DNA of 63,859 nt, the filler included. It is 6 parts of 6 records of this genome, joined end to end, with 100 filler letters (N's around TTAATTAATTAA, not from the genome) between each part and the next. Parts side by side here need not be neighbours in the genome. Positions count along the whole stretch, not along the records: positions 18,739 to 26,240 come from SRR31156797_7535; 5 more parts are not named here. One strand, written 5' to 3'. Shown piece by piece: positions 1-63,859 of this stretch. The translations under genes were made by a program, and so were the position numbers. Position 1 is the stretch's first letter; every line of letters begins with the position of its first letter. The notes beneath the pieces were generated by a model. The model did no database searches, was not told the origin of the DNA, and saw only the letters and a list, made by a program, of their open reading frames with translations.

Positions 1-1
1 C

Positions 2-826
2 CGGTCAGAGGCCGATAACAAGATCGGCATAAAGCGCACCGTTTTAAGCGCTGGAACCTATAAGCGCGTTGCATCGGACGAAAAACCGCTGTCTGAAGAG
101 GGTAAAGACTATATCCAATCCATAGTCGACGGCGTTTATTCAATTTTCGTCCGTGATGTCGCCCGGAATCGCGGATTTATGGTCAGTGCTGTCCTGGCGT
201 ATATGGCGGACGGCAAAGAATTCTTAGGAGAGCAGGCCTTGAAAGCGGGCCTTGTCGATAACGTAGGCAGTTTTGAAACTGCCCTAAACAATCTGAAAGG
301 AGCGAGCAAGATGGATCTGGAAACTTTGAAGCGGGATTTTCCCGAGGTTTACCAGGCCGCGTTTGAGGCTGGCGCCGGGTCCGTAAGTTTCGAGGCTGCT
401 ATGAAATCGAATCCCGAAGCGGCTGAGAGGTTGAGGGCCGAAGGCGTTCAGAGCGAGCGCACAAGAGTAACCGAACTGCTGGAGGCCGGGGCCGATCACG
501 GCGCCACGGTCAAGGCGATTACCGAGGGCACGCCGGCCGCCGATGCCTACAAGGCGTTTTTCGAGGCGGCCAAAGTCAAGCCGGCGGAGCCGAGCTTGTC
601 CGATTTACAGAAAAAGGCGCTGGAAAGGCTGGCCGCCGAGGCCCCGGAGAGCATGGGATCGGAAGAGCCGCCCGCGCCGACCTCTGAAACCTTTGAAAGC
701 CTGGTCGAAAAGGCCATGGCCGCGGACCCGAAATTGACCAAGGCCCAGGCAGTGGCCAAGGTCGCGAGAGAAAACGAAAAGCTCCACGAGGAGTACGTCA
801 GCCGCATAAACAGACCGGCGAAATAA
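2..826 (+). CDS. S49-family (SppA/lambda gpC-like) head maturation protease fused to scaffold, 5'-truncated
   Basis: Frame is open from base 2: ...SAGTYKRVASDEKPLSEEGKDYIQSIVDGVYSIFVRDVARNRG...ADGKEFLGEQALKAGLVDNVGSFE, which is the typical S49 C-terminal half. It lies directly upstream of the capsid genes. Confidence 0.85.
   Translation, partial: RSEADNKIGIKRTVLSAGTYKRVASDEKPLSEEGKDYIQSIVDGVYSIFVRDVARNRGFMVSAVLAYMADGKEFLGEQALKAGLVDNVGSFETALNNLKGASKMDLETLKRDFPEVYQAAFEAGAGSVSFEAAMKSNPEAAERLRAEGVQSERTRVTELLEAGADHGATVKAITEGTPAADAYKAFFEAAKVKPAEPSLSDLQKKALERLAAEAPESMGSEEPPAPTSETFESLVEKAMAADPKLTKAQAVAKVARENEKLHEEYVSRINRPAK
311..826 (+). CDS. Nested in-frame capsid scaffolding protein (lambda Nu3-like)
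   Basis: AAAGGAG at 296-302 precedes an in-frame ATG at 311 (MDLETLKRDFPEVY...), right after the protease domain ends. The product is Ala/Glu/Lys-rich and helical. Confidence 0.7.
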   Translation: MDLETLKRDFPEVYQAAFEAGAGSVSFEAAMKSNPEAAERLRAEGVQSERTRVTELLEAGADHGATVKAITEGTPAADAYKAFFEAAKVKPAEPSLSDLQKKALERLAAEAPESMGSEEPPAPTSETFESLVEKAMAADPKLTKAQAVAKVARENEKLHEEYVSRINRPAK

Positions 827-837
827 AGGAGGATCAT

Positions 838-1200
838 ATGACCTGGAACCATGGCCCGAAAACCTTTATCGCCGGTGAGGATCTGGCGGCGAAAAGGCGG
901 GTGAAAATCGAGTCGGGAACGACTAGCGATCCGCCCGAGGTTGTATATGCCGACGCCGGAGAGGACTTTATCGGCGTTACCCAATATGCCGTTTCCGAGG
1001 GCGATCCTATAGCCGTTAAATTCAAGAATGAAGGCGGGACGCTTGAAGTGGAGTGCACTGTCGATACGGATATCGCACGCGGAACCTCTCTTTATGGTGC
1101 GGCAGACGGTAAGGTCAGCGATGCTGTCAGCGGCTCATCTCAGGCAATTTCCATAGAAACCGGCGTCACCGGCGCCATTATCGAGGTCATTCCTACGTAA
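838..1200 (+). CDS. Capsid cement/head decoration protein (DUF2190-like)
   Basis: 120 aa, small Gly/Ala/Val-rich beta protein between scaffold and major capsid genes; strong RBS. Confidence 0.7.
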   Translation: MTWNHGPKTFIAGEDLAAKRRVKIESGTTSDPPEVVYADAGEDFIGVTQYAVSEGDPIAVKFKNEGGTLEVECTVDTDIARGTSLYGAADGKVSDAVSGSSQAISIETGVTGAIIEVIPT

Positions 1201-1214
1201 GGAGGATAGAGAAA

Positions 1215-2183
1215 ATGCCCAGACCTACCAGCTCAACAGCTATCCAGCGACCCGATTTAGGCGCGTTGGCCTTTGAGTATATGCTCACGGCATCTCAGCG
1301 CGGGTTTATCGGGCTGGATGTGTTGCCGATTTTCGAGGTGTCGGAACAATCCGCCGACTATCCGGTAATCCCGATCGAAGCCTTGCTTAAAATGCCGGAT
1401 ACAAGGCGCACGTCTCGCGGAGCTTATAATCGGGGCGATTGGGAATTCGAAACCGGCACTTATTCATGCGTAGAACATGGATGGGAAGAGCCGGTTGACG
1501 ACACAGAAGCGGCTTTGTATGCCCGTTATTTCGACGCTGAGGAAATCGCGGTTATGCGGGCCGTGGACATCCTGCTCCGCAGTCACGAAAAACGTGTGGC
1601 CGATGCTGTATTTAACACAAGCAATATCACCAACACCGCCAACGTATCGACCGAATGGAGCACTGCTGCGTCCTGCACGCCGAAAGCCGATGTAAAGACC
1701 GCTAAAGAGGCCATGCGGGTTGCGACCGGGCTTATCCCGAATTCCCTGGTGATGAGCGAAAAAGTTCTTCAGAATCTTCTGGTTTGTTCGGAAATCAAGG
1801 ATTATCTGCAGTATACCGCGCCTCATCTGATTTCTAGCCGTGAGGCTCAGCTTCAGATGCTGGCTCAGTATTTCGACATTGGCCGGATTCTGATCGGCAA
1901 TGCCATCTATGATGCCAGTAAAAAAGGCAAGACCTTCTCGATCACGGACATTTGGGACGATGAATATGTTTTGCTGGCCGTCCTGTCCAGTGGCGGCAAG
2001 GCCTTGAAGGAGCCCGTCCTTGGCCGGACGTTTCTATGGACTGCCGACAGTCCGCAGATGTTGACCACCGAACAATATCGCGAGGAGCAGACCAGAAGCG
2101 ACATTCATCGAGTCCGCCATAACGTGGGCGAGGCTTTCATTTTCACCGGAGCTGGATATCTGCTCGGTAACATCACGGCTTAA
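1215..2183 (+). CDS. Major capsid protein (HK97 fold)
   Basis: 322 aa, expected position, strong RBS (TAAGGAGG). Composition and the PNSLVMS motif resemble lambda gpE-like capsids. Confidence 0.85.
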   Translation: MPRPTSSTAIQRPDLGALAFEYMLTASQRGFIGLDVLPIFEVSEQSADYPVIPIEALLKMPDTRRTSRGAYNRGDWEFETGTYSCVEHGWEEPVDDTEAALYARYFDAEEIAVMRAVDILLRSHEKRVADAVFNTSNITNTANVSTEWSTAASCTPKADVKTAKEAMRVATGLIPNSLVMSEKVLQNLLVCSEIKDYLQYTAPHLISSREAQLQMLAQYFDIGRILIGNAIYDASKKGKTFSITDIWDDEYVLLAVLSSGGKALKEPVLGRTFLWTADSPQMLTTEQYREEQTRSDIHRVRHNVGEAFIFTGAGYLLGNITA

Positions 2184-2186
2184 GCA

Positions 2187-2513
2187 GTGACCGTTTTATC
2201 GGACATAGCCGCCGATATCTCCAGCTCGTTGTTTGATACAGACAGTGGGGCGGGGATATCGGCGACCTATACCCCACGGGGCGGGTCAGCCATATCAGTT
2301 ACGGTAATCCTCGGCCCTGAATCCGAGTTGGAGGATGGCCGGTATAACGGCATAAGTAGGGAAATTTATATCCGCGCCTCTGATATCTCTTCGCCCGCCG
2401 AGGGCGACAAACTGACAATTTCCGGCGTTGACCTGACGGTCAGGGAGCCAACCGCTTTAGACGGCTACCACTTCAAACTCGTCTGTGACCGTTTGGTAAG
2501 GGCCGGGATATGA
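2187..2513 (+). CDS. Head-tail joining protein
   Basis: 108 aa after the capsid gene; ATYTP...P.EGDKLTI pattern typical of gpFII-like head closure proteins. Confidence 0.6.
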   Translation: MTVLSDIAADISSSLFDTDSGAGISATYTPRGGSAISVTVILGPESELEDGRYNGISREIYIRASDISSPAEGDKLTISGVDLTVREPTALDGYHFKLVCDRLVRAGI

Positions 2514-3133
2514 GAGTTAACACCAAAATCAAGGATGACGGCCTGAAAGAGGCCGTTAGGCAGGGCAAAAAGGCGAGCAAGGCGACGGCCTCGGCCATCA
2601 GCTCCGCCGGATACGCACTCCGCAATTCGATCAAGAAAGGCGTTGCCGAGGAAGCGCCGGGCGGTGAGCGATGGCCCAGGACGCACCCCTGGACTAAATA
2701 CGGGTTATTGCGAAAGAGCATGAACCGGATGAAGCGGGCCAAGGGCAAAGGGAAGAAACTCCGAAAGGTCAAGCGGGTGTCGATTGGCGGAAAGGCCAAG
2801 ACCCCGCTCCGTAAGCTGGCGAACGCCTCACGGTATCGGAAGTATGTCAACGAGAGAAACACCCGCGTGCAGATTGGTTTCTTGAATCCTGGATTGCAGA
2901 AGCGGGCCGAATACCATGCCGAAGGAAAGACGGTCGCGGTTACGCCCAAAATGAGACGGTTTATTTTTGCATCCGGCCTGATAGCCGGGAAAAGGATAAC
3001 AATCCCTAAGCGCGAAATTGTCGACCCGGTTTATGAGGCTAACAAGGCCAAAATACCGCGATTTGTGCGGCTGAGAGTAGCGGCGGCGCTGGCCGGCCGG
3101 AATCCGCGCAGCATTGAACCGAGGTTTAAATGA
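2510..3133 (+). CDS. Basic neck/virion morphogenesis protein
   Basis: 207 aa, very Lys/Arg-rich, ATGA overlap with the previous gene, located in the neck cluster. Confidence 0.6.
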   Translation: MRVNTKIKDDGLKEAVRQGKKASKATASAISSAGYALRNSIKKGVAEEAPGGERWPRTHPWTKYGLLRKSMNRMKRAKGKGKKLRKVKRVSIGGKAKTPLRKLANASRYRKYVNERNTRVQIGFLNPGLQKRAEYHAEGKTVAVTPKMRRFIFASGLIAGKRITIPKREIVDPVYEANKAKIPRFVRLRVAAALAGRNPRSIEPRFK

Positions 3134-3621
3134 GTTTGACGGCCACGGACATAAATTCAGCCATTGCCCAGGCGATTGTTGATTCGGCGGACATCCGGAC
3201 GCTTTGCAGTTCGACTTATAGCACAGTCCACAGTGTTTATAAGGGTCGGGCCGGCCGCATGATAAATCCGCCCCCGGAAGATTGTCCCTCGTTTTTGGTA
3301 AGCCCGTTGATGAAATCAAGGGGCGAAGAGGACGACCGCCGGTCGTTCGGGGTTCACATCTTGCTACAGGTCGAGGACGAGCGGTCAACGGAAACGACGG
3401 ACGGAAACGGAGTGAAGCTGGTCGAATATCCCGGCGTTGAGACCCTGGAGAACCTGCTTGATTTAGCGATAACCGCGGCTCGCGGAATCAACAACGAGAT
3501 CATTTTCGACGACAAGGACATGGCTTTTGAAACCGTGGAATATTGGCCGTTGATGGTGGCCGAGGCGATTTTGACGGTCAGTTATTCAGTATTAATCGGC
3601 GGATACGAGCCGACGATTTAA
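3130..3621 (+). CDS. Tail completion/terminator protein
   Basis: 163 aa acidic protein immediately before the tail tube gene; ATGA overlap. Confidence 0.55.
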   Translation: MSLTATDINSAIAQAIVDSADIRTLCSSTYSTVHSVYKGRAGRMINPPPEDCPSFLVSPLMKSRGEEDDRRSFGVHILLQVEDERSTETTDGNGVKLVEYPGVETLENLLDLAITAARGINNEIIFDDKDMAFETVEYWPLMVAEAILTVSYSVLIGGYEPTI

Positions 3622-3633
3622 GGGAGGTTTATT

Positions 3634-4581
3634 ATGACTCAGGCAAAAAGATCGGCGGTGCAACTCCTTTTTGATTGGGAGGACACCTATAATACAGACC
3701 CGGCGACTGTAATCGGGATATCCTTGCCGGTCAATACAATCGGTGTGAAAGGATCTCAAAATCAGTCGGACCCACAGACGATTACAGGGTCCAGGAATCC
3801 GGTTGAGCCTATTTTTGGCAACCTGGACGTATCCGGTTCGCTTGTCGTCCCGGTCGATGAGGTCGGGATAGGTTACTGGCTGGCCGCATTGTTCGGCGCG
3901 CCGTCGACATCGGGGACCGGCGACCCCTACACCCACACTTTCACCCCTCAGTCGTCCATTTCTTCGTTTGTGATGGAAAAGGGTTTTACCGACATCGGGC
4001 GCTATCACAAGTTTAATGGCTGTAAGGTTAACACGTTAAGCATCGAAATCGGCGGCGACGGGGAGTTGACGGCCAATATCGACATTATCGGGTCGAATGA
4101 AACGGCGGGCGGATCGTCCATGGATTCGACTCCGACCAGTATCACTTTCAGCCGCCTGCAAAACTTCCAGGCAAGCATCGAGGAGGGCGGCTCATCCATT
4201 GCCATCGTGACGGCCTGCTCTATTACTTTCTCAAACAATTTGGATGGCGACAGTTATTGTATCGGCTCCAATGGCATCCGGGGCGGGTTGTCCGAGGATG
4301 TAATGACGATCTCGGGCGAATTGACGGCTCTTTTCGAGGACTCGACCCTGCTCGGAAAAGCGGTCAACAACACCGAATCGTCAATCAAACTCACATTGAC
4401 TTCAGGAACGCACAGCCTTGAATTCTATCTGCCCGAGGTCAAATATGGGCGGAGCGGTCCCATGGTCGAAACGAACGCGGGAATTAAAATTACTCTGCCG
4501 TTTGGGGCTTATTACGAGGATAACGCGGAGTCAGCCGCGGCCAAGGTCACTCTGATTAACGCTTACGCTGATTACTCCTGA
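3634..4581 (+). CDS. Major tail tube protein
   Basis: 315 aa, Ser/Thr/Gly-rich, with PYTHTF, GCKVNTL and ISGELTALF patterns typical of phage tube proteins; sits before the chaperone and tape measure genes. Confidence 0.8.
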   Translation: MTQAKRSAVQLLFDWEDTYNTDPATVIGISLPVNTIGVKGSQNQSDPQTITGSRNPVEPIFGNLDVSGSLVVPVDEVGIGYWLAALFGAPSTSGTGDPYTHTFTPQSSISSFVMEKGFTDIGRYHKFNGCKVNTLSIEIGGDGELTANIDIIGSNETAGGSSMDSTPTSITFSRLQNFQASIEEGGSSIAIVTACSITFSNNLDGDSYCIGSNGIRGGLSEDVMTISGELTALFEDSTLLGKAVNNTESSIKLTLTSGTHSLEFYLPEVKYGRSGPMVETNAGIKITLPFGAYYEDNAESAAAKVTLINAYADYS

Positions 4582-4592
4582 TAAGAGGGAAT

Positions 4593-5027
4593 ATGCCGAT
4601 TGTGATTAATGAGTCCGGCGACCGGACGTATGAAGTCGAGGCGGGCGGCGAGACTGTCAAGTTGACTGTCGGCCCGCCTGTTTTTGGCGGTTTTTATAAG
4701 GCTATTAACTGGATTCAGAAGGCGGGCATGGAGATTGATGACCTTGGCGGCGCTGCTGGAGTGCACCACTTGTTAATGCAACGGGTCACGGCTTGGGATG
4801 GCCCTATCCTGCCCGATGGAAGCCCGGCCCCATGTGATGAGAAAACTAAAATGTTGTTCTTTGGACAGTTCCCCAAGGCCTTAAAATCGCTTTTCGACCA
4901 GGTCGAAGCCGCAAGGGAGCAAGAGGAAAAAAACTCCGAGAGTTCGCCGTCTGGCTCCGAGATGACGGAATCGATACCTGTAAGTCCTGCAGAATCGCAC
5001 ACAGACAGCGAACCGGAACCGAAATAG
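4593..5027 (+). CDS. Tail assembly chaperone (gpG equivalent)
   Basis: Lies between tail tube and tape measure genes and contains the slippery heptamer A AAA AAC at 4928-4934. Confidence 0.75.
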   Translation: MPIVINESGDRTYEVEAGGETVKLTVGPPVFGGFYKAINWIQKAGMEIDDLGGAAGVHHLLMQRVTAWDGPILPDGSPAPCDEKTKMLFFGQFPKALKSLFDQVEAAREQEEKNSESSPSGSEMTESIPVSPAESHTDSEPEPK

Positions 5028-5260
5028 ATTGCAATGGATGCCCGGCCCTTCCCCCTGAGCTTCTACCTGCCAACCGCCCCGCTTGGTGGCTTTATACGGA
5101 AATAGGGCCGACCGTATTTGATTTGTTCGGCGGCATAAGCCTTGCGAACATCGAAACGGGCTTAAAGATATACGGTGTGCCGCAAGCCCTGTGGTCCGAA
5201 ATAGCTGGAAAACTACTGGTGCTTGCCGACGGGTTGAGGCGAAAGGACGGCGATGACTAA
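4931..5260 (+). CDS. -1 frameshift extension of tail chaperone (gpGT equivalent, DUF1799-like); missing from the ORF track
   Basis: The -1 frame is open from the slippery site to TAA at 5258-5260: KLREFAVWLRDDGIDTCKSCR...DCNGCPALPPELLPANRPAWWLY...RKDGDD*. It ends overlapping the tape measure ATG. Confidence 0.8.
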   Translation, partial: KLREFAVWLRDDGIDTCKSCRIAHRQRTGTEIDCNGCPALPPELLPANRPAWWLYTEIGPTVFDLFGGISLANIETGLKIYGVPQALWSEIAGKLLVLADGLRRKDGDD

Positions 5261-7634
5261 GAATAAGGTAATAATCGAACTCGAAGCCAGGGACGACGCC
5301 AGTCGTGTTTTCGCCAAGTCCGTCAAAAAAATGAAAGGCGACCTCGGGTCTCTCGGGACGCACGCACAACGTGTTACCGTGACCATGGGCCGCGCCTTTT
5401 CCGGCTTTGCCTCTCAGCTTGCCGCATTCGCTACGGCTGGGGCCTTTATCGCGGTCACAAAGTCAATCATCGAAACGGGCGCCAATTTCGAGCGGTCCAT
5501 GTCCAAGGTCCGTGCGGTCACGGGTGCGACCGGCGATGATTTCAAACTGTTGAGCGATACGGCTAAAAAGATGGGCTCTGAAACCGAGTTCAGCGCCACG
5601 CAGGCCGCCGAGGGTTTGAATTATCTGGCTATGGCCGGATTCGATGCAAAGCAGGCGACCAAGGCCCTGCCCGGCGTTTTAAACCTCGCTTCCGCCGGCG
5701 GTATCGAGTTGGGCCAGGCGGCGGACATCGCTTCCAACGCCCTGACCGCGATGCGACTTCCGGTCAAGGAATTGGGCCGGGTCAATGATGTGTTTGCCAA
5801 GACCATCACGACCAGCAACACAAACATGGAAATGCTCGGCGAAACGTTCAAATATGCGGCGCCCGTGGCCTCAGCCTACGGCTACAGCATTGAACAGCTT
5901 TCGGCCTATATCGGCCTGCTTGGTAACGCGGGCATTCAAGGGAGCATGGCCGGAACTCAGCTTGCCTCGACATTCCAGAGCGTCGAAAAGGTTTTTAAAG
6001 AATACGGCGAGTCTTCAAAGCGTGCGGACGGGTCCACCAAGAATTTAACTGACGCTCTGAAATTACTTCAAAAAAAGGGCGCGTCCGCGTCAAAGGTCAT
6101 GGAAATATTCGGCGACAGGGCCGGGCGTGGCGTGGCCGCATTACTCGGTCAGGGCGTCGATACGGTCGAAGAATATACCGAAAAGATACAGCGCAACCAG
6201 GGCGCTGCCGAAGAACTCCGTAGAGAAATGACCGATAATGTTATCGGCGCATTTCGAGAGTTTAAATCCGCTCTCGAAAGTATCCAGATTGAAGCCTTTG
6301 AGCGTAAAACCGGCGACCTGAAAGACACTATCAGAGACCTTACCATTTACGTCCGGGAGAACAAAGACGCGCTGATCGAGATGGCAGGGGCGTTGATTAG
6401 TGCGGCGGCGGGCGTGGTCAGGCTCGGCATGAAGATAGATGCGATCATCAGAGAGTCGGCGGAGTGGTGGGCAAAGCTTTCGTCCGGTTCTGACACCGAG
6501 TTAGGGCGTATAAATAACCAGATCAAGGAGCTGACCACGCATAGGGACCGCTTGAAAGAGGAAATAGACAATGGAATTCTGGGCGTCTTGCCAGGCCAAG
6601 GCGCGGCAAATAAGGAATTAGCAAATCTTAACAAAAGAATATCCACGCTTAAACAAACAAGGACGGAAATACTAAACCTCGCTGAAGCGGATAAGGCCGC
6701 CGCCAAGGCACGCGAAAGACACCGTGTAATGGCCCAATTCTCAGACATGCAGGGCGTCGGCGAAAAGCCTTTTACGCCGGCCCCGACTGGAGGCGGAGGC
6801 GGCGGGGGGAGTGGTGGAGGCGGCGGGAAAAGTAAGTCGAAAGCCGATAAAGAAGCCCGTGAGCGTGAACGTCTGGCGGAGATAAAAGCCAGGGCCGAGG
6901 AGCAGCTTACAGACCGGCTCAAACGGCTGCAATCCGATCAGTTTGAATATGCAAAATACAAGCTTGAACAACAGGTCCAGGACTTCGAGGCCGCCAAGGC
7001 CGATCAGGCGTTAATCGCCCAATATCAGTCCGAAGAACTGAAACGCATAGAGGCGGATAAAACCGAGTATTTCAAACAACAGGCGGCGGAACAACTCGCC
7101 GCATCCCGCAAAGCCTCTGACGGAGCTATCAGGGGCCTACAGCAAATACAGGACCAGATGGGCAACGCGGCCGCCAACATGGAAGAGGGGGTCACGTCCG
7201 TATTCTACAAACTTGAGGATGTGGCCGTTGATATGGTTACAAATCTGCGGTTCGAGTGGCAAGACCTGATGAAGTTTTTTGTCGCGGAGGCCGCAAGGAT
7301 GGGCGCCCGGATGATGCTGTCCGGCTTCGCAAGTTGGCTTTTGCCTGCCGGGGGAGCGACAACCGGGGCCGTGGCCGGAGGCGCGGCCTTGTTCGGCGGG
7401 GCCAGGGCGGGCGGCGGCGATGTTCTCGGGGGCAGGGCTTACCTCGTCGGCGAAAAGGGTCCTGAATTGTTTGTCCCCGGCAAACAAGGAACCATAGTCC
7501 CAAATCACAGTTTGTCCATGAATATGCCCATGACCTTTAACAGTGGCGGAGATGCAAGCCCCCGGCTGGCGGACCGGCTCAGGTCGGATATCGAGGCCTT
7601 TGTTGAACGCAGGCTCAGAGAGGAATTCGCCTGA
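5253..7634 (+). CDS. Tail tape measure protein (TP901-family core)
   Basis: 793 aa; FERSMSKVRAV...TEFSATQAAEGLNYLAMAGF, LGNAGIQGSMAGT, and C-terminal RAGGG.V...YLVGEKGPELFVP motifs. Confidence 0.93.
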   Translation: MTKNKVIIELEARDDASRVFAKSVKKMKGDLGSLGTHAQRVTVTMGRAFSGFASQLAAFATAGAFIAVTKSIIETGANFERSMSKVRAVTGATGDDFKLLSDTAKKMGSETEFSATQAAEGLNYLAMAGFDAKQATKALPGVLNLASAGGIELGQAADIASNALTAMRLPVKELGRVNDVFAKTITTSNTNMEMLGETFKYAAPVASAYGYSIEQLSAYIGLLGNAGIQGSMAGTQLASTFQSVEKVFKEYGESSKRADGSTKNLTDALKLLQKKGASASKVMEIFGDRAGRGVAALLGQGVDTVEEYTEKIQRNQGAAEELRREMTDNVIGAFREFKSALESIQIEAFERKTGDLKDTIRDLTIYVRENKDALIEMAGALISAAAGVVRLGMKIDAIIRESAEWWAKLSSGSDTELGRINNQIKELTTHRDRLKEEIDNGILGVLPGQGAANKELANLNKRISTLKQTRTEILNLAEADKAAAKARERHRVMAQFSDMQGVGEKPFTPAPTGGGGGGGSGGGGGKSKSKADKEARERERLAEIKARAEEQLTDRLKRLQSDQFEYAKYKLEQQVQDFEAAKADQALIAQYQSEELKRIEADKTEYFKQQAAEQLAASRKASDGAIRGLQQIQDQMGNAAANMEEGVTSVFYKLEDVAVDMVTNLRFEWQDLMKFFVAEAARMGARMMLSGFASWLLPAGGATTGAVAGGAALFGGARAGGGDVLGGRAYLVGEKGPELFVPGKQGTIVPNHSLSMNMPMTFNSGGDASPRLADRLRSDIEAFVERRLREEFA

Positions 7635-7999
7635 TGACCACCATGACGCTCGGCGGATATACATTCGCCTGGAATCCTTCGGAATTCCCTATCCCGATGA
7701 AAAAGCGGTCAACGGCGAGCGTTGAAACCCTTGGCGGCGTCGAGTTTTATTCGTGGGGGCATTTCTGGCCAGGGCAAACATTGACGATGGGCTGGAAACA
7801 TATGCCGACGGCTCAGTATACGCAAATAAGGACATTGTACGAGGCGGATGCTGCGGTCACTTTCAATCCGGGAACGGGTGAAACTTTTACGGTCGAGATA
7901 CTCGAATTTTACGGGGCTGTTCATATCGAACAAAGCGGATCCGCTTCTTATCGAAAAGACGTTCAATTGACCTTGTTAATTCTAAGCGAGGATTCCTGA
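7634..7999 (+). CDS. Distal tail/minor tail protein
   Basis: 121 aa directly after the tape measure gene with TGATG coupling. Confidence 0.6.
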   Translation: MTTMTLGGYTFAWNPSEFPIPMKKRSTASVETLGGVEFYSWGHFWPGQTLTMGWKHMPTAQYTQIRTLYEADAAVTFNPGTGETFTVEILEFYGAVHIEQSGSASYRKDVQLTLLILSEDS

Positions 8000-10900
8000 T
8001 GTCGGTCACTTTGAATTCAACCTTACAGACCGCCCAGGACGGCATTAACCACCGCCCCATATTAGAGCTTATCTCGACACAGTTCGCCAGCGATAAACCT
8101 TTTGACGGCAGCTATTTCAACACGTCCGATGTGTCCGAGACCGAATCCAACTTGATCTATTTATCAAGTGGCCGACTGGCGGCAGTCTATATCCGCGACA
8201 ACGATATCTATTACAAATATACGGACACGGATCGATTGATTTGGTCGGAGGTCGAGATCGTCAGCAATGTCTCGGACCTTGATTCAGTCGCCTGTGTCGA
8301 GCTTTCCGGCGGCAACGTGGGCGTCGTCTGGATCGACACCGAGAGCGGCTATGATCGCATTCGACAGATGACGGTAGGCCCGACCGGTTCCACGGTCGTA
8401 GCAGCCTCAACGATTGCAACATTCGCAACGGCTTCATACTCCGTTAACGATGTCCATATCGGCACCGTCACGGGCGGCGACCATTGGCTTGTATACCGGT
8501 ATTACGAGTCGAGCGGAGAGACCTACAGTTTGAGATACCGCACAAGCACTGACTTTTCGTCCTGGGGAAGTGAGCAAACCGTCACGCTTTCCGGGCTGAC
8601 GGCTACGCGCCGAAAAGGAAATCCTTTCCTGATCCAGCACTCGACCGGCGGACTTTTGATTTTCTTCGACTACGTCGACGACATCCGGGCCGATGGGGCC
8701 GAACTCGTGAATGTTTATCAGGTCCGGACCATAAACGGCGGCACGTCCTGGGAGACACCGGAAAAGATAACCAATTATACAGTTTTTGGCGAGTCCGGTT
8801 ATTGTCCGACCGCGGGCGAAAAGTCGGACGCCAGCTTGATGTTGGCCTGGCACAAACAATCTGATGTCCTCCATATGGATAAAAATACAACCGGCTGGTC
8901 GACCGAATGCACGGAGGCGTATGCAACCGATTTGCATTTCGACCCGGCGACCGGGTATCTCTACTGTTTGCAAGTCTACACCTCGGGCGGGACAAAGAAA
9001 TGCTGCGGCGTGGTCGTGGTCGATACCTCAGATTGGACCGTCGACAAGGTATATAATACGACCTCAAGCCCTGCCTACAGTGGCCTGTTTGCCGCCGACC
9101 ACGTCCAGGCTCACCGGCATATCGGGGCCGGTCATTATGTCCCGATTGCGGTCGTTGGCGATAAGCATGTCGCCGTTATCAACCACCAGTCGCAGACGAT
9201 CACGCACTATAACTTTGATGACGATGCCACGTATTCATTGACCCAAAATGTAAATAATATCGACTGGCATTCGAAGCAGCCCGGCATTGTGGCAACTCAA
9301 ATCGATGCGGCGAACGACCGGTTGTACGTGTGTTTTGTCGATTCGTATTTATACCGGCTCAGTCTTCAAATCGGCTACATAGACCTGACCGAGGCCGAAG
9401 ACCCGGTGTCCGGCTATTCCTGGAATGAGTGCATTTTTGCCGAGTGGAGCGGCTTCGATAACCAGACTTGGTTGATGGGCCTGAACAGTATGCGCGTTGT
9501 CCCTGAGCAGGATTATATTATCCTGTCTTTCAGCACGTCTGTATCGGATTGGACCGGACGTCTGCTTGTCTACCAGATAAGCTCTGGCGGCTTAATCTAT
9601 GATTTCAATCCCTCAGATTATGCGGGCTTTCCATACAGGGGGGCTTTGTATCCGGTCTACCATGACGGCCATATTTACGCCTCAATCGATTACGAATCAG
9701 GATACGGCAATTCTGACCGGCGCGGCTTGCTCGACATTAACTTGGCCTCGGAATCGATCACATACCAAAGGCCTACATACGCGACCATCGATGACTACGA
9801 CCTCCGGATGAAAACTATAACGAACGATGGCCGTATCATCATGGCCCATTACGGCTACGGCGTGGCCATCTATACCATAGCAGACGGCTCATGGGAGCTG
9901 TTTGATAATACCGAGTTGCAGGGCATGACCGAGGATTCAAACGAGCTTTTCGGCCCCGTGGCCTACGATGAATCGACCGATACGATATTTACCGCCCAAC
10001 CGTATGCGGGCGCGGGGTCGTGGTTTGGCATCCTTGCTTTCAACGAGATCGGAGCCTTTCGAAAAGGGCAATACCTGACCGGCGCATACTCGGCGGGCTG
10101 GTCCTGGGGCAGCATTGCAGACCTAAATACCGGGATAATGGACTACGACCTGTCAATCGCCATAGACGGCTCCGACGTGGCCTGGGCGACCTGGACCCGA
10201 CAGGATACAAGCGAATACTCCTTGAAATGGGATAAAGAGGGGTTGACGACGGAATTGACAGACTATGTAACTGGGTCGGTCCGCACCAAATGGAGGATTG
10301 ACGGCCCGAGCCAGCTCACTTTCAGCCTGGCGCAGGGTTATCTGTTCGACCCTTCATATTTCCCCTCGACCCTGCACACCGTGGCCGCAAAAGGTCGCAG
10401 GATGCAACTGTCTCTCGGTGAGACAGTGAGTAGCACGGATTATTTACAGGCGCAAGGCGAGTGGATTATCACGGAAACCAAATTAACCTATCAGCGCGGT
10501 GACCATCCCATCCTGGAAGTGACCGCCGAGGATAAGCGGAATATTTGGGGTGAACTTCATATCGTGGCAACCGAGTATTTCGACGATCAATACCCGGAAG
10601 CGATAATCGAGGATTTAATCACGACCCATACTGACCTGGAATCCTCGGACCTGAACCTGCCGACGATGACCACGCGGCATAAAATGTTCCACCAGTTCGT
10701 CGATATGGACCTGATGTCGATGCTTGAGGATATGCTGGCCCACTTCGACTACTTCGCCCACTTCGAGACAGGCGGCGATTTCACGCTTTTGCCTGTGGCC
10801 TTTGAGACGACGCCGGATCATACATATTCCAGCGCGGCAAAGATAATCAATTATTCCCCGGATGATTCGTACTCGAGCTTCGTCAACCGGGTCACGGTCA

Positions 10901-11688
10901 CGGGAGAGGGCAGATACTTTTTAGAGGTTTTGTATAACGAAGAAGCGGTCGGGGAAACCTCCGGCACGGTCGGCTGGTGGGGCGGTAAACAAGATGTCAC
11001 GATCTGGTATTCGGAGGATCACGAGCGGACCTGCCGTGATCCGAGATTAGAGGTTATCCAGAGCGTCCGCGACTTCGAGATGTTTATTTTCAAAGGCGGC
11101 GGTGGTGAGAGTATCAGCTCCGTCGATCCATCAGAAAAATACTGTGTTGTAACCATCGACAGGCCCAATTTAGTCGGGGTTTTTATCGCCACAATAGCGA
11201 GCGTGGTCGCGGTCGGCTCGGCGGCTATTAGTTGCACAATTAACTGCGGTGGCTGGATATACGCCCTGGCCATCCTTCTTTCAATTCTTTTAAACATCCT
11301 GGGCGCGGTCGCCCAATACGCCTATGTGATATGGGCTAAACCCATCGGCCACGAACGGCAGCAGTTACAGGCCACTGCGGATGACACCGACCATCAGCGC
11401 GAAATGGGCGGCTATGTGATCGAACAGAGGATAGACGATCCGTTCGCGGACACCGTCCAAATCTGCCAGGCCGTAGCCGACCGGGAGCTTGCCCTGATCC
11501 AGAACCAGCGGCGGCGGGTCCGGTTTGGTAAGTCGGCGCATCTGCAAGATGAGATCGGAGATACGATCAGGATTCCTCATCCGCAGGATTCAAGCCAGAT
11601 GGTCGACGTTTTTGTGACCGAGCTTGAGCGTCATTGGGAAAAAGGTGCGGGTGTTAACGACAAAATCACCGGATGGAGGCGGCAATAA
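7999..11688 (+). CDS. Large tail-tip/hub protein with beta-propeller-like region and C-terminal hydrophobic hairpin
   Basis: 1229 aa, acidic and aromatic-rich. Has an Asp-box-like motif (TINGGTSW), a hub-like C-terminus (NRVTVTG...HLQDEIGDTIRI) and two hydrophobic segments near aa 1058-1113. Confidence 0.7.
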   Translation: MSVTLNSTLQTAQDGINHRPILELISTQFASDKPFDGSYFNTSDVSETESNLIYLSSGRLAAVYIRDNDIYYKYTDTDRLIWSEVEIVSNVSDLDSVACVELSGGNVGVVWIDTESGYDRIRQMTVGPTGSTVVAASTIATFATASYSVNDVHIGTVTGGDHWLVYRYYESSGETYSLRYRTSTDFSSWGSEQTVTLSGLTATRRKGNPFLIQHSTGGLLIFFDYVDDIRADGAELVNVYQVRTINGGTSWETPEKITNYTVFGESGYCPTAGEKSDASLMLAWHKQSDVLHMDKNTTGWSTECTEAYATDLHFDPATGYLYCLQVYTSGGTKKCCGVVVVDTSDWTVDKVYNTTSSPAYSGLFAADHVQAHRHIGAGHYVPIAVVGDKHVAVINHQSQTITHYNFDDDATYSLTQNVNNIDWHSKQPGIVATQIDAANDRLYVCFVDSYLYRLSLQIGYIDLTEAEDPVSGYSWNECIFAEWSGFDNQTWLMGLNSMRVVPEQDYIILSFSTSVSDWTGRLLVYQISSGGLIYDFNPSDYAGFPYRGALYPVYHDGHIYASIDYESGYGNSDRRGLLDINLASESITYQRPTYATIDDYDLRMKTITNDGRIIMAHYGYGVAIYTIADGSWELFDNTELQGMTEDSNELFGPVAYDESTDTIFTAQPYAGAGSWFGILAFNEIGAFRKGQYLTGAYSAGWSWGSIADLNTGIMDYDLSIAIDGSDVAWATWTRQDTSEYSLKWDKEGLTTELTDYVTGSVRTKWRIDGPSQLTFSLAQGYLFDPSYFPSTLHTVAAKGRRMQLSLGETVSSTDYLQAQGEWIITETKLTYQRGDHPILEVTAEDKRNIWGELHIVATEYFDDQYPEAIIEDLITTHTDLESSDLNLPTMTTRHKMFHQFVDMDLMSMLEDMLAHFDYFAHFETGGDFTLLPVAFETTPDHTYSSAAKIINYSPDDSYSSFVNRVTVTGEGRYFLEVLYNEEAVGETSGTVGWWGGKQDVTIWYSEDHERTCRDPRLEVIQSVRDFEMFIFKGGGGESISSVDPSEKYCVVTIDRPNLVGVFIATIASVVAVGSAAISCTINCGGWIYALAILLSILLNILGAVAQYAYVIWAKPIGHERQQLQATADDTDHQREMGGYVIEQRIDDPFADTVQICQAVADRELALIQNQRRRVRFGKSAHLQDEIGDTIRIPHPQDSSQMVDVFVTELERHWEKGAGVNDKITGWRRQ

Positions 11689-12797
11689 TGCACCTGTACG
11701 GCCGCAAATTTGTTGACCAGAAATTGAAAAAGAAAGCCGATCAGCGGTCTGAAACCCGCGATGCTGTTCTCTGGGACGTGGATAGCGTGAATTATCAGGC
11801 ACGGGTGAAAATCCAGGGGTCGAACGAGTATGTTATAGCCCATTTCCCGAGGAACTGGACATCGGTTCCACATTGGCTTAAGTCCTGCAATGCGGTCCGA
11901 ATAATCCACAGAGGCGGCAGGCGCGGCTATATCGAACTCGTCGGAGAGGGGCGGGCGATTCCGTCGCCTGTCAGCGGCGGGGCCATGCCCACGCAGCCCG
12001 CGCTGAGCGACGGCGTTGTCTCGGGAATGGCACTATCTCCGGCGGCGTCAGGGCTTAACCTCATCGTCGATTCCGGCACATATCGAATCGATGGAACGGT
12101 CTACGTTTTTACGCCAACCGCGACCGGCAGCTATATCATAATGAACGACCCTCCGCCTATGATTATGGGGTCCGGCACGATCATGGGTGAAATACAGGCT
12201 ACAATTACTTTCGATGCGGCCCCGGCGGAGGGCTACGGACGATATGATGCTGCGGTGATAGGCATCGATGGAACCGTGGACTATCTTAAAGGCACTGCCT
12301 CCACCAACCCGGAAAAGCCCGCCATCCCCGGCAGCCATATCCTGATCGGAGACTATGTCCTTATCGTCGGCGGACAGACATCCATCAGTGACGAGGATAT
12401 CGGAGAGGAATGGACCGCCAGGGCGCCCGCATCTGTAACGATCACGGCTGATGACACATTCGCCTGGGACTCGGGAGACAATACGCCAGAAAAATCGATC
12501 ACGGTGACGATCAAGGACCAATACGGATGGAATCTTGACTGGGCCGCAGGCTACAGCCTGACTTTGGAATTGGCCAAAGGCACGGGTCAGGTATGGAGTG
12601 GTGACGACGGTTACGATGCGTCGAGCGTCAGCCATTCAACAACATCCTACACCTGCACGCTGAAATACCAGCGTGACCAGACGGCAAACCCGGAGATATC
12701 ACCCGTGTTTTTAATCACCGTGGACCTGCCATATACAGACCTACAGGACGTTCACCTGATGACCTTATTAGACAGCGGAGGGTCGGAAATTGCCTGA
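11688..12797 (+). CDS. Minor tail/virion structural protein
   Basis: TAATG coupling and a GGAGG RBS favour the ATG at 11688. Beta-rich, with RYDAAVI..DG...GTAS.NP..P pattern common in tail proteins. Confidence 0.6.
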   Translation: MHLYGRKFVDQKLKKKADQRSETRDAVLWDVDSVNYQARVKIQGSNEYVIAHFPRNWTSVPHWLKSCNAVRIIHRGGRRGYIELVGEGRAIPSPVSGGAMPTQPALSDGVVSGMALSPAASGLNLIVDSGTYRIDGTVYVFTPTATGSYIIMNDPPPMIMGSGTIMGEIQATITFDAAPAEGYGRYDAAVIGIDGTVDYLKGTASTNPEKPAIPGSHILIGDYVLIVGGQTSISDEDIGEEWTARAPASVTITADDTFAWDSGDNTPEKSITVTIKDQYGWNLDWAAGYSLTLELAKGTGQVWSGDDGYDASSVSHSTTSYTCTLKYQRDQTANPEISPVFLITVDLPYTDLQDVHLMTLLDSGGSEIA

Positions 12798-13014
12798 ATT
12801 ACTTGAAATATTAAAAGCCATACTTACCGCCTTGGAATATCAGAATCAACTCCTCGAAAGCCTTGTTGATTTAGAGGACGGGCGCAGGGCGGCGGCGGAA
12901 AAGAGCCGGGTCGATATGGATTCCGCCTTGGGCGGTTTGACGGCCGAGATAGAAAAGCTCACCCCGGGCATGGGCGCGGCGGTTGAGCAGATGTTAAAGG
13001 GGGTGACTAAATGA
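12790..13014 (+). CDS. Small hypothetical helical protein
   Basis: 74 aa, GGAGG RBS before TTG, overlaps both neighbours. Confidence 0.55.
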   Translation: MPELLEILKAILTALEYQNQLLESLVDLEDGRRAAAEKSRVDMDSALGGLTAEIEKLTPGMGAAVEQMLKGVTK

Positions 13015-14003
13015 GCAGTAATTACCATTCCCCATATGTGGACGGCACAACCCCATATAGCGCGTCCGGCATGAACGCGCCCCTGGGCGAATTGGACGCC
13101 GAAATCACCGATCTTACAGTCTTGGCTCAAGGGACCGTCAAAGACAAAGATTTGACCGCGCCTCCGGGAAGTCCGAGTAATGGCGATGCGTATATCGTCG
13201 GCGGGTCCGCCACAGGCGATTGGGCCGCTAAAGACAACCAGATCGCGGTCTATTGGGATTCGGGCTGGACATTCCAGGCTCCGGCTGAAGGCTGGAAAGT
13301 ATATGTCCAGGACGAAAATATCACCTACGTATACAACGGTTCTTCCTGGGCTGCGGATGCGGTCAACGCCCATGCTTCCGCCCATGTTGACGGCGGGTCC
13401 GATGAGATCGACGGTGATACCATAGATATTGATTTTACGCCGAGCAACTATACCCCGGATTCAACACCAGCCGAGGCGAATGATGTCGATGACCTGGCCG
13501 CGCACCTTAAGGGCATTGATGACGCCCTCGGCTCCGGTGGCGTGACCTATGCGACGGCGGCGGAAATCAACACAGGGACCGAGACCGGGAAAGTAGTCAA
13601 CCCCGACGCTTTGGCCGGCTCAATCCATGGAACAAAGACGGTCACGCTTTATGTGATCGATGCGGATACGGCGTTAGCGACCGGCGACGGAAAGTTGTAT
13701 TGGCCTGTCCCGAAATCCTTGGACGGTATGAACCTGGTCGAGGCATACGCCATCGTCAAAACGGCCTCAACCAGCGGGACGCCTACATTCCAGATTTACA
13801 ACGTTACCGATTCAGTGGACATGCTCTCGACGGCGATCACAATCGACGCCAACGAAACCCACAGCAAGGACGCTGCGACGGCTGCGGTGATCGATACAAG
13901 CAATGACGATGTCGCCCATGGCGACCTGTTAAGGATTGACTGCGACGCGGCCGGGACCGGGACTCAAGGCCTCTGGATCGAGATGTCTTTCAGGAAGCCG
14001 TAA
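13011..14003 (+). CDS. Tail fibre-associated protein with DUF2793 domain
   Basis: DLTAPPGSPSNGDAYIVGGSATGDWAAKDNQIA...GWTFQAPAEGW.VYV.DE matches the DUF2793 signature. Confidence 0.8.
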   Translation: MSSNYHSPYVDGTTPYSASGMNAPLGELDAEITDLTVLAQGTVKDKDLTAPPGSPSNGDAYIVGGSATGDWAAKDNQIAVYWDSGWTFQAPAEGWKVYVQDENITYVYNGSSWAADAVNAHASAHVDGGSDEIDGDTIDIDFTPSNYTPDSTPAEANDVDDLAAHLKGIDDALGSGGVTYATAAEINTGTETGKVVNPDALAGSIHGTKTVTLYVIDADTALATGDGKLYWPVPKSLDGMNLVEAYAIVKTASTSGTPTFQIYNVTDSVDMLSTAITIDANETHSKDAATAAVIDTSNDDVAHGDLLRIDCDAAGTGTQGLWIEMSFRKP

Positions 14004-14012
14004 GGAGCGGAC

Positions 14013-14987
14013 ATGGCGGCTCATCGCTACTGGCGACTTTATATCATCAGAGTGACCGGCGACGGCTATAAAAGGGCCGTTGAGGTCGAAATGAGGGCCT
14101 CTATAGGCGGTTCGAATGAGTGCGGGTCCGGGTCGGCTTCGGCGTCCACGACCTTTTCGGGCTACTCAGCCGCGGATGCTTTCGACGGCGACGCAGCCGA
14201 CAACGGATGGGCCTCCAACTCGGATAGCACAGATAATTACCAGTGGCTTAAATATGACTTCGGGTCCGGTAACGACGTTGAAATCAACGAACTCGCCATC
14301 ACCATAAACAAGGCCTATAACAACGGGCCGATCGATTTTGTCCTGCAATACTCGGACGACGATTCGACCTGGACGGACTGGATCTGGTGGTGTAGTCAAT
14401 CCGATTGGGATTCAGGGACCGGATACCAGACTCGGACTTTCAACAAGAACACCACAGGCGCGGTCTGGGGCGACAATTTCGCACCGAAAAACATGACCTC
14501 CAACTCCGCGCCGTCGCCTAATGTGGCGAGCGCGTCAACTGAATATTCGGCCCAATTTCCGGCTTACAAGGCTTTTTACGGCCTGTTTATAGGCACTCAG
14601 CGTTATTGGTCGGCCAGCACAACAACGGGCTGGCTAAAGATAGACCTGGGAAGCGGCAACGCGGACACTGCCGAAAAGTTTGTTGTCCGGATTAATACGA
14701 TGTCGGAAACCAACAGGGCGCCGAAGGATTTTACCCTTCAGGGCAGCAACAACGATTCTGACTGGACGACTCTTGGAACTTATACCGGTGAGTCCTCATG
14801 GTCGAACGGAGAGGGGCGGATATTCACCCTGTCCACGACCGGGAGCTATCGGTATTACAAGCTCGATATCACGGATAATAACGGCGGTTCGCTCGTCCAT
14901 GTCGCTGAATTGTATCTTATTAACCTTCACTCTGCCGGTTCGGGCAGTTCGGGCATTCCCGGCCAGAGGGCAATAATGGTGATGTGA
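14013..14987 (+). CDS. Tandem discoidin/F5-8 type C-like carbohydrate-binding virion protein
   Basis: Two copies of ASAST..AF.G..W.S..WLK.D.GSGN..F.LQ.S.D...WT, plus RY.RL.I strands. Confidence 0.75.
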   Translation: MAAHRYWRLYIIRVTGDGYKRAVEVEMRASIGGSNECGSGSASASTTFSGYSAADAFDGDAADNGWASNSDSTDNYQWLKYDFGSGNDVEINELAITINKAYNNGPIDFVLQYSDDDSTWTDWIWWCSQSDWDSGTGYQTRTFNKNTTGAVWGDNFAPKNMTSNSAPSPNVASASTEYSAQFPAYKAFYGLFIGTQRYWSASTTTGWLKIDLGSGNADTAEKFVVRINTMSETNRAPKDFTLQGSNNDSDWTTLGTYTGESSWSNGEGRIFTLSTTGSYRYYKLDITDNNGGSLVHVAELYLINLHSAGSGSSGIPGQRAIMVM

Positions 14988-14997
14988 GGTAATTAGT

Positions 14998-15228
14998 ATG
15001 GCTTTGACAGGGACAGAAACAGGCTTGATCGCCGCTGTGGTCGGACTGATAGCGGCGGGCGGCGGTGCTTGGGCCAACGGGCGAAACAAGGTGACAGTTA
15101 ATGAATGTATCCTCAAACATCGAGGCGAAGAGAAAGCCCATAAAACGGCCCTTGAGGATGTCAAAAATCGCCTTGAGAGGATCGAACACAAGCTCGACAA
15201 ATTAAATGGAGGGGGCGATCATGACTGA
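14998..15228 (+). CDS. Small membrane protein (holin-like), 1 TM plus coiled coil
   Basis: N-terminal TM (LIAAVVGLIAAGGGAW) and a LEDVKNRLERIEHKLDKL coil; directly upstream of the endolysin. Confidence 0.55.
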   Translation: MALTGTETGLIAAVVGLIAAGGGAWANGRNKVTVNECILKHRGEEKAHKTALEDVKNRLERIEHKLDKLNGGGDHD

Positions 15229-15790
15229 GAACTTTAATTTGGCTTTTGACCAGACCCTCGAACACGAGGGCGGTTATGCCGATCACCCGCGAGACCGGGG
15301 CGGCGAGACCTATAAGGGCGTCGCTCGTAATTTTTGGGGGAGTTGGCCCGGCTGGAAGATCATCGACGAGGCCAAGGCCAAACTCGGCAAAAATCCCAGG
15401 CATAAGCAAATCAATGCGGTCCTGGCCGGAAACAAAAAACTCGACAGCCTGATCCGGGAATTTTACAGAGAGCATTTCTGGATCGCTTCCGGCGCCGACC
15501 AGCTGCCTGATCAGCTCGCCCGGAAACACTTTAACTGTGCGGTCAATGTCGGCGTGGGCGGCGCTGTCCGTATTCTGCAAAGGGCGTTAAGGGCTCACGG
15601 CCAAATGATCGCGGTCGATGGCGCGTTCGGGCCGCGCACCAAGGCGGCGGCGTGGGCTGTTGTAGCCGAACCTTTGATCGACACCTATTGCCGGAAGCAG
15701 AAAAGTTATTACAAACGCATCATTGAGCGGAGACCGAGCCAAGTCGTGTTTCAAAAGGGTTGGTTTCGGCGGGCCGCGTTCAGGGGGTGA
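15221..15790 (+). CDS. Endolysin, glycoside hydrolase family 108 with peptidoglycan-binding C-terminus
   Basis: HEGGY.DHPRDRGGET.KG catalytic motif, LQRAL...VDG.FGPRT and F.KGW.RR. RBS GGAGG favours the ATG at 15221. Confidence 0.92.
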   Translation: MTENFNLAFDQTLEHEGGYADHPRDRGGETYKGVARNFWGSWPGWKIIDEAKAKLGKNPRHKQINAVLAGNKKLDSLIREFYREHFWIASGADQLPDQLARKHFNCAVNVGVGGAVRILQRALRAHGQMIAVDGAFGPRTKAAAWAVVAEPLIDTYCRKQKSYYKRIIERRPSQVVFQKGWFRRAAFRG

Positions 15791-15793
15791 GAC

Positions 15794-16381
15794 GTGGAGC
15801 TTAAAGACCTTGCCAATATCGGAAAAAAGATTGCTAAAGCTGGCCTGCCTCTCCTTGGCACTGCCCTGGGCGGTCCGCTCGGCATGAAAGCAGGCTTGCT
15901 TATCAGTTCCCTGATAGGCAAAACGCCCGAGGACATGACGCCGGAAGATTTCGACGGGATCCTCGCGAATCCGGAAATGATGGTCAAGTTAAAAGAAATC
16001 GAACTTAATCACGAGGTGGAATTACAGAAAATCATCCTGGAAGCCGAACGGATGCGCCTAGCAGATATCGCTGATGCTCGAAACCGGGAAATCGAAACCA
16101 CGAAAGCGACCGGCAAACGGGATTTTAACCTCTATGCCGTGGCCTGGCTTTACATCCTCGGCTTTTTCGCCTGTTTGATACTCTTGATCGTAATGCTATG
16201 GGCTGGCAAGTTCCCCGAGAAAATACCGGCTTCGGCGACCATGCTCATCGGATCGCTTTTCACGGCCCTTGTCTCCGGCGTCGGCGCGGTTCTTCAATAC
16301 TTTTTCGGGAGTTCAAAGGGGAGCTCGGATAAAAACAAGGTGATAGCCGCGGCCATGACTACGGCCCCCCAAATGAAATAA
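15794..16381 (+). CDS. Holin (3TM/GTA-holin-like)
   Basis: PLLGTALGGP N-terminus, D..DAR.RE, two TM segments and a YFFGSSKGS C-terminal motif. Confidence 0.75.
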   Translation: MELKDLANIGKKIAKAGLPLLGTALGGPLGMKAGLLISSLIGKTPEDMTPEDFDGILANPEMMVKLKEIELNHEVELQKIILEAERMRLADIADARNREIETTKATGKRDFNLYAVAWLYILGFFACLILLIVMLWAGKFPEKIPASATMLIGSLFTALVSGVGAVLQYFFGSSKGSSDKNKVIAAAMTTAPQMK

Positions 16382-16393
16382 TTTGCCAAAAGA

Positions 16394-16418
16394 GAGGCGG
16401 AGCACAAAACCCCGCCTC
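16394..16418. terminator. Stem-loop at end of phage late operon
   Basis: GAGGCGG-N11-CCGCCTC just after the holin stop, in the gap between convergent genes; U-tract is weak. Confidence 0.45.
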
Positions 16419-16545
16419 AATGCTCCTGTCTCGCGAACGGGCCAGCTAATTAATCTTCCTCGAATCTCAAGCTTCCGTCAGTTCATAGTTAATAAAACAT
16501 TCGAGGAGGGACAATGATTCTATTTCGCCTATGCCGTTATAAATC

Positions 16546-17931
16546 CTAATATTGTTGCGATGAGTTTTCGTTATATGTCACAGAACGTTTCCCTGTCCGA
16601 ATATACCACTCAATATGGCGTTCCATCAGTTCCTGGTAACCATCGGACATACTACCATCCCCATAGGACAGCAGTGATGCCTCAACATGGTTCCAACATT
16701 CATCTGCCTCAGCCTCAGTTAAACCACTCTCTTGTTGTAAAGATTCTATAGCATTAACGCGATTACCTAAGGAATACCCGTTAAAAATCGCCACTGCTGA
16801 GCATGCAAGCCAGCTTCCTATCTGCCAGTATTTTTCTATTTCTGTTGTGGTGGCTCTTCCAAAAAAATCGTCACGTGAATCGTAGCTAAAGCGCTCGCCA
16901 AAGGTTGCTGGGGACAGCCATACATGATCCCATAGAGCCACTCCACGCTCAGTGTCTTTTGGTGCAGGTGCCGGGTCAAAAAACTGTGTGCGGTCGAAAA
17001 GCTCATCCGTGTGTATCAAGTAACGTCCTTCACTTCCCTGCCAATTAAAGACCAACCCGATGTGGTGGGCTTCGGTGCCATTTGTTTCTACATAAGCGTT
17101 GTTCACTTTACGTACAGGAATATTGACACTGCGCATAAGATCGGCAAACAGGGATGAAGCGCTGGCACACCCTGAGGTATAATATCTATCCTCTTCCCCA
17201 CGATCCAGGCGGTCGGCTAGCGTATGATTTTCTTGTTGAATTGTGCTTATATTGTTACTTTCAGAATTATGCCAAAGATAATCGTGAAACCACTCTGATA
17301 GCTTTTGCCCCGTCTCTCCCGGAGTACCACCAATTAAGCAATTTTCCTGCTCTGGTTCCTTACTCATAAACCGATAGCCATCTCTTGGGTCCCCGAGAAT
17401 GTTTTCAGTGACCTCATTACGGGAACCTACGTAGACGACATAGTAGAGATTATTGTCAAGAGTAAGATAAGCGGAGAAAAATACTTTGCTACAAAGTAGG
17501 TAAGACAATTCGTGGTCACTCCATTCCTCAAGTCGCCAAGGTACACTACCGCTCATATCTAACCACAGGGCGTGAGCTACCCAGGCGAAATAGACATCCC
17601 GCGCAACAACCTCGTCACGATAGCCTAACCGTGACGAATCATCATTTACATGTGAGTCATTAGAAAGCGGAAGAGAATCAGCAATAGGCAGCGGCTCGTC
17701 GTAATAATAAGCCAAAAAACAATCACGCAGACGTCTTTTCCAGGCGGAAGGCCAGTCGTCATAGAACGTGTATCTACTTGAATCGCTCCCTTCAGGAGGC
17801 CACGTTTCGAATCGAAGTTGTTGCCGAATACGTGGTCGGCGCTCTAAATAATTTTTTAGGCGCAGGATCCCGCGCCATTTAAAGAGAAAAACCAGAAATA
17901 TATTTATTATCGACAATACTCTCCCCACCAT
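16546..17931 (-). CDS. Membrane-anchored hypothetical protein with transglutaminase/papain-like Cys-His-Asp motifs (moron)
   Basis: Long ORF, visibly more AT-rich than the structural genes. N-terminal hydrophobic anchor; GCASASSLFADLMRSVNIPVR...HHIGLVF...LIHTD. GAGGTG RBS favours the ATG at 17931 over 17946. Confidence 0.6.
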   Translation of the reverse strand: MVGRVLSIINIFLVFLFKWRGILRLKNYLERRPRIRQQLRFETWPPEGSDSSRYTFYDDWPSAWKRRLRDCFLAYYYDEPLPIADSLPLSNDSHVNDDSSRLGYRDEVVARDVYFAWVAHALWLDMSGSVPWRLEEWSDHELSYLLCSKVFFSAYLTLDNNLYYVVYVGSRNEVTENILGDPRDGYRFMSKEPEQENCLIGGTPGETGQKLSEWFHDYLWHNSESNNISTIQQENHTLADRLDRGEEDRYYTSGCASASSLFADLMRSVNIPVRKVNNAYVETNGTEAHHIGLVFNWQGSEGRYLIHTDELFDRTQFFDPAPAPKDTERGVALWDHVWLSPATFGERFSYDSRDDFFGRATTTEIEKYWQIGSWLACSAVAIFNGYSLGNRVNAIESLQQESGLTEAEADECWNHVEASLLSYGDGSMSDGYQELMERHIEWYIRTGKRSVTYNENSSQQY

Positions 17932-18325
17932 GATTACACCTCTCATTCTAAGTATTGTGTGAACCTGCGGAAAGATAGTTACAGAATATTATATCATGAA
18001 GCCTATTTTGGTGCTTTACCTATTGCCGGGTCGTGTCGAGAGTATATGATATGAATGGTGTTCAGATTATGGTTTAATCTCGAATTATGCAGCAACATCC
18101 GCGATTTCTCTGTTTCAAGCTCTCTGAGTTCGTTCTTGGCCCGTTGAAGAGCACTGATCCGGGCTGGAGAGCTTGTACTCCATCCACAAGAGGCGAATTC
18201 TCGCATCAAGTGGAGCAGGTTATAGACTCAAAGCTCCATTTTAAGTCTCGCCTGATTGGTATCGAACTTGTGGCAATTGGTTTTGTCCAAACGAAGAGGG
18301 TTCTTGCCTTTCTCATAGCAAATAA

Positions 18326-18637
18326 TCACGGCCTACACATCCCGCACGGCCTAAACCCGGCTTCAATAGCTTCTTCACGGGTCCGGAATACCGCCGTGCA
18401 GTTTTTACACCTATAACCCTGGCAGCCTGGCGCGTGAAAGACCATCGACTTCACATTACCATGGTATCCGTCGGCGGGGGCCAGGGTCGCGCCGACCGTC
18501 CTTATACCCCGCCTCCAATCCCAGGGCGGCACGGCGTTCTCATCTTTCCACAATCCAAGTTGATCGGCCTTGGCCTTTTCTTCTATCGAGGATAGCCGCT
18601 TTGAGTTACTGTATTTGCGATAGTGCCAGGCATAGCC
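18326..18637 (-). CDS. Thermonuclease (SNase) with C-terminal Ada-type metal-binding domain, 5'-truncated
   Basis: GYAWHYRKYS...EEKAKADQLGLWKDENAVPPWDWRR is an SNase C-terminus, followed by YHGNVKSMVFHAPGC...F.TREEAIEAGFRPCGMCRP. Confidence 0.85.
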   Translation of the reverse strand, partial: GYAWHYRKYSNSKRLSSIEEKAKADQLGLWKDENAVPPWDWRRGIRTVGATLAPADGYHGNVKSMVFHAPGCQGYRCKNCTAVFRTREEAIEAGFRPCGMCRP

Positions 18638-18638
18638 G

Positions 18639-18738
18639 NNNNNNNNNNNNNNNNNNNNNNNNNNNNNNNNNNNNNNNNNNNNTTAATTAATTAANNNNNN
18701 NNNNNNNNNNNNNNNNNNNNNNNNNNNNNNNNNNNNNN
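18639..18738. other. Artificial contig spacer
   Basis: N44-TTAATTAATTAA-N44. Confidence 0.99.
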
Positions 18739-18848
18739 GAAGGGGCCGTTTTAACAAGCTTATAGGCGTCCTGCCCGCTTCCTTTACGGTGCAGGCAATA
18801 GGCCAGCAGGTCCTTACCCATTAAGGCTATATTTCGATCAGCCGTCAT
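18739..18848 (-). CDS. 5' end of fourth gene of the TIR-Clp operon (truncated by contig end)
   Basis: AAGGAG RBS overlaps the previous stop; ATG at 18848; MTADRNIALMGKDLLAYCLHRKGSGQDAYKLVKTAP stays open to the contig edge. Confidence 0.65.
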
Positions 18849-18858
18849 TTGTTACTCC

Positions 18859-21552
18859 TTATTCCTTACCGACCGCTTCTCTCAGGTATGATTCCGCTTC
18901 ATCCCAGTTTTCAGCGCGCATGGCGATGCTGCCCAGGAGCAGGCGGGCCCTGGCGGAATAATCATCTTCGTGATTGTCGCTGACGATTTTCTTAAGTCCT
19001 TTTGCGGCCATGTCATCCAAACCGGCCATGGCCGCGGACAGGGACTTGTGAAACTGGACGGCGCGGTCGTCCGGATATCTCTTGTCCATTATGCTGAACA
19101 TCTGGAGGGCCTTTTCCAAATCCTGTCCTTGCAGCAGGGCCAGGCCCCGGATCATTTCCAGTTCCTTCCATTTGCCCGAGCGGTATTTCTTGGCCCTGTC
19201 AGCCAGCTCCAGGATTTCATCCGGTTTCATTTCCGGATCAAACAGCCGGGTGAAAGCCTGCCGGTAGTAGCATTGGGCGGCCGTGCTTTTAAGGGCTTCG
19301 ATTTCTTTTTCCGCATCCGGCGGAATTATTTCCAAACCTTTTTCAAGCAGGTCAATGGCTTGTTCATATCGCCCGCCGGTCATGGCTTCACGCGCGGCCA
19401 GGCTATGGAATACGGCCAGGTCCAGCTTGATTTCAGGAGTTTCAGATTCCGGCCCCATTTTTTGAAAAGCATTTATCGCATCCTGGTAACTACTGTTGCG
19501 ATAGTGGGAAAAACCCAGGTGGTACATAACGGAAGCCCGATTCCGGTCGGTTAGATCGATTTGTTCAAATAGTTCGGCGGATTTTTCAAATTCACCCAGT
19601 CCGAAGCGGCACATGGCCTGGGCAAAGTCAGCCGCCCGGCCCACAATGGCGTACAATTCGGCGGCTTCTGCCAGATTGCCTTCCTGTTCCAAAAGCGGGG
19701 CCAGGTATGCGGCCGCCCGCTTGTCCTTGTAGGAGTCGACGCTTTTGCGGGCCGTTTCCATGGCCTGGGCCGACTGGTCGACGCTGTTGAAGTATTCCAC
19801 CAGCAGCCACAGGCTGTCTGCGGAGAGCCGCTCAATGAAAGCAGGATCCAAATCGGCCAGGAAGCTGCTTTTCAAACCGGAATCAACAGCGGCCAGGCAC
19901 AGCTTTTTCAGCAAATTCTCATTTGCGGGCTCAAGTTGAAGAGCGGCTTCTACCGCATTAAGGGCTTTATCCGGATTTCCTGTCTCCTGGTAACATTCGG
20001 CCAGAATATCAAGGTCTGAAATGGTTAGTTTCCGCTCTTTAAAATAAGGCTCCAGGCAGGAAGCAGCCCGCTCGTAATCGGCAAGATCGAAAAGATAGCG
20101 GGCCAACATGCGATCCCGATCCAGGCCGGCCGCTACCTTTTCAAGCGCCTGGACAGCGTTTTCGGGAGGACGGCCTTTAAAGTACGCGGTCAGGTCGGAC
20201 AGCGATCCTTCACTGACCCAGACTTCACAGTGCAGAACGTCGGTTTCCTCGCCCGGAGGCAGTTTAGCCAGGACTGAAACGCCAAAAGAATCTATAAATT
20301 CACGAACACGGTCGTATTGTCCGTTTTGGGCCAGAAAAAGAGCCAAAATCTGATCCCGCCCTTTTTTTTCAGGCACGGATGAAAAAATCAGTTTTTCGCC
20401 TTCCTTGAGGCCATACCCTCCGGCAAGTTCAATAATATCATCATGCCTGCCTGCCAAGGCCAGCAGTTTAATCAGTTGCTTGTCGCGGCTCTTGGTCTTG
20501 GGCAACCCCTCTATAACTTCCAGGGCGACCTTCAGCCTCATGGAACTGACCAGGTTGCCTATTTTCCCCCAATTATCGATCTTGACAAGAAGCGGTATCA
20601 AGACGCGATTCCGCTCGTCGGACTTGGGCAGGCTCTCGACCAGTTTTATCGCGGCCTTGGCGTCGTCATAGACCTCGGCTCTGTTCCGGATCGCATCAAA
20701 ATCATTCTTACCGGCATAGAGTTTCAGCAGAAGCTTGTCGTATTTCATCTTGAGCGGCAGCTTTTCAAGAAGGCTAATGGCCTTTTCGACCTGATTCCGG
20801 TTGACCGCCATGTTTGCTTCCATCCAGGTCAGTTCTTCGGACTCTCCACCTGCAGCCCTGGCCTGTTTAATCGACTTTTCAAGCTGTTTCCAGTCCTTCA
20901 GATGAAAGTAGCCTTTGCAGGCAAATACCAGGGCCTTTTCGTACGATCCCTTTTCCCTGGTCGTCATTATCCGCGCCCATACCAGGCCGAAAAATAACAT
21001 AAGTAAAAATCCGGCGGGAAGATAGACATGGAGTTCATACATTTCCCCGCCAAACTCCTGAATGCCGGCGCTGAGTATGAAAACAGCGATGACAAAAAGA
21101 AAAGAAGCTTTAAACCCGATCCGTTTTCCCACAAGCCCGCCGAAAAGAAGGGTCACAATAAATTCAATAAATGAGAAGTAGAAGCCTTGAACAGCCTTGA
21201 AAAAAACAAAGTAGAGGATGGCTGTGGAAGCCAGAACAGCCATGGTCTTTTTTGAAGGAAATTGGCTCAGCAGCTTTTCAATTCGTTCGGGCAGTTCATC
21301 TTTATCAATCGAAGAAATTTTTTTATCAATATCGGTTCCAAAAACTTCCGAGGCCGAAACCCGGTTGAGGCTGCCCATAAAGGCAGCGACAATAAAGCCG
21401 CCGGCAGCGATAAGCACCAGCCAATGCTCCTGTTGGGGCATATTGTCGAACCAGAAATCCGGCGTCAGTTCAAATAGAAAATAGTCAAACCTTGCAAGAT
21501 ATGACAAGAGCATTGATAAAAGGTCGAATAATTTTGAATTCATGGCGTCCAT
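18859..21552 (-). CDS. Multi-pass membrane protein with long alpha-solenoid/TPR region
   Basis: 897 aa; several hydrophobic segments in the first ~195 aa, then TPR-like repeats (LAECYQETGNPDKALNAVEAALQLEP, YHLGFSHYRNSSYQDAINAFQK). Confidence 0.85.
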   Translation of the reverse strand: MDAMNSKLFDLLSMLLSYLARFDYFLFELTPDFWFDNMPQQEHWLVLIAAGGFIVAAFMGSLNRVSASEVFGTDIDKKISSIDKDELPERIEKLLSQFPSKKTMAVLASTAILYFVFFKAVQGFYFSFIEFIVTLLFGGLVGKRIGFKASFLFVIAVFILSAGIQEFGGEMYELHVYLPAGFLLMLFFGLVWARIMTTREKGSYEKALVFACKGYFHLKDWKQLEKSIKQARAAGGESEELTWMEANMAVNRNQVEKAISLLEKLPLKMKYDKLLLKLYAGKNDFDAIRNRAEVYDDAKAAIKLVESLPKSDERNRVLIPLLVKIDNWGKIGNLVSSMRLKVALEVIEGLPKTKSRDKQLIKLLALAGRHDDIIELAGGYGLKEGEKLIFSSVPEKKGRDQILALFLAQNGQYDRVREFIDSFGVSVLAKLPPGEETDVLHCEVWVSEGSLSDLTAYFKGRPPENAVQALEKVAAGLDRDRMLARYLFDLADYERAASCLEPYFKERKLTISDLDILAECYQETGNPDKALNAVEAALQLEPANENLLKKLCLAAVDSGLKSSFLADLDPAFIERLSADSLWLLVEYFNSVDQSAQAMETARKSVDSYKDKRAAAYLAPLLEQEGNLAEAAELYAIVGRAADFAQAMCRFGLGEFEKSAELFEQIDLTDRNRASVMYHLGFSHYRNSSYQDAINAFQKMGPESETPEIKLDLAVFHSLAAREAMTGGRYEQAIDLLEKGLEIIPPDAEKEIEALKSTAAQCYYRQAFTRLFDPEMKPDEILELADRAKKYRSGKWKELEMIRGLALLQGQDLEKALQMFSIMDKRYPDDRAVQFHKSLSAAMAGLDDMAAKGLKKIVSDNHEDDYSARARLLLGSIAMRAENWDEAESYLREAVGKE

Positions 21553-21573
21553 ATTACTTCCGGTCTTCTATTT

Positions 21574-22776
21574 TCAGGCGCTCCCGGCTTTTAAAGCCAG
21601 GCGAAGCGACTTGATTTTTCGGCTAAGTTGTTTATCCCGGCTAAGGCTTTCGGCCTTGCCTAAAGCGTCTTCCGCCTCCTGCTTACGCCCCAGTTGCATC
21701 AATGTGGCGCCAAGGCGCAGGTGTATTCCGGGTTCCTCGGGATCAATTTCAAGGGCCTGTTTTATTAAATCGCAGGCTTCGGTCTGCCGATGACACCTGT
21801 TAAGCAAATTGGCCAGGGCCATGTACCCCCTGGAATCATCAGGGCAGCGGCTTAATAAAACCCGCAGGGTCTGTTCCGCCTTGCGGATTGATCCGCCGGC
21901 CGACATTTCATTGGCGATTGTAAGCTCGCGCGGAGGCTCCAGAGCGGCGATCAAGGTTTGCATATCCTGGTAACGATCCTCGGGCCGCTTTGAAATGGCT
22001 TTTATAATAACTTTTTCAAGATGCAGAGGGATGGCGGGGTCCTTGGTCCGGAGCGGGGCCGGGTCCGAGTTGTTCATCCACTCAATCAGTTTGTATTCGG
22101 TGATGCCTTCCGTAAAATACGGCAGGGTTCCGGTGAGCATTTCGTAAAGGGTCATGCCCAGTGAAAAGACATCCACCCTGTGGTCGCCCCGGCGATGAAT
22201 CAATACTTCCAGCGGAGTGTAGAACCTGGTGTGTCCCCCGAATTCGGTTTCAAAAGAACCGGACCTGTCCATAACCGAGGCCATGCCAAAATCCAGGATT
22301 TTGGCCGTGTCTCCTGCTTGTTCAATAATAATGTTTTCCGGTTTAATGTCCCGGTGGACCATTTTCTTGTTGTGAGCCGCATCCAGCCCTTGCGCCACCT
22401 GGAGGGCGTATTTCAAGGCCTTTTCCAGGGGCAGCCGTTTAGCCGTGTTGGGCATGCCGAGAAGCTGGCGGAGCAGTATCCCTTCCACATATTCCATTAC
22501 CAGGGCGTATCGGCCGCCCGCGCTGATAGTGGCAATATACCTGGCGATAAAAGGTTCTTCGTTGAGTTGGGCCAGGGAAGGAATATCGCCCTTGACCAGG
22601 GATTCTTCCTTGGCCCGGTCATGGGGCACTTTAACGGCCACAAAGTCGCCGTATTTTTTTTCGACGTCCGAATAAAGATACGTGGTGGCAAAGCCGCCCG
22701 TTCCCAGGGTTCTTACGTATTTGAAACCCTTGATTTCGATTCCGTTACTCACAGGTCCTTGCTCAGCTTTCCACAA
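21574..22776 (-). CDS. Hanks-type Ser/Thr protein kinase with C-terminal TPRs
   Basis: LGTGGFATTY, VAVK, HRDIKPEN, DFG and DVFSLG motifs; TPR-like C-terminus (ALEIDPEEPGIHLRLGATLMQLGRKQEA). Overlaps the upstream gene by 14 nt. Confidence 0.93.
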   Translation of the reverse strand: MWKAEQGPVSNGIEIKGFKYVRTLGTGGFATTYLYSDVEKKYGDFVAVKVPHDRAKEESLVKGDIPSLAQLNEEPFIARYIATISAGGRYALVMEYVEGILLRQLLGMPNTAKRLPLEKALKYALQVAQGLDAAHNKKMVHRDIKPENIIIEQAGDTAKILDFGMASVMDRSGSFETEFGGHTRFYTPLEVLIHRRGDHRVDVFSLGMTLYEMLTGTLPYFTEGITEYKLIEWMNNSDPAPLRTKDPAIPLHLEKVIIKAISKRPEDRYQDMQTLIAALEPPRELTIANEMSAGGSIRKAEQTLRVLLSRCPDDSRGYMALANLLNRCHRQTEACDLIKQALEIDPEEPGIHLRLGATLMQLGRKQEAEDALGKAESLSRDKQLSRKIKSLRLALKAGSA

Positions 22777-25441
22777 AGGCTATGCGCCCGTCTTTGAGGA
22801 CGGCCTTGTATCCCACGCCCCTGTTCAGTTTACCGGCGGCCAGTTCCCTGGCCAGGGGACGGCCCAATGTTTTTTCAAAAGCCCGGTTCAATTCATGCCC
22901 GCCGCCTCCGCCGACCTGGTCGGCGATAAAGTCCAGGACGTTTTCTTCGGCAGTAATTTCGATTCCTTTTCTAACCAGCATTTCATTGAGCCGTCGCAGG
23001 TTTTGCCTGGCCATTTTCTTAAAGGCGACTTCGTCCAACGGCTTGAAAGGAATCATTTCATCGATCCGGTTCAGGAATTCAGGCCTGAAAGTGCGATCCA
23101 ACTCCTCACGAAGATCCAGGCTGATAATACCTTCGCTCTCTTCCATGAACCCGATGCGGTGCTTGTGACGGTCCAGTATTCGGGCTCCTACATTAGAGGT
23201 CATTACAAAATAGGCTTCGCGGGCGTTAACGGTTTTTCCTCTTGAATCCGTAAGCCGTCCTTCGGAAAAAACCTGCAGAAACAGATCGTGTATCTCGGGG
23301 TGGGCTTTTTCCACTTCATCCAAAAGAACCAGTGAATACTGGTTGCGCCAGAGGAATCCTGTTAACTGCCCCTCCCGGTCATGGCCGACATAACCCGGAG
23401 GAGACCCGACCAGGCGGGATATGGAGTGAGCTTCCTTGAATTCGCTCATATCAAGGCGCAGCATGGACTGTTCACTGTGAAATATGCCGCTGCACAGGGC
23501 CTTGGCCAGTTCCGTTTTGCCTGTTCCGGAAAGTCCGAGAAAGAGAAAAACTCCCCTGGGCCGGGTGGGCTCACGAAGCCCGGCCTGAGCTTGCAACACT
23601 GAATCGGCAATCCTTTTAACTGCTTCATCCTGGCCGACGACACGGCTTTGCAGATAGCTTTCAAGTTGGAGGAATTCCGATTTTCCGCTTTTTTCCAGTT
23701 CCTGAAAGGGAATGCCGCTCATTTCGGATATGACCAGCATCACGCTTTCCGTGTTGACAATGGTTGACTGCGTGGAATTGCCTACTCCGGAATCAGGCTT
23801 ATCCATGGTCTGGGAAAAAAAGCTCAGCGTGGGGATCTTGGCCGTTGTGCAAGCTTGCTCCATAAGGTTAATGGCCTTGTCCGGCAGATAGCGGTCGGAA
23901 ACATACCTGACGGAAAAGTCGACGGCTGCTTCCAGGGCGTCGTCTTCTATGATTACATCATAGTGTTTTTCCATTTTGGGCTTTATACGGGCCAGAAGCT
24001 CCACAGCTTCATCCGGGGACATTTCTTCAACTTCAACAGGTTCAAACCTGCGGTCAAGGGCTGGATCGCCGGCCAGGATGGTCTGATATTCATCCATGGT
24101 CGTGGCCCCGATCATGCGCATCCGCCCCCGCCCGAGGGCTGGTTTGAGCATATTGGCAGCGTCAAGGGATCCGCCGCCCTTGCCCGCGCCAAGAATGGTA
24201 TGAACTTCGTCTATGAATAAAACCATGTCCGGGTCGGCGGCGGCAACGTCCAGGATTTCGGTAAGCCTTTGTTCAAATTCGCCCCGGTACTTGGAACCGG
24301 CCACAAGATTGCCCATGGATATTTCTATGATGCGGATGTTTTTCATTTCTTCCGGCACCTTGCCGGACACGATCCGCTGGGCCAGTCCTTCCACGAGAGC
24401 GGTTTTGCCTACGCCGGGATCGCCCAAAAGCAGGGGATTGTTTTTTTCTCTTTTGAGCAGGCACCTGGCCAGCATGGTCATCTCTTTTTGGCGGCCGATA
24501 ACGGGCGACAGGTCTCCCTGTGAGGCCAGGGCCGTCAAATCTCGTCCTATCTGCCCAAGCACGCCTGGCAGAGGAATGACAAAGCCGGCCGCCGCCTTCC
24601 TGAGGGACTTGATATCGAATCCTATGGTTGCCAGAAACTTTAGGGCGGCGCATTCAGGGTCAAGTGAGAGAAGTCCTAAAACAAGGTCCTTTTCGGACAC
24701 CTGCCGCCCGGCCGCGCCGGCATTGTTGACGGCCGAATTCAAGACCCCCAATGTCTCGCCGTTGGGTTCGATTTCGCCGCCTTCGACCGCTGTTCCGCGA
24801 CCTATGAATCCGCGCATTCTGCGGCGGACCTGCTCCGGTTCACGGCCCTGGTCCGTCAGCAGGGAGCTGAAAAAATGCATTTTGGTCATGGCGCACAGGA
24901 TATGCTCGGCACCGATATAATTATGCTTCATGAAGCCGGCTTCCCAGAGGGCTTCACGAACCATTTCGGCAACCGCGGGTCCGAGTTGTTCTCCCGGAGG
25001 CCATGATACTTCACCCGTGAACGCGGCCACGGCTTCCAAGCCTTCTTCGGTAAGTGTAACCGACTGCATGGACCTGAGGCTGAGAGGAAGGTCGTCTATG
25101 GTCATATCACCGGCCAAAACCGTGACCAGGTTGCCTGATTTACGGCCGGAATTAAGTTCGTTGAGAAATATGTGCCATTCGGCCTTGACCCAGCGGGATT
25201 CGATGTTTTTTCGGGAGGTCCCGACCACAACCATATGCCGGCATTCCCCCAGGGCCTGGTATATGGTTTCCTGAAAATCGGCCTGTCCTGCTTCCTGGAC
25301 GGCTTCTTCGCTAAGGAAAGCCGGGATGCCCCGCTTGGTCAAAAAGTCATAGACCCGGCGGGCATGCACGAGGTCCTTCCCATTTTTGGATATAAAAACA
25401 TTCCAGCGAGGCGTCCTGCCGTCATTGCTTTCAGCGTTCAT
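22763..25441 (-). CDS. TIR domain fused to ClpA/ClpC-type Hsp100 AAA+ ATPase (TIR-ClpN-D1-D2)
   Basis: TIR: VFISK..D...VYDFL..RGI.AF, MVVVGT, SRWVKAEW. Clp_N: HNYIGAEHIL. D1: GDPGVGKT, KYRGEFE, LFIDEVH. D2: GLSGTGKT, GYVG, LLDEVEKAH. IGF loop present. GGAGG RBS. Confidence 0.92.
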   Translation of the reverse strand: MNAESNDGRTPRWNVFISKNGKDLVHARRVYDFLTKRGIPAFLSEEAVQEAGQADFQETIYQALGECRHMVVVGTSRKNIESRWVKAEWHIFLNELNSGRKSGNLVTVLAGDMTIDDLPLSLRSMQSVTLTEEGLEAVAAFTGEVSWPPGEQLGPAVAEMVREALWEAGFMKHNYIGAEHILCAMTKMHFFSSLLTDQGREPEQVRRRMRGFIGRGTAVEGGEIEPNGETLGVLNSAVNNAGAAGRQVSEKDLVLGLLSLDPECAALKFLATIGFDIKSLRKAAAGFVIPLPGVLGQIGRDLTALASQGDLSPVIGRQKEMTMLARCLLKREKNNPLLLGDPGVGKTALVEGLAQRIVSGKVPEEMKNIRIIEISMGNLVAGSKYRGEFEQRLTEILDVAAADPDMVLFIDEVHTILGAGKGGGSLDAANMLKPALGRGRMRMIGATTMDEYQTILAGDPALDRRFEPVEVEEMSPDEAVELLARIKPKMEKHYDVIIEDDALEAAVDFSVRYVSDRYLPDKAINLMEQACTTAKIPTLSFFSQTMDKPDSGVGNSTQSTIVNTESVMLVISEMSGIPFQELEKSGKSEFLQLESYLQSRVVGQDEAVKRIADSVLQAQAGLREPTRPRGVFLFLGLSGTGKTELAKALCSGIFHSEQSMLRLDMSEFKEAHSISRLVGSPPGYVGHDREGQLTGFLWRNQYSLVLLDEVEKAHPEIHDLFLQVFSEGRLTDSRGKTVNAREAYFVMTSNVGARILDRHKHRIGFMEESEGIISLDLREELDRTFRPEFLNRIDEMIPFKPLDEVAFKKMARQNLRRLNEMLVRKGIEITAEENVLDFIADQVGGGGGHELNRAFEKTLGRPLARELAAGKLNRGVGYKAVLKDGRIAFVES

Positions 25442-26240
25442 TCGCTGACACCTCCGAAGTGATAACGTTTAAAGGTCGAACTTTACTAAACAACCGATAT
25501 CATTCACGGCCCAGCGATTTTAACGACACAAGGGTCGGCCTCAATAGAGGCCGGGGAAATTAGTGACAGCGTTATGACGAATTACAGGTTTTGCGGACTC
25601 CGCTTCCCAATCTCATCGTATTAAAGAGATATAGTCACGCAAGAAACTATTTTTAATACAGCAATCGATTTTCCCCTGGTTGCGATCTTTCGGCCGGGCG
25701 CCTTAAATACACAAAATAGCAAATCATTTCATTAGATTAACAGCCCAGTCCCCAAATCAGTTTAATGAGTAGGCCGATCTATTTTTGTTATCATACTCAA
25801 GGCCCCGGGTCAAGAAAACCGGGCTTAAACCGCCCAACACCAATCATTATTACACTCATTAAACTGACAGACATCCAATTTAATATTAATCTTGACACCC
25901 ATTTTTAATAATAATTGAGAAAAATCTGCTTTAATTCGGAATAAAACGCCCTCTAAATAAAAAATAACGAGTTGGGTTGAAATATTGGTTTCGTATATAT
26001 AATTCCGGAGAAATTAAATTTAAAAAAGGCGCTTTTCTTTGAAAAAAGACGTACCTATTCTATATAAGGCATGAAACCTAATCTTAGCAGGAAAATAGGA
26101 ATGTGATTACTCAGGAGGGTGAAAAAGCCTGGGCGCAGATTTTGACGCCGCCCAGCCAGCGAAGTCCGGATGACCGCGCGGCTTTGATCATGGAGTCAAT
26201 ACGGCCGACTGCACGGTGGAAAAGGCCGCCGTAACCTTGC

Positions 26241-26340
26241 NNNNNNNNNNNNNNNNNNNNNNNNNNNNNNNNNNNNNNNNNNNNTTAATTAATTAANNNN
26301 NNNNNNNNNNNNNNNNNNNNNNNNNNNNNNNNNNNNNNNN
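26241..26340. other. Artificial contig spacer
   Basis: N44-TTAATTAATTAA-N44. Confidence 0.99.
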
Positions 26341-26365
26341 GGGGCAATTCATGAATTGCCCCTAC
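26341..26365. repeat. GTAG-type REP-like palindrome
   Basis: Perfect 22-bp palindrome GGGGCAATTCATGAATTGCCCC followed by TAC (GTAG on the minus strand), at the contig edge. Confidence 0.7.
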
Positions 26366-26380
26366 AGCATCAAAATAAGA

Positions 26381-27217
26381 TTATAAGTTTTCTAAAAAGT
26401 TTTTTAATAGTCTAAGTGAAACTTCCTTTCGGTACTCTTTATCTGATCTTTGATCAGTAATAGGAGTAATTATCTTAGAATATTCATCTATAATTTTTTG
26501 TATTTTATTTGTATCTAATTTTTTGTATTTGATAATCTTTTTCTCTAACTCTTTGCTTTTTACAATGGTTGGTGCAACTGCTCCAAAACTAAGTCTGATA
26601 TCCTGAATCTCTTCATAAGTATTAATCTCTGCCATCCCCATAAAAGAGAGCTTGGCTAAAGCAATAGAGTTTCTGGTTCCGACTTTTTTAAACTTTATTT
26701 TATTAAATCTATCAAGTGGAATAATAATCTGACTTAAAATTTCATTTTTTTCCAGAATGTTTCTTCCCGGAGCAGTGATGAAATCTTGAATTTCTACTAT
26801 TCTGCTTGAAGCTGTTTTTTCCAGTAGTAGTTTCGTTTCGCATGCATATAGTAGTGGAAGTGAATCTGCTACAGGGGAGGAATTACAAATATTCCCTCCA
26901 AGTGTAGCTGTATTTCGAATAGCCGGCGAAGCCATAGTTGCCATAACTTCTTTGAGATAACTTGGAACCACATTACTTTCCATTATATCAGAACAAGTGG
27001 CACAAGCGCCAATATATAATATGTTTTCTTCAACTTTAATATCTTTTAACTCAGGAATATTTGATATAAAAACTACAGGTTTTTCTATTGTCAAATCCCC
27101 TGTCCAACTTTTATTTTTAATCATTAAATCACTACCTCCTGCAAATAGAAGAGTATCTTCTTTGCTGATAATGTTCAGTGCTTGATCCAGTGTTTTTGGG
27201 ATATACGAATTTACCAT
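26381..27217 (-). CDS. Xanthine dehydrogenase/CoxM-family FAD-binding subunit
   Basis: FAGGSDL, IRNTATLGGNICNSSPVAD and PITDQRS..EYR motifs. Confidence 0.9.
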   Translation of the reverse strand: MVNSYIPKTLDQALNIISKEDTLLFAGGSDLMIKNKSWTGDLTIEKPVVFISNIPELKDIKVEENILYIGACATCSDIMESNVVPSYLKEVMATMASPAIRNTATLGGNICNSSPVADSLPLLYACETKLLLEKTASSRIVEIQDFITAPGRNILEKNEILSQIIIPLDRFNKIKFKKVGTRNSIALAKLSFMGMAEINTYEEIQDIRLSFGAVAPTIVKSKELEKKIIKYKKLDTNKIQKIIDEYSKIITPITDQRSDKEYRKEVSLRLLKNFLENL

Positions 27218-27681
27218 ATTTCCTTCCCCCTTTCAGCAGCCAGTTCAATAGCTTCAATGATCATATTGTATCCGGTACATCTGCAGAGATTTCCGGAAAT
27301 TCCCTCTTTGATTTGCTCATGATTTGGATTTTTATGTTGTCTAAATAAAGCCTCACTAGCCATCATCATACCGGGAATGCAGAAACCGCATTGTACGGCA
27401 CCGGCATCTTCAAAAGATTTTTTTAAGATGTTGTATCTTTCTGTTTTCTCAAATCCTTCGATAGTTATGATCTCTTTTCCTTCAATATTTGCTACAGGAA
27501 CAACACATGAATTAATTAATTTTCCATCAAGCAAAATTCCACAAGCTCCACATTCGCCGTCACCGCAACCCTCTTTTGTAGCAAATAGCCCAAACTCTTT
27601 TCTTAGCAGATCAAGAGTTCGCATTAAGGGATTTATATCTATCTCTATATTTTTATAATTTAAATTAAATTTTATTTTCAT
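27211..27681 (-). CDS. Xanthine dehydrogenase/CoxS-family [2Fe-2S] subunit
   Basis: KEGCGDGECGAC...NSC, QCGFC.PG and GNLCRCTGY motifs; RBS favours the ATG at 27681. Confidence 0.93.
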   Translation of the reverse strand: MKIKFNLNYKNIEIDINPLMRTLDLLRKEFGLFATKEGCGDGECGACGILLDGKLINSCVVPVANIEGKEIITIEGFEKTERYNILKKSFEDAGAVQCGFCIPGMMMASEALFRQHKNPNHEQIKEGISGNLCRCTGYNMIIEAIELAAERGKEIW

Positions 27682-27736
27682 AATTATACTTCCTTTTTTA
27701 TGCATTTTAAAAAACTAAAATCAAGAGATTATTTTT

Positions 27737-27807
27737 GCCACGGATAAACACGGATAAAGTCAAAATTAAAGAGATTTAATCCATGTGCATTAGTGTTAAT
27801 CTGTGGC
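27737..27807. repeat. Intergenic imperfect inverted repeat (miniature element)
   Basis: GCCACGGATAAACAC ... GTGTTAATCTGTGGC (13/15 complementary), with an internal tandem CACGGATAAA. Confidence 0.55.
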
Positions 27808-27827
27808 TCATAATCTTTTGATATTAC

Positions 27828-29963
27828 CTACACTAGCTTAATCAATTCTTCCGGTTTTACAGGTATCTTATTAATCTCTATATCCAGAGCATTAGAAATA
27901 GCTAATGAATACGCAGGGGCAGTTCCAATAAGTGTAAGCTCTCCAAGTCCCTTTGCTCCATAAGGCCCATGAATATATGGTATGTTCATAAGCTCTGATG
28001 TAATCTTAGGTACATCTTTTGAGGTAGGAATGATATAGTCAGTTATGCTGTTTTGCATAATTTTACCGTTTTTAGCTTCCATAACTTCCATTCCACCATA
28101 ACCAAGACCTTGGATAAGCCCGCCCTCTATTTGGCCTCGAACAACTAATTCGTCAATTGCTTTACCAATATCATAAATAGCCCAGATATGATCAACATCA
28201 ACTTCACATGTTATAGGGTCAACACTTACTTCTACTACGTTTATTCCCCATGAGTATGAGTTGTAAACATCACCTATAAAGTTTTTACCATCCCAATCAA
28301 AACCTTTTGGTTGCTTGTAGTTTGTAATAATCTCCTGCTCTTCTCCATCTTTCCAGATTGCTTTAAGCTCCTCAGCTCCGTCTTGAACTAGTTTTCCTAC
28401 AACCATAATTGTTCTTGATGCAACTGTAGGGCCTGAATCCAACGTGAAATCAGTGTCCGGATTGTTATAAACTATTTGTTCTATAGGCAGTTCAAGTGAA
28501 TTTGCTGCAATCTTTCTCATTGTTGTATGAACTCCCTGTCCCATCTCAACATTCGATAAGAGTAGATTTACTTTACCCTCAGGAGTTTTATGCAGTTTCA
28601 CTTTCGCTTTGATATAGTCTTGTTCACCACTTCCGGTAAATCCGCCTCCGTGAAAGAATAGCGACATTCCGATTCCCTTATATTTTTCAGGGTTATTTTT
28701 GTTATACTCTTCAAACTCTTCTCTTTTTTTTCTATATGAGCTTAATTCGTCTACTCTCTCTATCATTTTATCCATGATAATAGGATCACGCATCTCACCG
28801 TTTGTAGATGATTTATCATACTGTTTCATTAAGTTATTTATTTTGAATTCAAGAGCATCTAAACCGAGTTCTTTTGCACATTTTTCCATATGAGTTTCCA
28901 GTGCAAAGAATGATTGCGGAGCACCGAATCCTCTGAAAGCTCCACTTGGAACTGTATTTGTTGCAATTGCTCTTCCTCTAACGAAAACATTCTCTACGTT
29001 ATAAGCTCCAATTGCTGCAAATATTGATCTTTGAATAACTATTGTAGAAAGAGTAAGATAAGCTCCTCCGTCAAGTTTAACATCAGCATCCATACCAATA
29101 ATTTTATGATCTTTATCGATATATGAAGTTAATGTAATAAGAGACGGATGTCTCTTAGGTGTAACTTCTACATCCTCTTCTCTATCAAAAATAAGCTGTA
29201 CGGGTTGTTTTGCTTTATATGCTGCAAGCGCAGCATGACCGGCAATTAATGAAGGGTAGTCCTCTTTTCCTCCAAATGCTCCACCTGTAGTAGACTGGAC
29301 AATTCTTACATTTTCAGGTTCAAATCCCATACACTGTTCAACAGCAGCTTTTACATAATATGGACACTGCATAGAGCCGTGTACTTCAACTTTATTATCT
29401 TTATATACTCCCACTAAACCTTGAGGTTCAAGATACATCTGCTCCTGATAACCTGTTTTATATTCACCGCTTATTACATATTCAGCTTTTGATTTGATAG
29501 CTTCTAAATTATTTTTTGAATAAGTATAATTAGCGAAACAGTTATCTTCACCGTATATTGGATTGTCAGATTTCAGGCTTTCTTCTAATGAGAAGACTGC
29601 ACCTATATTTTCATACTCGACCTCTATTTCAGCGATAAGTTTTAAGATTGTTTTTTTTGATTTACCTATCACTAAAGCAATAGGTTCTCCTATATAATTT
29701 ACAACTCCGTCTGCGAAGAAGGGTTGATCATTTTCAATTATTTTTACTGCATTCATTCCCGGAATATCATTTTTATCAACGATAAAATAATTTTCGGGAA
29801 GTTCAGGATATTTTATCGATTTAATTTTTGCTCTTGCTCTGTCTGAACGGACAGTTTTGGCAAATAACATATTTTCGAAATCTGTATCAGCGATATATTT
29901 TGCTTTTCCTAATAATTTATCCTCTGCATCTATTCTGATAACTTTATCTTCTATTTTTTTCAT
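27828..29963 (-). CDS. Xanthine dehydrogenase-family molybdopterin-binding subunit
   Basis: YLEPQG, GGAFGGKE, AFRGFG, EMGQG, TVASR, GQIEGG and AKGLGE (catalytic Glu) motifs. Confidence 0.93.
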   Translation of the reverse strand: MKKIEDKVIRIDAEDKLLGKAKYIADTDFENMLFAKTVRSDRARAKIKSIKYPELPENYFIVDKNDIPGMNAVKIIENDQPFFADGVVNYIGEPIALVIGKSKKTILKLIAEIEVEYENIGAVFSLEESLKSDNPIYGEDNCFANYTYSKNNLEAIKSKAEYVISGEYKTGYQEQMYLEPQGLVGVYKDNKVEVHGSMQCPYYVKAAVEQCMGFEPENVRIVQSTTGGAFGGKEDYPSLIAGHAALAAYKAKQPVQLIFDREEDVEVTPKRHPSLITLTSYIDKDHKIIGMDADVKLDGGAYLTLSTIVIQRSIFAAIGAYNVENVFVRGRAIATNTVPSGAFRGFGAPQSFFALETHMEKCAKELGLDALEFKINNLMKQYDKSSTNGEMRDPIIMDKMIERVDELSSYRKKREEFEEYNKNNPEKYKGIGMSLFFHGGGFTGSGEQDYIKAKVKLHKTPEGKVNLLLSNVEMGQGVHTTMRKIAANSLELPIEQIVYNNPDTDFTLDSGPTVASRTIMVVGKLVQDGAEELKAIWKDGEEQEIITNYKQPKGFDWDGKNFIGDVYNSYSWGINVVEVSVDPITCEVDVDHIWAIYDIGKAIDELVVRGQIEGGLIQGLGYGGMEVMEAKNGKIMQNSITDYIIPTSKDVPKITSELMNIPYIHGPYGAKGLGELTLIGTAPAYSLAISNALDIEINKIPVKPEELIKLV

Positions 29964-30586
29964 ACTGCACCTCTCATTTCCAGTAAAGCTTTATAGTCTT
30001 CTATAGTGTCTAAATCTTTTAATATTGCACTATCTTCAACGATTACATAGGTTTGTTTTCTGTTTGATAGAAACTCTCTTAAATTACTATAATCATTTAA
30101 ATTATTTGATTCCAGAAGTTTTTTCTCAATTATAATAGGATGCCCGTTTCTATAATAATCATGCTCTTTGAAAACAGGAATAACAATACAGCTAGCCTTA
30201 TTATCCTGAGCTATCGAAGTTAATTCTTCATATACTTCCTGTTTTACTGCAGGATAATCACCCGGTGTAAAGATTACTCTGTCCCAATCTCCTAAAGTAA
30301 GAGCATAATTAAAACCTTTTAAAACTGACGAGTACATTCCCTCTTCATAATCTTGATTAAAGATTAAATCAACAAAAGAGTATTTCTCCTGTAAGTATTT
30401 CAGGTTTTCTATTTTATAACCACCCACAACAATAACTTTTGAGCAATATTTTGACATCTTAAGTATAGTATTTTCAATAACAGTTGAATTACCGAATTCA
30501 AGTGTCATCTTGAAAGTTTTAGCACGGGAAGAAAACCCTGCTGCTAAAATTACACCAACAAATCTTTTTTTATTCATTCTAACCAC
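29960..30586 (-). CDS. Molybdenum cofactor cytidylyltransferase (MocA-like NTP transferase)
   Basis: ILAAGFSSR, N.DYEEGMYSS, PGDYP, GHPI and DLDT.EDY motifs; adjacent to XDH subunits. Confidence 0.85.
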   Translation of the reverse strand: MVRMNKKRFVGVILAAGFSSRAKTFKMTLEFGNSTVIENTILKMSKYCSKVIVVGGYKIENLKYLQEKYSFVDLIFNQDYEEGMYSSVLKGFNYALTLGDWDRVIFTPGDYPAVKQEVYEELTSIAQDNKASCIVIPVFKEHDYYRNGHPIIIEKKLLESNNLNDYSNLREFLSNRKQTYVIVEDSAILKDLDTIEDYKALLEMRGAV

Positions 30587-30766
30587 ATCTTTCCTTTGAA
30601 ACCGTGCTCATTGAAGCACACCCAACGAACCTTACGTTCGATCGTTTATAAAACCCAAATTTCAGTTAAATAAATTTGATATGTAATAACTTGATACAAC
30701 GTAAGGTTGCCGCAGTTTGCTGAAGTTAAACGATAGTTTCACTACCGCGTAAGCAAGGTTTTATCT

Positions 30767-31693
30767 TTATAATCTCGATTCTCTATCATATGGAATCCCC
30801 AAATTAGCTGGTCTCACTTGTTTATCTTTTGACGACAGAGCTAATACAACGATAACTAATACATACGGAATCATTACTGCTAACTCATATGGGAATTTGA
30901 TCCCATATACTTGCAATGATCTTTGTAGCGCATGAGCTAAACTAAATAACAAAGCTCCAAACATAATTCCTTTTGGTTTCCATTTACCAAAGTAAACTAA
31001 TGCTACTGCGATAAATCCTCTACCTGCTGTTATGTTATCAGTGAATATTTGCGTTTGGCATAGAGTGATATAAGCTCCTCCAAGTCCTGCCATGATTCCA
31101 CCTAAAATTACACACTGATATCTGATCATATTTACGTTTATTCCTACAGTATCTGCTGCTCTCGGTTTTGTACCTACAGCTCTTACTTTAAGTCCCCATG
31201 CTGTTTTATTCAGCGCATACCAGCTAAGCGGAACTAATGCAAATCCTATATAAACCATTATATTGTGATTGAAAAATATCTCTCCAAGAATAGGAAGATT
31301 ACTTAAAAACGGAATTTCTAAGGCTTGTACACCATCAACTGTTGTGATTGCACCTAGATATATTCTAAAAAATGTACTTGCTAATCCCCATCCAAAAAGG
31401 TGAAGCCCAATACCTGCAATTCCCTGTACGACTCTCAGCGAAACAGCAAGATAAGCATAAATACTTCCCATTAATCCACCAGCTAACATTGCACACATAA
31501 AACCTAAAAATGAACTTCCTGTTTTTAGTTCTGTAAAAAATGCAAAGAAAGCACCAACCATCATGATTCCCTCTACTCCAAGGTTAAAGACACCTGATTT
31601 CTGTCCAAACATCTCTCCAAGTCCCGCTATCAAATAAGGGATACAGAGCATTATTCCTGCTGAAATAATTCCAACGATAATTTCAATTAGCAT
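30767..31693 (-). CDS. Nucleoside/purine ABC transporter permease
   Basis: SGVFNLGVEG, GLKVRAVG..P.AADTVG and GRGFIAVA motifs. Confidence 0.9.
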   Translation of the reverse strand: MLIEIIVGIISAGIMLCIPYLIAGLGEMFGQKSGVFNLGVEGIMMVGAFFAFFTELKTGSSFLGFMCAMLAGGLMGSIYAYLAVSLRVVQGIAGIGLHLFGWGLASTFFRIYLGAITTVDGVQALEIPFLSNLPILGEIFFNHNIMVYIGFALVPLSWYALNKTAWGLKVRAVGTKPRAADTVGINVNMIRYQCVILGGIMAGLGGAYITLCQTQIFTDNITAGRGFIAVALVYFGKWKPKGIMFGALLFSLAHALQRSLQVYGIKFPYELAVMIPYVLVIVVLALSSKDKQVRPANLGIPYDRESRL

Positions 31694-32830
31694 CTACATC
31701 TCCTCCACTTCTGCAAGCATCTTTTTAGATTTTTTTGATACTACAAATTTACTCATTATATTTTCTTTAATTTTTTTATCTGTTAAAAATATTCTTGTTG
31801 ATACAATTGCTAAAATTATTAAACCTTGAATAGCAAGCACAATTGCAGATGGAACCTCTACAGCTCTTTGCATCATATCTGCTCCTAATATAAGAAGTCC
31901 GAATAAAACTGAAGCTGGAATAATCCCTAATGGATGAAGTCCTCCAAATAGTGCAACTACTATTCCACTAAAACCATATCCACCGGATAAACCTTCAAGT
32001 CCTCTATGGTGAACACCAAGTGCTTCAATAGCTCCAGCCATTCCACAGAAACCACCAGATATCATAATTGCCATTACTAGATAAATTTTTACATTCATTC
32101 CAGCGTAGTTAGCAGCTTTAGCTTCTGCTCCAACAGCTCTTAGCTTATATCCAAGAGTTGTTTTCCAAAGCATCAAATATATTACTACTGATAAAACTAC
32201 TGCGATAATTATTCCTGTATGAAGCCTTGTACCTCTGATTAGTCTTCCAAGCCATGCAGCTTTAGTAATCATCTCAGTTTGTGCAATTCCAGTTCCGTTT
32301 GCAATCTCTTTTGGATCAATTAACGGACCTCTAATCAAGAATATATATAGTTGAGCAGCGATGTAGTTCAACATTACAGTACTCAAGATTTCATTTACTT
32401 CTAAGTAAGCTTTCATGTATCCAGCGATTCCAGCCCAAAGAGCTCCACCTAAGAAACTTGCAATGAATGCAGCAGGTATCAAGATAACACTAGGAAGTCC
32501 GTCGAAGAATAGAACGAATGCAATTCCAGACACAGCTCCCATCATAATCTGTCCCTCTCCGCCGATATTTAGGATACCACTTCTAAATGCTACTGATATT
32601 CCTACAGCTACGAACATTAGCGGCGCTGAACGGACAAGCATCTCACTTATACCGAAGATATTTCCTAATGGCCTCGTAAACATAACTGCGTATGCTTCCA
32701 GAGGATTGGCTCCTGCCATTAGGAACAGGATTCCTCCTAGAAACAATGCTATAAAGATTGCTGTAACTACAACACCAGCTTTATAAATTGTATCTGCATA
32801 TTTTTTATTTTTAATATTGTTGTTTTCCAT
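31694..32830 (-). CDS. Nucleoside/purine ABC transporter permease
   Basis: NIGGEGQ, VNEILSTVMLNY and GYGFSGIVVA motifs. Confidence 0.9.
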   Translation of the reverse strand: MENNNIKNKKYADTIYKAGVVVTAIFIALFLGGILFLMAGANPLEAYAVMFTRPLGNIFGISEMLVRSAPLMFVAVGISVAFRSGILNIGGEGQIMMGAVSGIAFVLFFDGLPSVILIPAAFIASFLGGALWAGIAGYMKAYLEVNEILSTVMLNYIAAQLYIFLIRGPLIDPKEIANGTGIAQTEMITKAAWLGRLIRGTRLHTGIIIAVVLSVVIYLMLWKTTLGYKLRAVGAEAKAANYAGMNVKIYLVMAIMISGGFCGMAGAIEALGVHHRGLEGLSGGYGFSGIVVALFGGLHPLGIIPASVLFGLLILGADMMQRAVEVPSAIVLAIQGLIILAIVSTRIFLTDKKIKENIMSKFVVSKKSKKMLAEVEEM

Positions 32831-32943
32831 TTAAATTGCCGCCTTTCTTTTATAAATTCCTTGTCAAACAGTCAAACTTTTTTAACGCTCACTTCGTTAA
32901 GAAAATTAAAACTCCTTACAAAATGCACAAAGTGTTAAAATCT

Positions 32944-32967
32944 GTAGGGGCTTACGGTCGTACGCCC
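32944..32967 (+). repeat. GTAG-type REP-like element
   Basis: GTAGGGGCTTACGGTCGTACGCCC: GTAG head followed by an imperfect GGGC...GCCC stem. Confidence 0.55.
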
Positions 32968-32976
32968 AATATTTTT

Positions 32977-34491
32977 TTAAGAAACACCTGCCATAAGTAG
33001 TCCGAGTTTTGATTTAGTTGCTTCTTTTTTAGATAGAACATCTAGAATTTTTCCTTCATATATAACTGCGATTTTGTCACAGATATTTATAAGCTCATCT
33101 AATTCTTCAGAAATTACCATTATTGCCATATTTCTGTCTCTACCTTCCAGCAACTGACTATGTACATACTCGGCAGCTCCTATGTCTAGCCCTCTTATTG
33201 GATAGGCAGCAACGAGCATTTTAGGCTCTCTTGTTATCTCTCTAGCGAATATAACCTTTTGAATATTTCCTCCTGATAAAGTACCGCAAGCGGTGTCTAT
33301 GTCAGGACATTTAACATTAAATTTTTCTACTAAATTTTTAGCATTTTTCATAATTACTTTGTTTTTTAGGAAACTAAGCTTTGAAAAAGAACTTCTAAAA
33401 TAATCTTTCATTATAAGATTTTCTTTGATACTGAAGCTTGGTATTATTCCTTCATGGTTTCTATCTTCAGGAATATATCCCATATCTTCGTTTATAATTT
33501 TTTGCGTTGATAAATTTGTAATGTTTTTTCCTTTAAAATTGATATTTCCTTTACTTACATGTCTTATTCCGTTTATTACTTCTGCAAGTTCCTTTTGTCC
33601 ATTACCGGAAACACCTGCAATTCCTAGGATTTCACCCTCTTTTATTTCAAGTGAAATACCGTTTAAAGCAAAAGTACCTCTATCCCCTTCAGCCCATACA
33701 TCATCTAGCTTTAGTACACTCTCTCCAAAATCTGTTTTTTCTTCACTAACATGTATGTGAATATCTCGACCTGCCATTTTTGCTGCAAGCTCCTCTTGTG
33801 AGTGATCATCTGTAGCTCCACTGTATGCTAATTTACCATTTCTAAGAACAGTTACTTTATCTGTTACTGTTTTTACTTCGTTTAGTTTGTGACTTATAAA
33901 TATGATCGAACATCCCTCTTCAGCCATTTTTCTAAGTAAGAGTAACAGATCATCTGTCTCTTGTGGTGTTAATGCAGCTGTAGGTTCGTCTAATATTAGT
34001 AGATTAGCACCAAGGCATAAAGTTTTAACTAGTTCTACTCTTTGCTGTTCTCCTACACTTAATTGCCAAACATAAGCATCGGGATTTACAGCTAAGTCAT
34101 ATTTGTCTGTAATCTCTTTAATTTTTTCTCTGATTTCATTTAGATCAAGTTTGATCATATTTGAATTTCTAAGGCCTAGAGCAATATTTTCTAATACTGT
34201 TAGGTTTGGTACAAGCATGAAATGCTGATGAACCATCCCAATTCCAAGTTTAAATGCAGTTTTAGGGGAGTCAATCTTAACTTCCTTACCGTTAATAAGA
34301 ACTACTCCTTCGTTTTGGGTATAAAGTCCGTAAAGGATATTCATGAGAGTAGTTTTACCTGCACCATTTTCCCCTAACAGTGCTAAGATTTCTCCCTGCT
34401 TTAATTCTAAACTTATATTGTCACAGGCTAAAACTCCCGGAAACCTCTTAGTTATATTTTTCATTTCTAATTGTTTAATTTCTTCTCTCAT
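32977..34491 (-). CDS. Nucleoside ABC transporter ATP-binding protein (two NBDs, CUT2 family)
   Basis: GENGAGKT, GMVHQHFML, LSVGEQQR, LDEPT, YIPEDR and LSGGNIQK motifs. Confidence 0.93.
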   Translation of the reverse strand: MREEIKQLEMKNITKRFPGVLACDNISLELKQGEILALLGENGAGKTTLMNILYGLYTQNEGVVLINGKEVKIDSPKTAFKLGIGMVHQHFMLVPNLTVLENIALGLRNSNMIKLDLNEIREKIKEITDKYDLAVNPDAYVWQLSVGEQQRVELVKTLCLGANLLILDEPTAALTPQETDDLLLLLRKMAEEGCSIIFISHKLNEVKTVTDKVTVLRNGKLAYSGATDDHSQEELAAKMAGRDIHIHVSEEKTDFGESVLKLDDVWAEGDRGTFALNGISLEIKEGEILGIAGVSGNGQKELAEVINGIRHVSKGNINFKGKNITNLSTQKIINEDMGYIPEDRNHEGIIPSFSIKENLIMKDYFRSSFSKLSFLKNKVIMKNAKNLVEKFNVKCPDIDTACGTLSGGNIQKVIFAREITREPKMLVAAYPIRGLDIGAAEYVHSQLLEGRDRNMAIMVISEELDELINICDKIAVIYEGKILDVLSKKEATKSKLGLLMAGVS

Positions 34492-34597
34492 GGTTTTTCT
34501 CCTTACGTGTTTTATGTACTCTCAGAAACTCTTAAAACCGCTATTTTAAATTTTTTTTGTTTCTTTATTTCCTCCAAACAGACCTCACCTAAATCCT

Positions 34598-34697
34598 NNN
34601 NNNNNNNNNNNNNNNNNNNNNNNNNNNNNNNNNNNNNNNNNTTAATTAATTAANNNNNNNNNNNNNNNNNNNNNNNNNNNNNNNNNNNNNNNNNNNN
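34598..34697. other. Artificial contig spacer
   Basis: N44-TTAATTAATTAA-N44. Confidence 0.99.
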
Positions 34698-34767
34698 GCT
34701 TTTTGTTGTTTATTATTCTGCGGATGTTGTATAATCGATGGTAACGCATTTTTGAACGGAGGCCCGC

Positions 34768-36048
34768 ATGCTCTACTGTGCCAGGGAAACTGCCGATGGT
34801 TATCTGACTCCCGGGGAGATGAAAGAGGCGCTGAAGAACCTCTTCGCCGAGCTGGGAGATCTTGATCGGGTTCTGATCATACCGCCCGATTTCACCCGTT
34901 TCCACTCGGGCGCCGGGCTTCTCACCGAGATGGCCTGGACCCTCCTGGGCGACAGGGTCAAGGCCGTTCTACCCGCCCTGGGAACCCATTTCCCCATGTC
35001 CGATCCGGAGAAGCATAAGATGTTCGGCCGCCTTCCCAAGGAACTGGTTGTGGATCACTTCTGGCGGGAGGGGCTGACAGAGCTCGGACGCATCGGCGGA
35101 GATGAGATGGCCGAGCTTTCGGACGGGCGCCTGAGTTATGACTGGCCCGTACAAATCAATCCCCTGCTGCTGGAAGACTGGGACCTCATCCTGTCCATAG
35201 GTCAGGTCGTTCCCCACGAGGTCGTGGGAATGGCCAACTTCACAAAGAATATCGTGGTGGGTACGGGCGGTAAGGAAGGGATCGACAAAAGCCACTTCCT
35301 GGGCGCCGTATGCAATATGGAGACGATTATGGGACGGGGGGAGACTCCCGTCCGCGAGCTGTTTAACAGAGGGGTGAAGCGTTTCTGCAGGGAGCTGCCT
35401 ATCGTCTATGTTCAGACCGTGATCCAGAGCGACGGGGACGGGAAGCCCCGGATGAGCGGACTCTATATCGGCGATGACAAGGAGTGCTACTCCAGGGCCG
35501 CCGCATTGTCCATGAAGCTGAATATCAAGCTGCTGGACAGGGCTCCGAAAAAGGTCGTCGTCTCCCTCGATCCTGCGGAGTTCCGCAGCACCTGGCTGGG
35601 GAACAAAAGCATATACCGTACCAGGATGGCCATAGCCGACGGCGGCGAGTTGATCGTGCTGGCTCCCAGCCTGCGCTGTTTCGGGGAGAACGAGGATATG
35701 GATTTGATTATCAGAAAGTACGGTTACCGGGGGACCGACGCCATCCTCAGGGCGGTGGACGGTAACCGTGATCTGGCGGATAATCTTTCCGTGGCGGCCC
35801 ATCTGATCCACGGTTCCTCCGAGGGGCGTTTCAGCATCCGCTATTGCCCCGGAGCGCTGAGCCGCGAAGAGATAGAGGGGGCCGGTTTCCTGTACGGCGA
35901 TCTGAAGACGTATTCCAAGCAATACGATATCTCGGCGCTGAAGGAAGGCTGGAACCGAAGTCCCGAAGGGGAGGAATTCTACTACATCTCCAATCCGGCC
36001 CTGGGACTCTGGGCTCTGGAAGAGAAATTTCGGGGAGGCATATCGTGA
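34768..36048 (+). CDS. LarA (lactate racemase/DUF2088) superfamily hydroxy-acid racemase/epimerase
   Basis: PPDFTR, ALGTH and VVPHEVVGMANFTKN motifs; 426 aa. Confidence 0.8.
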   Translation: MLYCARETADGYLTPGEMKEALKNLFAELGDLDRVLIIPPDFTRFHSGAGLLTEMAWTLLGDRVKAVLPALGTHFPMSDPEKHKMFGRLPKELVVDHFWREGLTELGRIGGDEMAELSDGRLSYDWPVQINPLLLEDWDLILSIGQVVPHEVVGMANFTKNIVVGTGGKEGIDKSHFLGAVCNMETIMGRGETPVRELFNRGVKRFCRELPIVYVQTVIQSDGDGKPRMSGLYIGDDKECYSRAAALSMKLNIKLLDRAPKKVVVSLDPAEFRSTWLGNKSIYRTRMAIADGGELIVLAPSLRCFGENEDMDLIIRKYGYRGTDAILRAVDGNRDLADNLSVAAHLIHGSSEGRFSIRYCPGALSREEIEGAGFLYGDLKTYSKQYDISALKEGWNRSPEGEEFYYISNPALGLWALEEKFRGGIS

Positions 36049-36536
36049 TCTTCATGATTATGGGCGTCAGCGGCTGCGGCAAGACGACCCTGGGGAAAAG
36101 GGTCGCCGCATCTCAGAACATCCCTTATTTTGAGGCCGATGAATTCCATCCCCCCGAAAACATTCGGAAGATGAGTGCCGGAGTTCCCCTGAACGATGAT
36201 GACCGATGGCCCTGGCTGGCCGGCATCCGGGAACGGGTGAAGGAGTGCCAGGATGAGGGCAGGTCGGCTGTGTTCTCCTGCTCGGCCCTGAAAGAGAGCT
36301 ATCGGTTCTTTCTGGGCGAGGGGCTTGCGGAGCCTATGAAATGGGTCTATCTGAAAGGTGACTTCCAGACCATCTTCGAGCGCCTTGAGCGGAGAAAAGG
36401 TCACTACCAGAAGGCGGGTATGCTCAAGAGCCAGTTCGCCGATCTTGAGGAACCGGATTACGGCCTGATCCTGGACATTGAAGATCCCCTGGAAGACAAG
36501 GTCAGGGCCGTCTGCGCCCTGGCAGAGCCTGGCTAG
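36045..36536 (+). CDS. gntK: Gluconokinase (GntK/IdnK type)
   Basis: MGVSGCGKT, EADEFHP.EN..KM..G.PLNDDDRWPW, CSALK..YR and SQF.DLEEP motifs; GTGA overlap with the larA-like gene. Confidence 0.9.
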   Translation: MIFMIMGVSGCGKTTLGKRVAASQNIPYFEADEFHPPENIRKMSAGVPLNDDDRWPWLAGIRERVKECQDEGRSAVFSCSALKESYRFFLGEGLAEPMKWVYLKGDFQTIFERLERRKGHYQKAGMLKSQFADLEEPDYGLILDIEDPLEDKVRAVCALAEPG

Positions 36537-36651
36537 CTTTATTCAGGAAGGAAGGTCCCGGATCAGAGCTCTGCTCCGGACAGGGGAGCATCTGAACGAA
36601 GAAGCCCTCCCGGTTGTTGCGTCGGTGGAGCTGTCTTTTCCACTCTCATCA

Positions 36652-38028
36652 TCAAAGAAGAAAGGCCGACAGGATCAGAACGGCGACCATTGTCACCAGT
36701 CCCTGGATGGCCGTGGCCGCCGTATGGGATTTGTAGGCTGTTTTGATGTCCATGCCGCTGAACTCTGCGACTACCCAGAAATAGGAGTCATTGGCATGGG
36801 ACACGGCCATGGCCCCTGCCCCTATGCTCATCACGACCAATACCGTGCCGACAACCGAATCCAGTCCCATATTCGGCAGCAGCGGCGCCATCAGGGCGGA
36901 GGCGGTGACCATCGTGGTGGTCGTGGAACCCTGTGCCGTCTTCAGGGCGGCCGAGAAGATAAAGGGGAGCAGGATGCCCAGGCTCCAGACGCTCATGAAA
37001 TTCCCCAGGTAGTCTGAGATGGGGGTGGCCTTGATGATGGCTCCGAACGCGCCTCCCGCTCCCGTGATCAGGATGATCGGGCCGGCGATGCGTATCCCTT
37101 CCCCTATCCATTTCATAAGAGCCTCTTCGTTCAGCTCGGGCGCCAGAAACAGAGCGAAGACGAATCCGATAAGCAGAGCCATGGTCGGACTGCCCAGAAA
37201 CAGTATGACCCTGCCGGCGGAGCCCAGCCTTGAGGCCGCCGCCGGGACCGATGCGAAAGAACCGATTCCAATCAGGATTATGGGGACGATGATGGGCGCG
37301 AAGGAGAGGGCGGTGGAAGGCAGCTTCCCGGGATCTCCCTCGGGTTCACCTGTCAGGCCGTTGCGAAAGAGCTCCGCATTGATACGGTCTTCCCTGGTTT
37401 CCGCCTTCTCTCCGATGTATGAGGCCCAGAGGTATCCGGCCGCCATGGGGATCAGGGAGATGCCTATTCCGAAGAGCACCACCGTGCCCAGATGGTTTTC
37501 CAGTCCCAGGTTGCCCGCGGCGGCCACGGGGCCGGGCGTAGGGGGGATCAGGGTGTGGGAGGCATAGAGACCGCTGCCCAGGGCAACGCTCATGGCGGCA
37601 GACCGCGCCCCTGTCTTCCGGGTCACGGATTTGCGCATGGTGTTCAGGATGATATAGCCCGAATCGCAGAATACGGGAATCGAGACCAGCCAGCCTATGA
37701 TGCTCATCGCCAGCTCAGGCCGCTTGGGGCCGAGAGCGCTCACCACCGTATCCGCCATCCTCAGGGCGGCTCCCGACTTCTCCAGGAAAACGCCGATCAC
37801 CGATCCCAGTACGATGACGATTCCGATATGGCTCAGAATCGTACCGAAGCCGTGTCGGATGGCCGGCTCTATCGCCTGTACGTCGAACTGGCCCAGAGCG
37901 GAGGCGCTCAGTCCCAGGAACAGGGAGGCCGCGACCAGTGAGATGAAGGGGTGAAGCTTGAGCAGAGAACCCGCTGCGACTATCATCCCTATGGATACAA
38001 AGAGAAGCCCAATCATGATGAATCCCAT
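36652..38028 (-). CDS. GntP-family gluconate/sugar-acid permease (paralog 2)
   Basis: LHPF, IPVFCDSG, PPTPGP, LKTAQGS and SHANDSYFW motifs; GGAGG RBS before the ATG at 38028. Confidence 0.92.
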   Translation of the reverse strand: MGFIMIGLLFVSIGMIVAAGSLLKLHPFISLVAASLFLGLSASALGQFDVQAIEPAIRHGFGTILSHIGIVIVLGSVIGVFLEKSGAALRMADTVVSALGPKRPELAMSIIGWLVSIPVFCDSGYIILNTMRKSVTRKTGARSAAMSVALGSGLYASHTLIPPTPGPVAAAGNLGLENHLGTVVLFGIGISLIPMAAGYLWASYIGEKAETREDRINAELFRNGLTGEPEGDPGKLPSTALSFAPIIVPIILIGIGSFASVPAAASRLGSAGRVILFLGSPTMALLIGFVFALFLAPELNEEALMKWIGEGIRIAGPIILITGAGGAFGAIIKATPISDYLGNFMSVWSLGILLPFIFSAALKTAQGSTTTTMVTASALMAPLLPNMGLDSVVGTVLVVMSIGAGAMAVSHANDSYFWVVAEFSGMDIKTAYKSHTAATAIQGLVTMVAVLILSAFLL

Positions 38029-38122
38029 TGTCTTTCCTCCCTGCAATAATAGAAAGATCCCCGCGGGATCTTCGGAAGAGAACGGTAACATGATTGTAAA
38101 GGAAATGCTTTTTTTTGGAAAT

Positions 38123-38154
38123 AAAAAAAGGCCTCCGGCAAAGCGCCGGAGGCC
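38123..38154 (-). terminator. Rho-independent terminator between the two permeases
   Basis: Perfect 10-bp stem GGCCTCCGGC/GCCGGAGGCC followed by T7 on the minus strand. Confidence 0.85.
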
Positions 38155-38183
38155 AGTGTTTCAATATCAGATCGAAATCATGC

Positions 38184-39569
38184 TTAAAGAAGAATGAAAG
38201 ACAGTACCAGGACAACCGCTATGGTGACCAGTCCCTGTATCAGGGTGGCCACGGTCTGGGACTTGTAGGCAGTCTTAACGTCCATTCCCGTGAACTCGGC
38301 AACAACCCAGAAGTAGGAATCGTTGGCGTGGGAAACGGTCATGGCACCGGCGCCGATGCTCATTACGGTGAGAACCGCGCCGATGGTGGAATCCAGTCCC
38401 AGAGAGGGGAGGAGGGGAGCCATCAGGGCGGAGGTGGTGACCAGCGCCGTTGTGGAAGATCCCTGAGCGGTCTTGAGAGCCGCCGCGATACAGAAGGGAA
38501 CCAGGATGCCCAGGCTCCAGCCGCTCATGGACTGACCCAGATACTCGGCTACGGGTGTGGCCTTGATGATGGCGCCGAAGGCGCCGCCGGCGCCTGTGAT
38601 CAGGATAATGGGTCCGGCCAGTTTGATGCCTTCTCCGATCCACTTCATCAGGACTTCCTCGTTAAGCTTGGGAGCCAGACCCAGGGCGAAGAAGAATCCG
38701 ACGATCAGCGCCATCACGGGCTTACCGAAGAACTTGAACAGATTGGCTATGAATCCGGTTCCCATCAGGTCTCCGGGGAAGGACGCGATGGTTCCCAGAG
38801 CGATCAGAAGAATGGGAATCAGGATGGGAGCGAAAGCCTGAAAGGTGGAAGGGAGCTTGCCGTACTGCTCTTCGATGGCCTTTTCTTCCAGGTCCAGACC
38901 TTTGGCCCAGGCCGCTTCATTATCCAGGTCTTCCTGAATCTTGACCTTTCCGCTGATGTGTTTGGCCCAGAAGAAACCGGCCAGCATGGTAAAAATGGAG
39001 ATGACGATACCGAACATGATGACAAGGCCCAGGCTGTCTTCCAGGCCCAGGTTGCCCGCGGCGGCGATGGGGCCGGGAGTCGGGGGGACAAGGGTGTGGG
39101 ACGCGTAGAGACCGGTAGCCAGGGCAACGCTCATCATGGTAGCCGACACCTTTGCCTTGTGGGTTACCGATTTTCTCAAGGCAGAAAGGATGACATAACC
39201 GGAGTCGCAGAATACGGGGATGGATACGAACCATCCGATGATGCTCATGGCCAGGCCGGGTCTTTTGGGGCCGACTATCCTCAGGATGGTATCCGCCATT
39301 TTGATAGCCGCACCGGATTTCTCAAGGAAAATACCGATAATGGTACCCAGGACGATGACGATTCCGATATAGGCCAGGATGCCTCCGAAGCCGGATCTTA
39401 TGGTGGTCTCAACCGCCATAACATCAAACTGGCCCAGAGCCGAGGCTCCCAGACCGACGAACAGAGCTGCGAAAATCAATGCAATAAAAGGATGCAGCTT
39501 AAATACGGAAGTTGCCACTACGATCAGCACGATGGATGCTACCAGCAGCAGAATCATAACTAAACCCAT
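38184..39569 (-). CDS. GntP-family gluconate/sugar-acid permease (paralog 1)
   Basis: Same motifs as paralog 2; GGAGG RBS before the ATG at 39569. Confidence 0.92.
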   Translation of the reverse strand: MGLVMILLLVASIVLIVVATSVFKLHPFIALIFAALFVGLGASALGQFDVMAVETTIRSGFGGILAYIGIVIVLGTIIGIFLEKSGAAIKMADTILRIVGPKRPGLAMSIIGWFVSIPVFCDSGYVILSALRKSVTHKAKVSATMMSVALATGLYASHTLVPPTPGPIAAAGNLGLEDSLGLVIMFGIVISIFTMLAGFFWAKHISGKVKIQEDLDNEAAWAKGLDLEEKAIEEQYGKLPSTFQAFAPILIPILLIALGTIASFPGDLMGTGFIANLFKFFGKPVMALIVGFFFALGLAPKLNEEVLMKWIGEGIKLAGPIILITGAGGAFGAIIKATPVAEYLGQSMSGWSLGILVPFCIAAALKTAQGSSTTALVTTSALMAPLLPSLGLDSTIGAVLTVMSIGAGAMTVSHANDSYFWVVAEFTGMDVKTAYKSQTVATLIQGLVTIAVVLVLSFILL

Positions 39570-39596
39570 TATTAATCCTCCATTTGGATGTTTTAT

Positions 39597-39733
39597 CTGT
39601 AGTACAGGATCCGTTCTCATCTCTGGAATAACGTCAATACAGAAGAAATAAGCCCTGACCTGTACTACAGGTAAGATGTTATCATGGTTTTCTGAATTCC
39701 ACCAAGGAAAAAATGAAAAAATCTGTACTACAG
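39597..39733. promoter_or_regulatory. Three palindromic GntR/FadR-type operators CTGTA(C/G)TACAG
   Basis: Copies at 39597-39607, 39660-39670 and 39723-39733, upstream of the permease and beside the GntR gene. Confidence 0.75.
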
Positions 39734-39862
39734 GTTTATCGCACTCTCTGATTTCGGGTTCACTGAGCGCCGATCCTGATCGGACCGTTCACGGGAGGCT
39801 ATTTTCGGGATTGCTGTAGGGGGGTGTGTTAAGAGATCGGGTTAGGGGAGAAAGGGGAGATA

Positions 39863-40585
39863 TCAGAGGGTATCGTAAAGCCAGGGATTCCAGCGGTGGT
39901 GCTCTTCGTCTTCGGGCAGCAGCTGTTTCCTCTTCCCTTTGCTCATAAGTTTTTGCAGATGTCTCACCGAGAATATCCCCGCCAGTTCGGCGTCGTTATC
40001 CTTAATGCAGTCGTAAATCTTCCGATGGTCGGCGATGAGCTCATCCCTCTTCTTTCCCTGGTTCAGCTCTCTGGGATAGTGCTGCAGCATGTCCCAGAGC
40101 AGGAGGTTGATGTTATGGACCAGGCTGTTGCCGCAGAGACCGGAGAGGATGGTGTGGAAGGCCCTGGCCAGGTTATAGATATCCTCTTTCCCCCGCCGCT
40201 TTTCCATAGCCGCCATCACCGCGTCCAGCTCCCGGTAGTCGTTGCTGCCGTGATTCTTCAGACACAGCTCGATGATGAGTTTGTCCAGGGAGCAGCGCAG
40301 TTCCAGGATCTCATCAAAATCGCCGCTATTGAACTTCAGCGTGGGGAGGACGACGTTGAGAAAGTTCGAGGAATCCTGTTCGCTCACATAGGAACCGCCG
40401 CCCTTGATCTTGTTCACCAGACCTATGGCGCTCAACTGGTCCAGTGCCGCCCGTACGGGGCCTCGGGACACCTTGAATTCGGAGCAGAGCTCAGCCTCGG
40501 AGGGCAGCCTGTCTCCCGGCTTGTACTCGCCTCGGGAGATCTTCTGTTCGAGAAAGCTGTAGATCATTTCGCTCTTGGATTCCAT
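39863..40585 (-). CDS. GntR/FadR-family transcriptional regulator
   Basis: GDRLPSE.EL...F.VSRGPVR.AL winged HTH, GGGSYV, and an FCD-like C-terminus (FH...GN...H..IYD.I). Confidence 0.92.
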   Translation of the reverse strand: MESKSEMIYSFLEQKISRGEYKPGDRLPSEAELCSEFKVSRGPVRAALDQLSAIGLVNKIKGGGSYVSEQDSSNFLNVVLPTLKFNSGDFDEILELRCSLDKLIIELCLKNHGSNDYRELDAVMAAMEKRRGKEDIYNLARAFHTILSGLCGNSLVHNINLLLWDMLQHYPRELNQGKKRDELIADHRKIYDCIKDNDAELAGIFSVRHLQKLMSKGKRKQLLPEDEEHHRWNPWLYDTL

Positions 40586-40668
40586 CGCTTAACAATACAG
40601 GGAATGGGAGGGCGTTGGCAAGGACGGATTAACGATGTGGGATTCGGTACTTGCTCCCGCCAGGAACT

Positions 40669-40894
40669 CTAATCTTTCTGAAGCTTATCCTTGTAGGCTC
40701 CCGGCGACATGCCCTGGTACTTTTTAAAGACCCTGATAAAGGTATTAGCGCTGTTGAAGCCCAGCTCCTTTGCCAGGCTCTTAATCTTGGTCTTTTCATC
40801 TTTCTCCAGGATCTTCAGGGCCTGATCGATACGGTACTGGTTCAGTACATCCTTGAAATTGGATCCTGTTGCCCTTTTGAAGAGAATGCTGCTG
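40669..40894 (-). CDS. AraC-family regulator, C-terminal fragment (5'-truncated; not in ORF track)
   Basis: SILFKRATGSNFKDVLNQYRIDQALKIL...IKSLAKELGFNSANTFIRVFKKYQGMSPGAYK. Confidence 0.88.
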
Positions 40895-40994
40895 NNNNNN
40901 NNNNNNNNNNNNNNNNNNNNNNNNNNNNNNNNNNNNNNTTAATTAATTAANNNNNNNNNNNNNNNNNNNNNNNNNNNNNNNNNNNNNNNNNNNN
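40895..40994. other. Artificial contig spacer
   Basis: N44-TTAATTAATTAA-N44. Confidence 0.99.
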
Positions 40995-41228
40995 GTCAGG
41001 ATCAATGCTGAGTATACGACTTGAATTTTGTTGATTAGTAGGGGGAAATAATCCCTCTGTGGTTCTTTTTTATTATTTCTTTTGTTCTCATCCGTTACTA
41101 ATTAAAATGGGCACATATCGGAAAAATTAAATAATGTGCATTGGTATGTAGCGTTAAAAAAATTTCAATATTTGTTACTTCTTATTGCTCTTTTAAGCAT
41201 TAACCCAAAAACAATTGGATTAAGTAAC

Positions 41229-42392
41229 ATGGAAACACAAATAAAGGCTATCAAACTAATTATCATATTTATTATCCTGGCTTCACTTTTCCCTGATGTC
41301 AAAACAGGTTTTATTGATATGTTATCTCCTGCTCAATCTTTGGATGACTTCGTTCCTGAAAAAGTAGCATATAATGATGGTAGGATAAGTGGTATTGATT
41401 GTTCTCCAGATAACAAATATGTTGCATTTGGTTGTGCTATTGATGAATCTATAATGCTATGGAATAAAACAAAAGAAACGGGATCATTTGGGTATAACGG
41501 GGTTCAAAACAGTGGGTATATTGATATTTTAGGAAAGGAACCGTATAGTATAGCAGGGTTAGAGTTTTCACCAGACAGTAAATATTTGTTGGTATATTCA
41601 AATGATTATGATCCTGAACATTTTAAATCCCATCTCTCGTTATATAATGTTGAAAATAAAACCATTATCCGAGGACATGATATTGATTATAACTATATAG
41701 GGGATGTTGCTTTTTCTCCAGATGGAAGATACTATGCATTTTCTTATAAACCAGAAAACGATTCTGGTCAGTGTACTGTTAACTTGTGGGATACAGAAGC
41801 AGGTGAGATTGCAAACTCTATCGTCAGCGATAATTATGGAGTGAAATCACTTACTTTTACTCCTGATGGCAAATCTATAGTAATAAGTTTTGAAGGCAAT
41901 GAAGATAATGCAGATAGCATCGTTTTCTTTAGTGCAGATACAGGCAACATTCATACGACCCTGGATGGAATTTCTGCATATAAATTGCAATTTTCTAATG
42001 ATGGAAGCATTTTAGCAGGAGAAAATGCGAATGGTAAAGGACTTTTAGTATGGGATACCGCTTCATATGAAGTATTAGGTAGATTTTATGATATTGACCG
42101 TCCTTATGATATCTCTTTATCTCCCGATGGTAAATTCCTTATGGCAGTCGATCCATCTGCTTTAATTGTATGGGACATATCCTCGGAAAAGCAAGTTTTG
42201 AGGACGAAAAGCTACAAACTAGACGATGTACGGGATTTTGAAGCAGCAACTTTCTCTGCTGATGGAAAACAGATCATAGTTGGACTTGAGGCTACGGAAG
42301 ATTCTAGGTATTTAGTAGGAACCAAGTTTGATGAGAGCATGGTTTTTATATATAATTTCACGGAGATTGTGGAAAGTTACTATGAGAAGTAG
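41229..42392 (+). CDS. Membrane-anchored/secreted WD40-repeat beta-propeller protein
   Basis: Repeated (F)SPDG...WD units and an N-terminal hydrophobic segment. Start is uncertain (ATG 41229 versus GTG 41136). Confidence 0.8.
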   Translation: METQIKAIKLIIIFIILASLFPDVKTGFIDMLSPAQSLDDFVPEKVAYNDGRISGIDCSPDNKYVAFGCAIDESIMLWNKTKETGSFGYNGVQNSGYIDILGKEPYSIAGLEFSPDSKYLLVYSNDYDPEHFKSHLSLYNVENKTIIRGHDIDYNYIGDVAFSPDGRYYAFSYKPENDSGQCTVNLWDTEAGEIANSIVSDNYGVKSLTFTPDGKSIVISFEGNEDNADSIVFFSADTGNIHTTLDGISAYKLQFSNDGSILAGENANGKGLLVWDTASYEVLGRFYDIDRPYDISLSPDGKFLMAVDPSALIVWDISSEKQVLRTKSYKLDDVRDFEAATFSADGKQIIVGLEATEDSRYLVGTKFDESMVFIYNFTEIVESYYEK

Positions 42393-42609
42393 TTTTATTT
42401 TTTCGGCTCTGTAGACTTTCTCATTGAATGCAGAAGTAAAGTTTAAGCAACAGATTATTTCATTCATTTTTTCGGATTGTGCCGGCTTCGCCGGAACCCT
42501 TCGGGACGGTTGAAGTTATTCATGGCAGACTTTCTAATTTTGCTGTTGGGATGCTTTAGAGCCGAAATATAGAATAACAATACAATAGTTAGGGTATCTG
42601 AGGAAGATA

Positions 42610-43551
42610 ATGTACAAGATATACGTGGACGGTCAGCATGGAACGACCGGCTTACTGGTAAATGAGCGTCTGGCAAAGCATCCGCAGGTTGAGATACTTG
42701 AGATTCCATATGAGGAGCGTCACAACAGGGAATTGAGGACGAAGCTGCTTAATGAGGCGGATCTTGTGTTCCTGTGCCTGCCGGATGAGGCGGTTGAGGA
42801 CACGGTGAGTTTGATAACGAATCCGAATACAAAGATCATCGATGCATCCACAGCCAATCGTATAAATGAATCCTGGGCTTATGGGTTGCCTGAACTCTCT
42901 GTCTCGCACAGGGAGGAGATAACCGGGGCAAGCAAAGTGTCCAATCCGGGTTGTCATGCCACGGCTTGCATTGTAGCTCTTTATCCACTTGTTGAGGAAG
43001 GTATCATTACAAAGGAAACAGCAGTTCCGTTGTTCTCCATAACCGGGTATACTGGTGGCGGGAAACAAATGATCAAGACATACGAGACCACAGAAGTTCG
43101 TGCATATAAGGCTCCAAGGCAGTATGCTCTTGGACTGGCTCACAAGCATGTGCCTGAGATCAGGGTGCACTCCGGTCTTAGCGTGAATCCGATGTTTATG
43201 CCGGTTGTTTCCAATTTCCCAAGGGGACTGGCTGTTACATTGCCATTGTCCGCGAAGGATCTTGAAAAGGCTGTGACAAAAAAAGATCTGTATGAGCTTT
43301 ATCGGAAATATTATGGTGATTCTATTTTCATCCGCGTTCATGAAGTTGATGAGGCAGATGATCTGGTGGACAATGCCTTCGATGTTCAGGGAAGTAATGA
43401 CACCAACTATCTGGACCTATACATTTACGGCAACGATGAGCAGATACAGGTGATATCCCGTCTGGACAATCTCGGGAAAGGTGCATCAGGTGCTGCCATA
43501 CAGAATATGAACATCATGCTTGGCATGGATGAAACAACCGGTCTTTTGTGA
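42610..43551 (+). CDS. argC: N-acetyl-gamma-glutamyl-phosphate reductase, type 2
   Basis: VDGQHGTTG, IIDASTA.R, VSNPGCHAT, SITGYTGGG and LDNLGKGASGAAIQNMN motifs. Confidence 0.93.
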   Translation: MYKIYVDGQHGTTGLLVNERLAKHPQVEILEIPYEERHNRELRTKLLNEADLVFLCLPDEAVEDTVSLITNPNTKIIDASTANRINESWAYGLPELSVSHREEITGASKVSNPGCHATACIVALYPLVEEGIITKETAVPLFSITGYTGGGKQMIKTYETTEVRAYKAPRQYALGLAHKHVPEIRVHSGLSVNPMFMPVVSNFPRGLAVTLPLSAKDLEKAVTKKDLYELYRKYYGDSIFIRVHEVDEADDLVDNAFDVQGSNDTNYLDLYIYGNDEQIQVISRLDNLGKGASGAAIQNMNIMLGMDETTGLL

Positions 43552-43651
43552 GATCGGACACTATTCTTTTTTTCTTCAGTTTTCTTTATTTTTTCTTCAT
43601 GCATCGCATATAAATACTGTATAAACATAATTATATCCATTGGGTGAGATA

Positions 43652-45145
43652 ATGGAGATCTCTGATTGGGAGAAACGGTATGATGAGGCAGTTTCGACTG
43701 TCAAGGGACAGCTTGGGAACGTGCGGGGAGTGTTCGTGGCGTACAACAGCAATGTTGATGCTATGAAACATATCAGGGAAGAAGATATAAAGAAGCTCAT
43801 AGGTATCATTGGTTTTAAAAATTTGCGAGAACGAATAATCGATTATCCCAGGGAAATAAAAGATCCTGTTGATTTCATGGCCCGTCTTTTCATTGCAATG
43901 AGGGATGGAAAAGCGGCTGAAGTTCCCACTTACACCAGTGACATTCACGAATGGCTAATGGACAATCTTGTTTTTGACTCTGCCAGGATGGGTGGTCAGG
44001 CAGGTATCATATCCAATCTTCTTGCAACAATTGGCGTGAAGAACGTCATAACATATGTGCCTTGGCTTGCAAGGGAGCAGGCAGACTATTTTGTAGACTC
44101 TCCGGATCTCTGGCATCCCGTCATCGAGAATGGAAAACTTACTCTAAAACATCCTAAGGAAGCATTCAACCCTGAACAGAAACCAAAGATTAACTGGATA
44201 ATCGAATTCTCAAAAGGTATGAGGTTCAGGTGTGCAGGAGAGGAATTCAAGGTTCCAAGGGATAATCGTCTTATAGTTTCCTCAAGGCCCCACTGGATAC
44301 GTATCGATATGAGTGAAGAGATGTATCAACAATTATCTGAAATACGTGAGGACATTGACGGTGCTATACTTTCAGGCTACCAGATGATAAAAGAGGAATA
44401 CGAGGACGGTACCACATATGTTGATTATGTAAAAAAAGCAGTGGATGTGATAGAGCGTCTGAAAGGTTGCAATCCTGATATGCGTATACACGTGGAATTC
44501 ACATCCATACAGAACAAAGTCATCCGCAAAGCCCTTCTTACTGATATCGTTAAGGAGCATGTCACGTCCCTTGGTCTTGATACCGTGGAGGTTGCCAACG
44601 CTCTCAATGTGCTTGGATACGAGGAACTTGCATATTCCGTAATTAACAAAGGTGAGGACGGTGTTGTATCACTTTATGAGGGGGCAGTCAGGCTTTTAAA
44701 GGAACTTGACCTCCAGAGGGTTCACATTCACTCACTTGGATTCTATATCTGTGTAGTTTCAAAGGATCATCCTTTAGATATGAACGACCAGAGGGAAGCT
44801 CTGCTTTTTGCCTCGACACTTGCAGCTACCCAGGCAACACTCGGCTCCATCACAGATGTCGATGATGTTTCTGTAGGTCTCGGTGTTCCTGTTTATGATC
44901 AGGGATTTGAAGATCTCATAGAGCTCGAGAAATATCTTGTCAGAAGAGGTGTCTGTTCCGCCGAGGATTTCGAAGATGGATGTATCAGTGCAGAGGATCA
45001 TGATCTAATCATCATCCCGTCTAAGGTTGTAAAGGACCCTGTAGCAACAGTTGGTATAGGTGATGCAATATCAGCCGGTGCTTTCATTGCCTTGCTTGCA
45101 AAGATGCCAAAGGTCAATGTATGCAAAGTAATGGAAGTAGCCTGA
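43652..45145 (+). CDS. pfkC: ADP-dependent phosphofructokinase
   Basis: AYNSNVDA, RMGGQAGIISN, INWIIEF, PRDNR and TVGIGDAIS motifs; first of a tandem ADP-kinase pair. Confidence 0.85.
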   Translation: MEISDWEKRYDEAVSTVKGQLGNVRGVFVAYNSNVDAMKHIREEDIKKLIGIIGFKNLRERIIDYPREIKDPVDFMARLFIAMRDGKAAEVPTYTSDIHEWLMDNLVFDSARMGGQAGIISNLLATIGVKNVITYVPWLAREQADYFVDSPDLWHPVIENGKLTLKHPKEAFNPEQKPKINWIIEFSKGMRFRCAGEEFKVPRDNRLIVSSRPHWIRIDMSEEMYQQLSEIREDIDGAILSGYQMIKEEYEDGTTYVDYVKKAVDVIERLKGCNPDMRIHVEFTSIQNKVIRKALLTDIVKEHVTSLGLDTVEVANALNVLGYEELAYSVINKGEDGVVSLYEGAVRLLKELDLQRVHIHSLGFYICVVSKDHPLDMNDQREALLFASTLAATQATLGSITDVDDVSVGLGVPVYDQGFEDLIELEKYLVRRGVCSAEDFEDGCISAEDHDLIIIPSKVVKDPVATVGIGDAISAGAFIALLAKMPKVNVCKVMEVA

Positions 45146-46494
45146 TGAATATTCTATGTGCTTACAATGCGAACATAGATTCTATATATCACATCGATGG
45201 CAAGGAACTTTCACGTTTGCTTGCCAACTGTCCGGATGTTCGGGAAAAGATTAACAATTCACCAGGTTCCATATCAACAATATCTGATGTCCTTGCAGGT
45301 ATCGTGCTATGTATGCGCGATGGTACTGGTGCCGAATGGTTGATCCATGAGAGTGGGGTATTCGACTGGCTGAAGGAGACTTTCCTGGATCGTTCTTTCA
45401 TGAGAATGGGGGGCAACATGGGTATTATGTCCAATGTTCTCTCTGAACTGGGAGCTTCAAAGGTTATCCCGAATGTTGGCAGTCTGACAGAACTTCAGGC
45501 TTCGTTTTTTTCACAAAAAGCTATTTTTTATCCCTTTAACGAAAAATTGTATAAAAGCAGTGAACTGGGGTCGATATTTCGACCGGATCATGCGGTTTCT
45601 GAGATTATTCATTTTGTTTTTGATATTAAAAAAGGTGACACACTTACTCTTGGAGACAAGCAAATCATTGCTCCAAGGGAGAATCGTTTCATAGCTACTT
45701 TTGATCCTCTGAACTTCCGGCTCCATATTGATGAACATTTCCGTGTCTATGCTCTGGAACATGCAAAAGAGATGGATGGTGCTATAGTTTCCGGTTACCA
45801 CATGCTTCGTGAGGATATGGAAGATTGTGACTACAGGGAAAGACTGGATTCTTCCCTTGAACAATTGATGAGCTGGAAAAAGGAGAAGGATGATCTCCAT
45901 ATACATGCGGAATTCGGAGATTTCTCCTCGGAGAACATAGCATCCTATGCATTCTCAATTCTTTCGCCGGTAGTGGATCGTATAGGCATGAACGAGGATG
46001 AACTTGCCAGGTTGGCCTTGGTAAGCGGTATGGATTCCAAACCAATACTTGCAATGGATCCTGTAGCAATAGCAGAGTCTGCGATAAGCCTCTGTAATGA
46101 TTTTGGGCTTTGCAGAATGCTAATACACACAAGGGAATTCGTGCTTTCTGTTTCATACATGAAAGAAGATGATCCCGAACTTATCATACAGGCAATGGAC
46201 TTTGGAGTGAAGTGCGCAGCTGCCTTTGCATGTTCCGGTAAGCTTGCTGACAGGGAAACACTGCTGGATATAGCATCCGGGATTGGGGAAAGTAAATTCG
46301 GCAGGAAAGCTTCAGTGGACCTGTCAAAGCACATGGGTGAAGAATGTGGTTTAAGAGGGGTCTGTGGAACACACAGGTCATATCAGCTGGCCATGATCCC
46401 GACCCGGATATGTGATGAGCCTGTTTCCACCGTGGGACTCGGGGACACTATATCAGCCGCTATTTTTTTAAGGGAGCTTGAACTCAACTCCTGA
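45145..46494 (+). CDS. ADP-dependent glucokinase
   Basis: AYNANID, RMGGNMGIMSN, IHFVFD, PRENRF, GMNEDE and STVGLGDTIS motifs; TGATG coupling. Confidence 0.85.
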   Translation: MNILCAYNANIDSIYHIDGKELSRLLANCPDVREKINNSPGSISTISDVLAGIVLCMRDGTGAEWLIHESGVFDWLKETFLDRSFMRMGGNMGIMSNVLSELGASKVIPNVGSLTELQASFFSQKAIFYPFNEKLYKSSELGSIFRPDHAVSEIIHFVFDIKKGDTLTLGDKQIIAPRENRFIATFDPLNFRLHIDEHFRVYALEHAKEMDGAIVSGYHMLREDMEDCDYRERLDSSLEQLMSWKKEKDDLHIHAEFGDFSSENIASYAFSILSPVVDRIGMNEDELARLALVSGMDSKPILAMDPVAIAESAISLCNDFGLCRMLIHTREFVLSVSYMKEDDPELIIQAMDFGVKCAAAFACSGKLADRETLLDIASGIGESKFGRKASVDLSKHMGEECGLRGVCGTHRSYQLAMIPTRICDEPVSTVGLGDTISAAIFLRELELNS

Positions 46495-47332
46495 CATGTA
46501 CACTATTTTCTCAGAGAACTTCAATCTGGACTATACCCTTGATTGTGGCCAGGTCTTCCGTTGGGACCTCATTGATGGCTGGTGGACCGGGGTTGTGAAC
46601 GGTGATGTTGCAAGGTTGCAGCAGGACCCAAAAAGCGGTGATGTTACGGTGGAATCAAAGCTACCGAAAATCTTCTTTGAGAATTACTTCCGTTTTGATG
46701 ATGACCTTGATTTCATCCTTCGGGAAGTGAACAAAGATCAGTTCATGGACGAGGCCATAAGCAAATACATGGGACTACGCCTTATCAGACAGGATCCGTG
46801 GGAATGCCTCATATCATATATGCTTGCAACAGCCTGGAGTATCCCCAATATCAAAAGAGCGATCTCCATGATGTGCAGCAACTACGGTGAAGAAATAGAG
46901 AACGGATATTACAGTTTTCCTGAGCCACATTCACTTGTCCATGCATGTGATGACGATTTGCGGGCCTGCAAATTAGGCTTCAGGGGAGGTCGTGTGATCA
47001 AGGCTGCTGGACATGTTGAGAGCGGGAATCTCATTCTTGATGATGTCTTTGAACTGGACTACGAAGCTGCAAAACAGAGACTGATGTTTCTTGAAGGCAT
47101 CGGTGAAAAGGTTGCTGATTGTATACTTCTTTTTGCATTTGATAAAATGGAAGCTTTCCCTGTGGATACCCATGTGGAAAAGGTTGTGAAGACGGTCTAC
47201 GGTGATCATGAGTTCTTCAATGGCAATGCCACAAAAAGCAAGATAGGCAAGTGGGGCCGCATGTATTTTGGGCACTACTGTGGTTATGCACAGCAATATT
47301 TCTTCTACCAGAAAAGACTTGAAGGTCTTTGA
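46478..47332 (+). CDS. 8-oxoguanine DNA glycosylase/AP lyase (OGG1-type, HhH-GPD)
   Basis: TLDCGQVFRW, QDPWECLIS, GIGEKVADC..LF...FPVDTH and GYAQQY motifs. Confidence 0.9.
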   Translation: MNSTPDMYTIFSENFNLDYTLDCGQVFRWDLIDGWWTGVVNGDVARLQQDPKSGDVTVESKLPKIFFENYFRFDDDLDFILREVNKDQFMDEAISKYMGLRLIRQDPWECLISYMLATAWSIPNIKRAISMMCSNYGEEIENGYYSFPEPHSLVHACDDDLRACKLGFRGGRVIKAAGHVESGNLILDDVFELDYEAAKQRLMFLEGIGEKVADCILLFAFDKMEAFPVDTHVEKVVKTVYGDHEFFNGNATKSKIGKWGRMYFGHYCGYAQQYFFYQKRLEGL

Positions 47333-47362
47333 ATCTCCTATCCGGGACCTGATATTTAGTTT

Positions 47363-48709
47363 CTACTTTTTCTGGTCCCATTTGCGCAGAAAAATCCTGA
47401 AACCAGGATCATTTATTTTTGCAATATCGGTATCTTCAAGGACAGTAAAGCCGGATTCAACAGCAATTCCAATGTGTTTTCCAAGGGAGCAGCTTGTAAT
47501 TTTTTCATTCAGCAGCTCTGTTGCCTTTGTAAACTTTCTTTTTATATCTGCAACATAGAATCCTTCTTCAATGTATAGAGAGAATAGTTCATCAGAATTC
47601 TGGTACTTATCCTTGAAACTTTTTGCATGTTCATACACCCAGACTGGCGGTCCTCTGTGCTTTTTTACAAGAGGAAGCTGTGGTGACATTAGCTCTACCA
47701 GAACGATCGCATTTTCATTTACCCGGTATCCTGAATTAAGAACCTGGAACTCGTATTCTTCAAAAAGGACACGTACTGATTGCTCCATTTTATCCAGCTG
47801 GGGATAAAGTATATCGTCTACAATGTCCGGCACATTAAAAACGATGGCAACAAATGAGCTTCTTCTTGATGTAATCATTTCGATAATTTCATCGTCACGC
47901 ATGGGTTCTTTTTCCACCGGGAAGAAGAATTCCTCGGAAGGTTCTTCTGAGTATGTTCTGCAGGCATCGATAAAGTTTGCAAACTGGTTAAGGGAAAGTG
48001 CAGCTGCAACATTGCGTTTAGGGTCAGTAGGATCAACAACAACAAGTGGGTCTTTATGTTTGACAGTTCCATGTTCCAGCATGTCAATTGTAAGTCCTGG
48101 TTTCCAGTTACAAGCATTTCTGACGACATTGCGGAACGAACCGTAGTGAACTATCAGGAGTTCTGTAAGGTATCCTGAAAATCCCTGGGTGCGAAGTTCC
48201 GAACCATAGGTTCCGGTTCCTTTCATGAACTGCTTCATTACAAGTACATCATTTTCCCTTCCGGGTATACTCATTTTGATAAATTCATTGTGGAATGGTG
48301 TCCTGTCAACGGCAGAAATTATTTCAGATGCGCAGTCAACTGCAAAACAGGGGACAATATCGACATCAAAACCTTTGTACTCCATATTCAGGTATGGATG
48401 CTCAGCATAGCGCTCTTCTACATTGTATCCATCTTTTGCAACTTCCCTGGCAATGAGGAGTCCGTTCTTTTCCAGATCTTCCCTGCTTGTATCTGTGGGA
48501 AAAGACATGAAAATATCAAGGTCATGGGTGCCGGATATCCATGTGTCTCTTGCAGCAGAACCGACTAGTTTAGGTGTGATTCCGTTAATTCCAAGCTCCA
48601 TGGCTGCCTCACTGACTATTTTCAGCAATTCTGAAGTTACTTCTTCAAGCTTCCGTTTTTCGTCAGTACTGGGCTTTATCCTTTCAAGTACCTGTTCTTC
48701 AAGTGTCAT
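47363..48709 (-). CDS. cca: Archaeal class I CCA-adding tRNA nucleotidyltransferase
   Basis: VGSAARDTW...DLDIF, YAEHPY, SAVDRTPFH, GFSGYLTEL and DPTDPKRNVAAA motifs. Confidence 0.95.
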   Translation of the reverse strand: MTLEEQVLERIKPSTDEKRKLEEVTSELLKIVSEAAMELGINGITPKLVGSAARDTWISGTHDLDIFMSFPTDTSREDLEKNGLLIAREVAKDGYNVEERYAEHPYLNMEYKGFDVDIVPCFAVDCASEIISAVDRTPFHNEFIKMSIPGRENDVLVMKQFMKGTGTYGSELRTQGFSGYLTELLIVHYGSFRNVVRNACNWKPGLTIDMLEHGTVKHKDPLVVVDPTDPKRNVAAALSLNQFANFIDACRTYSEEPSEEFFFPVEKEPMRDDEIIEMITSRRSSFVAIVFNVPDIVDDILYPQLDKMEQSVRVLFEEYEFQVLNSGYRVNENAIVLVELMSPQLPLVKKHRGPPVWVYEHAKSFKDKYQNSDELFSLYIEEGFYVADIKRKFTKATELLNEKITSCSLGKHIGIAVESGFTVLEDTDIAKINDPGFRIFLRKWDQKK

Positions 48710-48821
48710 TTTTGATCGTTTGATATTATTATAATGTGATTTACGGGAGCTAATTATTAAAAACTAATGAACGTTCTTTCAGATATAGAATATTCAATAT
48801 AGTTGAAAATACCATTGAGGT

Positions 48822-49946
48822 TTAGCAAATCCCGATATTCTCTTTTTTTATGACGTGGTTATAGTTTTTGTAACCAAGAATGTCAGCTATCATGTCGGTG
48901 TGTTGTCCCTTGACCCTGTCCAGTTCGTCGGAGCTGTAGTCTGTGATGCCCTTTGCAAAGACTTTTCCCTGGCATATTATCTCAACGATCTCTCCCCTGT
49001 CAAATTCACCACCAACTCCGGCAACTCCCGATGGAAGCAGGCTCATGCTGCTGAGTATTGCATCTCTTGCTCCGGTATCTACCTCAATAGCACCACATGA
49101 TTTTGAGAGTAGTATCCAGCGAATTCTGTTTTTGTGTACATCCTGGTTTGCAAGGAACAATGTTCCTATCTCTTCACCGGCCAGCACTTTTGTGATCACG
49201 TTATCGGTGGCACTGTTGGTAATCACCATGTAGCTACCAGACATGTAACATATCTTAGCAGCCTCGATTTTTGTCCTCATCCCGCCAACACCTTTCATGC
49301 TAGTGGGACTGCCTCCGTAGCTTTCGATCTCCGGGGTAATCTCCTCCACAAGTGTCAGGAGTGTGGCATCGCTGTTACGCTTCGGGTTTTTGTCATAAAG
49401 GCCGTCGATATCAGAAAGGATTATCAGGAGGTCTGCTTCCATCTTGCTGGCGACCATTGCAGAAAGCTTGTCGTTGTCGCCGAATGTTGCTTCGATCTCA
49501 TTGACGGATGTGCTGTCGTTCTCATTGACAATTGGTATTACACCATAACTCAGAAGTGTGGATATGCTGTTCCTGAGGTTTAAATATGTCAGCCGATTAG
49601 AAAATGATTCATATGTAAGGAGTATCTGAGCGACCTTAAGGTTGTGTTTTGCGAAGGCGTTGCTCCATTCTTGCATAAGGACACTTTGGCCGACGGCGGC
49701 ACATGCCTGTCTAACAGGTATCTCTTTTGGCCGTGTATCAAAATCCAGGATATCGATACCGATACCAACAGCCCCTGAGCTTACAAGAATCACTTTCTTT
49801 CCCATCTCATGAAGTTCTGCAACCTGTGCAGCCATGTTCTCCATGAACTGGCGATTGAGCTTACCGTCCTCTGTATTGATAGAAGATGTGCCTATCTTTA
49901 CGACTATCTTGTTCACATCGCTGAAGAGCTCTTTCCTGTCCGTCAA
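48822..49946 (-). CDS. proB: Glutamate 5-kinase with PUA domain
   Basis: VVKIGTSS, VSSGAVG, NEND, FGDNDKL and GGMRTK motifs; PUA C-terminus. Confidence 0.95.
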   Translation of the reverse strand: MTDRKELFSDVNKIVVKIGTSSINTEDGKLNRQFMENMAAQVAELHEMGKKVILVSSGAVGIGIDILDFDTRPKEIPVRQACAAVGQSVLMQEWSNAFAKHNLKVAQILLTYESFSNRLTYLNLRNSISTLLSYGVIPIVNENDSTSVNEIEATFGDNDKLSAMVASKMEADLLIILSDIDGLYDKNPKRNSDATLLTLVEEITPEIESYGGSPTSMKGVGGMRTKIEAAKICYMSGSYMVITNSATDNVITKVLAGEEIGTLFLANQDVHKNRIRWILLSKSCGAIEVDTGARDAILSSMSLLPSGVAGVGGEFDRGEIVEIICQGKVFAKGITDYSSDELDRVKGQHTDMIADILGYKNYNHVIKKENIGIC

Positions 49947-50009
49947 AAGTGATGCTCCTTTGTTCCTGCTGATTTAACTGGTCCTTGTTCTTTTTACTCT
50001 TCGTTTCGG

Positions 50010-51365
50010 CTATTTAGTGGAAAGGACACTAGAGGCTTCCTTGTTAAGCTTTCGGTGTGTGAATTTCTTAGCTTCAGATCCGGCATAGTCTGCGACCTTG
50101 TCGCCGTTACCCACTAAGATGTACTTGTAGATGAGAAGTCCTTCCATTCCAACCGGACCACGTGCATGGATCTTGTTGGTACTGATCCCTACTTCCGCAC
50201 CTTTTCCATAGCGGAAACCGTCTGCAAACCTCGTGGATGCGTTGAGCATCACACTGGATGAATCGATGAGGTCGGTGAACTTCTTCTTTTTGAGTTCGTT
50301 CTCGGTTATGATGCCATCGGTGTGATGGGAACCGTAGTTGTTGATGTGTTCGATTGCATCATCCATTGACTCTATTATCTTAATGGAAAGTGTCAGGTCG
50401 TTGTACTCGGTCTTCCAGTCGTCTTCTGTTGCTCTTAAGATGCTCTTGAGGAAGTCGATTTCTTCCAGTATCTTAAAGGATCCTTCGTCACAGCGTAGTT
50501 CCACGCCAGCTTCATCATACATTCTTGCCATCTTTGGCAGGAATTTGTTGGCGATGCTCTTGTTGATCAGAAGTGTCTCCATTGCGTTACATACGGCAGG
50601 GTACTGTACTTTTGAATCGAAACAGACATCATATGCCTTTGAAAGATCAGCCTCGTTATCAACATATATGTGGCAGATACCGTCTGCATGACCCAGGACT
50701 GGTATCTTTGTGTTATCCTGCATGTATTTCACAAAAGAGTTGGAACCTCTTGGAATAAGCAGGTCTATGTATGCATCCATACTCAGGATATCGTTGACCT
50801 CTTCCCTTGTTTCCATTAACTGAAATGCGCCTGCAGGCATTCCATTTACGGATTCAGCGGCAACGTTTAAGAGATCGAATATCACACGGTTGGAGTTAAG
50901 TGCCTCACTTCCACCTTTGAATGTGGTTGCATTCCCGCTCTTAAGGCAGAGGGACATGACCTGTGGCACCACATCAGGACGTGCTTCAAAGATCACTCCG
51001 ATAAGCCCGATCGGAGAACTTACCTGATAGAGCTCAAGTCCCTTGTCAAGTTCAAGAGCGTTGAGGGTCTTACCTACAGGGTCTTCGAGGTTGATAACAT
51101 CACGGATGCCATCTATCATTCCGCTTATCTTGCTGTCGCTGACCTTGAGTCTGTCCACAAGAGCCTGTGAAAGTTCTCCTTTTCTCTTGAGTTTCTCTGC
51201 TGTCTCAACGTCCTTTTGGTTTGCCTCGAGTATCTGATCGCGATTATCGTCAAGTGCCTGTGCCATTGCTTCAAGCGCCTCGTTCTTCGTGTCTGTGCTG
51301 ACACTTGCAAGGATGATGGATGCTTTCTTTGCTTCAATGATCTTTTCTTCAATTTCAAGAACCAT
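50010..51365 (-). CDS. proA: Gamma-glutamyl phosphate reductase
   Basis: IFEARP, LIPRG, GICH, VCNAMET, SHHTD, NASTRF and GISTNKIHARGP motifs; start placed at ATG 51365. Confidence 0.95.
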   Translation of the reverse strand: MVLEIEEKIIEAKKASIILASVSTDTKNEALEAMAQALDDNRDQILEANQKDVETAEKLKRKGELSQALVDRLKVSDSKISGMIDGIRDVINLEDPVGKTLNALELDKGLELYQVSSPIGLIGVIFEARPDVVPQVMSLCLKSGNATTFKGGSEALNSNRVIFDLLNVAAESVNGMPAGAFQLMETREEVNDILSMDAYIDLLIPRGSNSFVKYMQDNTKIPVLGHADGICHIYVDNEADLSKAYDVCFDSKVQYPAVCNAMETLLINKSIANKFLPKMARMYDEAGVELRCDEGSFKILEEIDFLKSILRATEDDWKTEYNDLTLSIKIIESMDDAIEHINNYGSHHTDGIITENELKKKKFTDLIDSSSVMLNASTRFADGFRYGKGAEVGISTNKIHARGPVGMEGLLIYKYILVGNGDKVADYAGSEAKKFTHRKLNKEASSVLSTK

Positions 51366-51595
51366 GAATAAACCACCTGGGTTTGTTAAAAGAGTGATGT
51401 TAGATTTATTATATAGTATAGAGGTATTGCACATAGTTCTTTGGTTTTATATTTGTCGATTATGGTTGCATATTGTTCTTTACTTGCTATGAACTTCCAA
51501 CGTTGATGACAAAACACTAAAGCTAAATATGACTATGAATCTTATACTATATTTGTAAATATTAATATTATTTTTTAAAACGGTAGTGTATAACT

Positions 51596-52609
51596 ATGAA
51601 TTTAAGGGGTTCTTATAGGGCATTGCGAGACAATTCAAAATCAGCAATAATTGCTTCTATTGAAATATACAACAAACCCAATTTTCAATATAGGAATGAA
51701 ACATTCATTATACTTTTCTTGAATTCATGGGAACTATTGTTCAAAGCAATAATCTCTAAAAGCAAGAAATCAATCTATTACAAAAAGGAAAAAGGGAAGC
51801 CTTATAGAACATATTCGTTAACTGATTCTATGAAGAGATGCAAAGATTTCTTCCCAGAAGACATTCCGTTTGTTGCAATATATGAGAACATAAACATATT
51901 GAAAATATACAGGGATAATGCTGTTCACTTTTACAATTGCAACGAATTTGATTCACTAATTTATGACCTGGTTCAGACCAGTATAATTAATTATAGGGAT
52001 GTTTTAAAACATTTCTTTAATGTAGAATTAGCTGATGAAATATCAATAAATCTCCTTCCACTATCATTTAGACCTCCTATAGATCCCATTACCTATCTAA
52101 AACCAAGCACAATCTCTATGGAGAAAAAAGGAGCTATTAATCAGTTCCGTAAAGAAATAATTGAATCTATCCAGTCTTTAGAACATGAAGGAATTGATAC
52201 TGGCAGGTTAATTACTACTTATAAGGTAAAACTAGAATCTGTCAAAAAAGTAACAAGTTCTGATATTGTTGTAGGGGTTGCTTCAATTGATGATTTGGGA
52301 GAAAATCCGCTAATTATTGAAAGAAAAACAGATCCTAATAAAACTCATCCTTTAATCCAAGCGGCTATTGTTAAAAAAATTGGTGAGCTACAGGGTATTA
52401 AGTTTACACAATACGTATTTCAGGCCATAATTAGGAAATACAATTTAAAAGAAAATTCCGTATTCTGTTGGATTGATGTTCATACGGAAAGACCTTATTA
52501 TTCACAAGATATTTTTGCATTTTTGAAGAAGCTAACCGCCTCTGAAATAGACCGGGCAATTGAGGAATATAAAAGATATCTTAGCGACAAACGAAAGTCT
52601 AAAAAATAA
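51596..52609 (+). CDS. DUF3644-like protein, putative HEPN RNase
   Basis: SIEIYNKP.F.YR.E.F..L..NSWELL.KA N-terminus, RDNAVH (Rx4H) motif, very AT-rich. Confidence 0.75.
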   Translation: MNLRGSYRALRDNSKSAIIASIEIYNKPNFQYRNETFIILFLNSWELLFKAIISKSKKSIYYKKEKGKPYRTYSLTDSMKRCKDFFPEDIPFVAIYENINILKIYRDNAVHFYNCNEFDSLIYDLVQTSIINYRDVLKHFFNVELADEISINLLPLSFRPPIDPITYLKPSTISMEKKGAINQFRKEIIESIQSLEHEGIDTGRLITTYKVKLESVKKVTSSDIVVGVASIDDLGENPLIIERKTDPNKTHPLIQAAIVKKIGELQGIKFTQYVFQAIIRKYNLKENSVFCWIDVHTERPYYSQDIFAFLKKLTASEIDRAIEEYKRYLSDKRKSKK

Positions 52610-52744
52610 ATATCTTTTAATTTTTTTATAACATGGAATTTCCTTTTCTTAGATTTCTTTATCAATAATCATTTTGTATGACTTGACAGGAAATTAATAT
52701 GAACACACGCGAATACAGTCAGAGAAAATAGAACCTCAAAGATT

Positions 52745-52965
52745 ACTCGTACTCCGACTTATTATATCAACATACTCCGAAAAAGGTACTTCTTCTATCT
52801 CTTTTTACCGGTGATCTCTTTCAAAATACCAATTTCTTCGAACCTGTTCATGAGATTTGTCACGGTGACGGATGTTATATCAAGTCTCTCTATAACATTC
52901 TTGTTGTTGATTAGATGGCTTCCAAAGTCAAGATGCCTTATAGCAATTAATTGGAGTCTTTTCAT
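52745..52965 (-). pseudogene. Remnant of Fic-family protein C-terminal winged-HTH
   Basis: ...LMNRFEEIGILKEITGKKR*KKYLF then a frameshift to SEYVDIISRST. Internal stop, frameshift and no Fic core. Confidence 0.6.
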
Positions 52966-53055
52966 GCTTGATTGCTATATAATATTCTACATCCAGATGA
53001 TTACCTGCGTGAATTTAATTTAGCAAGCAAGCGAAGAATTTCAAGGTAGAGCCAT

Positions 53056-53736
53056 ATGGACGTAACCAAAAGTTCGAATGCACTGTACCATTCCATGTAT
53101 TTTGGAGCATGGACTATAGTGCAAAAGGCTGATGCTCCGAAACTATTGATACTTGACTGGATGATGCCCGGTATGGACGGTCTGGAACTTTGCCGGAAGC
53201 TACGTGCGAAAAGACCGAATGATGCTTTTTACATAATTCTTCTGACATCTAAAAACGATCCACAAGACATTGCGCAGGGCCTGGAAGCCGGGGCAGATGA
53301 TTATATTTCTAAACCATTTGAAAATCTTGAACTTCGTGCCAGAGTAAATGTTGGTACGAGGATACTTGCATTAAGCGATAAAATGCTGGAACCTGAAAAG
53401 AACAGATGTGCAGTCGATGCCATCGATGAGATCTGCCAGGAAATGATTCAGCCTCTTCAATCAGTCCTGGCTTGGTCTGAGATGCTACTCATGGATCTGC
53501 CTGAGGATGATACCAACTATCAGGCGCTGAAAACTATCAAGGACGGAACCGGAAGAATTGGATCTCTGGCCAGAAGGATAATGAATATCTCTAAACAACA
53601 AAAAAGTCTCTATAGATCTCCTGTTCCTGGTTATTTAATAATACTAAATTTAACTCTGATTTTTCCACAACATATAAATATAATATTAAACAAAATGAAA
53701 CTACAGACGCAATACATAAAAACTATAAAGATGTAA
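53056..53736 (+). pseudogene. Degenerate response regulator (receiver lacking N-terminal strand plus HisKA-like helix)
   Basis: LILDWMMPGMDG, LLTS and GADDYISKPF are present, but the first beta strand and acidic pair are missing. ICQEMIQPLQ lacks the H-box His. Confidence 0.55.
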
Positions 53737-53904
53737 TGCGGAGTGAATTATATATTGCATTGGTTGGTGGTGTATTGGAATTTCCTATGCGTATAAAAAA
53801 TGGATATAAATTTTATTGGAATTATGTTAGTTTTAAGCCGTTTGTGCTCAATATTAGGCTAAGCATTATTGCAAGAGGGGCATGTAGTACCAGAGGTATT
53901 GGAA

Positions 53905-54732
53905 ATGATGGCTGAACAGGGACAACTAACAAAGGCAGAATATACTAACTCCATTGGGATGGAGTTCATAAAAGTTTCTGCCGGTGAGTTCATGATGGGT
54001 TCAGATAGGTATATTTCTGAAACACCTTTTCATAAGGTAAAAATTTCAAAGCAACTCTATTTTGGTAAGTATCCCGTAACCCAGGCTGAATGGATTGCTG
54101 TGATGGGCGTCAATCCCTCACACTTCAAGAATGACAGGAATCCTGTTGAAAATATATCGTGGGATGATGTACAGCAGTTCATCATGAAGCTGAATTCAAA
54201 GGAAGGTACTGACAAGTACCGTCTACCCTCTGAATCAGAGTGGGAGTATGCCTGCAGGGCGGGTACGACTACAAAGTACTCTTTTGGTGATGAGGCATCA
54301 AAACTGTGTGAGCATGCATGGTACAATGGTTATGAAACATTTGAAGAGTCGAGTAAGAACCTTGATCAAATTTATGAAAATGGCAGTACTCATCCGGTAG
54401 GTATGAAAAAACCAAATCCATGGGGGCTCTACGATATGCACGGTAATGTTTGGGAATGGGTTCAGGACACCTGGCATGACACTTATGAAGGTGCACCAGT
54501 TAATGGTGGTGCCTGGGAAAAAGAAACAAATCCGCAATCCGATACAATGGATAATTGTACTTCCGATCAGTATGGTCCTGATAGCAATAAAGTAGATTAT
54601 AGCTCTTACAGGGGTATTCGTGGTGGCGGATGGGGTCGTTTCTCCAGGTGTTGTGAGTCATCAAACCGTGGTCGTGCCAGTCCTACACATTGCAGTAACG
54701 GTATTAGTTTCCGTCTTCTCAGGGAATTGTAA
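53905..54732 (+). CDS. Formylglycine-generating enzyme (FGE-sulfatase/SUMF1) domain protein
   Basis: NSIGMEF, FMMGS, YPVTQ, PVE.ISW, RLPSESEWEYACRAG, NPWGLYDMHGNVWEW, RGGGW and FRL motifs. Confidence 0.92.
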   Translation: MMAEQGQLTKAEYTNSIGMEFIKVSAGEFMMGSDRYISETPFHKVKISKQLYFGKYPVTQAEWIAVMGVNPSHFKNDRNPVENISWDDVQQFIMKLNSKEGTDKYRLPSESEWEYACRAGTTTKYSFGDEASKLCEHAWYNGYETFEESSKNLDQIYENGSTHPVGMKKPNPWGLYDMHGNVWEWVQDTWHDTYEGAPVNGGAWEKETNPQSDTMDNCTSDQYGPDSNKVDYSSYRGIRGGGWGRFSRCCESSNRGRASPTHCSNGISFRLLREL

Positions 54733-55389
54733 TTACCTGCTGCTTTATATCTTTATAACTTTATTGAAATACTTGTATGAAGACACTACATCTCATCCCA
54801 GGCTGGTGCGTGCGTAACCGCACAGGTGAGGTGCACAAGATATGAAAAAACTCATTTTGAAAAAAATGTATGCCCAAAATATTCACCATCAAATATGAGG
54901 AAAGGTCAGAGGGCTTCTGGATGAGCAATGTGTAATTTCCCTGCTGGCAAGGATGCTCGGTATACGTTTTCATTTTAGCAGAACGATTCTGTATTTACTA
55001 TGCTATCTTCAATTCTAAATAAAGGATTCTTTACGTAGAGCTTCATTTTCTATTTTAAGCAAAGCAGATTTGCATTTGACATGAAAATATGCAGACTGTT
55101 GGTATCTACATAAAAACATTATAATCACTGATAAAAAGAATGAACGCCGATTAAAAAACCGACGTTCTTGTGGGGTTTGGGGGGTGGTACTATTTTAAAA
55201 ATAGTTTCAGGCTCTAATAGAGTAATGAATTATATATAGCCTTGCATTTCAAATAAAATTAAAACACCACTTATGTGCATTATGGCTGATTTTAGTACAA
55301 ATCACCATGCTCTGACACATGTTAACACACAACAAGCATTTGGATATCTTTATCAATAATCATTAAGTATGGGCTAGCAGGAGATTAAC

Positions 55390-56382
55390 ATGAGCACACG
55401 CGAGTACATGCTGGGAAACGTTGCAATTGCACGCGGTATCGTTGAAGGAGGCGGACAGGTTATATCCGGTTATCCGGGAACACCGTCATCAGAGATCATC
55501 GGTACTCTGGCAGGAATGAAGGAAAGGGATTTTTACGTAGAATGGTCGGTCAACGAGAAGGTCGCACTTGAGGTGGCAGCCGGTGCTGCAATGACTGGTG
55601 TCCGTTCCGTGGTCACAATGAAGCACGTTGGACTTAATGTTGCAGCAGACCCTCTGATGACTCTGGCTTATACAGGTGTCAAGGGTAGTATGGTCATCAT
55701 CGTTGCTGATGATCCATCATGCCATTCATCACAGAATGAGCAGGATACCCGCAGGTACTCACAGTTCTCACTCATACCATGTCTGGACCCCTGCACTCCG
55801 CAGGAAGCCAAGGACATGATTGCCTATGCATTTGAATTCTCTAACAAGGTGCAGATGCCTGTCATCTTCAGACCCACAACACGTATCTCACACGGAAAAT
55901 CCGATGTAGAACTTGGATATGTGAATGAGGCAAGACCTGCAGCAGAGTTTGTGAAAGAACTGGAAAGATGGGTCATGGTTCCGAAGAATGCAAGGGTGCA
56001 ACATGTACGTCTGCTTGAGGTCCAGAGGACTATTCAGAAAGAACTTGAAAACTCACCCTGGAATTCCCTTGAACTCAGCGAAGGTGCAAAGGTAGGAGTT
56101 ATTGCATCAGGTATCGCTTCTGTATATGCAAAGGAAGCCATCATCAAACAGGGTGTCAATGCATCATTCCTCAAGATAGGAACCTACCCTGTCCCAGAGA
56201 ACAAGATCCGCACCCTCATGGAGAACTCAGAACGTATCATCATATTCGAGGAAATGGAACCAGTTGTCGAGGAGCAGGTCAGGATAATGGCACAAGAGGC
56301 TGGATCAGATGTTGAGATTGTCGGTAAGTTTCAGGGTCCTGTCCCGAGGGTTTATGAACTGAACACCGACATCTGTTCAGAC
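55390..56382 (+). CDS. iorA: Indolepyruvate:ferredoxin oxidoreductase alpha subunit, 3'-truncated
   Basis: GN.AIARG, YPGTPSSE, NEKVALE, MKHVGLNVAADP and SSQNEQD motifs. Confidence 0.93.
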
Positions 56383-56482
56383 NNNNNNNNNNNNNNNNNN
56401 NNNNNNNNNNNNNNNNNNNNNNNNNNTTAATTAATTAANNNNNNNNNNNNNNNNNNNNNNNNNNNNNNNNNNNNNNNNNNNN
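56383..56482. other. Artificial contig spacer
   Basis: N44-TTAATTAATTAA-N44. Confidence 0.99.
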
Positions 56483-57487
56483 TCCGTATTCTCCAAGTTT
56501 CACTTTCCATTCGTCGTAAGAATAACCGGGAAGCGGAGAATATTCCATCAACATTTTGTCACTTGGGATATCATCCGATACTGCACGTGTACCATCATCA
56601 AAGCCAAAATAATCTGTTGAACTTTGGGTTCCTACCAAGTATTCGGCCCCAAGAAATGAGCTTTTACCACTCAATCCGAATTTTGCATTCAAAATTCGAG
56701 TATCGGGATAAGCTTTGGTTTTAATATTCAATGCGCCACCGGCAAATACGCCAGGGAGATCAGGTGTATAAGTTTTATAAGCCGTAATACTTTCAAGTAT
56801 ACCTGTGGTGAACAGATCCAGTGGAACGGCTTTCTTTTCCGGCTCCGGACTTGGAATCGGTACGCCGTTCATGGCTGTTGAAACATAACGATCGCTCAAT
56901 CCACGAACCGAAACATATTTCCCATCTTGAAGAGACACACCCGTGATGCGTTTTACCGCATCAGCTGCGTTACCGTCACCGGCTCGCGACATCTGATCAG
57001 CGGATACACCGTCTTGGATCTTGTCGCTTTTCATCTGTTCGGCAAGAATAAAAATATCGGAATTTGCTTTCGCGGTAGCATTCACGACCACTTCATCAAG
57101 ATTCATCACATCTGACACAAGTGTAATGTTTACCTTGTTCTGATCATTTGCCACAACAGACACTGCCGTGATCTCCTGACTTTCATATCCAACATATGAA
57201 ACAAACAGATTATAAACACCTACAGGAACACCCGAGATATAATAGTTACCGTCAAGGTCGGTTGCGGAGCCGTAAACGGTTCCCTTTAACATAACATTGG
57301 CACCGATCAATGCTTCTCCGGTCTTTTGGTCTATGACCCTTCCGCCGATCTTACCGTTTTCGTTCGCGTAAACAAAAGCCGTCAAACACAGGACGGCAAC
57401 AAAAGCAAACAGCATCTTGAACGAAATAGAACGTCGCGAACTATTCCGGTTAAGATTTCCCACATCTGTTTTTACCCTCTGCCACAT
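56483..57487 (-). CDS. TonB-dependent receptor (carboxypeptidase-regulatory-like N-domain plus plug), 3'-truncated
   Basis: AAAGGAG RBS before the ATG at 57487; signal peptide; GRVID..TGE.LIGANV...TDLDGNY, LDEVVV, VRGL..RY and PLDLF motifs. Confidence 0.88.
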
Positions 57488-57861
57488 TAGTATTTCTCCT
57501 TTTATCGATCTTCTAAAGATTTTCTCTATACATACAAAAATGCCGTTAAAAAGTAACGGCACCAACAATGCATATAATAAATACGGTTGCAATCGCAAAA
57601 GACGACAAGAGTCGTCCAGACGACATTCGCCTCTTTTCTCTCTTGCCCACTTTGTATGTTTTTTTAGACATAGTATTGCCTTGCACTGTCTTTGGTTTTT
57701 CTTGACAACCTTATTTATTCTGGTGGAATATATAGACAATAGAATTGAGTGCAATAGCTTTTCTATAATTAATGTGTATAATATTTTATCTAATTCTGTA
57801 TCTATTTGATATTACACAATTTACGATAAGTAAAATAATGTGCATATTTTACCTTCAATAT

Positions 57862-57889
57862 AAAAAAATAACCGGGCGAACCCGGTTAT
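57862..57889 (-). terminator. Rho-independent terminator after response regulator
   Basis: ATAACCGGG-TTCG-CCCGGTTAT followed by a T-tract on the minus strand. Confidence 0.85.
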
Positions 57890-57910
57890 AATAGTATGAT
57901 CTATAGTGAC

Positions 57911-58597
57911 TTATATTCCCAGTTTGTACCCTACACCACGAACGTTCTTGACTAAGTTTGCATAGGGTCCCAGTTTTTCGCGTAAATGCTTGATGTGCAC
58001 ATCAACGGTATGATCCACAACGATCTTTTCATTACCCCAAAGATTATACAGGATCTCTTCGCGTTTAAGGACGTTTCCGTTCTTTTCCGCCAGCATTTTT
58101 AAAATGCGGTATTCTGTGGGGGTCAGGTTGACAAGTTCACCATCGACGAATACTTCATATTTATCAATGTCAATAATAACCTTATCATCAATATTGATCT
58201 TATTCTCTTCCTGTGCTTGCACGGGTGCTTTTCTACGCAATACTGTTTTTACACGAACAGCCAATTCTTTGGGTGAAAAGGGTTTCTTGACGTAATCGTC
58301 AGCACCTAATTCCAATCCAAGAATGGTATCAGATTCGTCAATACGTCCCGAAAGGATAATGATGGACATATTGTCGTACTTGTTGTTTCTACGCAATTCC
58401 TTGCACATATCCATACCATCCATATCGGGTAACATCAGGTCAAGTATGGTAACATCGGGAGTTGTACTTTCAATGAATTCAAGATATTCGCTACCATTGT
58501 TGAATGTAGCAACTTGAAAACCTGACTTTTTTAAATGGATGCTTGTTAATTCGAGAATACTTTTTTCGTCATCGACGACGGCAATAAGTTCATTCAT
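57911..58597 (-). CDS. OmpR/PhoB-family response regulator
   Basis: VVDDE, LDLMLP, GADDY.KKPF, LTPTEY and VDVHIKHLREKL...VRGVGY motifs. Confidence 0.95.
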   Translation of the reverse strand: MNELIAVVDDEKSILELTSIHLKKSGFQVATFNNGSEYLEFIESTTPDVTILDLMLPDMDGMDMCKELRRNNKYDNMSIIILSGRIDESDTILGLELGADDYVKKPFSPKELAVRVKTVLRRKAPVQAQEENKINIDDKVIIDIDKYEVFVDGELVNLTPTEYRILKMLAEKNGNVLKREEILYNLWGNEKIVVDHTVDVHIKHLREKLGPYANLVKNVRGVGYKLGI

Positions 58598-58664
58598 GGC
58601 TGTTCCCTACTTAATTGAATCTATTTAATATATAGTAAAGAAACTTAAATTGAAATAAATTTTA

Positions 58665-59783
58665 TTACATTTTCCACAATGATACTAAATCAGGAAAAGA
58701 CAGGGGATCCAAGCTATTATGGTCTTCTAAGACTGTCTCAACCTCCGTGAAAATGGCTGTAAACCCGATCTCTCCGGCCAGAAAACGTTTAACCGCTTTT
58801 TCGTTTGCCATATTCAATACCGCAGGATATGTCCCACCTGCTTTCAATGCCTCTCTTGCAAGCTCAAGTGAAGGAAATTTTTTAGTATCCGGTTCTTCGA
58901 AATGAAGCTTTCCTATCTTTGCCAAGTCAAGTCGCGGCCAGTCACTATGTAAATGTCGGGGAAAACTTAAAGCATATTGGATCGGTACTTTCATATCCGG
59001 GACACCCAATTGAGCTTTGACCGATCCGTCCCGAAGCTGAACCATACTATGAATGATCGATTCGGGGTGAATAAGAATGTCGATCAGTGACTCTTCCAAA
59101 TTAAACAAATGATAGGCTTCGATCAGTTCCAGGCCTTTATTGAACATGGTGGCGGAATCTATCGTGATCTTGCTGCCCATGGACCAATTGGGATGTTTCA
59201 AAGCTTCTGCCGGTGTAATAGAGCTAAATGTCGAAATATCCCTTTTAAGGAAGGGACCGCCGGATCCCGTCAGGATCAGCTTTTCTACATCTTCCTTTTT
59301 TTCACCCTGCAAACATTGCCATATAGCCGAATGCTCACTGTCCACAGGAAAGATCGTTGCACCGCTACCCTTGCATAAACCGTTGATCAATTCACCGGCC
59401 ATTACAAGGCTTTCCTTATTGCTCAGCGCAATATCAATGCCTTTTTGAGCCGCTTCTACCGTTGCAGCCATACCGGCCGCACCCACAATTGCATTCAGCA
59501 TCAGTTCGCATTTGATATCCTGAATAAGAGAGATAATACTATCTTCACCTGCCAGGCACTTGATCCCGGTATCTTTCAAAGCTTCCTGTAGTCTTGGATA
59601 TTTGCTTTTATCCACAATACAAACCGCTTCAGGACGTAGTGTTTTTGCCTGTTCAATAAGTAATTCGACTTGTGTGTTCGCGCTTAAATATACGGCTTTG
59701 AATGCTTCCGGATTTGTCCGAATAACTTCAATTGCATTTTTACCGATAGATCCGGTGGAACCAAGTATTCCGATCTTTTTCAT
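58665..59783 (-). CDS. dxr: 1-deoxy-D-xylulose-5-phosphate reductoisomerase
   Basis: LGSTGSIG, NKESLV, PVDSEH, SGGPF, HPNWSMG.KITIDSAT and NKGLE motifs. Confidence 0.96.
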   Translation of the reverse strand: MKKIGILGSTGSIGKNAIEVIRTNPEAFKAVYLSANTQVELLIEQAKTLRPEAVCIVDKSKYPRLQEALKDTGIKCLAGEDSIISLIQDIKCELMLNAIVGAAGMAATVEAAQKGIDIALSNKESLVMAGELINGLCKGSGATIFPVDSEHSAIWQCLQGEKKEDVEKLILTGSGGPFLKRDISTFSSITPAEALKHPNWSMGSKITIDSATMFNKGLELIEAYHLFNLEESLIDILIHPESIIHSMVQLRDGSVKAQLGVPDMKVPIQYALSFPRHLHSDWPRLDLAKIGKLHFEEPDTKKFPSLELAREALKAGGTYPAVLNMANEKAVKRFLAGEIGFTAIFTEVETVLEDHNSLDPLSFPDLVSLWKM

Positions 59784-59784
59784 A

Positions 59785-60411
59785 TTATTTATCCAAATTT
59801 AATGTCCAGGAAAACCCGGCCGTAATGGCATTGGGCATTCCGCTGACCTGAGCATTTCCAAAAGGCGAACGGATAGATACTTTAACAGAGGGACTGTATA
59901 TCCTTTCATCTGCAGAAAGATATATGTCGGAATCACTAACGACATAATCTTGAATACCTATTGCAAATCCGATCCCTAAATATACCTTTTGAATATTCTT
60001 TTCTACTTTAAATTCTGCCTGCAAGATAGATGTGCTATAGTGAAAGGATTGTAAGGATCTGTACGATACACCAATCAAGTAAAAGAGGTCTTCTTCTACA
60101 GAAAAGTCGCCATAAGAACCTAAGCCCAAACCAAATAAGCTTAATCCTCCCTCGCCATATTTGTCAATACCTGCGCCAATTTCACCCTGAACATAATAAG
60201 GTGTCGCAAAAGGTATATTAATATTCACGGTCATGAAACTTTCATGGGATCGGCTGATAATAAGGCCCGGATGAACTGAAATATATTCATGCTCGACCGG
60301 AACGGATAGGTAAGATAATTCCTTAAGCATATCCTCGGCACTTATTTGCTCATCAGCAATAAGCATTACAGAGAATAACATGATCAGGATTATTAACAGG
60401 GCTCTTTTCAT
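59785..60411 (-). CDS. Exported hypothetical protein, possibly small outer-membrane beta-barrel
   Basis: Signal peptide MKRALLIILIMLFSVMLIA and alternating hydrophobic/Gly/Tyr strands. Confidence 0.6.
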   Translation of the reverse strand: MKRALLIILIMLFSVMLIADEQISAEDMLKELSYLSVPVEHEYISVHPGLIISRSHESFMTVNINIPFATPYYVQGEIGAGIDKYGEGGLSLFGLGLGSYGDFSVEEDLFYLIGVSYRSLQSFHYSTSILQAEFKVEKNIQKVYLGIGFAIGIQDYVVSDSDIYLSADERIYSPSVKVSIRSPFGNAQVSGMPNAITAGFSWTLNLDK

Positions 60412-60483
60412 AATGACAGAATACAAAAAAGCCGACGCAAATGCTAAAACATTTTTGCCGGCTTGATCTTATACATAAAAAGC

Positions 60484-61005
60484 TTATTTTGATTTTTGCA
60501 GTTCTTCCAGAACTTTATCGGTCAAATTCAATGCTTCGTCAGCATATACAATTGTACCTTTGGATGCATCAAAAACAAAAGAATAACCTTCTTCTTCACC
60601 GATCGTTTTCAAGGTTTCATTGATCTTGTCAAGAACGGGGCCCAGATACTCTTCTTCTTTTGTATAGATCGATCCGGATTGTCCGAAGTGTTCCATTTGA
60701 TAGCTTTGCAGCTGTTGTTCTTTGTCAATGATCGCTTTTTGTTTTTGTTTTTTCCAAGCATCAGAACTTACGAGTTTTCTTTTCTCGTAATCTTCGATCA
60801 ATGTTTGGTATTCGACTTGCATTTCTTCATATACTTTTTGCAATTCAACAGCTTCGGCTTCGAGCTTTTTCATTGCATCGATAGCTTCCTGGTATTCCAT
60901 CATGATCTGTTCGGAATAAATAAAACCAACCTTCATCTCGTCAGCTGCAATCGCAACGGTCAAGACAACAGTCAATAAGATCAGTATTCTTTTCCAGTTT
61001 TTCAC
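60484..61005 (-). CDS. skp: Periplasmic chaperone Skp/OmpH
   Basis: Signal peptide, KVGFI, long coiled coil, GYSFVFD...YAD..LNLTDKVL; follows bamA; AAGGAG before the GTG at 61005. Confidence 0.88.
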   Translation of the reverse strand: MKNWKRILILLTVVLTVAIAADEMKVGFIYSEQIMMEYQEAIDAMKKLEAEAVELQKVYEEMQVEYQTLIEDYEKRKLVSSDAWKKQKQKAIIDKEQQLQSYQMEHFGQSGSIYTKEEEYLGPVLDKINETLKTIGEEEGYSFVFDASKGTIVYADEALNLTDKVLEELQKSK

Positions 61006-61023
61006 AGTTATCTCCTTATTCAA

Positions 61024-63381
61024 TTAAAAGGGCATCCCAAATACAAAGTGGGTTTCCCAGCCCGGTGATTTATAAACTTGTTTTCCGGTGCTGCTGTAGT
61101 AATACAGCTCATCAAATCCGTAACCGAAATCAACACCTAACATACCCATCATCGGCATGTATACGCGTGCGCCAATACCGGCAGAACGTGCCATTTCCGG
61201 GATCTTGATATCTCTTAGATCATCCCAGATACGTCCGGCTTCAGCAAAAGCCAGAAGGTAAAGCGTCGGGTTCGGTGATAAGAGTACTCTCAGCTCACAG
61301 GAATATTTCAATAGTGCTTGTCCACTTTCGTAGGACGAGTTGGGAGGCGCAATGCTTCCGTCCTCATAGCCGCGTAAAGGTGTAATATAACTCATTGCGT
61401 TAGCACCGCCAAGGTGAAAAAGTCTGTCATATGGGATCACCCCATATTCACCAAAGGGCAATACGGCACCAATATCAAAGTTTTGATAGAATACAACTTT
61501 ATCTATGATCGGCGTATATGTTTCAAATGTAATGCGATTTTTAATAAATTCTTCCTGGCCTCCGAATATCCAGCCGGATAACTGAGCATTCCACACCAGT
61601 TTTGAACCTTTTGTCGGGAATTCCGGTTTATCGCGACTGTCGCGGGTAATAACCTGAGTAAAGCTGTTACCCCAAAGCTGTTCGATCCCGGATGGGTTGT
61701 ATTGAAGGAAGTAATCCGTTTCGCGAATATTGTAATAATTCTTATAAGCAAAGGTCAAAGCCCATGAGCCGCTGAAATAGGAATCCGGCCAGCGGAAACG
61801 TCGTCCAAAGTGCGATGTCACTCCAATGGTTTCCCTGTCATAAGGCTCATAATAATAGGAGTTATCTGTCATTTCGCGTTTTGAATAATAAACGTTCAAA
61901 CCGACCGTATTGGGACGTCCCAACAACCAGGGTTCGGTAAAACCAAGGCTTACATAGTCGGTTCCTGCACTCTTCTGATATGATACGGATAAACGCTGTC
62001 CACGCCCACCAAGATTATTAATATCGATACCCACAGAACCGGTCAGGCCGTCATATTCACTGTATCCGATGGAAGCGTTGGCACGATCCGAAGATTTTTC
62101 TTCGACCGTCACCTCAATATCAATGGTTTCATCATCTACAGGAACAATATCGGGAACCACATCCGCAAAATAGTTCAGCATAAAGATCTCTCGCTGAGAG
62201 CGCATGAGTTTTTCGCGATTGAAAACATCTCCCGGCATCAATTTCAATTCACGGCGGATCACATACTCTCGCGTCCTGTCGTTGCCTACGAAATTAATAC
62301 GGCGCACATTGACTTTATGGTTTTCAACAACCTTGATCACGATATCAAGAGAATCTTCTCCGTAAGGGGTGACTTCTGGTGTTACCTGCGCATAAAGAAA
62401 TCCGGTATCCATATATAAAGAACGTATTTTTGCATCCACAGCCATTTCAAAGAATTTTTCTTTGTAGGGTTCGCCCTTCTTGATTCCGGCCATAGATAGA
62501 TTTATCATGAAAAAATCTTCACGATAAACTTCAGTGCCTTCGATAGAAATGTTACGATATACATACTGAGGACCTTCATCCACATTGATATGTAAAGCCA
62601 TTTTTTTACCGGTGGAATCAACGGCTATACTATCGCCGACTATACGTGCATCACGGTATCCCTGATCGCGGTAAAATTGCAAAAGGTTGTTCTTATCATC
62701 AACGAATTTTTCAGGATCATATTTTGCTGAACGGAAAAATGTATACCAGTCTCTTTGTTTAATATCTTTCATCTGCCAGCGTAAACGCCAGGGTTTGAAA
62801 AGATCCTGATTGGTATTAAAAAGGATCTCGTCAATAAAAACCCTTTGGCCTTCTTCAATAATGAATGTAATGTCAACCCGGCCTTCTTTTACTTCAGACG
62901 GCTCGGCTGTAACATCGATCATCACATTATAGAATCCGGCTTCTTTATATTTATCTTCGATCGCGATCTTTGCTTTATTAATTAGATGGGGTGTAAACAC
63001 CTGGCCGCGCAGGAGACTGATCTCATCCTGAAGTTTTTCGTCATTGAATCTTTTATTACCCTCAAAGGTGATCACATCCATTCTGGGATATTCGGCTACC
63101 TGAATAACGACATGAATACCTGCGTCGGTCTCTTCCGTTGCCATCACGTTGATGTCAGAGAACAGGCGAAGATTATATAGCTTCTTGATCCCGTTCTGAA
63201 TATCAGTGGATGTGACCTCGGATCCCTCAACAAGTCCCAAAGAAAGTTTAATGATCCTATCGGATGCTGTTTCATTACCCATAATGGAAACCGATGCAAT
63301 TCGCATGGTTTGCTGTTGGGCAAAAAGGACTGTCATTCCCAGGATTAGAAAGATTAAGATTGCGCGAGTGATCTTTTTCAT
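61024..63381 (-). CDS. bamA: Outer membrane protein assembly factor BamA
   Basis: POTRA repeats (I.F.GN..T...VIRRE), NNLGGRGQ, FTEPW, LRGY and a C-terminal Phe. Confidence 0.95.
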   Translation of the reverse strand: MKKITRAILIFLILGMTVLFAQQQTMRIASVSIMGNETASDRIIKLSLGLVEGSEVTSTDIQNGIKKLYNLRLFSDINVMATEETDAGIHVVIQVAEYPRMDVITFEGNKRFNDEKLQDEISLLRGQVFTPHLINKAKIAIEDKYKEAGFYNVMIDVTAEPSEVKEGRVDITFIIEEGQRVFIDEILFNTNQDLFKPWRLRWQMKDIKQRDWYTFFRSAKYDPEKFVDDKNNLLQFYRDQGYRDARIVGDSIAVDSTGKKMALHINVDEGPQYVYRNISIEGTEVYREDFFMINLSMAGIKKGEPYKEKFFEMAVDAKIRSLYMDTGFLYAQVTPEVTPYGEDSLDIVIKVVENHKVNVRRINFVGNDRTREYVIRRELKLMPGDVFNREKLMRSQREIFMLNYFADVVPDIVPVDDETIDIEVTVEEKSSDRANASIGYSEYDGLTGSVGIDINNLGGRGQRLSVSYQKSAGTDYVSLGFTEPWLLGRPNTVGLNVYYSKREMTDNSYYYEPYDRETIGVTSHFGRRFRWPDSYFSGSWALTFAYKNYYNIRETDYFLQYNPSGIEQLWGNSFTQVITRDSRDKPEFPTKGSKLVWNAQLSGWIFGGQEEFIKNRITFETYTPIIDKVVFYQNFDIGAVLPFGEYGVIPYDRLFHLGGANAMSYITPLRGYEDGSIAPPNSSYESGQALLKYSCELRVLLSPNPTLYLLAFAEAGRIWDDLRDIKIPEMARSAGIGARVYMPMMGMLGVDFGYGFDELYYYSSTGKQVYKSPGWETHFVFGMPF

Positions 63382-63384
63382 ATT

Positions 63385-63859
63385 TTACGTGCTTACCTGT
63401 TCGCTTGTTTTTCCAAAACGCCGTTCCCGCTTGGTATAGGACAAAAGGGCTTTGTAGTAATTCTGACGGTGAAAATCCGGCCATAGTTCTTCTGCAAAGT
63501 AGAATTCCGCATAGGCAGCCTGCCACAGAAGGTAATTGCTTATCCTGTATTCACCACTGGTTCGGATCATCAGATCCGGATCAGGAATATCTGCCGTGTC
63601 AAGACGGGATCCCAATAGCGCTTCATCAATGTCATTGGGCTCCAATTCACCCTTCTTCACATCCTCTGCGAGCGTATGAACGGCTCTGAGGATCTCATCC
63701 CGACTTCCATAACTAAGGGCTACGACCAGGGTCAGTAATTCATTGTTCTTTGTCAGTTCAATTCCCTGCTCTAAAACTTCTCTAGCTTCCTTTGGAAGGT
63801 CGTTCCTGTCTCCTATGACTTTCAGGCGCACATTGTTCCTGTGTAATTCTTTAATTTCT
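63385..63859 (-). CDS. uppS: Undecaprenyl diphosphate synthase (cis-isoprenyl transferase), 5'-truncated
   Basis: ALSYGSRDEI, DPDLMIRTSGEYRISNYLLWQ.AYAE, LWPDF and RERRFG motifs. Confidence 0.95.
   Translation of the reverse strand, partial: EIKELHRNNVRLKVIGDRNDLPKEAREVLEQGIELTKNNELLTLVVALSYGSRDEILRAVHTLAEDVKKGELEPNDIDEALLGSRLDTADIPDPDLMIRTSGEYRISNYLLWQAAYAEFYFAEELWPDFHRQNYYKALLSYTKRERRFGKTSEQVST

Follow-up and report, generated by a model that had tools for sequence, protein, structure and literature searches.

Hsp100/Clp proteins form ATP-dependent hexamers, and TIR enzymes work only when they are ordered into oligomers. In TIR-STAND/Avs proteins, plant TIR-NLRs and SARM1, a TIR enzyme is tethered to a ring-assembling module, and in the McsA-McsB-ClpC system a kinase gene adjoins the gene of a Clp ATPase, for which McsB marks substrates and whose N-domain is a docking site. 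Phage defence by a TIR and TPR gene pair (BcTir/Tpr) has been described (10.1101/2023.05.26.542521), and the TPR domain of the Thoeris VII/VIII effector ThsI has been proposed as its presumable cADPR-sensing part (10.64898/2025.12.03.692087). NTP-dependent conflict systems of multicellular bacteria (Kaur et al. 2020; PMC7159879) consist of parts grouped around an NTPase with a variable N-terminal effector; in the accessible part of that paper, mentions of "Clp" deal with ClpN repeats on vWA proteins, with ClpS or with Clp-like proteases, not with a TIR-Clp unfoldase. Neither a TIR-Clp system nor a TIR domain fused to a ClpP-coupled motor was found in the literature searched. The locus described here encodes such a fusion, together with a kinase and TPR proteins, and has the look of a module for immunity or stress that has not been named.

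Results

A compact four-gene cluster on a single metagenomic contig

The window, that is the whole stretch of 63,859 nt analyzed, consists of six chained contigs with GC contents between 0.35 and 0.56, and the cluster occupies one complete metagenomic contig of 7,502 nt (18739-26240, SRR31156797_7535; Table 1). As the flanks are five unrelated contigs, they are uninformative on the gene neighbourhood of the cluster, be it a defence island, a prophage or a mobile element. One chained contig encodes phage tail proteins, among them a tape-measure protein, and another xanthine-dehydrogenase-type enzymes; the latter and the spread in GC content indicate that the chained contigs do not derive from one genome.

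Table 1. Coordinates of the cluster, of the domains of g1 and of the adjoining regions.
Feature	Position	Strand	Remark
Artificial contig linker N44-TTAATTAATTAA-N44, 100 nt	18639..18738	.	
g4, first 36 codons of TPR protein	18848..18739	-	cut by contig end
g3, 5-TM TPR protein, 897 aa	21552..18859	-	
g2, Hanks Ser/Thr kinase + TPR, 400 aa, TTG start	22776..21574	-	
g1, TIR-Clp fusion, 892 aa	25441..22763	-	
g1 AAA+ D2 and D2-small domain	22784..23686	-	Pfam AAA_2 E=2.1e-52
g1 ClpP-docking loop I763-G764-F765	23147..23155	-	aligned with VGF loop of B. subtilis ClpC
g1 AAA+ D1	23831..24544	-	Pfam AAA E=1.3e-21
g1 Clp N-domain, residues 154-285	24587..24982	-	Pfam Clp_N weak (1.8e-4)
g1 TIR domain, residues 11-143	25013..25411	-	Pfam TIR_2 E=1.5e-13
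AT-rich leader/intergenic region, no ORF of at least 60 aa	25442..26113	-	
GC-rich contig end	26114..26240	-	possible 3' end (~42 codons) of a co-directional ORF further upstream (six-frame translation)
Artificial contig linker N44-TTAATTAATTAA-N44, 100 nt	26241..26340	.	beyond it an unrelated contig, GC 0.35

Four co-directional ORFs, g1 to g4, lie on the minus strand of the contig, and their coordinates bear out the 14-nt overlap between g1 and g2 and the gaps of 21 nt (g2-g3) and 10 nt (g3-g4) that an earlier note on this DNA had given. The overlap depends on TTG being taken as the start of g2, and an in-frame GTG located 24 nt downstream of it would leave a 10-nt gap to g1 instead. Shine-Dalgarno sequences precede g1, g3 and g4, that of g1 being a strong GGAGGTG located 7 nt before the ATG. 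Judged by these coordinates, the packing of the four genes is operon-like. The truncation of g4 is due to the end of the contig and not to that of the window.

The region upstream of g1, described earlier as about 800 nt of partly AT-rich DNA lacking a convincing ORF, measures 799 nt (25442-26240), contains no ORF of at least 60 aa and has a GC content of 0.42 overall and of 0.36 in its core. The leader matched no Rfam family and contained neither a tRNA nor a conspicuous repeat, and its one promoter-like site (25544-25517) corresponds to the number of such sites expected by chance. The remnant at the GC-rich contig end may belong to an ORF that reaches in from outside the contig, upstream of g1 and in the same direction. 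Several small contigs overlap 26110-26240 and a contig of 16,846 nt stops at 26149 (run X2), showing that assemblies break or branch at this end, the sequence of which is common to other contigs.

g1 joins a TIR domain to a ClpC-type motor

Pfam searches and the five hydrophobic segments of g3 agree with the architecture proposed in the earlier note, namely a TIR-Clp fusion, a kinase with TPRs and a membrane TPR protein. In g1, the D1 module has Walker A K346, Walker B E412, a KYRG pore loop at 384 and a DRRF arginine finger at 463, and the D2 module has Walker A K642, Walker B E709 and a GYVG pore loop at 683. Its two AAA+ modules with Walker motifs, KYR and GYVG pore loops and Arg fingers, its N-domain fold and its (I/V)GF loop are shared with class I ClpC and ClpA, from which it differs by the N-terminal TIR domain and by a D2 sensor-2 motif in which GH replaces GAR (Arg to His), a change confined to the g1 clade (3 of 32 aligned Clp sequences). 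The model of the N-domain matches those of ClpC/ClpC1 with TM scores of 0.80-0.83 normalized to the target, and in the alignment one of the two GTEH-type sites of the ClpC N-domain, which we take to be of the phospho-Arg type, namely the second, is not conserved. The alignment with ClpC extends over residues 166-537 and 558-886, residues 537-558 bridging the gap left by ClpC 405-467, so that g1, like ClpA and in contrast to ClpC, lacks a long M-domain/UVR region; the Pfam search likewise gave no PF02151 match in g1. g1 retains the IGF loop for ClpP docking, its motif RIGF at residues 762-765 aligning with the VGF loop of ClpC; of 32 aligned Clp proteins, 23 have an (I/V/L)GF loop, which all five ClpB-like rows lack.

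By the NCBIfam models, g1 scored far below the equivalog cut-offs of ClpA (602 versus 993) and ClpB (649 versus 1232) and also below those of ClpV/TssH (580 versus 885), ClpK (529 versus 1900) and ClpG (514 versus 1900). As every Clp equivalog cut-off is missed, g1 is, by this measure, not a housekeeping Clp.

The TIR domain was modelled with pLDDT values of at least 94 over residues 11-140, and the best matching solved TIR fold is that of the SARM1 NADase. Its motif WVKAEW (residues 84-89) contains the putative catalytic residue E88, which is invariant in all 42 aligned TIR sequences, and g1 keeps all 14 subfamily-invariant columns, including W84, V85, E88 and W89, suggesting enzymatic constraint on the domain. 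In alignments with solved TIRs, E88 corresponds to the glutamate of the WSKFE motif of oyster TIR-STING, and the alignment with RPV1 stops one residue before this position. The predicted fold and the conserved glutamate are those by which a TIR NADase is recognized, and from them we infer NADase activity for g1.

The TIR subfamily comprises 4,347 representatives at E<=1e-3. A Hanks kinase is present in the same polypeptide in 6 of 148 cases by phmmer (5 of them confirmed by Pfam), a caspase in 1 of 148 and WD40 repeats in 7 of 98; further fusion partners are WD40-Ras/Roc GTPase, TPR, DUF4062 and tandem TIRs. Many relatives are receptor-kinase-like proteins of the order kinase-TIR-TM-FGE-sulfatase. 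These architectures match those of conflict systems in PMC7159879.

A kinase and two TPR proteins accompany the fusion

The kinase domain of g2 (Pkinase E=2.5e-40, residues 19-270) is intact, with K49, D143 (HRD) and D162 (DFG) kept, and is followed by a C-terminal TPR region at about residues 303-381. In g3, five hydrophobic/TM segments (residues 44-196) precede a TPR-rich region of about 700 aa, and the domain search gave TPR families and nothing else. By the positive-inside rule, this array is predicted to lie on the cytoplasmic side, with only short loops outside. The relay proposed earlier, from sensing by the membrane TPR protein at the envelope through the kinase to a response of the TIR-Clp protein, is not directly supported. 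The orthologue of g4 (P0122) is another TPR protein, of 643 aa, and this downstream gene, which might have pointed to a known system, marks none.

The fusion is rare and its neighbourhood is conserved at close range

The TIR-Clp fusion is very rare, with one relative at 97% and a fragment at 63% identity (L024); in all, it recurs at 97%, 63% and 45-47% identity to g1. Among the g1 homologues listed, 1 of 120 carries a TIR domain, and a stand-alone protein consisting of TIR and Clp_N was also found (P0123). The join was absent from all 23 loci obtained with a single genome for each GTDB species, in which matches began at residue 72 at the earliest, and no record of it was found in plasmids, phages or IMG/VR.

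Conserved synteny, which the earlier note had made a test of its proposal, was seen only in the 96%-identical relative. Upstream, the 63% relative carries a different gene, for a membrane helical-repeat protein that is not homologous. The near-identical relative (96-97%) differs by 287 nucleotides over 7,411 nt, and all its amino acid changes are conservative (27 of 892 residues in g1, 34 of 897 in g3). The sole homologue found for g3 is its counterpart there (P0121, 96% identity), and as no homologues of g3 or g4 were detected beyond this relative, synteny across divergent lineages is not seen.

The only sister of g1 is a Clp protein with 54% identity (P0002; SH-aLRT 100 on a long stem), which has a caspase, a TM segment and a nucleotide cyclase at the N-terminal position held by TIR in g1; the clade of the two is fast-evolving, with a stem length of 1.22. 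Among other Clp loci, L001 is a canonical McsA-McsB-ClpC operon unrelated to the cluster, and in L002 from Spirochaetales TPR repeats replace Clp_N on the same type of motor among housekeeping neighbours, indicating that in such motors TPRs can take over the binding of substrates or adaptors.

Comparison with named systems

As the earlier note had supposed, the combination does not correspond to a named defence system: PADLOC returned generic AAA+ matches for g1 and kinase-domain matches for g2, and no match for g3 or g4. By analogy, g1 would follow the logic of TIR-STAND/Avs, TIR-NLR and SARM1 proteins with a double-ring Clp unfoldase in place of the STAND NTPase; in Pfam searches nSTAND3, NACHT and nSTAND6 remained below cut-off and covered no more than about 30 residues around the P-loop. 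Thoeris systems and TIR and TPR pairs also place a TIR gene beside TPR-containing genes, whereas the TPR proteins of this cluster lack homologues beyond the near-identical relative. The four proteins gave no ThsA or ThsB match in PADLOC, the only TIR match being SAVED_TIR (E=0.005), and no ThsA-type effector (SIR2/SLOG, Macro, TM, caspase-like) was found among the domains of g1-g3 and P0122. With Dodola DolB and PDC-M37B, g1 shares the Clp-type AAA_2 module (PADLOC E=4e-27 and 2e-30); these matches are confined to D2 (residues about 580-752) and generic to AAA_2, and no DolA (DUF6414) occurs among the four proteins. For g2, the match to PD-T4-6 (PADLOC E=6e-50) covers the kinase domain only, NCBIfam scores were 136 for MAD6 (cut-off 460) and 78 for PglW (cut-off 990), and no MADS or BREX partner genes are present on the contig. 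Membership in the McsB-ClpC system was rejected as well, since g2 is a Hanks Ser/Thr Pkinase with a TPR tail and not an ATP:guanido phosphotransferase, McsA and CtsR are absent and one of the two GTEH-type sites is not kept. With the conflict systems of Kaur et al. (2020), shared parts are TIR, caspase, cyclase, S/T kinase, TPR/WD40 and TM.

Discussion

The best explanation, held tentatively and with a little less than even confidence, is that the cluster is a rare, lineage-restricted, unnamed conflict-type module, immune or similar to abortive infection, built around the TIR-Clp fusion. By analogy with other Hsp100/Clp proteins, we infer that g1 would form an ATP-dependent hexamer, the ring of which would bring six TIR domains into close proximity. 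Whether these cleave NAD+ or make a signal, their activity would depend on ring assembly or on engagement of the N-domain by a substrate or adaptor, consistent with the need of TIR enzymes for ordered oligomers. The g2 kinase, presumably acting on targets by phosphorylation, and the membrane-anchored cytoplasmic TPR scaffolds, acting by recruitment, would set the timing, and either NAD+ would be depleted or a nucleotide signal produced as the output, perhaps along with ClpP-dependent proteolysis. In favour of this reading count the effector swap in the sister protein, the conservation of the TIR domain including E88, the fusion partners of its subfamily (kinase, caspase, WD40, TPR), the rarity and patchiness of the fusion, the departure of g1 from housekeeping Clp proteins including its sensor-2 GH, the operon-like packing with conservative changes only in the close relative, and the published TIR and TPR defence pair and ThsI sensor. 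Against it count the generic nature of the PADLOC matches, the restriction of g3 and g4 homologues to the near-identical relative and the different upstream gene in the 63% relative.

A serious rival, possible if doubtful, is a module for regulated proteolysis or signalling rather than immunity, in which g2 and the TPR scaffolds would choose or tag the substrates of an accessory unfoldase coupled to ClpP, as McsB does for ClpC, and the TIR domain would be a homotypic docking domain or an NAD+ sensor. In the docking form, the motor would be brought to further proteins with a TIR of this subfamily, such as kinase-TIR receptors, whose assemblies would be dismantled or degraded. The IGF loop, the ClpC-type N-domain and the intact pore loops fit a plain regulated protease and thereby also count against a conflict module, as do the frequent kinase-TIR-TM-FGE-sulfatase relatives, which suit ordinary signalling equally well. 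McsA-McsB-ClpC is a textbook case of a kinase encoded next to a Clp protein, TPR repeats are fused to a Clp motor among housekeeping genes in Spirochaetales, and the predicted cytoplasmic position of the g3 array is also in line with this rival. However, the TIR domain keeps the catalytic-type glutamate and every subfamily-invariant residue, two enzymatic effector-type domains stand at its place in the sister protein, the second GTEH site is not conserved, and such extreme rarity in a fast-evolving clade is unusual for a core regulatory protease.

It is improbable that the module is phage-borne or part of another mobile element, with a role in superinfection exclusion or counter-defence instead of chromosomal host immunity. 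The chaining with a contig bearing phage tail genes, the AT-rich leader and the assembly break at a shared sequence would fit such an origin, but the chain is not one genome, domain searches detected no phage or mobility gene on the 7.5-kb contig, the N-terminal 330 residues of g1 had no match in IMG/VR, and the single match in the phage collection covers the Clp_N-side part only (query residues 164-330). Still less probable are chance neighbours or loose co-regulation of genes that do not work together, with the fusion being a recent and possibly non-functional accident. It would fit this reading that the neighbours are not common to divergent relatives, but the genes share one strand with an overlap of 14 nt or gaps of 10-21 nt, the fusion recurs at three levels of identity, every motif is intact, and the close relative shows conservative changes.

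Layout of the TIR-Clp cluster

The cluster occupies the second contig of the window, on the minus strand, and comprises a TIR-Clp fusion gene (g1), a Hanks kinase-TPR gene (g2), a gene for a membrane TPR protein (g3) and a truncated TPR gene (g4). Coordinates and domain matches confirm this content, which the earlier note had observed with g4 simply as a fourth gene, and the spacing it described for four co-directional genes, a 14-nt overlap followed by gaps of 21 and 10 nt, was reproduced. Clear Shine-Dalgarno sequences were found for g1, g3 and g4. In the case of g2 the start is less certain, as an in-frame GTG lies 24 nt downstream of the TTG, and with a start at this GTG the overlap between g1 and g2 becomes a 10-nt gap. 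The region upstream of g1, which had been described as some 800 nt of ORF-poor, partly AT-rich DNA, indeed consists of 799 nt with no ORF of at least 60 aa and a core GC content of 0.36. When this leader and its contig were scanned for non-coding elements, Rfam returned no matches and no tRNA was found. On the contig, promoter-like sites (7 versus 6.2 expected) and terminator-like sites (14 versus 11.4 expected) stood at chance level, the only repeat was a single 14-nt inverted repeat, and segments of the leader recurred nowhere else in the window. The final 130 nt or so of the upstream region are GC-rich, and a co-directional gene lying further upstream may end here.

Coordinates of the genes, motifs, segments and linkers in the window
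Feature	Position	Strand	Remarks
Contig with TIR-Clp cluster	18739-26240		7,502 nt, entire second piece; 18739 = contig end
g1	25441..22763	minus	892 aa
g2	22776..21574	minus	400 aa, TTG start
g3	21552..18859	minus	897 aa
g4	18848..18739	minus	36 codons, then contig end
Altered sensor-2 motif of g1	about 22883-22906	minus	g1 residues 846-853; 32-sequence alignment
Part covered by run X2 contig	18739-26149
Segment at 5' edge of locus	26110-26240
Tail-domain ORF, first contig	5253-7634	plus	793 aa
Next ORF, first contig	7999-11688	plus	1,229 aa
ORF adjoining Ada-domain ORF, first contig	16546-17946		466 aa
Ada-domain ORF, first contig	18326-18553	minus	75 aa; just before linker
Molybdopterin dehydrogenase genes, third contig	26381-29963	minus
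Artificial linkers, N44-TTAATTAATTAA-N44	18639-18738, 26241-26340, 34598-34697, 40895-40994, 56383-56482

Domain structure of the TIR-Clp protein

Pfam domains detected in g1 were TIR_2 (residues 15-133, E=1.5e-13), a weak Clp_N, AAA (D1), AAA_lid_9, AAA_2 (D2) and ClpB_D2-small. Assignment of g1 as a named Clp orthologue was rejected, as it scored below every NCBIfam Clp orthologue cut-off. An AlphaFold2 model of residues 1-330, built from 42 aligned sequences, was confident (mean pLDDT 84), with values of at least 94 for the TIR domain (11-140), 85-93 for the second domain and low values for the linker (145-151). Comparison by Foldseek matched the second domain to the N-domains of ClpC and ClpC1 (TM 0.80-0.83 by target, rmsd 2.1-2.4 Å), and the best solved TIR match was the SARM1 TIR (rank 28, E=1.7e-5). 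While g1 aligns with E. coli ClpA in a single block, its alignment with B. subtilis ClpC falls into two (166-537 and 558-886); a counterpart of the ClpC M-domain (405-467) is absent from g1, and its RIGF (762-765) aligns onto the VGF loop of this ClpC. Both modules retain Walker A and B motifs, and pore loops (KYRG, GYVG) and Arg-finger motifs are likewise present.

The TIR of g1 is not an orphan domain, having relatives at 40-63% identity, and it keeps F16, S18, D23, W84, V85, E88, W89, K101, G103 and N104, which are common to the subfamily. In a solved oyster TIR-STING protein, the residue aligned with E88 is the Glu of the 'WSKFE' motif; the alignment with the plant RPV1 TIR ends one residue short of E88. 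By phmmer, a Hanks kinase is joined to this TIR in 6 of 148 relatives (5 of them Pfam-confirmed), two of which show a kinase-TIR-TM-FGE-sulfatase architecture, an FGE-sulfatase domain occurs in 9 of the 148, and WD40 repeats in 7 of 98. Further members are WD40-Ras/Roc-TIR, TIR-caspase-CsgG-like and DUF4062-TIR proteins, a 1,984-aa TIR-TM-TPR protein and tandem TIRs. The kinase, TPR, TM and caspase parts found around g1 and in its sister Clp (P0002) thus occur fused to this TIR in other proteins. If taken as Rosetta-stone fusions, the kinase-TIR, TIR-TPR, TPR-Clp and TIR-caspase proteins would provide a testable wiring hypothesis for control of TIR activity by bacterial Ser/Thr kinases.

Two of the relatives, P0128 (1,011 aa) and P0175 (822 aa), are receptor-like and combine their subfamily TIR with a Ser/Thr kinase, TM segments and an FGE-sulfatase domain. 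The TIR of P0128, which its source names a Desulfovibrio MAG protein, is 56% identical.

Rarity of the fusion and the Clp clade of g1

In a word-indexed search of 5.8 billion clusters, just one of the 120 best matches to g1 carried a TIR, namely P0001, which is 97% identical and encoded on a 16,846-nt contig; beyond P0001 and P0002, the matches were generic Clp proteins of at most 47% identity over most of their length. A full HMMER scan of 1.84 billion representatives with g1 residues 1-330 gave 4,347 matches at E<=1e-3, and among the 150 best of these only P0001 and P0123 matched both TIR and Clp_N, P0002 matching Clp_N alone. P0123 (328 aa, 45-47% identical, on a 1,183,255-nt contig) ends exactly at the N-domain boundary; given this end point, it may be a natural adaptor-like protein in which TIR and Clp_N stand alone, or else the initial half of a TIR-Clp gene that is split. 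With one genome per GTDB species, 74 pattern matches yielded 23 confirmed loci, all of them generic Clp at 31-42% identity and none with a TIR. With g1 residues 1-330 as query, 18 plasmid records matched from Clp_N onward only (from residue 146 at the earliest in the 15 listed), one phage record likewise, and in IMG/VR none of 14 pattern matches was confirmed. The names TIR-Clp, TIR-ClpA/B/C, TIR-AAA and TIR-Hsp100 were not found in the papers searched, the supplements of which may list such architectures.

To place the Clp part of g1, 32 sequences were picked from the 120 matches listed (the Clp parts of g1, P0001 and P0002, 15 short M-domain-less relatives, 9 ClpC and 5 ClpB-like proteins) and a tree was built with IQ-TREE in quick mode with SH-aLRT support. 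In this tree g1, P0001 and P0002 group as a clade (support 100) with a stem length of 1.22 changes per column, nested in the M-domain-less 'short ClpC-like' group (support 99) and separate from canonical ClpC. In the alignment, the clade is marked by a change of D2 sensor-2 from GAR to GH, seen solely in these 3 of the 32 proteins. The sensor-2 Arg is important to ATP hydrolysis in ClpB. Of the 32 proteins, 23 retain the (I/V/L)GF loop, g1, P0001 and P0002 among them, and all five ClpB-like proteins lack it. P0002 (1,395 aa, encoded on an 8,047-nt contig) is 54% identical to g1 over the Clp part and, lacking a TIR, carries an N-terminal caspase, TM segments and a nucleotide cyclase, which suggests a modular chassis and not a one-off accident.

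In a Spirochaetales MAG (L002:5206-7992, plus strand), a 928-aa double AAA+ Clp-type protein with TPR repeats (residues about 40-290) in place of the Clp N-domain is encoded beside genes for acetate kinase and enolase. Two other loci (L003 and L004) match g1 across residues 297-867 and 314-867, nearly the same residues as L002, and may encode the same kind of protein.

Kinase and TPR proteins

In the g2 kinase a GTGGFA loop, K49, D143 (HRD), D162 (DFG) and a TPLE motif are present, and two or three TPRs come after the kinase domain. The PADLOC and NCBIfam matches of g2 (PD-T4-6, MAD6, PglW, PknB) are confined to that domain and do not reach family cut-offs. In g3, which has five hydrophobic segments, loops 63-102 and 142-147 as well as the stretch following the fifth segment are rich in Lys and Arg, loop 167-176 has none, and by the positive-inside rule the TPR region of about 700 aa is predicted to face the cytoplasm. 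Scoring of 7,999 candidates gave a single g3 homologue, P0121 (96% identity), and the ESM Atlas gave nothing beyond generic TPR clusters. The orthologue of g4, found by means of its 36-aa stub, is P0122, a 643-aa TPR protein encoded on the same 16,846-nt contig, for which 66 pattern matches in JGI metagenomes gave no confirmed homologue. Similarity between g3 and P0122 is at TPR level only (E=5e-5), and between g2 and g3 it is absent. A complex prediction for g1 residues 1-330 with g2, run without controls, scored 0.00 and is evidence neither way.

Conservation of the neighbourhood

In an assembly of sequencing run X1, the cluster region makes up the final 7.5 kb of a contig of 16,792 nt; this run is probably the source of the window DNA, so that the contig is not independent. 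A 16,846-nt contig from run X2, which belongs to a different study, covers nearly all of the region with 287 differences and no indels, and from this colinearity the four genes are kept in a 96% relative. Both longer assemblies continue about 9.3 kb downstream. Amino-acid changes in the relative (27 of 892 in g1, 34 of 897 in g3) are mostly conservative and seem fewer than the nucleotide divergence would predict without constraint, a rough argument that involves no dN/dS calculation. In run X2 the segment at the 5' edge of the locus occurs in a 6,641-nt contig and in several small ones; both long assemblies end there, at what is either a repeat or a branch point between strains.

Conserved synteny, which the earlier note had proposed to examine, is thus seen at species level only. 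At L024, the one further relative from a JGI metagenome scan, a different gene lies upstream. The TIR-Clp gene of L024 is 63% identical over g1 residues 2-203 and runs off the 2,364-nt contig. It is preceded at a distance of 22 nt by a gene (L024:256-1707, plus strand) for a membrane protein of 483 aa that crosses the membrane once, contains helical units of the repeated form 'YL..YP.G' and is YfiO-like by a weak match (24.7 bits versus a cut-off of 25). This protein has no significant similarity to g3; it is of a similar kind, not homologous, and encoded on the opposite side of the TIR-Clp gene.

Interpretation

The earlier note had proposed a four-gene defence or conflict system in which the membrane TPR protein senses, the kinase relays and TIR-Clp responds, an interpretation that is partly supported; the first step of this relay, envelope sensing by the TPR array, clashes with the predicted cytoplasmic topology of g3. 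We tentatively favour a conflict-type module, to which we give slightly less than an even chance, because the TIR is conserved and of catalytic type, the sister Clp swaps its effector, the clade is rare and fast-evolving and the operon is tight, and because of the company kept by the TIR subfamily. Extrapolating from what is established for the TIR and Clp families, we propose that six TIRs would be brought into order when the ring assembles or engages a substrate. Gating would fall to the kinase and to the cytoplasmic TPR scaffolds tethered to the membrane, and NAD+ depletion or a signal would result, possibly alongside proteolysis through ClpP.

The conflict-type module competes chiefly with a module for regulated proteolysis or signalling, where the TIR would serve for docking. 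In favour of this alternative, g1 retains the ClpP loop, McsB-ClpC provides a precedent at the McsA-McsB-ClpC locus (L001), a TPR-Clp fusion lies amid housekeeping genes in L002, and receptor-like kinase-TIR proteins exist; we regard it as a serious alternative, though less probable than the conflict-type module. Carriage of the cluster by a mobile element is a minor and very improbable explanation. Chance adjacency of the genes is also minor and slightly less probable still.

A bolder form of the conflict-type reading, which we consider unlikely, is that of a protein-unfolding motor acting as immune sensor, in which the hexamer would 'taste' a particular invader- or stress-derived substrate through N-domain and pore and six TIRs would order into an NADase or signal synthase. 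The Hanks kinase and membrane-tethered TPR scaffolds would gate this response, and the same chassis would take other warheads, such as the sister's caspase and cyclase. If true, Hsp100 rings would constitute an unrecognised class of effector-swapping immune NTPase beside STAND and MoxR.

STAND, SAM-octamer, Argonaute and filament structures are known scaffolds of TIR enzymes. Attachment of a TIR to an oligomerising NTPase is already a known kind of arrangement, of which the Clp-borne version is rare; with a ClpP-competent double-ring unfoldase as carrier of the TIR, the range of scaffolds would gain a new kind, and NAD+-based immune signalling would be tied to ATP-driven unfolding or degradation of proteins, both of them ancient machineries. 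In PMC7159879, none of the passages containing 'Clp' concerns a TIR-Clp unfoldase, and Clp, AAA and kinase are not mentioned in the main text of a systematic TIR-system preprint (10.64898/2025.12.03.692087); the supplements of both may list such architectures. A TIR + TPR defence pair is reported in 10.1101/2023.05.26.542521.

Composition of the window and other contigs

Five identical 100-nt spacers (44 N, TTAATTAATTAA and 44 N, at the positions listed in the table) divide the window into six pieces with GC contents, in order, of 0.535, 0.515, 0.346, 0.562, 0.413 and 0.414. The record is a concatenated bin or a mixture and no single genome stretch; with unrelated contigs chained in this way, arguments from adjacency across the linkers are void. 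On the first contig, the 793-aa ORF contains phage minor-tail and lambda tape-measure domains, the 1,229-aa ORF next to it is without a Pfam match, and the contig resembles the tail region of a phage or prophage. Near its end, a 75-aa ORF has an Ada metal-binding domain (PF02805, E=2.9e-6), and the adjoining 466-aa ORF is without a Pfam match. The third contig (GC 0.35) encodes molybdopterin dehydrogenase subunits of the xanthine or CO dehydrogenase type, and it and the TIR-Clp contig clearly stem from different genomes.

Follow-up and report, generated by a model that had tools for sequence, protein, structure and literature searches.

The analysed stretch of DNA (the window, 63,859 nucleotides) joins six unrelated contigs end to end through linkers of the form N44-TTAATTAATTAA-N44, and hence the true genomic neighbourhood of the gene considered here is limited to positions 18739–26240, a contig with 7.5 kb of visible context. 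The host is an uncultured bacterium. On this contig, a gene encoding a TIR-Clp fusion protein (P0001) is the first in an operon and is followed by genes for a kinase with TPRs (P0002), a membrane TPR protein (P0003), and a fourth product truncated by the contig end (Table 1). Spacing is tight, with gaps of 10–21 nt or overlap: P0003 starts 21 nt past the kinase stop, and the ATG of the fourth gene lies 10 nt past the P0003 stop. The likely start of P0002 is the GTG at 22752, preceded by an AAGGA ribosome-binding site.

Table 1. Features of the TIR-Clp locus, in positions of the window.
Feature	Coordinates	Strand	Basis or remarks
Upstream stretch	25442..26240	.	~800 nt, no convincing ORF, partly AT-rich
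TIR-Clp fusion gene (P0001)	22763..25441	-	892-aa ORF, ATG start, uninterrupted frame
TIR domain, aa 12-145	25007..25408	-	Pfam, structure model, Foldseek
SRWVKAEW, aa 82-89, with W84 and putative catalytic E88	25175..25198	-	Conservation, AbTIR alignment
Clp N-domain, aa ~155-290	24572..24979	-	Pfam Clp_N (weak), phmmer, P0126 alignment
D1 AAA module and lid, aa ~300-541	23819..24544	-	Pfam AAA and AAA_lid_9, motifs
Ser/Thr-rich D1-D2 linker, aa 542-566 (25 residues)	23744..23818	-	M-domain position of ClpB/ClpC
D2 AAA module and D2-small domain, aa 567-892	22766..23743	-	Pfam, ClpC D2 alignment
RIGF, aa 762-765	23147..23158	-	ClpP-docking tripeptide position
D2 sensor-2 site GGGGGHELNR	22883..22912	-	GAR in relatives
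Hanks-type Ser/Thr kinase with C-terminal TPR (P0002)	21574..22776	-	Pfam Pkinase E 2.5e-40, TPR
Membrane protein with long TPR array (P0003)	18859..21552	-	Pfam TPR families, hydropathy
Fourth gene, first 36 codons, cut by contig end	18739..18848	-	Translation

The kinase retains all its catalytic motifs (GTGGF, AVKV, HRDIKPEN, and DFG); its similarity to the kinases that occur fused to related TIRs is no more than generic (31%). P0003 contains four to five hydrophobic helices at residues 42–198, and the 36-codon fragment of the fourth gene has no Pfam match. The upstream stretch presumably holds the operon promoter; its single promoter-like site, on the minus strand at 25544–25517, does not rise above shuffle expectation, and Rfam and tRNA searches of the stretch yielded no match. 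Neither defence-island or mobile-element marks nor a second TIR gene are visible in the 7.5-kb context, and the contig carries no ClpP gene.

Pfam assigns to P0001 a TIR_2 domain (residues 15–133, E 1.5e-13; 51.7 bits, cut-off 28), followed by Clp_N (171–207), AAA (337–449), AAA_lid_9 (476–536), AAA_2 (627–795, E 2e-52), and ClpB_D2-small (802–875). The Clp_N match is weak (22.0 bits against a cut-off of 20.7), and firmer evidence for the N-domain comes from phmmer, which aligns residues 166–537 with residues 19–405 of B. subtilis ClpC; the match to the NCBIfam ClpB model begins at residue 159, and the alignment with P0126, described below, spans this part as well. An earlier note on this DNA had described the product as a TIR domain with an intact catalytic Glu, fused to an M-domain-less Hsp100 with Clp N-domain repeats, two AAA modules, and a ClpP-docking loop. 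This reading is partly supported: the anatomy stands in every element, whereas the note's proposal that hexamerisation would cluster six TIRs and switch on NADase, possibly as a proteostasis-coupled suicide switch, extends it by analogy.

Both the ORF and the fusion are real. A 16,792-bp contig from run X1, from which this DNA probably comes, contains the whole locus with 0 differences, and a 16,846-bp contig from run X2 of another study is colinear with it over 18739–26149, with 287 substitutions and 0 gaps (96% DNA identity; 3.9% of positions differ). Joining of TIR to Clp_N recurs independently in three other proteins, namely, P0005 from a contig of another study (892 aa as well, 97–98% identical to P0001, with 2 of 145 TIR residues differing), the partial TIR-Clp copy L023 (63% identical), and P0126, a stand-alone TIR-Clp_N protein from a 1.18-Mb contig (41% identical over 310 aa).

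That the N-terminus adopts a TIR fold, a point on which the earlier note had staked its case, is borne out by the AlphaFold2 model (mean pLDDT 87.6). A Foldseek search of this model against PDB gave 52 matches at E<=1e-3, and all those listed are of the TIR type, with SARM1 at the top (E 2e-6) and TIR-STING, SPARTA, AbTir, ROQ1, and RPP1 among the others. In 155 TIR stretches from the 150 best relatives, E88 is invariant (155/155) and W84 is kept in 153. In the family profile, W84xxxE88 lines up with the WxxxE of the bacterial NAD+ hydrolase AbTIR (solved structures 8g83 and 7uwg), and SRWVKAEW also aligns with oyster TIR-STING (6wt6). As judged from the fold matches, these motifs, and the few TIR differences between P0001 and P0005, the P0001 TIR belongs to an enzyme-type family and would be expected to act as an NADase. 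To our knowledge, TIR domains with a catalytic Glu are NAD+- or nucleotide-cleaving conflict or signalling enzymes. TIR NADases require induced self-association on an oligomeric scaffold, as in SARM1, TIR-NLR resistosomes, TIR-STING, and SPARTA.

The TIR family is large, with 4044 representatives at E<=1e-3 in many architectures, and includes the short proteins P0125 and P0128, whose TIR domains are 57–63% identical to that of P0001. Among the 17 of the 150 best relatives that were scanned, conflict-type architectures occur, namely, Pkinase-TIR-FGE-sulfatase, TIR-caspase, TIR-WD40, and TIR-TPR. Among all 150, a Clp body was found in one and Clp_N in two. The TIR-Clp fusion is thus very rare; no relatives were found in phage and plasmid collections or among 185,579 species-representative genomes, and no description of it was found in the literature searched.

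The ATPase machinery is largely intact by its motifs. D1 contains Walker A GDPGVGKT, pore loop KYRG, Walker B LFIDEVH, and ALDRRF; D2 contains Walker A GLSGTGKT, pore loop GYVG, and Walker B LLDEVEKA; the pore-loop tyrosine is kept in both modules, and the Arg fingers are there too. ClpC and ClpB match P0001 in two stretches, skipping their M-domains, whereas ClpA matches it in a single stretch. In alignment A3, where P0001 is 35–40% identical to ClpC-like relatives, it is devoid of the ~50-column coiled-coil insert of typical ClpC, and the model of the whole protein shows no coiled coil in the segment from helix 521–544 to strand 560. Segment 541–565, overlapping the D1-D2 linker, is the same in P0001 and P0005 (0 of 25 residues differ). 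The M-domain is absent from 12 of the 30 ClpC-like relatives. The RIGF motif aligns with VGF of ClpC (...KY-VGF) and with the grafted IGL loop of ClpA (...SIGL) in the BAP chimera 5ofo, and it sits within an unstructured loop of the model (762–774); an x-G-F tripeptide is present in 25 of the 30 relatives, and P0001 may be able to bind ClpP. The D2 sensor-2 site is GAR in 30/30 relatives but GGH in P0001 and P0005 and SGH in P0006, the nearest full-length relative, a clade-specific arginine loss common to P0001 and P0006. Hence, the D2 ATPase may behave differently from that of ClpA/ClpC and, given also the unusual D2 Walker A, the behaviour of the motor is uncertain. All curated Clp equivalog cut-offs are missed (ClpA 602/993, ClpB 649/1232, ClpV 580/885).

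The Clp body of P0006 is the closest to that of P0001 (54% identity), and the two form one clade (SH-aLRT 100). Where the fusion has TIR, P0006 has a caspase, a membrane helix, and a nucleotide cyclase; the best match of this caspase, below the cut-off, is to the "EACC1-associated" type from conflict systems. By analogy, this suggests output domains swapped on one Clp body, a pattern of conflict systems. However, the P0006 caspase is flanked by a probable signal peptide and the membrane helix; it may therefore reside outside the cytoplasm and act as a sensor, and the reading as an effector swap is weaker for it.

SARM1, the best TIR fold match, shares with P0001 a WxxxE-type catalytic Glu (E642 in SARM1); its stable ring oligomer carries several tethered TIRs, which need a release or pairing step for activity. 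That scaffold is an octamer of SAM domains, has an autoinhibitory ARM domain, and lacks an ATPase, whereas the scaffold of P0001 would be an AAA+ unfoldase of two rings, equipped with pore loops and a loop of the ClpP type. In TIR-NLR and TIR-STAND proteins (plant ROQ1 and RPP1; bacterial TIR-STAND), an oligomerising P-loop NTPase brings the fused TIRs together; P0001 also combines TIR with a P-loop NTPase, but of the classical Clp/Hsp100 rather than the STAND type, and without a C-terminal repeat sensor. It resembles the ClpP-coupled class-I proteins ClpA and ClpC in the N-domain, D1, D2, Walker motifs, pore-loop Tyr, and x-G-F/L loop, and ClpA also in having no M-domain, and differs from both in the N-terminal TIR and the sensor-2 GGH. 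In the ctsR-mcsA-mcsB-clpC operon of Bacillus, a Clp unfoldase is likewise encoded with a protein kinase, the arginine kinase McsB, and a helper; the TIR-Clp operon has a Hanks Ser/Thr kinase-TPR instead and neither McsA nor CtsR, and that ClpC is regulated through the M-domain missing from TIR-Clp.

PADLOC identified no known defence system at the locus. Its kinase matches are generic, and the D2 module matches models of DolB (E 4e-27) of the Dodola system and of PDC-M37B (E 2e-30), ClpB-like ATPases of candidate defence systems, only within residues ~580–752 and with no DolA partner or other system component at the locus, so that this is generic AAA_2 similarity. The same concept is found in passages of Kaur, Burroughs, Iyer, and Aravind (2020; PMC7159879) on conflict systems based on chaperones: an AAA+ chaperone sets the threshold for variable effectors, with TIR, caspase, and cNMP cyclase among the alternatives, and kinases and TPR or other repeat proteins are accessories. 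The systems in those passages are built on MoxR-vWA pairs or GTPases, while no MoxR or vWA occurs at the TIR-Clp locus, and in the passages on Clp, ClpA, and ClpN the sole Clp-related item is a rare ClpN repeat fused to vWA.

We tentatively propose that the operon, of at least four genes, encodes a TIR NADase tethered on a ClpA/ClpC-like ring for signal-gated NAD+ cleavage. A catalytically competent TIR would be tethered N-terminally to the double-ring unfoldase, whose Clp body would form the usual ATP-bound hexamer with six TIRs on flexible tethers above the ring, unproductive until a signal. The signal might be phosphorylation by the co-encoded kinase-TPR, itself perhaps controlled by the membrane TPR protein, or else a client captured by the N-domain and pore. 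Neighbouring TIRs would then pair to form composite active sites, and cleavage of NAD+ would cause its depletion (growth arrest or abortive-infection-type death) or produce an ADPR-derived signal, which would give the operon a conflict or defence role. Through the IGF loop, the same ring could dock host ClpP, coupling client degradation or self-limitation. Ring-dependent activation would follow the analogy with the scaffolds above. M-domain-less Clp proteins of the ClpA type are expected to form hexamers as long as they have ATP bound, so that ring formation by itself would make a poor trigger; a further gate is required, for which the kinase, the N-domain, or substrate engagement are conjectural candidates. 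P0126 combines TIR and Clp_N without AAA rings, and hence the ring may not be the TIR activator.

An alternative that we consider unlikely is that the TIR serves mainly as a handle for TIR-TIR recruitment rather than as an output enzyme: it would catch other TIR proteins, or TIR filaments, from within the same cell for delivery to the unfoldase and ClpP, and the ring would turn TIR signalling off or set its threshold, like TRIP13 for HORMA in CBASS. The retained pore loops and ClpP-type loop make the motor look built for client threading, and client selection is the usual task of the N-terminal extensions found on Clp proteins (ClpE, ClpG). The size and architectural variety of the TIR family make potential partners plausible, the TIRs of P0125 and P0128 being close relatives, and AAA+ chaperones are portrayed as thresholding switches in the relevant passages of PMC7159879. 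Against this, the catalytic-type Glu and Trp are kept, though a recent fusion might not yet have lost them; the contig carries no second TIR gene; and we know of no Clp that targets TIR assemblies.

A reading that we hold to be rather improbable places P0001 in an unusual Clp lineage specialised in proteostasis or regulation: the kinase would tag or adapt substrates, compare McsB-ClpC, and the TIR, with no part in conflict or cell death, would supply a metabolic input linked to NAD+ or some minor accessory activity. The combination of unfoldase, kinase, and helper does recall mcsA-mcsB-clpC, the M-domain is absent from 12 of 30 relatives, M-domain-less ClpC-like proteins with other N-termini occur in ordinary contexts (e.g., the TPR-Clp in L001, adjoining enolase and acetate kinase), and PADLOC identified no defence system; but catalytic-Glu TIRs are, as far as we know, conflict or signalling enzymes, the sister P0006 bears caspase and cyclase domains, the Clp equivalog cut-offs are all missed, and extreme rarity speaks against housekeeping. 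Finally, concatenated metagenome contigs call for caution, but a mis-assembly or gene-calling error joining separate TIR and Clp genes, which the earlier note had raised, is hardly conceivable and is contradicted by the unbroken frame, the gapless X1 and X2 contigs, the equal length of P0005, and the independent joining in L023 and P0126.

If the proposed signal-gated NADase on a Clp ring is correct, as we infer for its mechanistic part, TIR-Clp would be a rare case of a TIR activated on an oligomerising NTPase, and the placement of TIR on a two-ring Clp unfoldase may reveal a new way to switch on NAD+-destroying TIR enzymes.

The N-terminal part of the TIR-Clp fusion protein (P0001) was read as a TIR domain in an earlier note, and it does model as one. 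Pfam TIR_2 matches residues 15–133 (E 1.5e-13, 51.7 bits against a cut-off of 28), and the AlphaFold2 model of residues 1–170, built on a 29-sequence alignment, is confident (pLDDT 87.6, pTM 0.79), with strands and helices alternating in the TIR order. Foldseek comparison of this model with the PDB yielded 52 matches at E≤1e-3, and all those listed are TIR-type domains; the top match is the TIR of human SARM1 (E 2e-6), and others include TIR-STING, SPARTA TIR-APAZ, and AbTir. As modelled, the domain has the TIR (flavodoxin-like) fold of the SARM1/AbTir-type NAD+ hydrolases.

The glutamate of the WxxxE motif, considered catalytic in the same note, is intact. The 150 best relatives contain 155 TIR stretches; E88 never varies in them, and W84 is kept in 153. 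The family profile aligns W84xxxE88 with the corresponding W and E of three solved bacterial TIR chains (8g83, described as "NAD(+) hydrolase AbTIR", 7uwg, and 7uxr), and in a phmmer alignment it falls on this motif in oyster TIR-STING. In the model, E88 sits in helix 83–98 after strand 69–74, which corresponds to the place of the catalytic glutamate of SARM1/AbTir-type NAD+ hydrolases, on the helix after strand C. In SARM1 and AbTir themselves, the glutamate at this position is the catalytic residue. Relatives of residues 1–170 are numerous (4044 at E≤1e-3 and 1258 at E≤1e-10; HMMER, 1.84 billion representatives). The architectures seen in 17 scanned proteins from the 150 best relatives, i.e., kinase-TIR-FGE-sulfatase, TIR-caspase, TIR-WD40, TIR-TPR, and RelA/SpoT-TIR, are typical of bacterial conflict systems. 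A complex prediction for four copies of residues 10–145, run with neither controls nor a family alignment, scored 0.02 against a mark of 0.32, which speaks neither for nor against self-association.

The remainder of the protein is a Clp body, and all motifs named from the sequence lie in the expected places: SRWVKAEW at residues 82–89, Walker A/B and KYRG in D1, Walker A/B and GYVG in D2, and RIGF at 762–765. Pfam assigns Clp_N (171–207, weak), AAA (337–449), AAA_lid_9 (476–536), AAA_2 (627–795, E 2e-52), and ClpB_D2-small (802–875). The proposed Clp_N part is represented by this single weak repeat and by the phmmer alignment of residues 166–537 with residues 19–405 of B. subtilis ClpC, covering the N-domain and D1. 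The protein has the N-domain and two AAA modules with Walker A/B motifs and pore-loop tyrosines that characterize ClpA and ClpC.

The absence of a ClpB/ClpC-type coiled coil between D1 and D2 is seen in the alignment with ClpC, in a mixed alignment of Clp bodies (A3), and in the full-length model. The match to E. coli ClpA is one stretch (P0001 301–875 with ClpA 175–728), whereas ClpC and ClpB each match in two, their M-domains being left out. At the residue level, ClpC 405–467 is left unmatched, and the bridge between the two modules is only about 21 residues long. The insert of about 50 columns that forms the coiled coil of typical ClpC is missing from P0001, its near-identical relative P0005, and the caspase/cyclase-Clp sister P0006; it is also missing from 12/30 other ClpC-like relatives, and hence M-domain-less proteins of the ClpC-like type are more widespread than this clade. 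The full-length model (pLDDT 76.5) places no coiled coil between helix 521–544 and strand 560–562, and RIGF in an unstructured loop (762–774). It was used only for the D1–D2 junction and the D2 loop, as residues ~215–380 have pLDDT <50 because the mixed alignment is poor there.

The suggestion that RIGF occupies the ClpP-docking position of D2 is borne out by alignment with the KY-VGF segment of ClpC and with the ClpA-derived SIGL (IGL) loop of the ClpB-ClpA chimera 5ofo, while x-G-F is kept at this position in 25/30 ClpC-like relatives. RIGF is thus a candidate (I/V/L)-G-(F/L) tripeptide of the ClpP-docking D2 helix-loop-helix. No ClpP was recognized among 51 of the 52 window ORFs of at least 90 aa, the remaining one being a 99-aa ORF at 40651–40950.

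The protein fits none of the curated Clp families. It scores below the NCBIfam cut-offs for ClpB (TIGR03346, 649 vs. 1232 bits), ClpA (TIGR02639, 602 vs. 993), PRK11034 (457 vs. 1350), and ClpV (580 vs. 885). It is built like ClpA, yet falls outside that family by the curated cut-offs and by the sensor-2 motif of D2. Unexpectedly, this motif, GAR in 30/30 ClpC-like relatives, is GGH in P0001 and P0005 and SGH in P0006, so P0001 lacks the D2 sensor-2 arginine of ClpA and ClpC. Read from the alignment, GGH/SGH is a clade marker of the three fused proteins, and it might or might not affect ATP hydrolysis. The short coiled coil in the D1 small domain that defines ClpC is absent from alignment and model. 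ClpB/Hsp104 proteins have a long M-domain, no ClpP loop, and a score above the curated cut-off; here the M-domain is absent, the IGF loop is present, and the score lies under the cut-off.

Features of the TIR-Clp operon, with positions along the joined stretch
Feature	Position	Strand	Remark
TIR-Clp ORF	22763-25441	-	ATG start, 892 aa
D2 sensor-2 site, arginine lost	22883-22912 (aa 844-853)	-	alignment with relatives
Kinase-TPR ORF (P0002)	21574-22776	-	
Membrane TPR protein ORF (P0003)	18859-21552	-	
Inverted repeat, 14 nt, perfect	25757-25770 / 25854-25867		83-nt spacer

The fusion is genuine and very rare, and purifying selection acts on it. A 16,792-bp contig of sequencing run X1, probably the source of this DNA, holds 18739–26240 with 0 differences, and a 16,846-bp contig of run X2, from another study and year, holds 18739–26149 with 287 substitutions and no gap. 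Thus, both assemblies show the same operon throughout, also across the TIR-Clp junction. P0005 (892 aa, 98% identical) was the sole protein found among 1589 candidates of a word-index search with residues 1–170; it differs from P0001 at 27/892 residues, only 2 of them within the 145-residue TIR. Among the 150 best TIR relatives, an N-domain match is present only in P0005 and P0126, and a match to the AAA body only in P0005. Likewise, among the best 120 of 7953 Clp matches, the TIR_2 accession was seen only for P0005.

Two further proteins join a TIR to a Clp_N region. A JGI metagenome contig (L023) ends inside a TIR+Clp_N gene, 63% identical. P0126 is a 328-aa TIR and Clp_N protein without AAA rings (41% identity over 310 residues), and it is complete, since it is encoded on a 1.18-Mb contig. 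A word-index search for shorter TIR+Clp_N proteins gave 5 matches, all TIR-only, and missed even P0126, so it carries little weight. The nearest ESM Atlas cluster (score 0.84; 50 members of ~296 aa, mostly from Chloroflexota) combines a CAP12/Pycsar-type TIR with Clp_N and is a lead only. TIR-Clp_N may represent an independent module that recurs. No relative of this kind was found in viral contigs, plasmids, or phages, and none carrying the fusion in 185,579 species-representative genomes, where the scan with P0001 gave 22 loci, all plain Clp bodies of 31–42% identity. One locus considered as TIR-containing (L020, query 72–840) was rejected, being an ordinary 766-aa ClpC-like gene without a TIR.

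After P0005, the best Clp match is P0006 (1395 aa, 54% identity over 83% of the query); the remaining ones, among the matches listed, have at most 47% identity over comparable lengths. P0006 consists of a probable signal peptide, a Peptidase_C14 caspase (111–327), a strong hydrophobic helix (387–411), a nucleotide cyclase (439–579), an N-domain, D1, and D2; its Clp part has no M-domain and carries a VGF loop. The caspase is nearest to the NCBIfam entry "caspase, EACC1-associated type", under the cut-off. A tree built from 37 Clp bodies unites P0001, P0005, and P0006 with SH-aLRT 100; their branch is long, and its neighbors are M-domain-less ClpC-like proteins. The architecture of P0006, a caspase, helix, and cyclase on an M-domain-less Clp, is equally undescribed, and its caspase and cyclase suggest that the Clp body is a reusable platform. 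Another M-domain-less Clp (928 aa, 42% identity), encoded at 5206–7992 of a contig from a Spirochaetales MAG (L001), has a TPR array of ~300 aa in place of the N-domain, and its gene adjoins those for enolase and acetate kinase.

The TIR-Clp gene belongs to a series of four closely spaced genes on one strand, followed by a kinase-TPR gene, the gene for a membrane TPR protein, and a fourth gene. The next product, P0002, is a Hanks-type kinase that has every catalytic motif and ends in a TPR; with the kinase part of P0130, which is joined there to a related TIR, it shares 31% identity, a generic similarity only. The P0002 and TIR-Clp ORFs share 14 nt at the TIR-Clp stop, and the more likely kinase start is the GTG at 22752, behind AAGGA and 10 nt past that stop. 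P0003, 21 nt beyond the kinase, has 897 aa with 4–5 hydrophobic helices and a long TPR array, and an ESM Atlas search with it returned generic TPR clusters only. The fourth gene begins 10 nt further, and only 36 of its codons lie inside the window; both public contigs continue in its direction for ~9.3 kb past the left end of the window contig. The ~800 nt upstream of TIR-Clp contain no convincing ORF. Rfam, tRNA, and repeat scans of the contig gave nothing except the inverted repeat in this non-coding region, which could be an operator or a chance match, and promoter and terminator scans did not rise above shuffle expectation. None of the 3 sequencing runs listed was of RNA, which says nothing for or against expression.

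Upstream of the TIR-Clp_N copy in L023 lies a gene (256–1707) whose 483-aa product has a single membrane helix and repeats of the BamD/YfiO-like kind. This protein has no detectable homology to P0003 (best local alignment E 0.006 over 18 residues); the two are similar in type, combining a membrane part with helical repeats.

Rather than one piece of DNA, the 63,859-base window consists of six contigs with N44-TTAATTAATTAA-N44 linkers between them; the five pairs of 44-N blocks around the 12-mer are at 18639–18738, 26241–26340, 34598–34697, 40895–40994, and 56383–56482. The GC content steps from 0.55 to 0.51, 0.34, 0.5–0.6, and 0.42, changing at each joint. Given the linkers and the changes in GC and gene content, the true neighborhood of TIR-Clp is limited to the 7.5 kb of 18739–26240, and any finding that spans or compares across the joints does not concern linked DNA. 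The other five contigs were rejected as context, their gene contents being unrelated: a phage tail/lysis module, a low-GC xanthine dehydrogenase and ABC transporter piece, ADP-dependent sugar kinases with an archaeal-type CCA enzyme, and BamA/OmpH.

Some of these pieces deserve a brief description. The piece at 1–18638 is of phage or prophage origin and encodes a head-tail attachment protein, a tail tube, a tape-measure protein (793 aa), a DUF2793 protein, an F5/8 type C domain protein, and a GH108 lysozyme, as well as a 1229-aa protein without a Pfam match. On its opposite strand, a 466-aa ORF of lower GC content (0.47) at 16546–17946 has only a faint match to a transglutaminase core. The contig at 40995–56382 carries two adjoining genes of the ADP-dependent PFK/glucokinase family, an archaeal-type CCA-adding enzyme, a WD40 protein, a DUF3644 protein, and an FGE-sulfatase-domain protein; it is probably from a different, archaeal organism.

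No known defense system was recognized at the TIR-Clp locus by PADLOC (Thoeris, Dodola, CBASS-TIR, and others). Matches to DolB and PDC-M37B cover D2 only, with the partner genes missing; the best TIR match is SAVED_TIR (E 0.005), and the kinase matches are generic. STAND/NLR-type TIR receptors have a STAND module (NB-ARC/NACHT) beside the TIR, whereas the NACHT/nSTAND matches to P0001 are at P-loop level (23–26 bits, under cut-offs) and its strong matches are to Clp-type AAA. With its TIR on an oligomeric platform, P0001 would work like SARM1 or a TIR-NLR, and its build is that of ClpA, but it belongs to neither family. To our knowledge, known TIR scaffolds are all STAND/NLR oligomers, SAM rings, Argonaute complexes, or ligand-induced filaments. 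No description of a TIR fused to Clp/Hsp100 was found in the literature searched, which was mostly from outside the subscription journals.

As a rule, TIR NADases are active only once brought together on a scaffold. The likeness to the MoxR-vWA and GTPase conflict systems, as far as passages of PMC7159879 describe them, is conceptual only, as the TIR-Clp contig has no vWA or GTPase and its only MoxR-type Pfam match is a sub-threshold bpMoxR (20.4 bits vs. a cut-off of 27). In the same passages, AAA+ chaperones are presented as threshold switches for interchangeable effectors including TIR, caspase, and cNMP cyclase (Kaur et al., 2020); the figure source data of that paper could list such TIR-Clp architectures. 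Together with the scaffold rule, these passages make the Clp ring as a TIR scaffold our best reading. The ring would bring the TIRs together, the kinase and TPR proteins or a captured client would act as the gate, NAD+ cleavage would be the output, and ClpP could dock below. We hold this tentatively, at somewhat less than an even chance, because NADase activity is only inferred, a ClpA-like ring should assemble constitutively with ATP, and P0126 exists without rings.

A more specific form, which we consider rather unlikely, is that a small undescribed ClpA-like clade has been turned into activation platforms for nucleotide-signaling or death domains, one branch carrying the TIR and its sister a caspase and a nucleotide cyclase. 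Client capture or kinase-dependent phosphorylation on the ring would then switch on the six tethered TIRs as an NADase, while ClpP is docked underneath.

Other readings assign the TIR a different role. It may be a handle that recruits other TIR proteins to the unfoldase and ClpP as an off-switch, which we regard as unlikely. The protein might instead be a specialized, kinase-coupled proteostasis Clp with an accessory TIR; the adjacent Hanks kinase is compatible with this, and we judge it quite improbable. An artefact is hardly credible, as the isolated misassembly allowed for in the earlier note is contradicted by the colinear X2 contig and the homologs L023 and P0126.

TIR NADases are central to bacterial, plant, and animal immunity, and for each family the key question is how its enzymes are kept inactive and then activated. 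If Clp rings have indeed become activation platforms of the kind outlined above, a protein-unfolding machine would serve as an immune or suicide sensor, and TIR activation would have a third route in addition to STAND/NLR oligomers and filaments driven by ligands. If the protein instead disassembles TIR assemblies, it would represent a new kind of off-switch for TIR signaling. TIR-Clp would be a compact testable model, since it has only soluble parts and assays for Clp proteins already exist. A Clp/Hsp100 that bears a TIR and keeps a ClpP-docking-type loop would tie protein unfolding or degradation directly to NAD+ signaling or cell death, and a reusable Clp platform would extend the idea of the chaperone as a threshold switch from MoxR-type ATPases to classical Clp.
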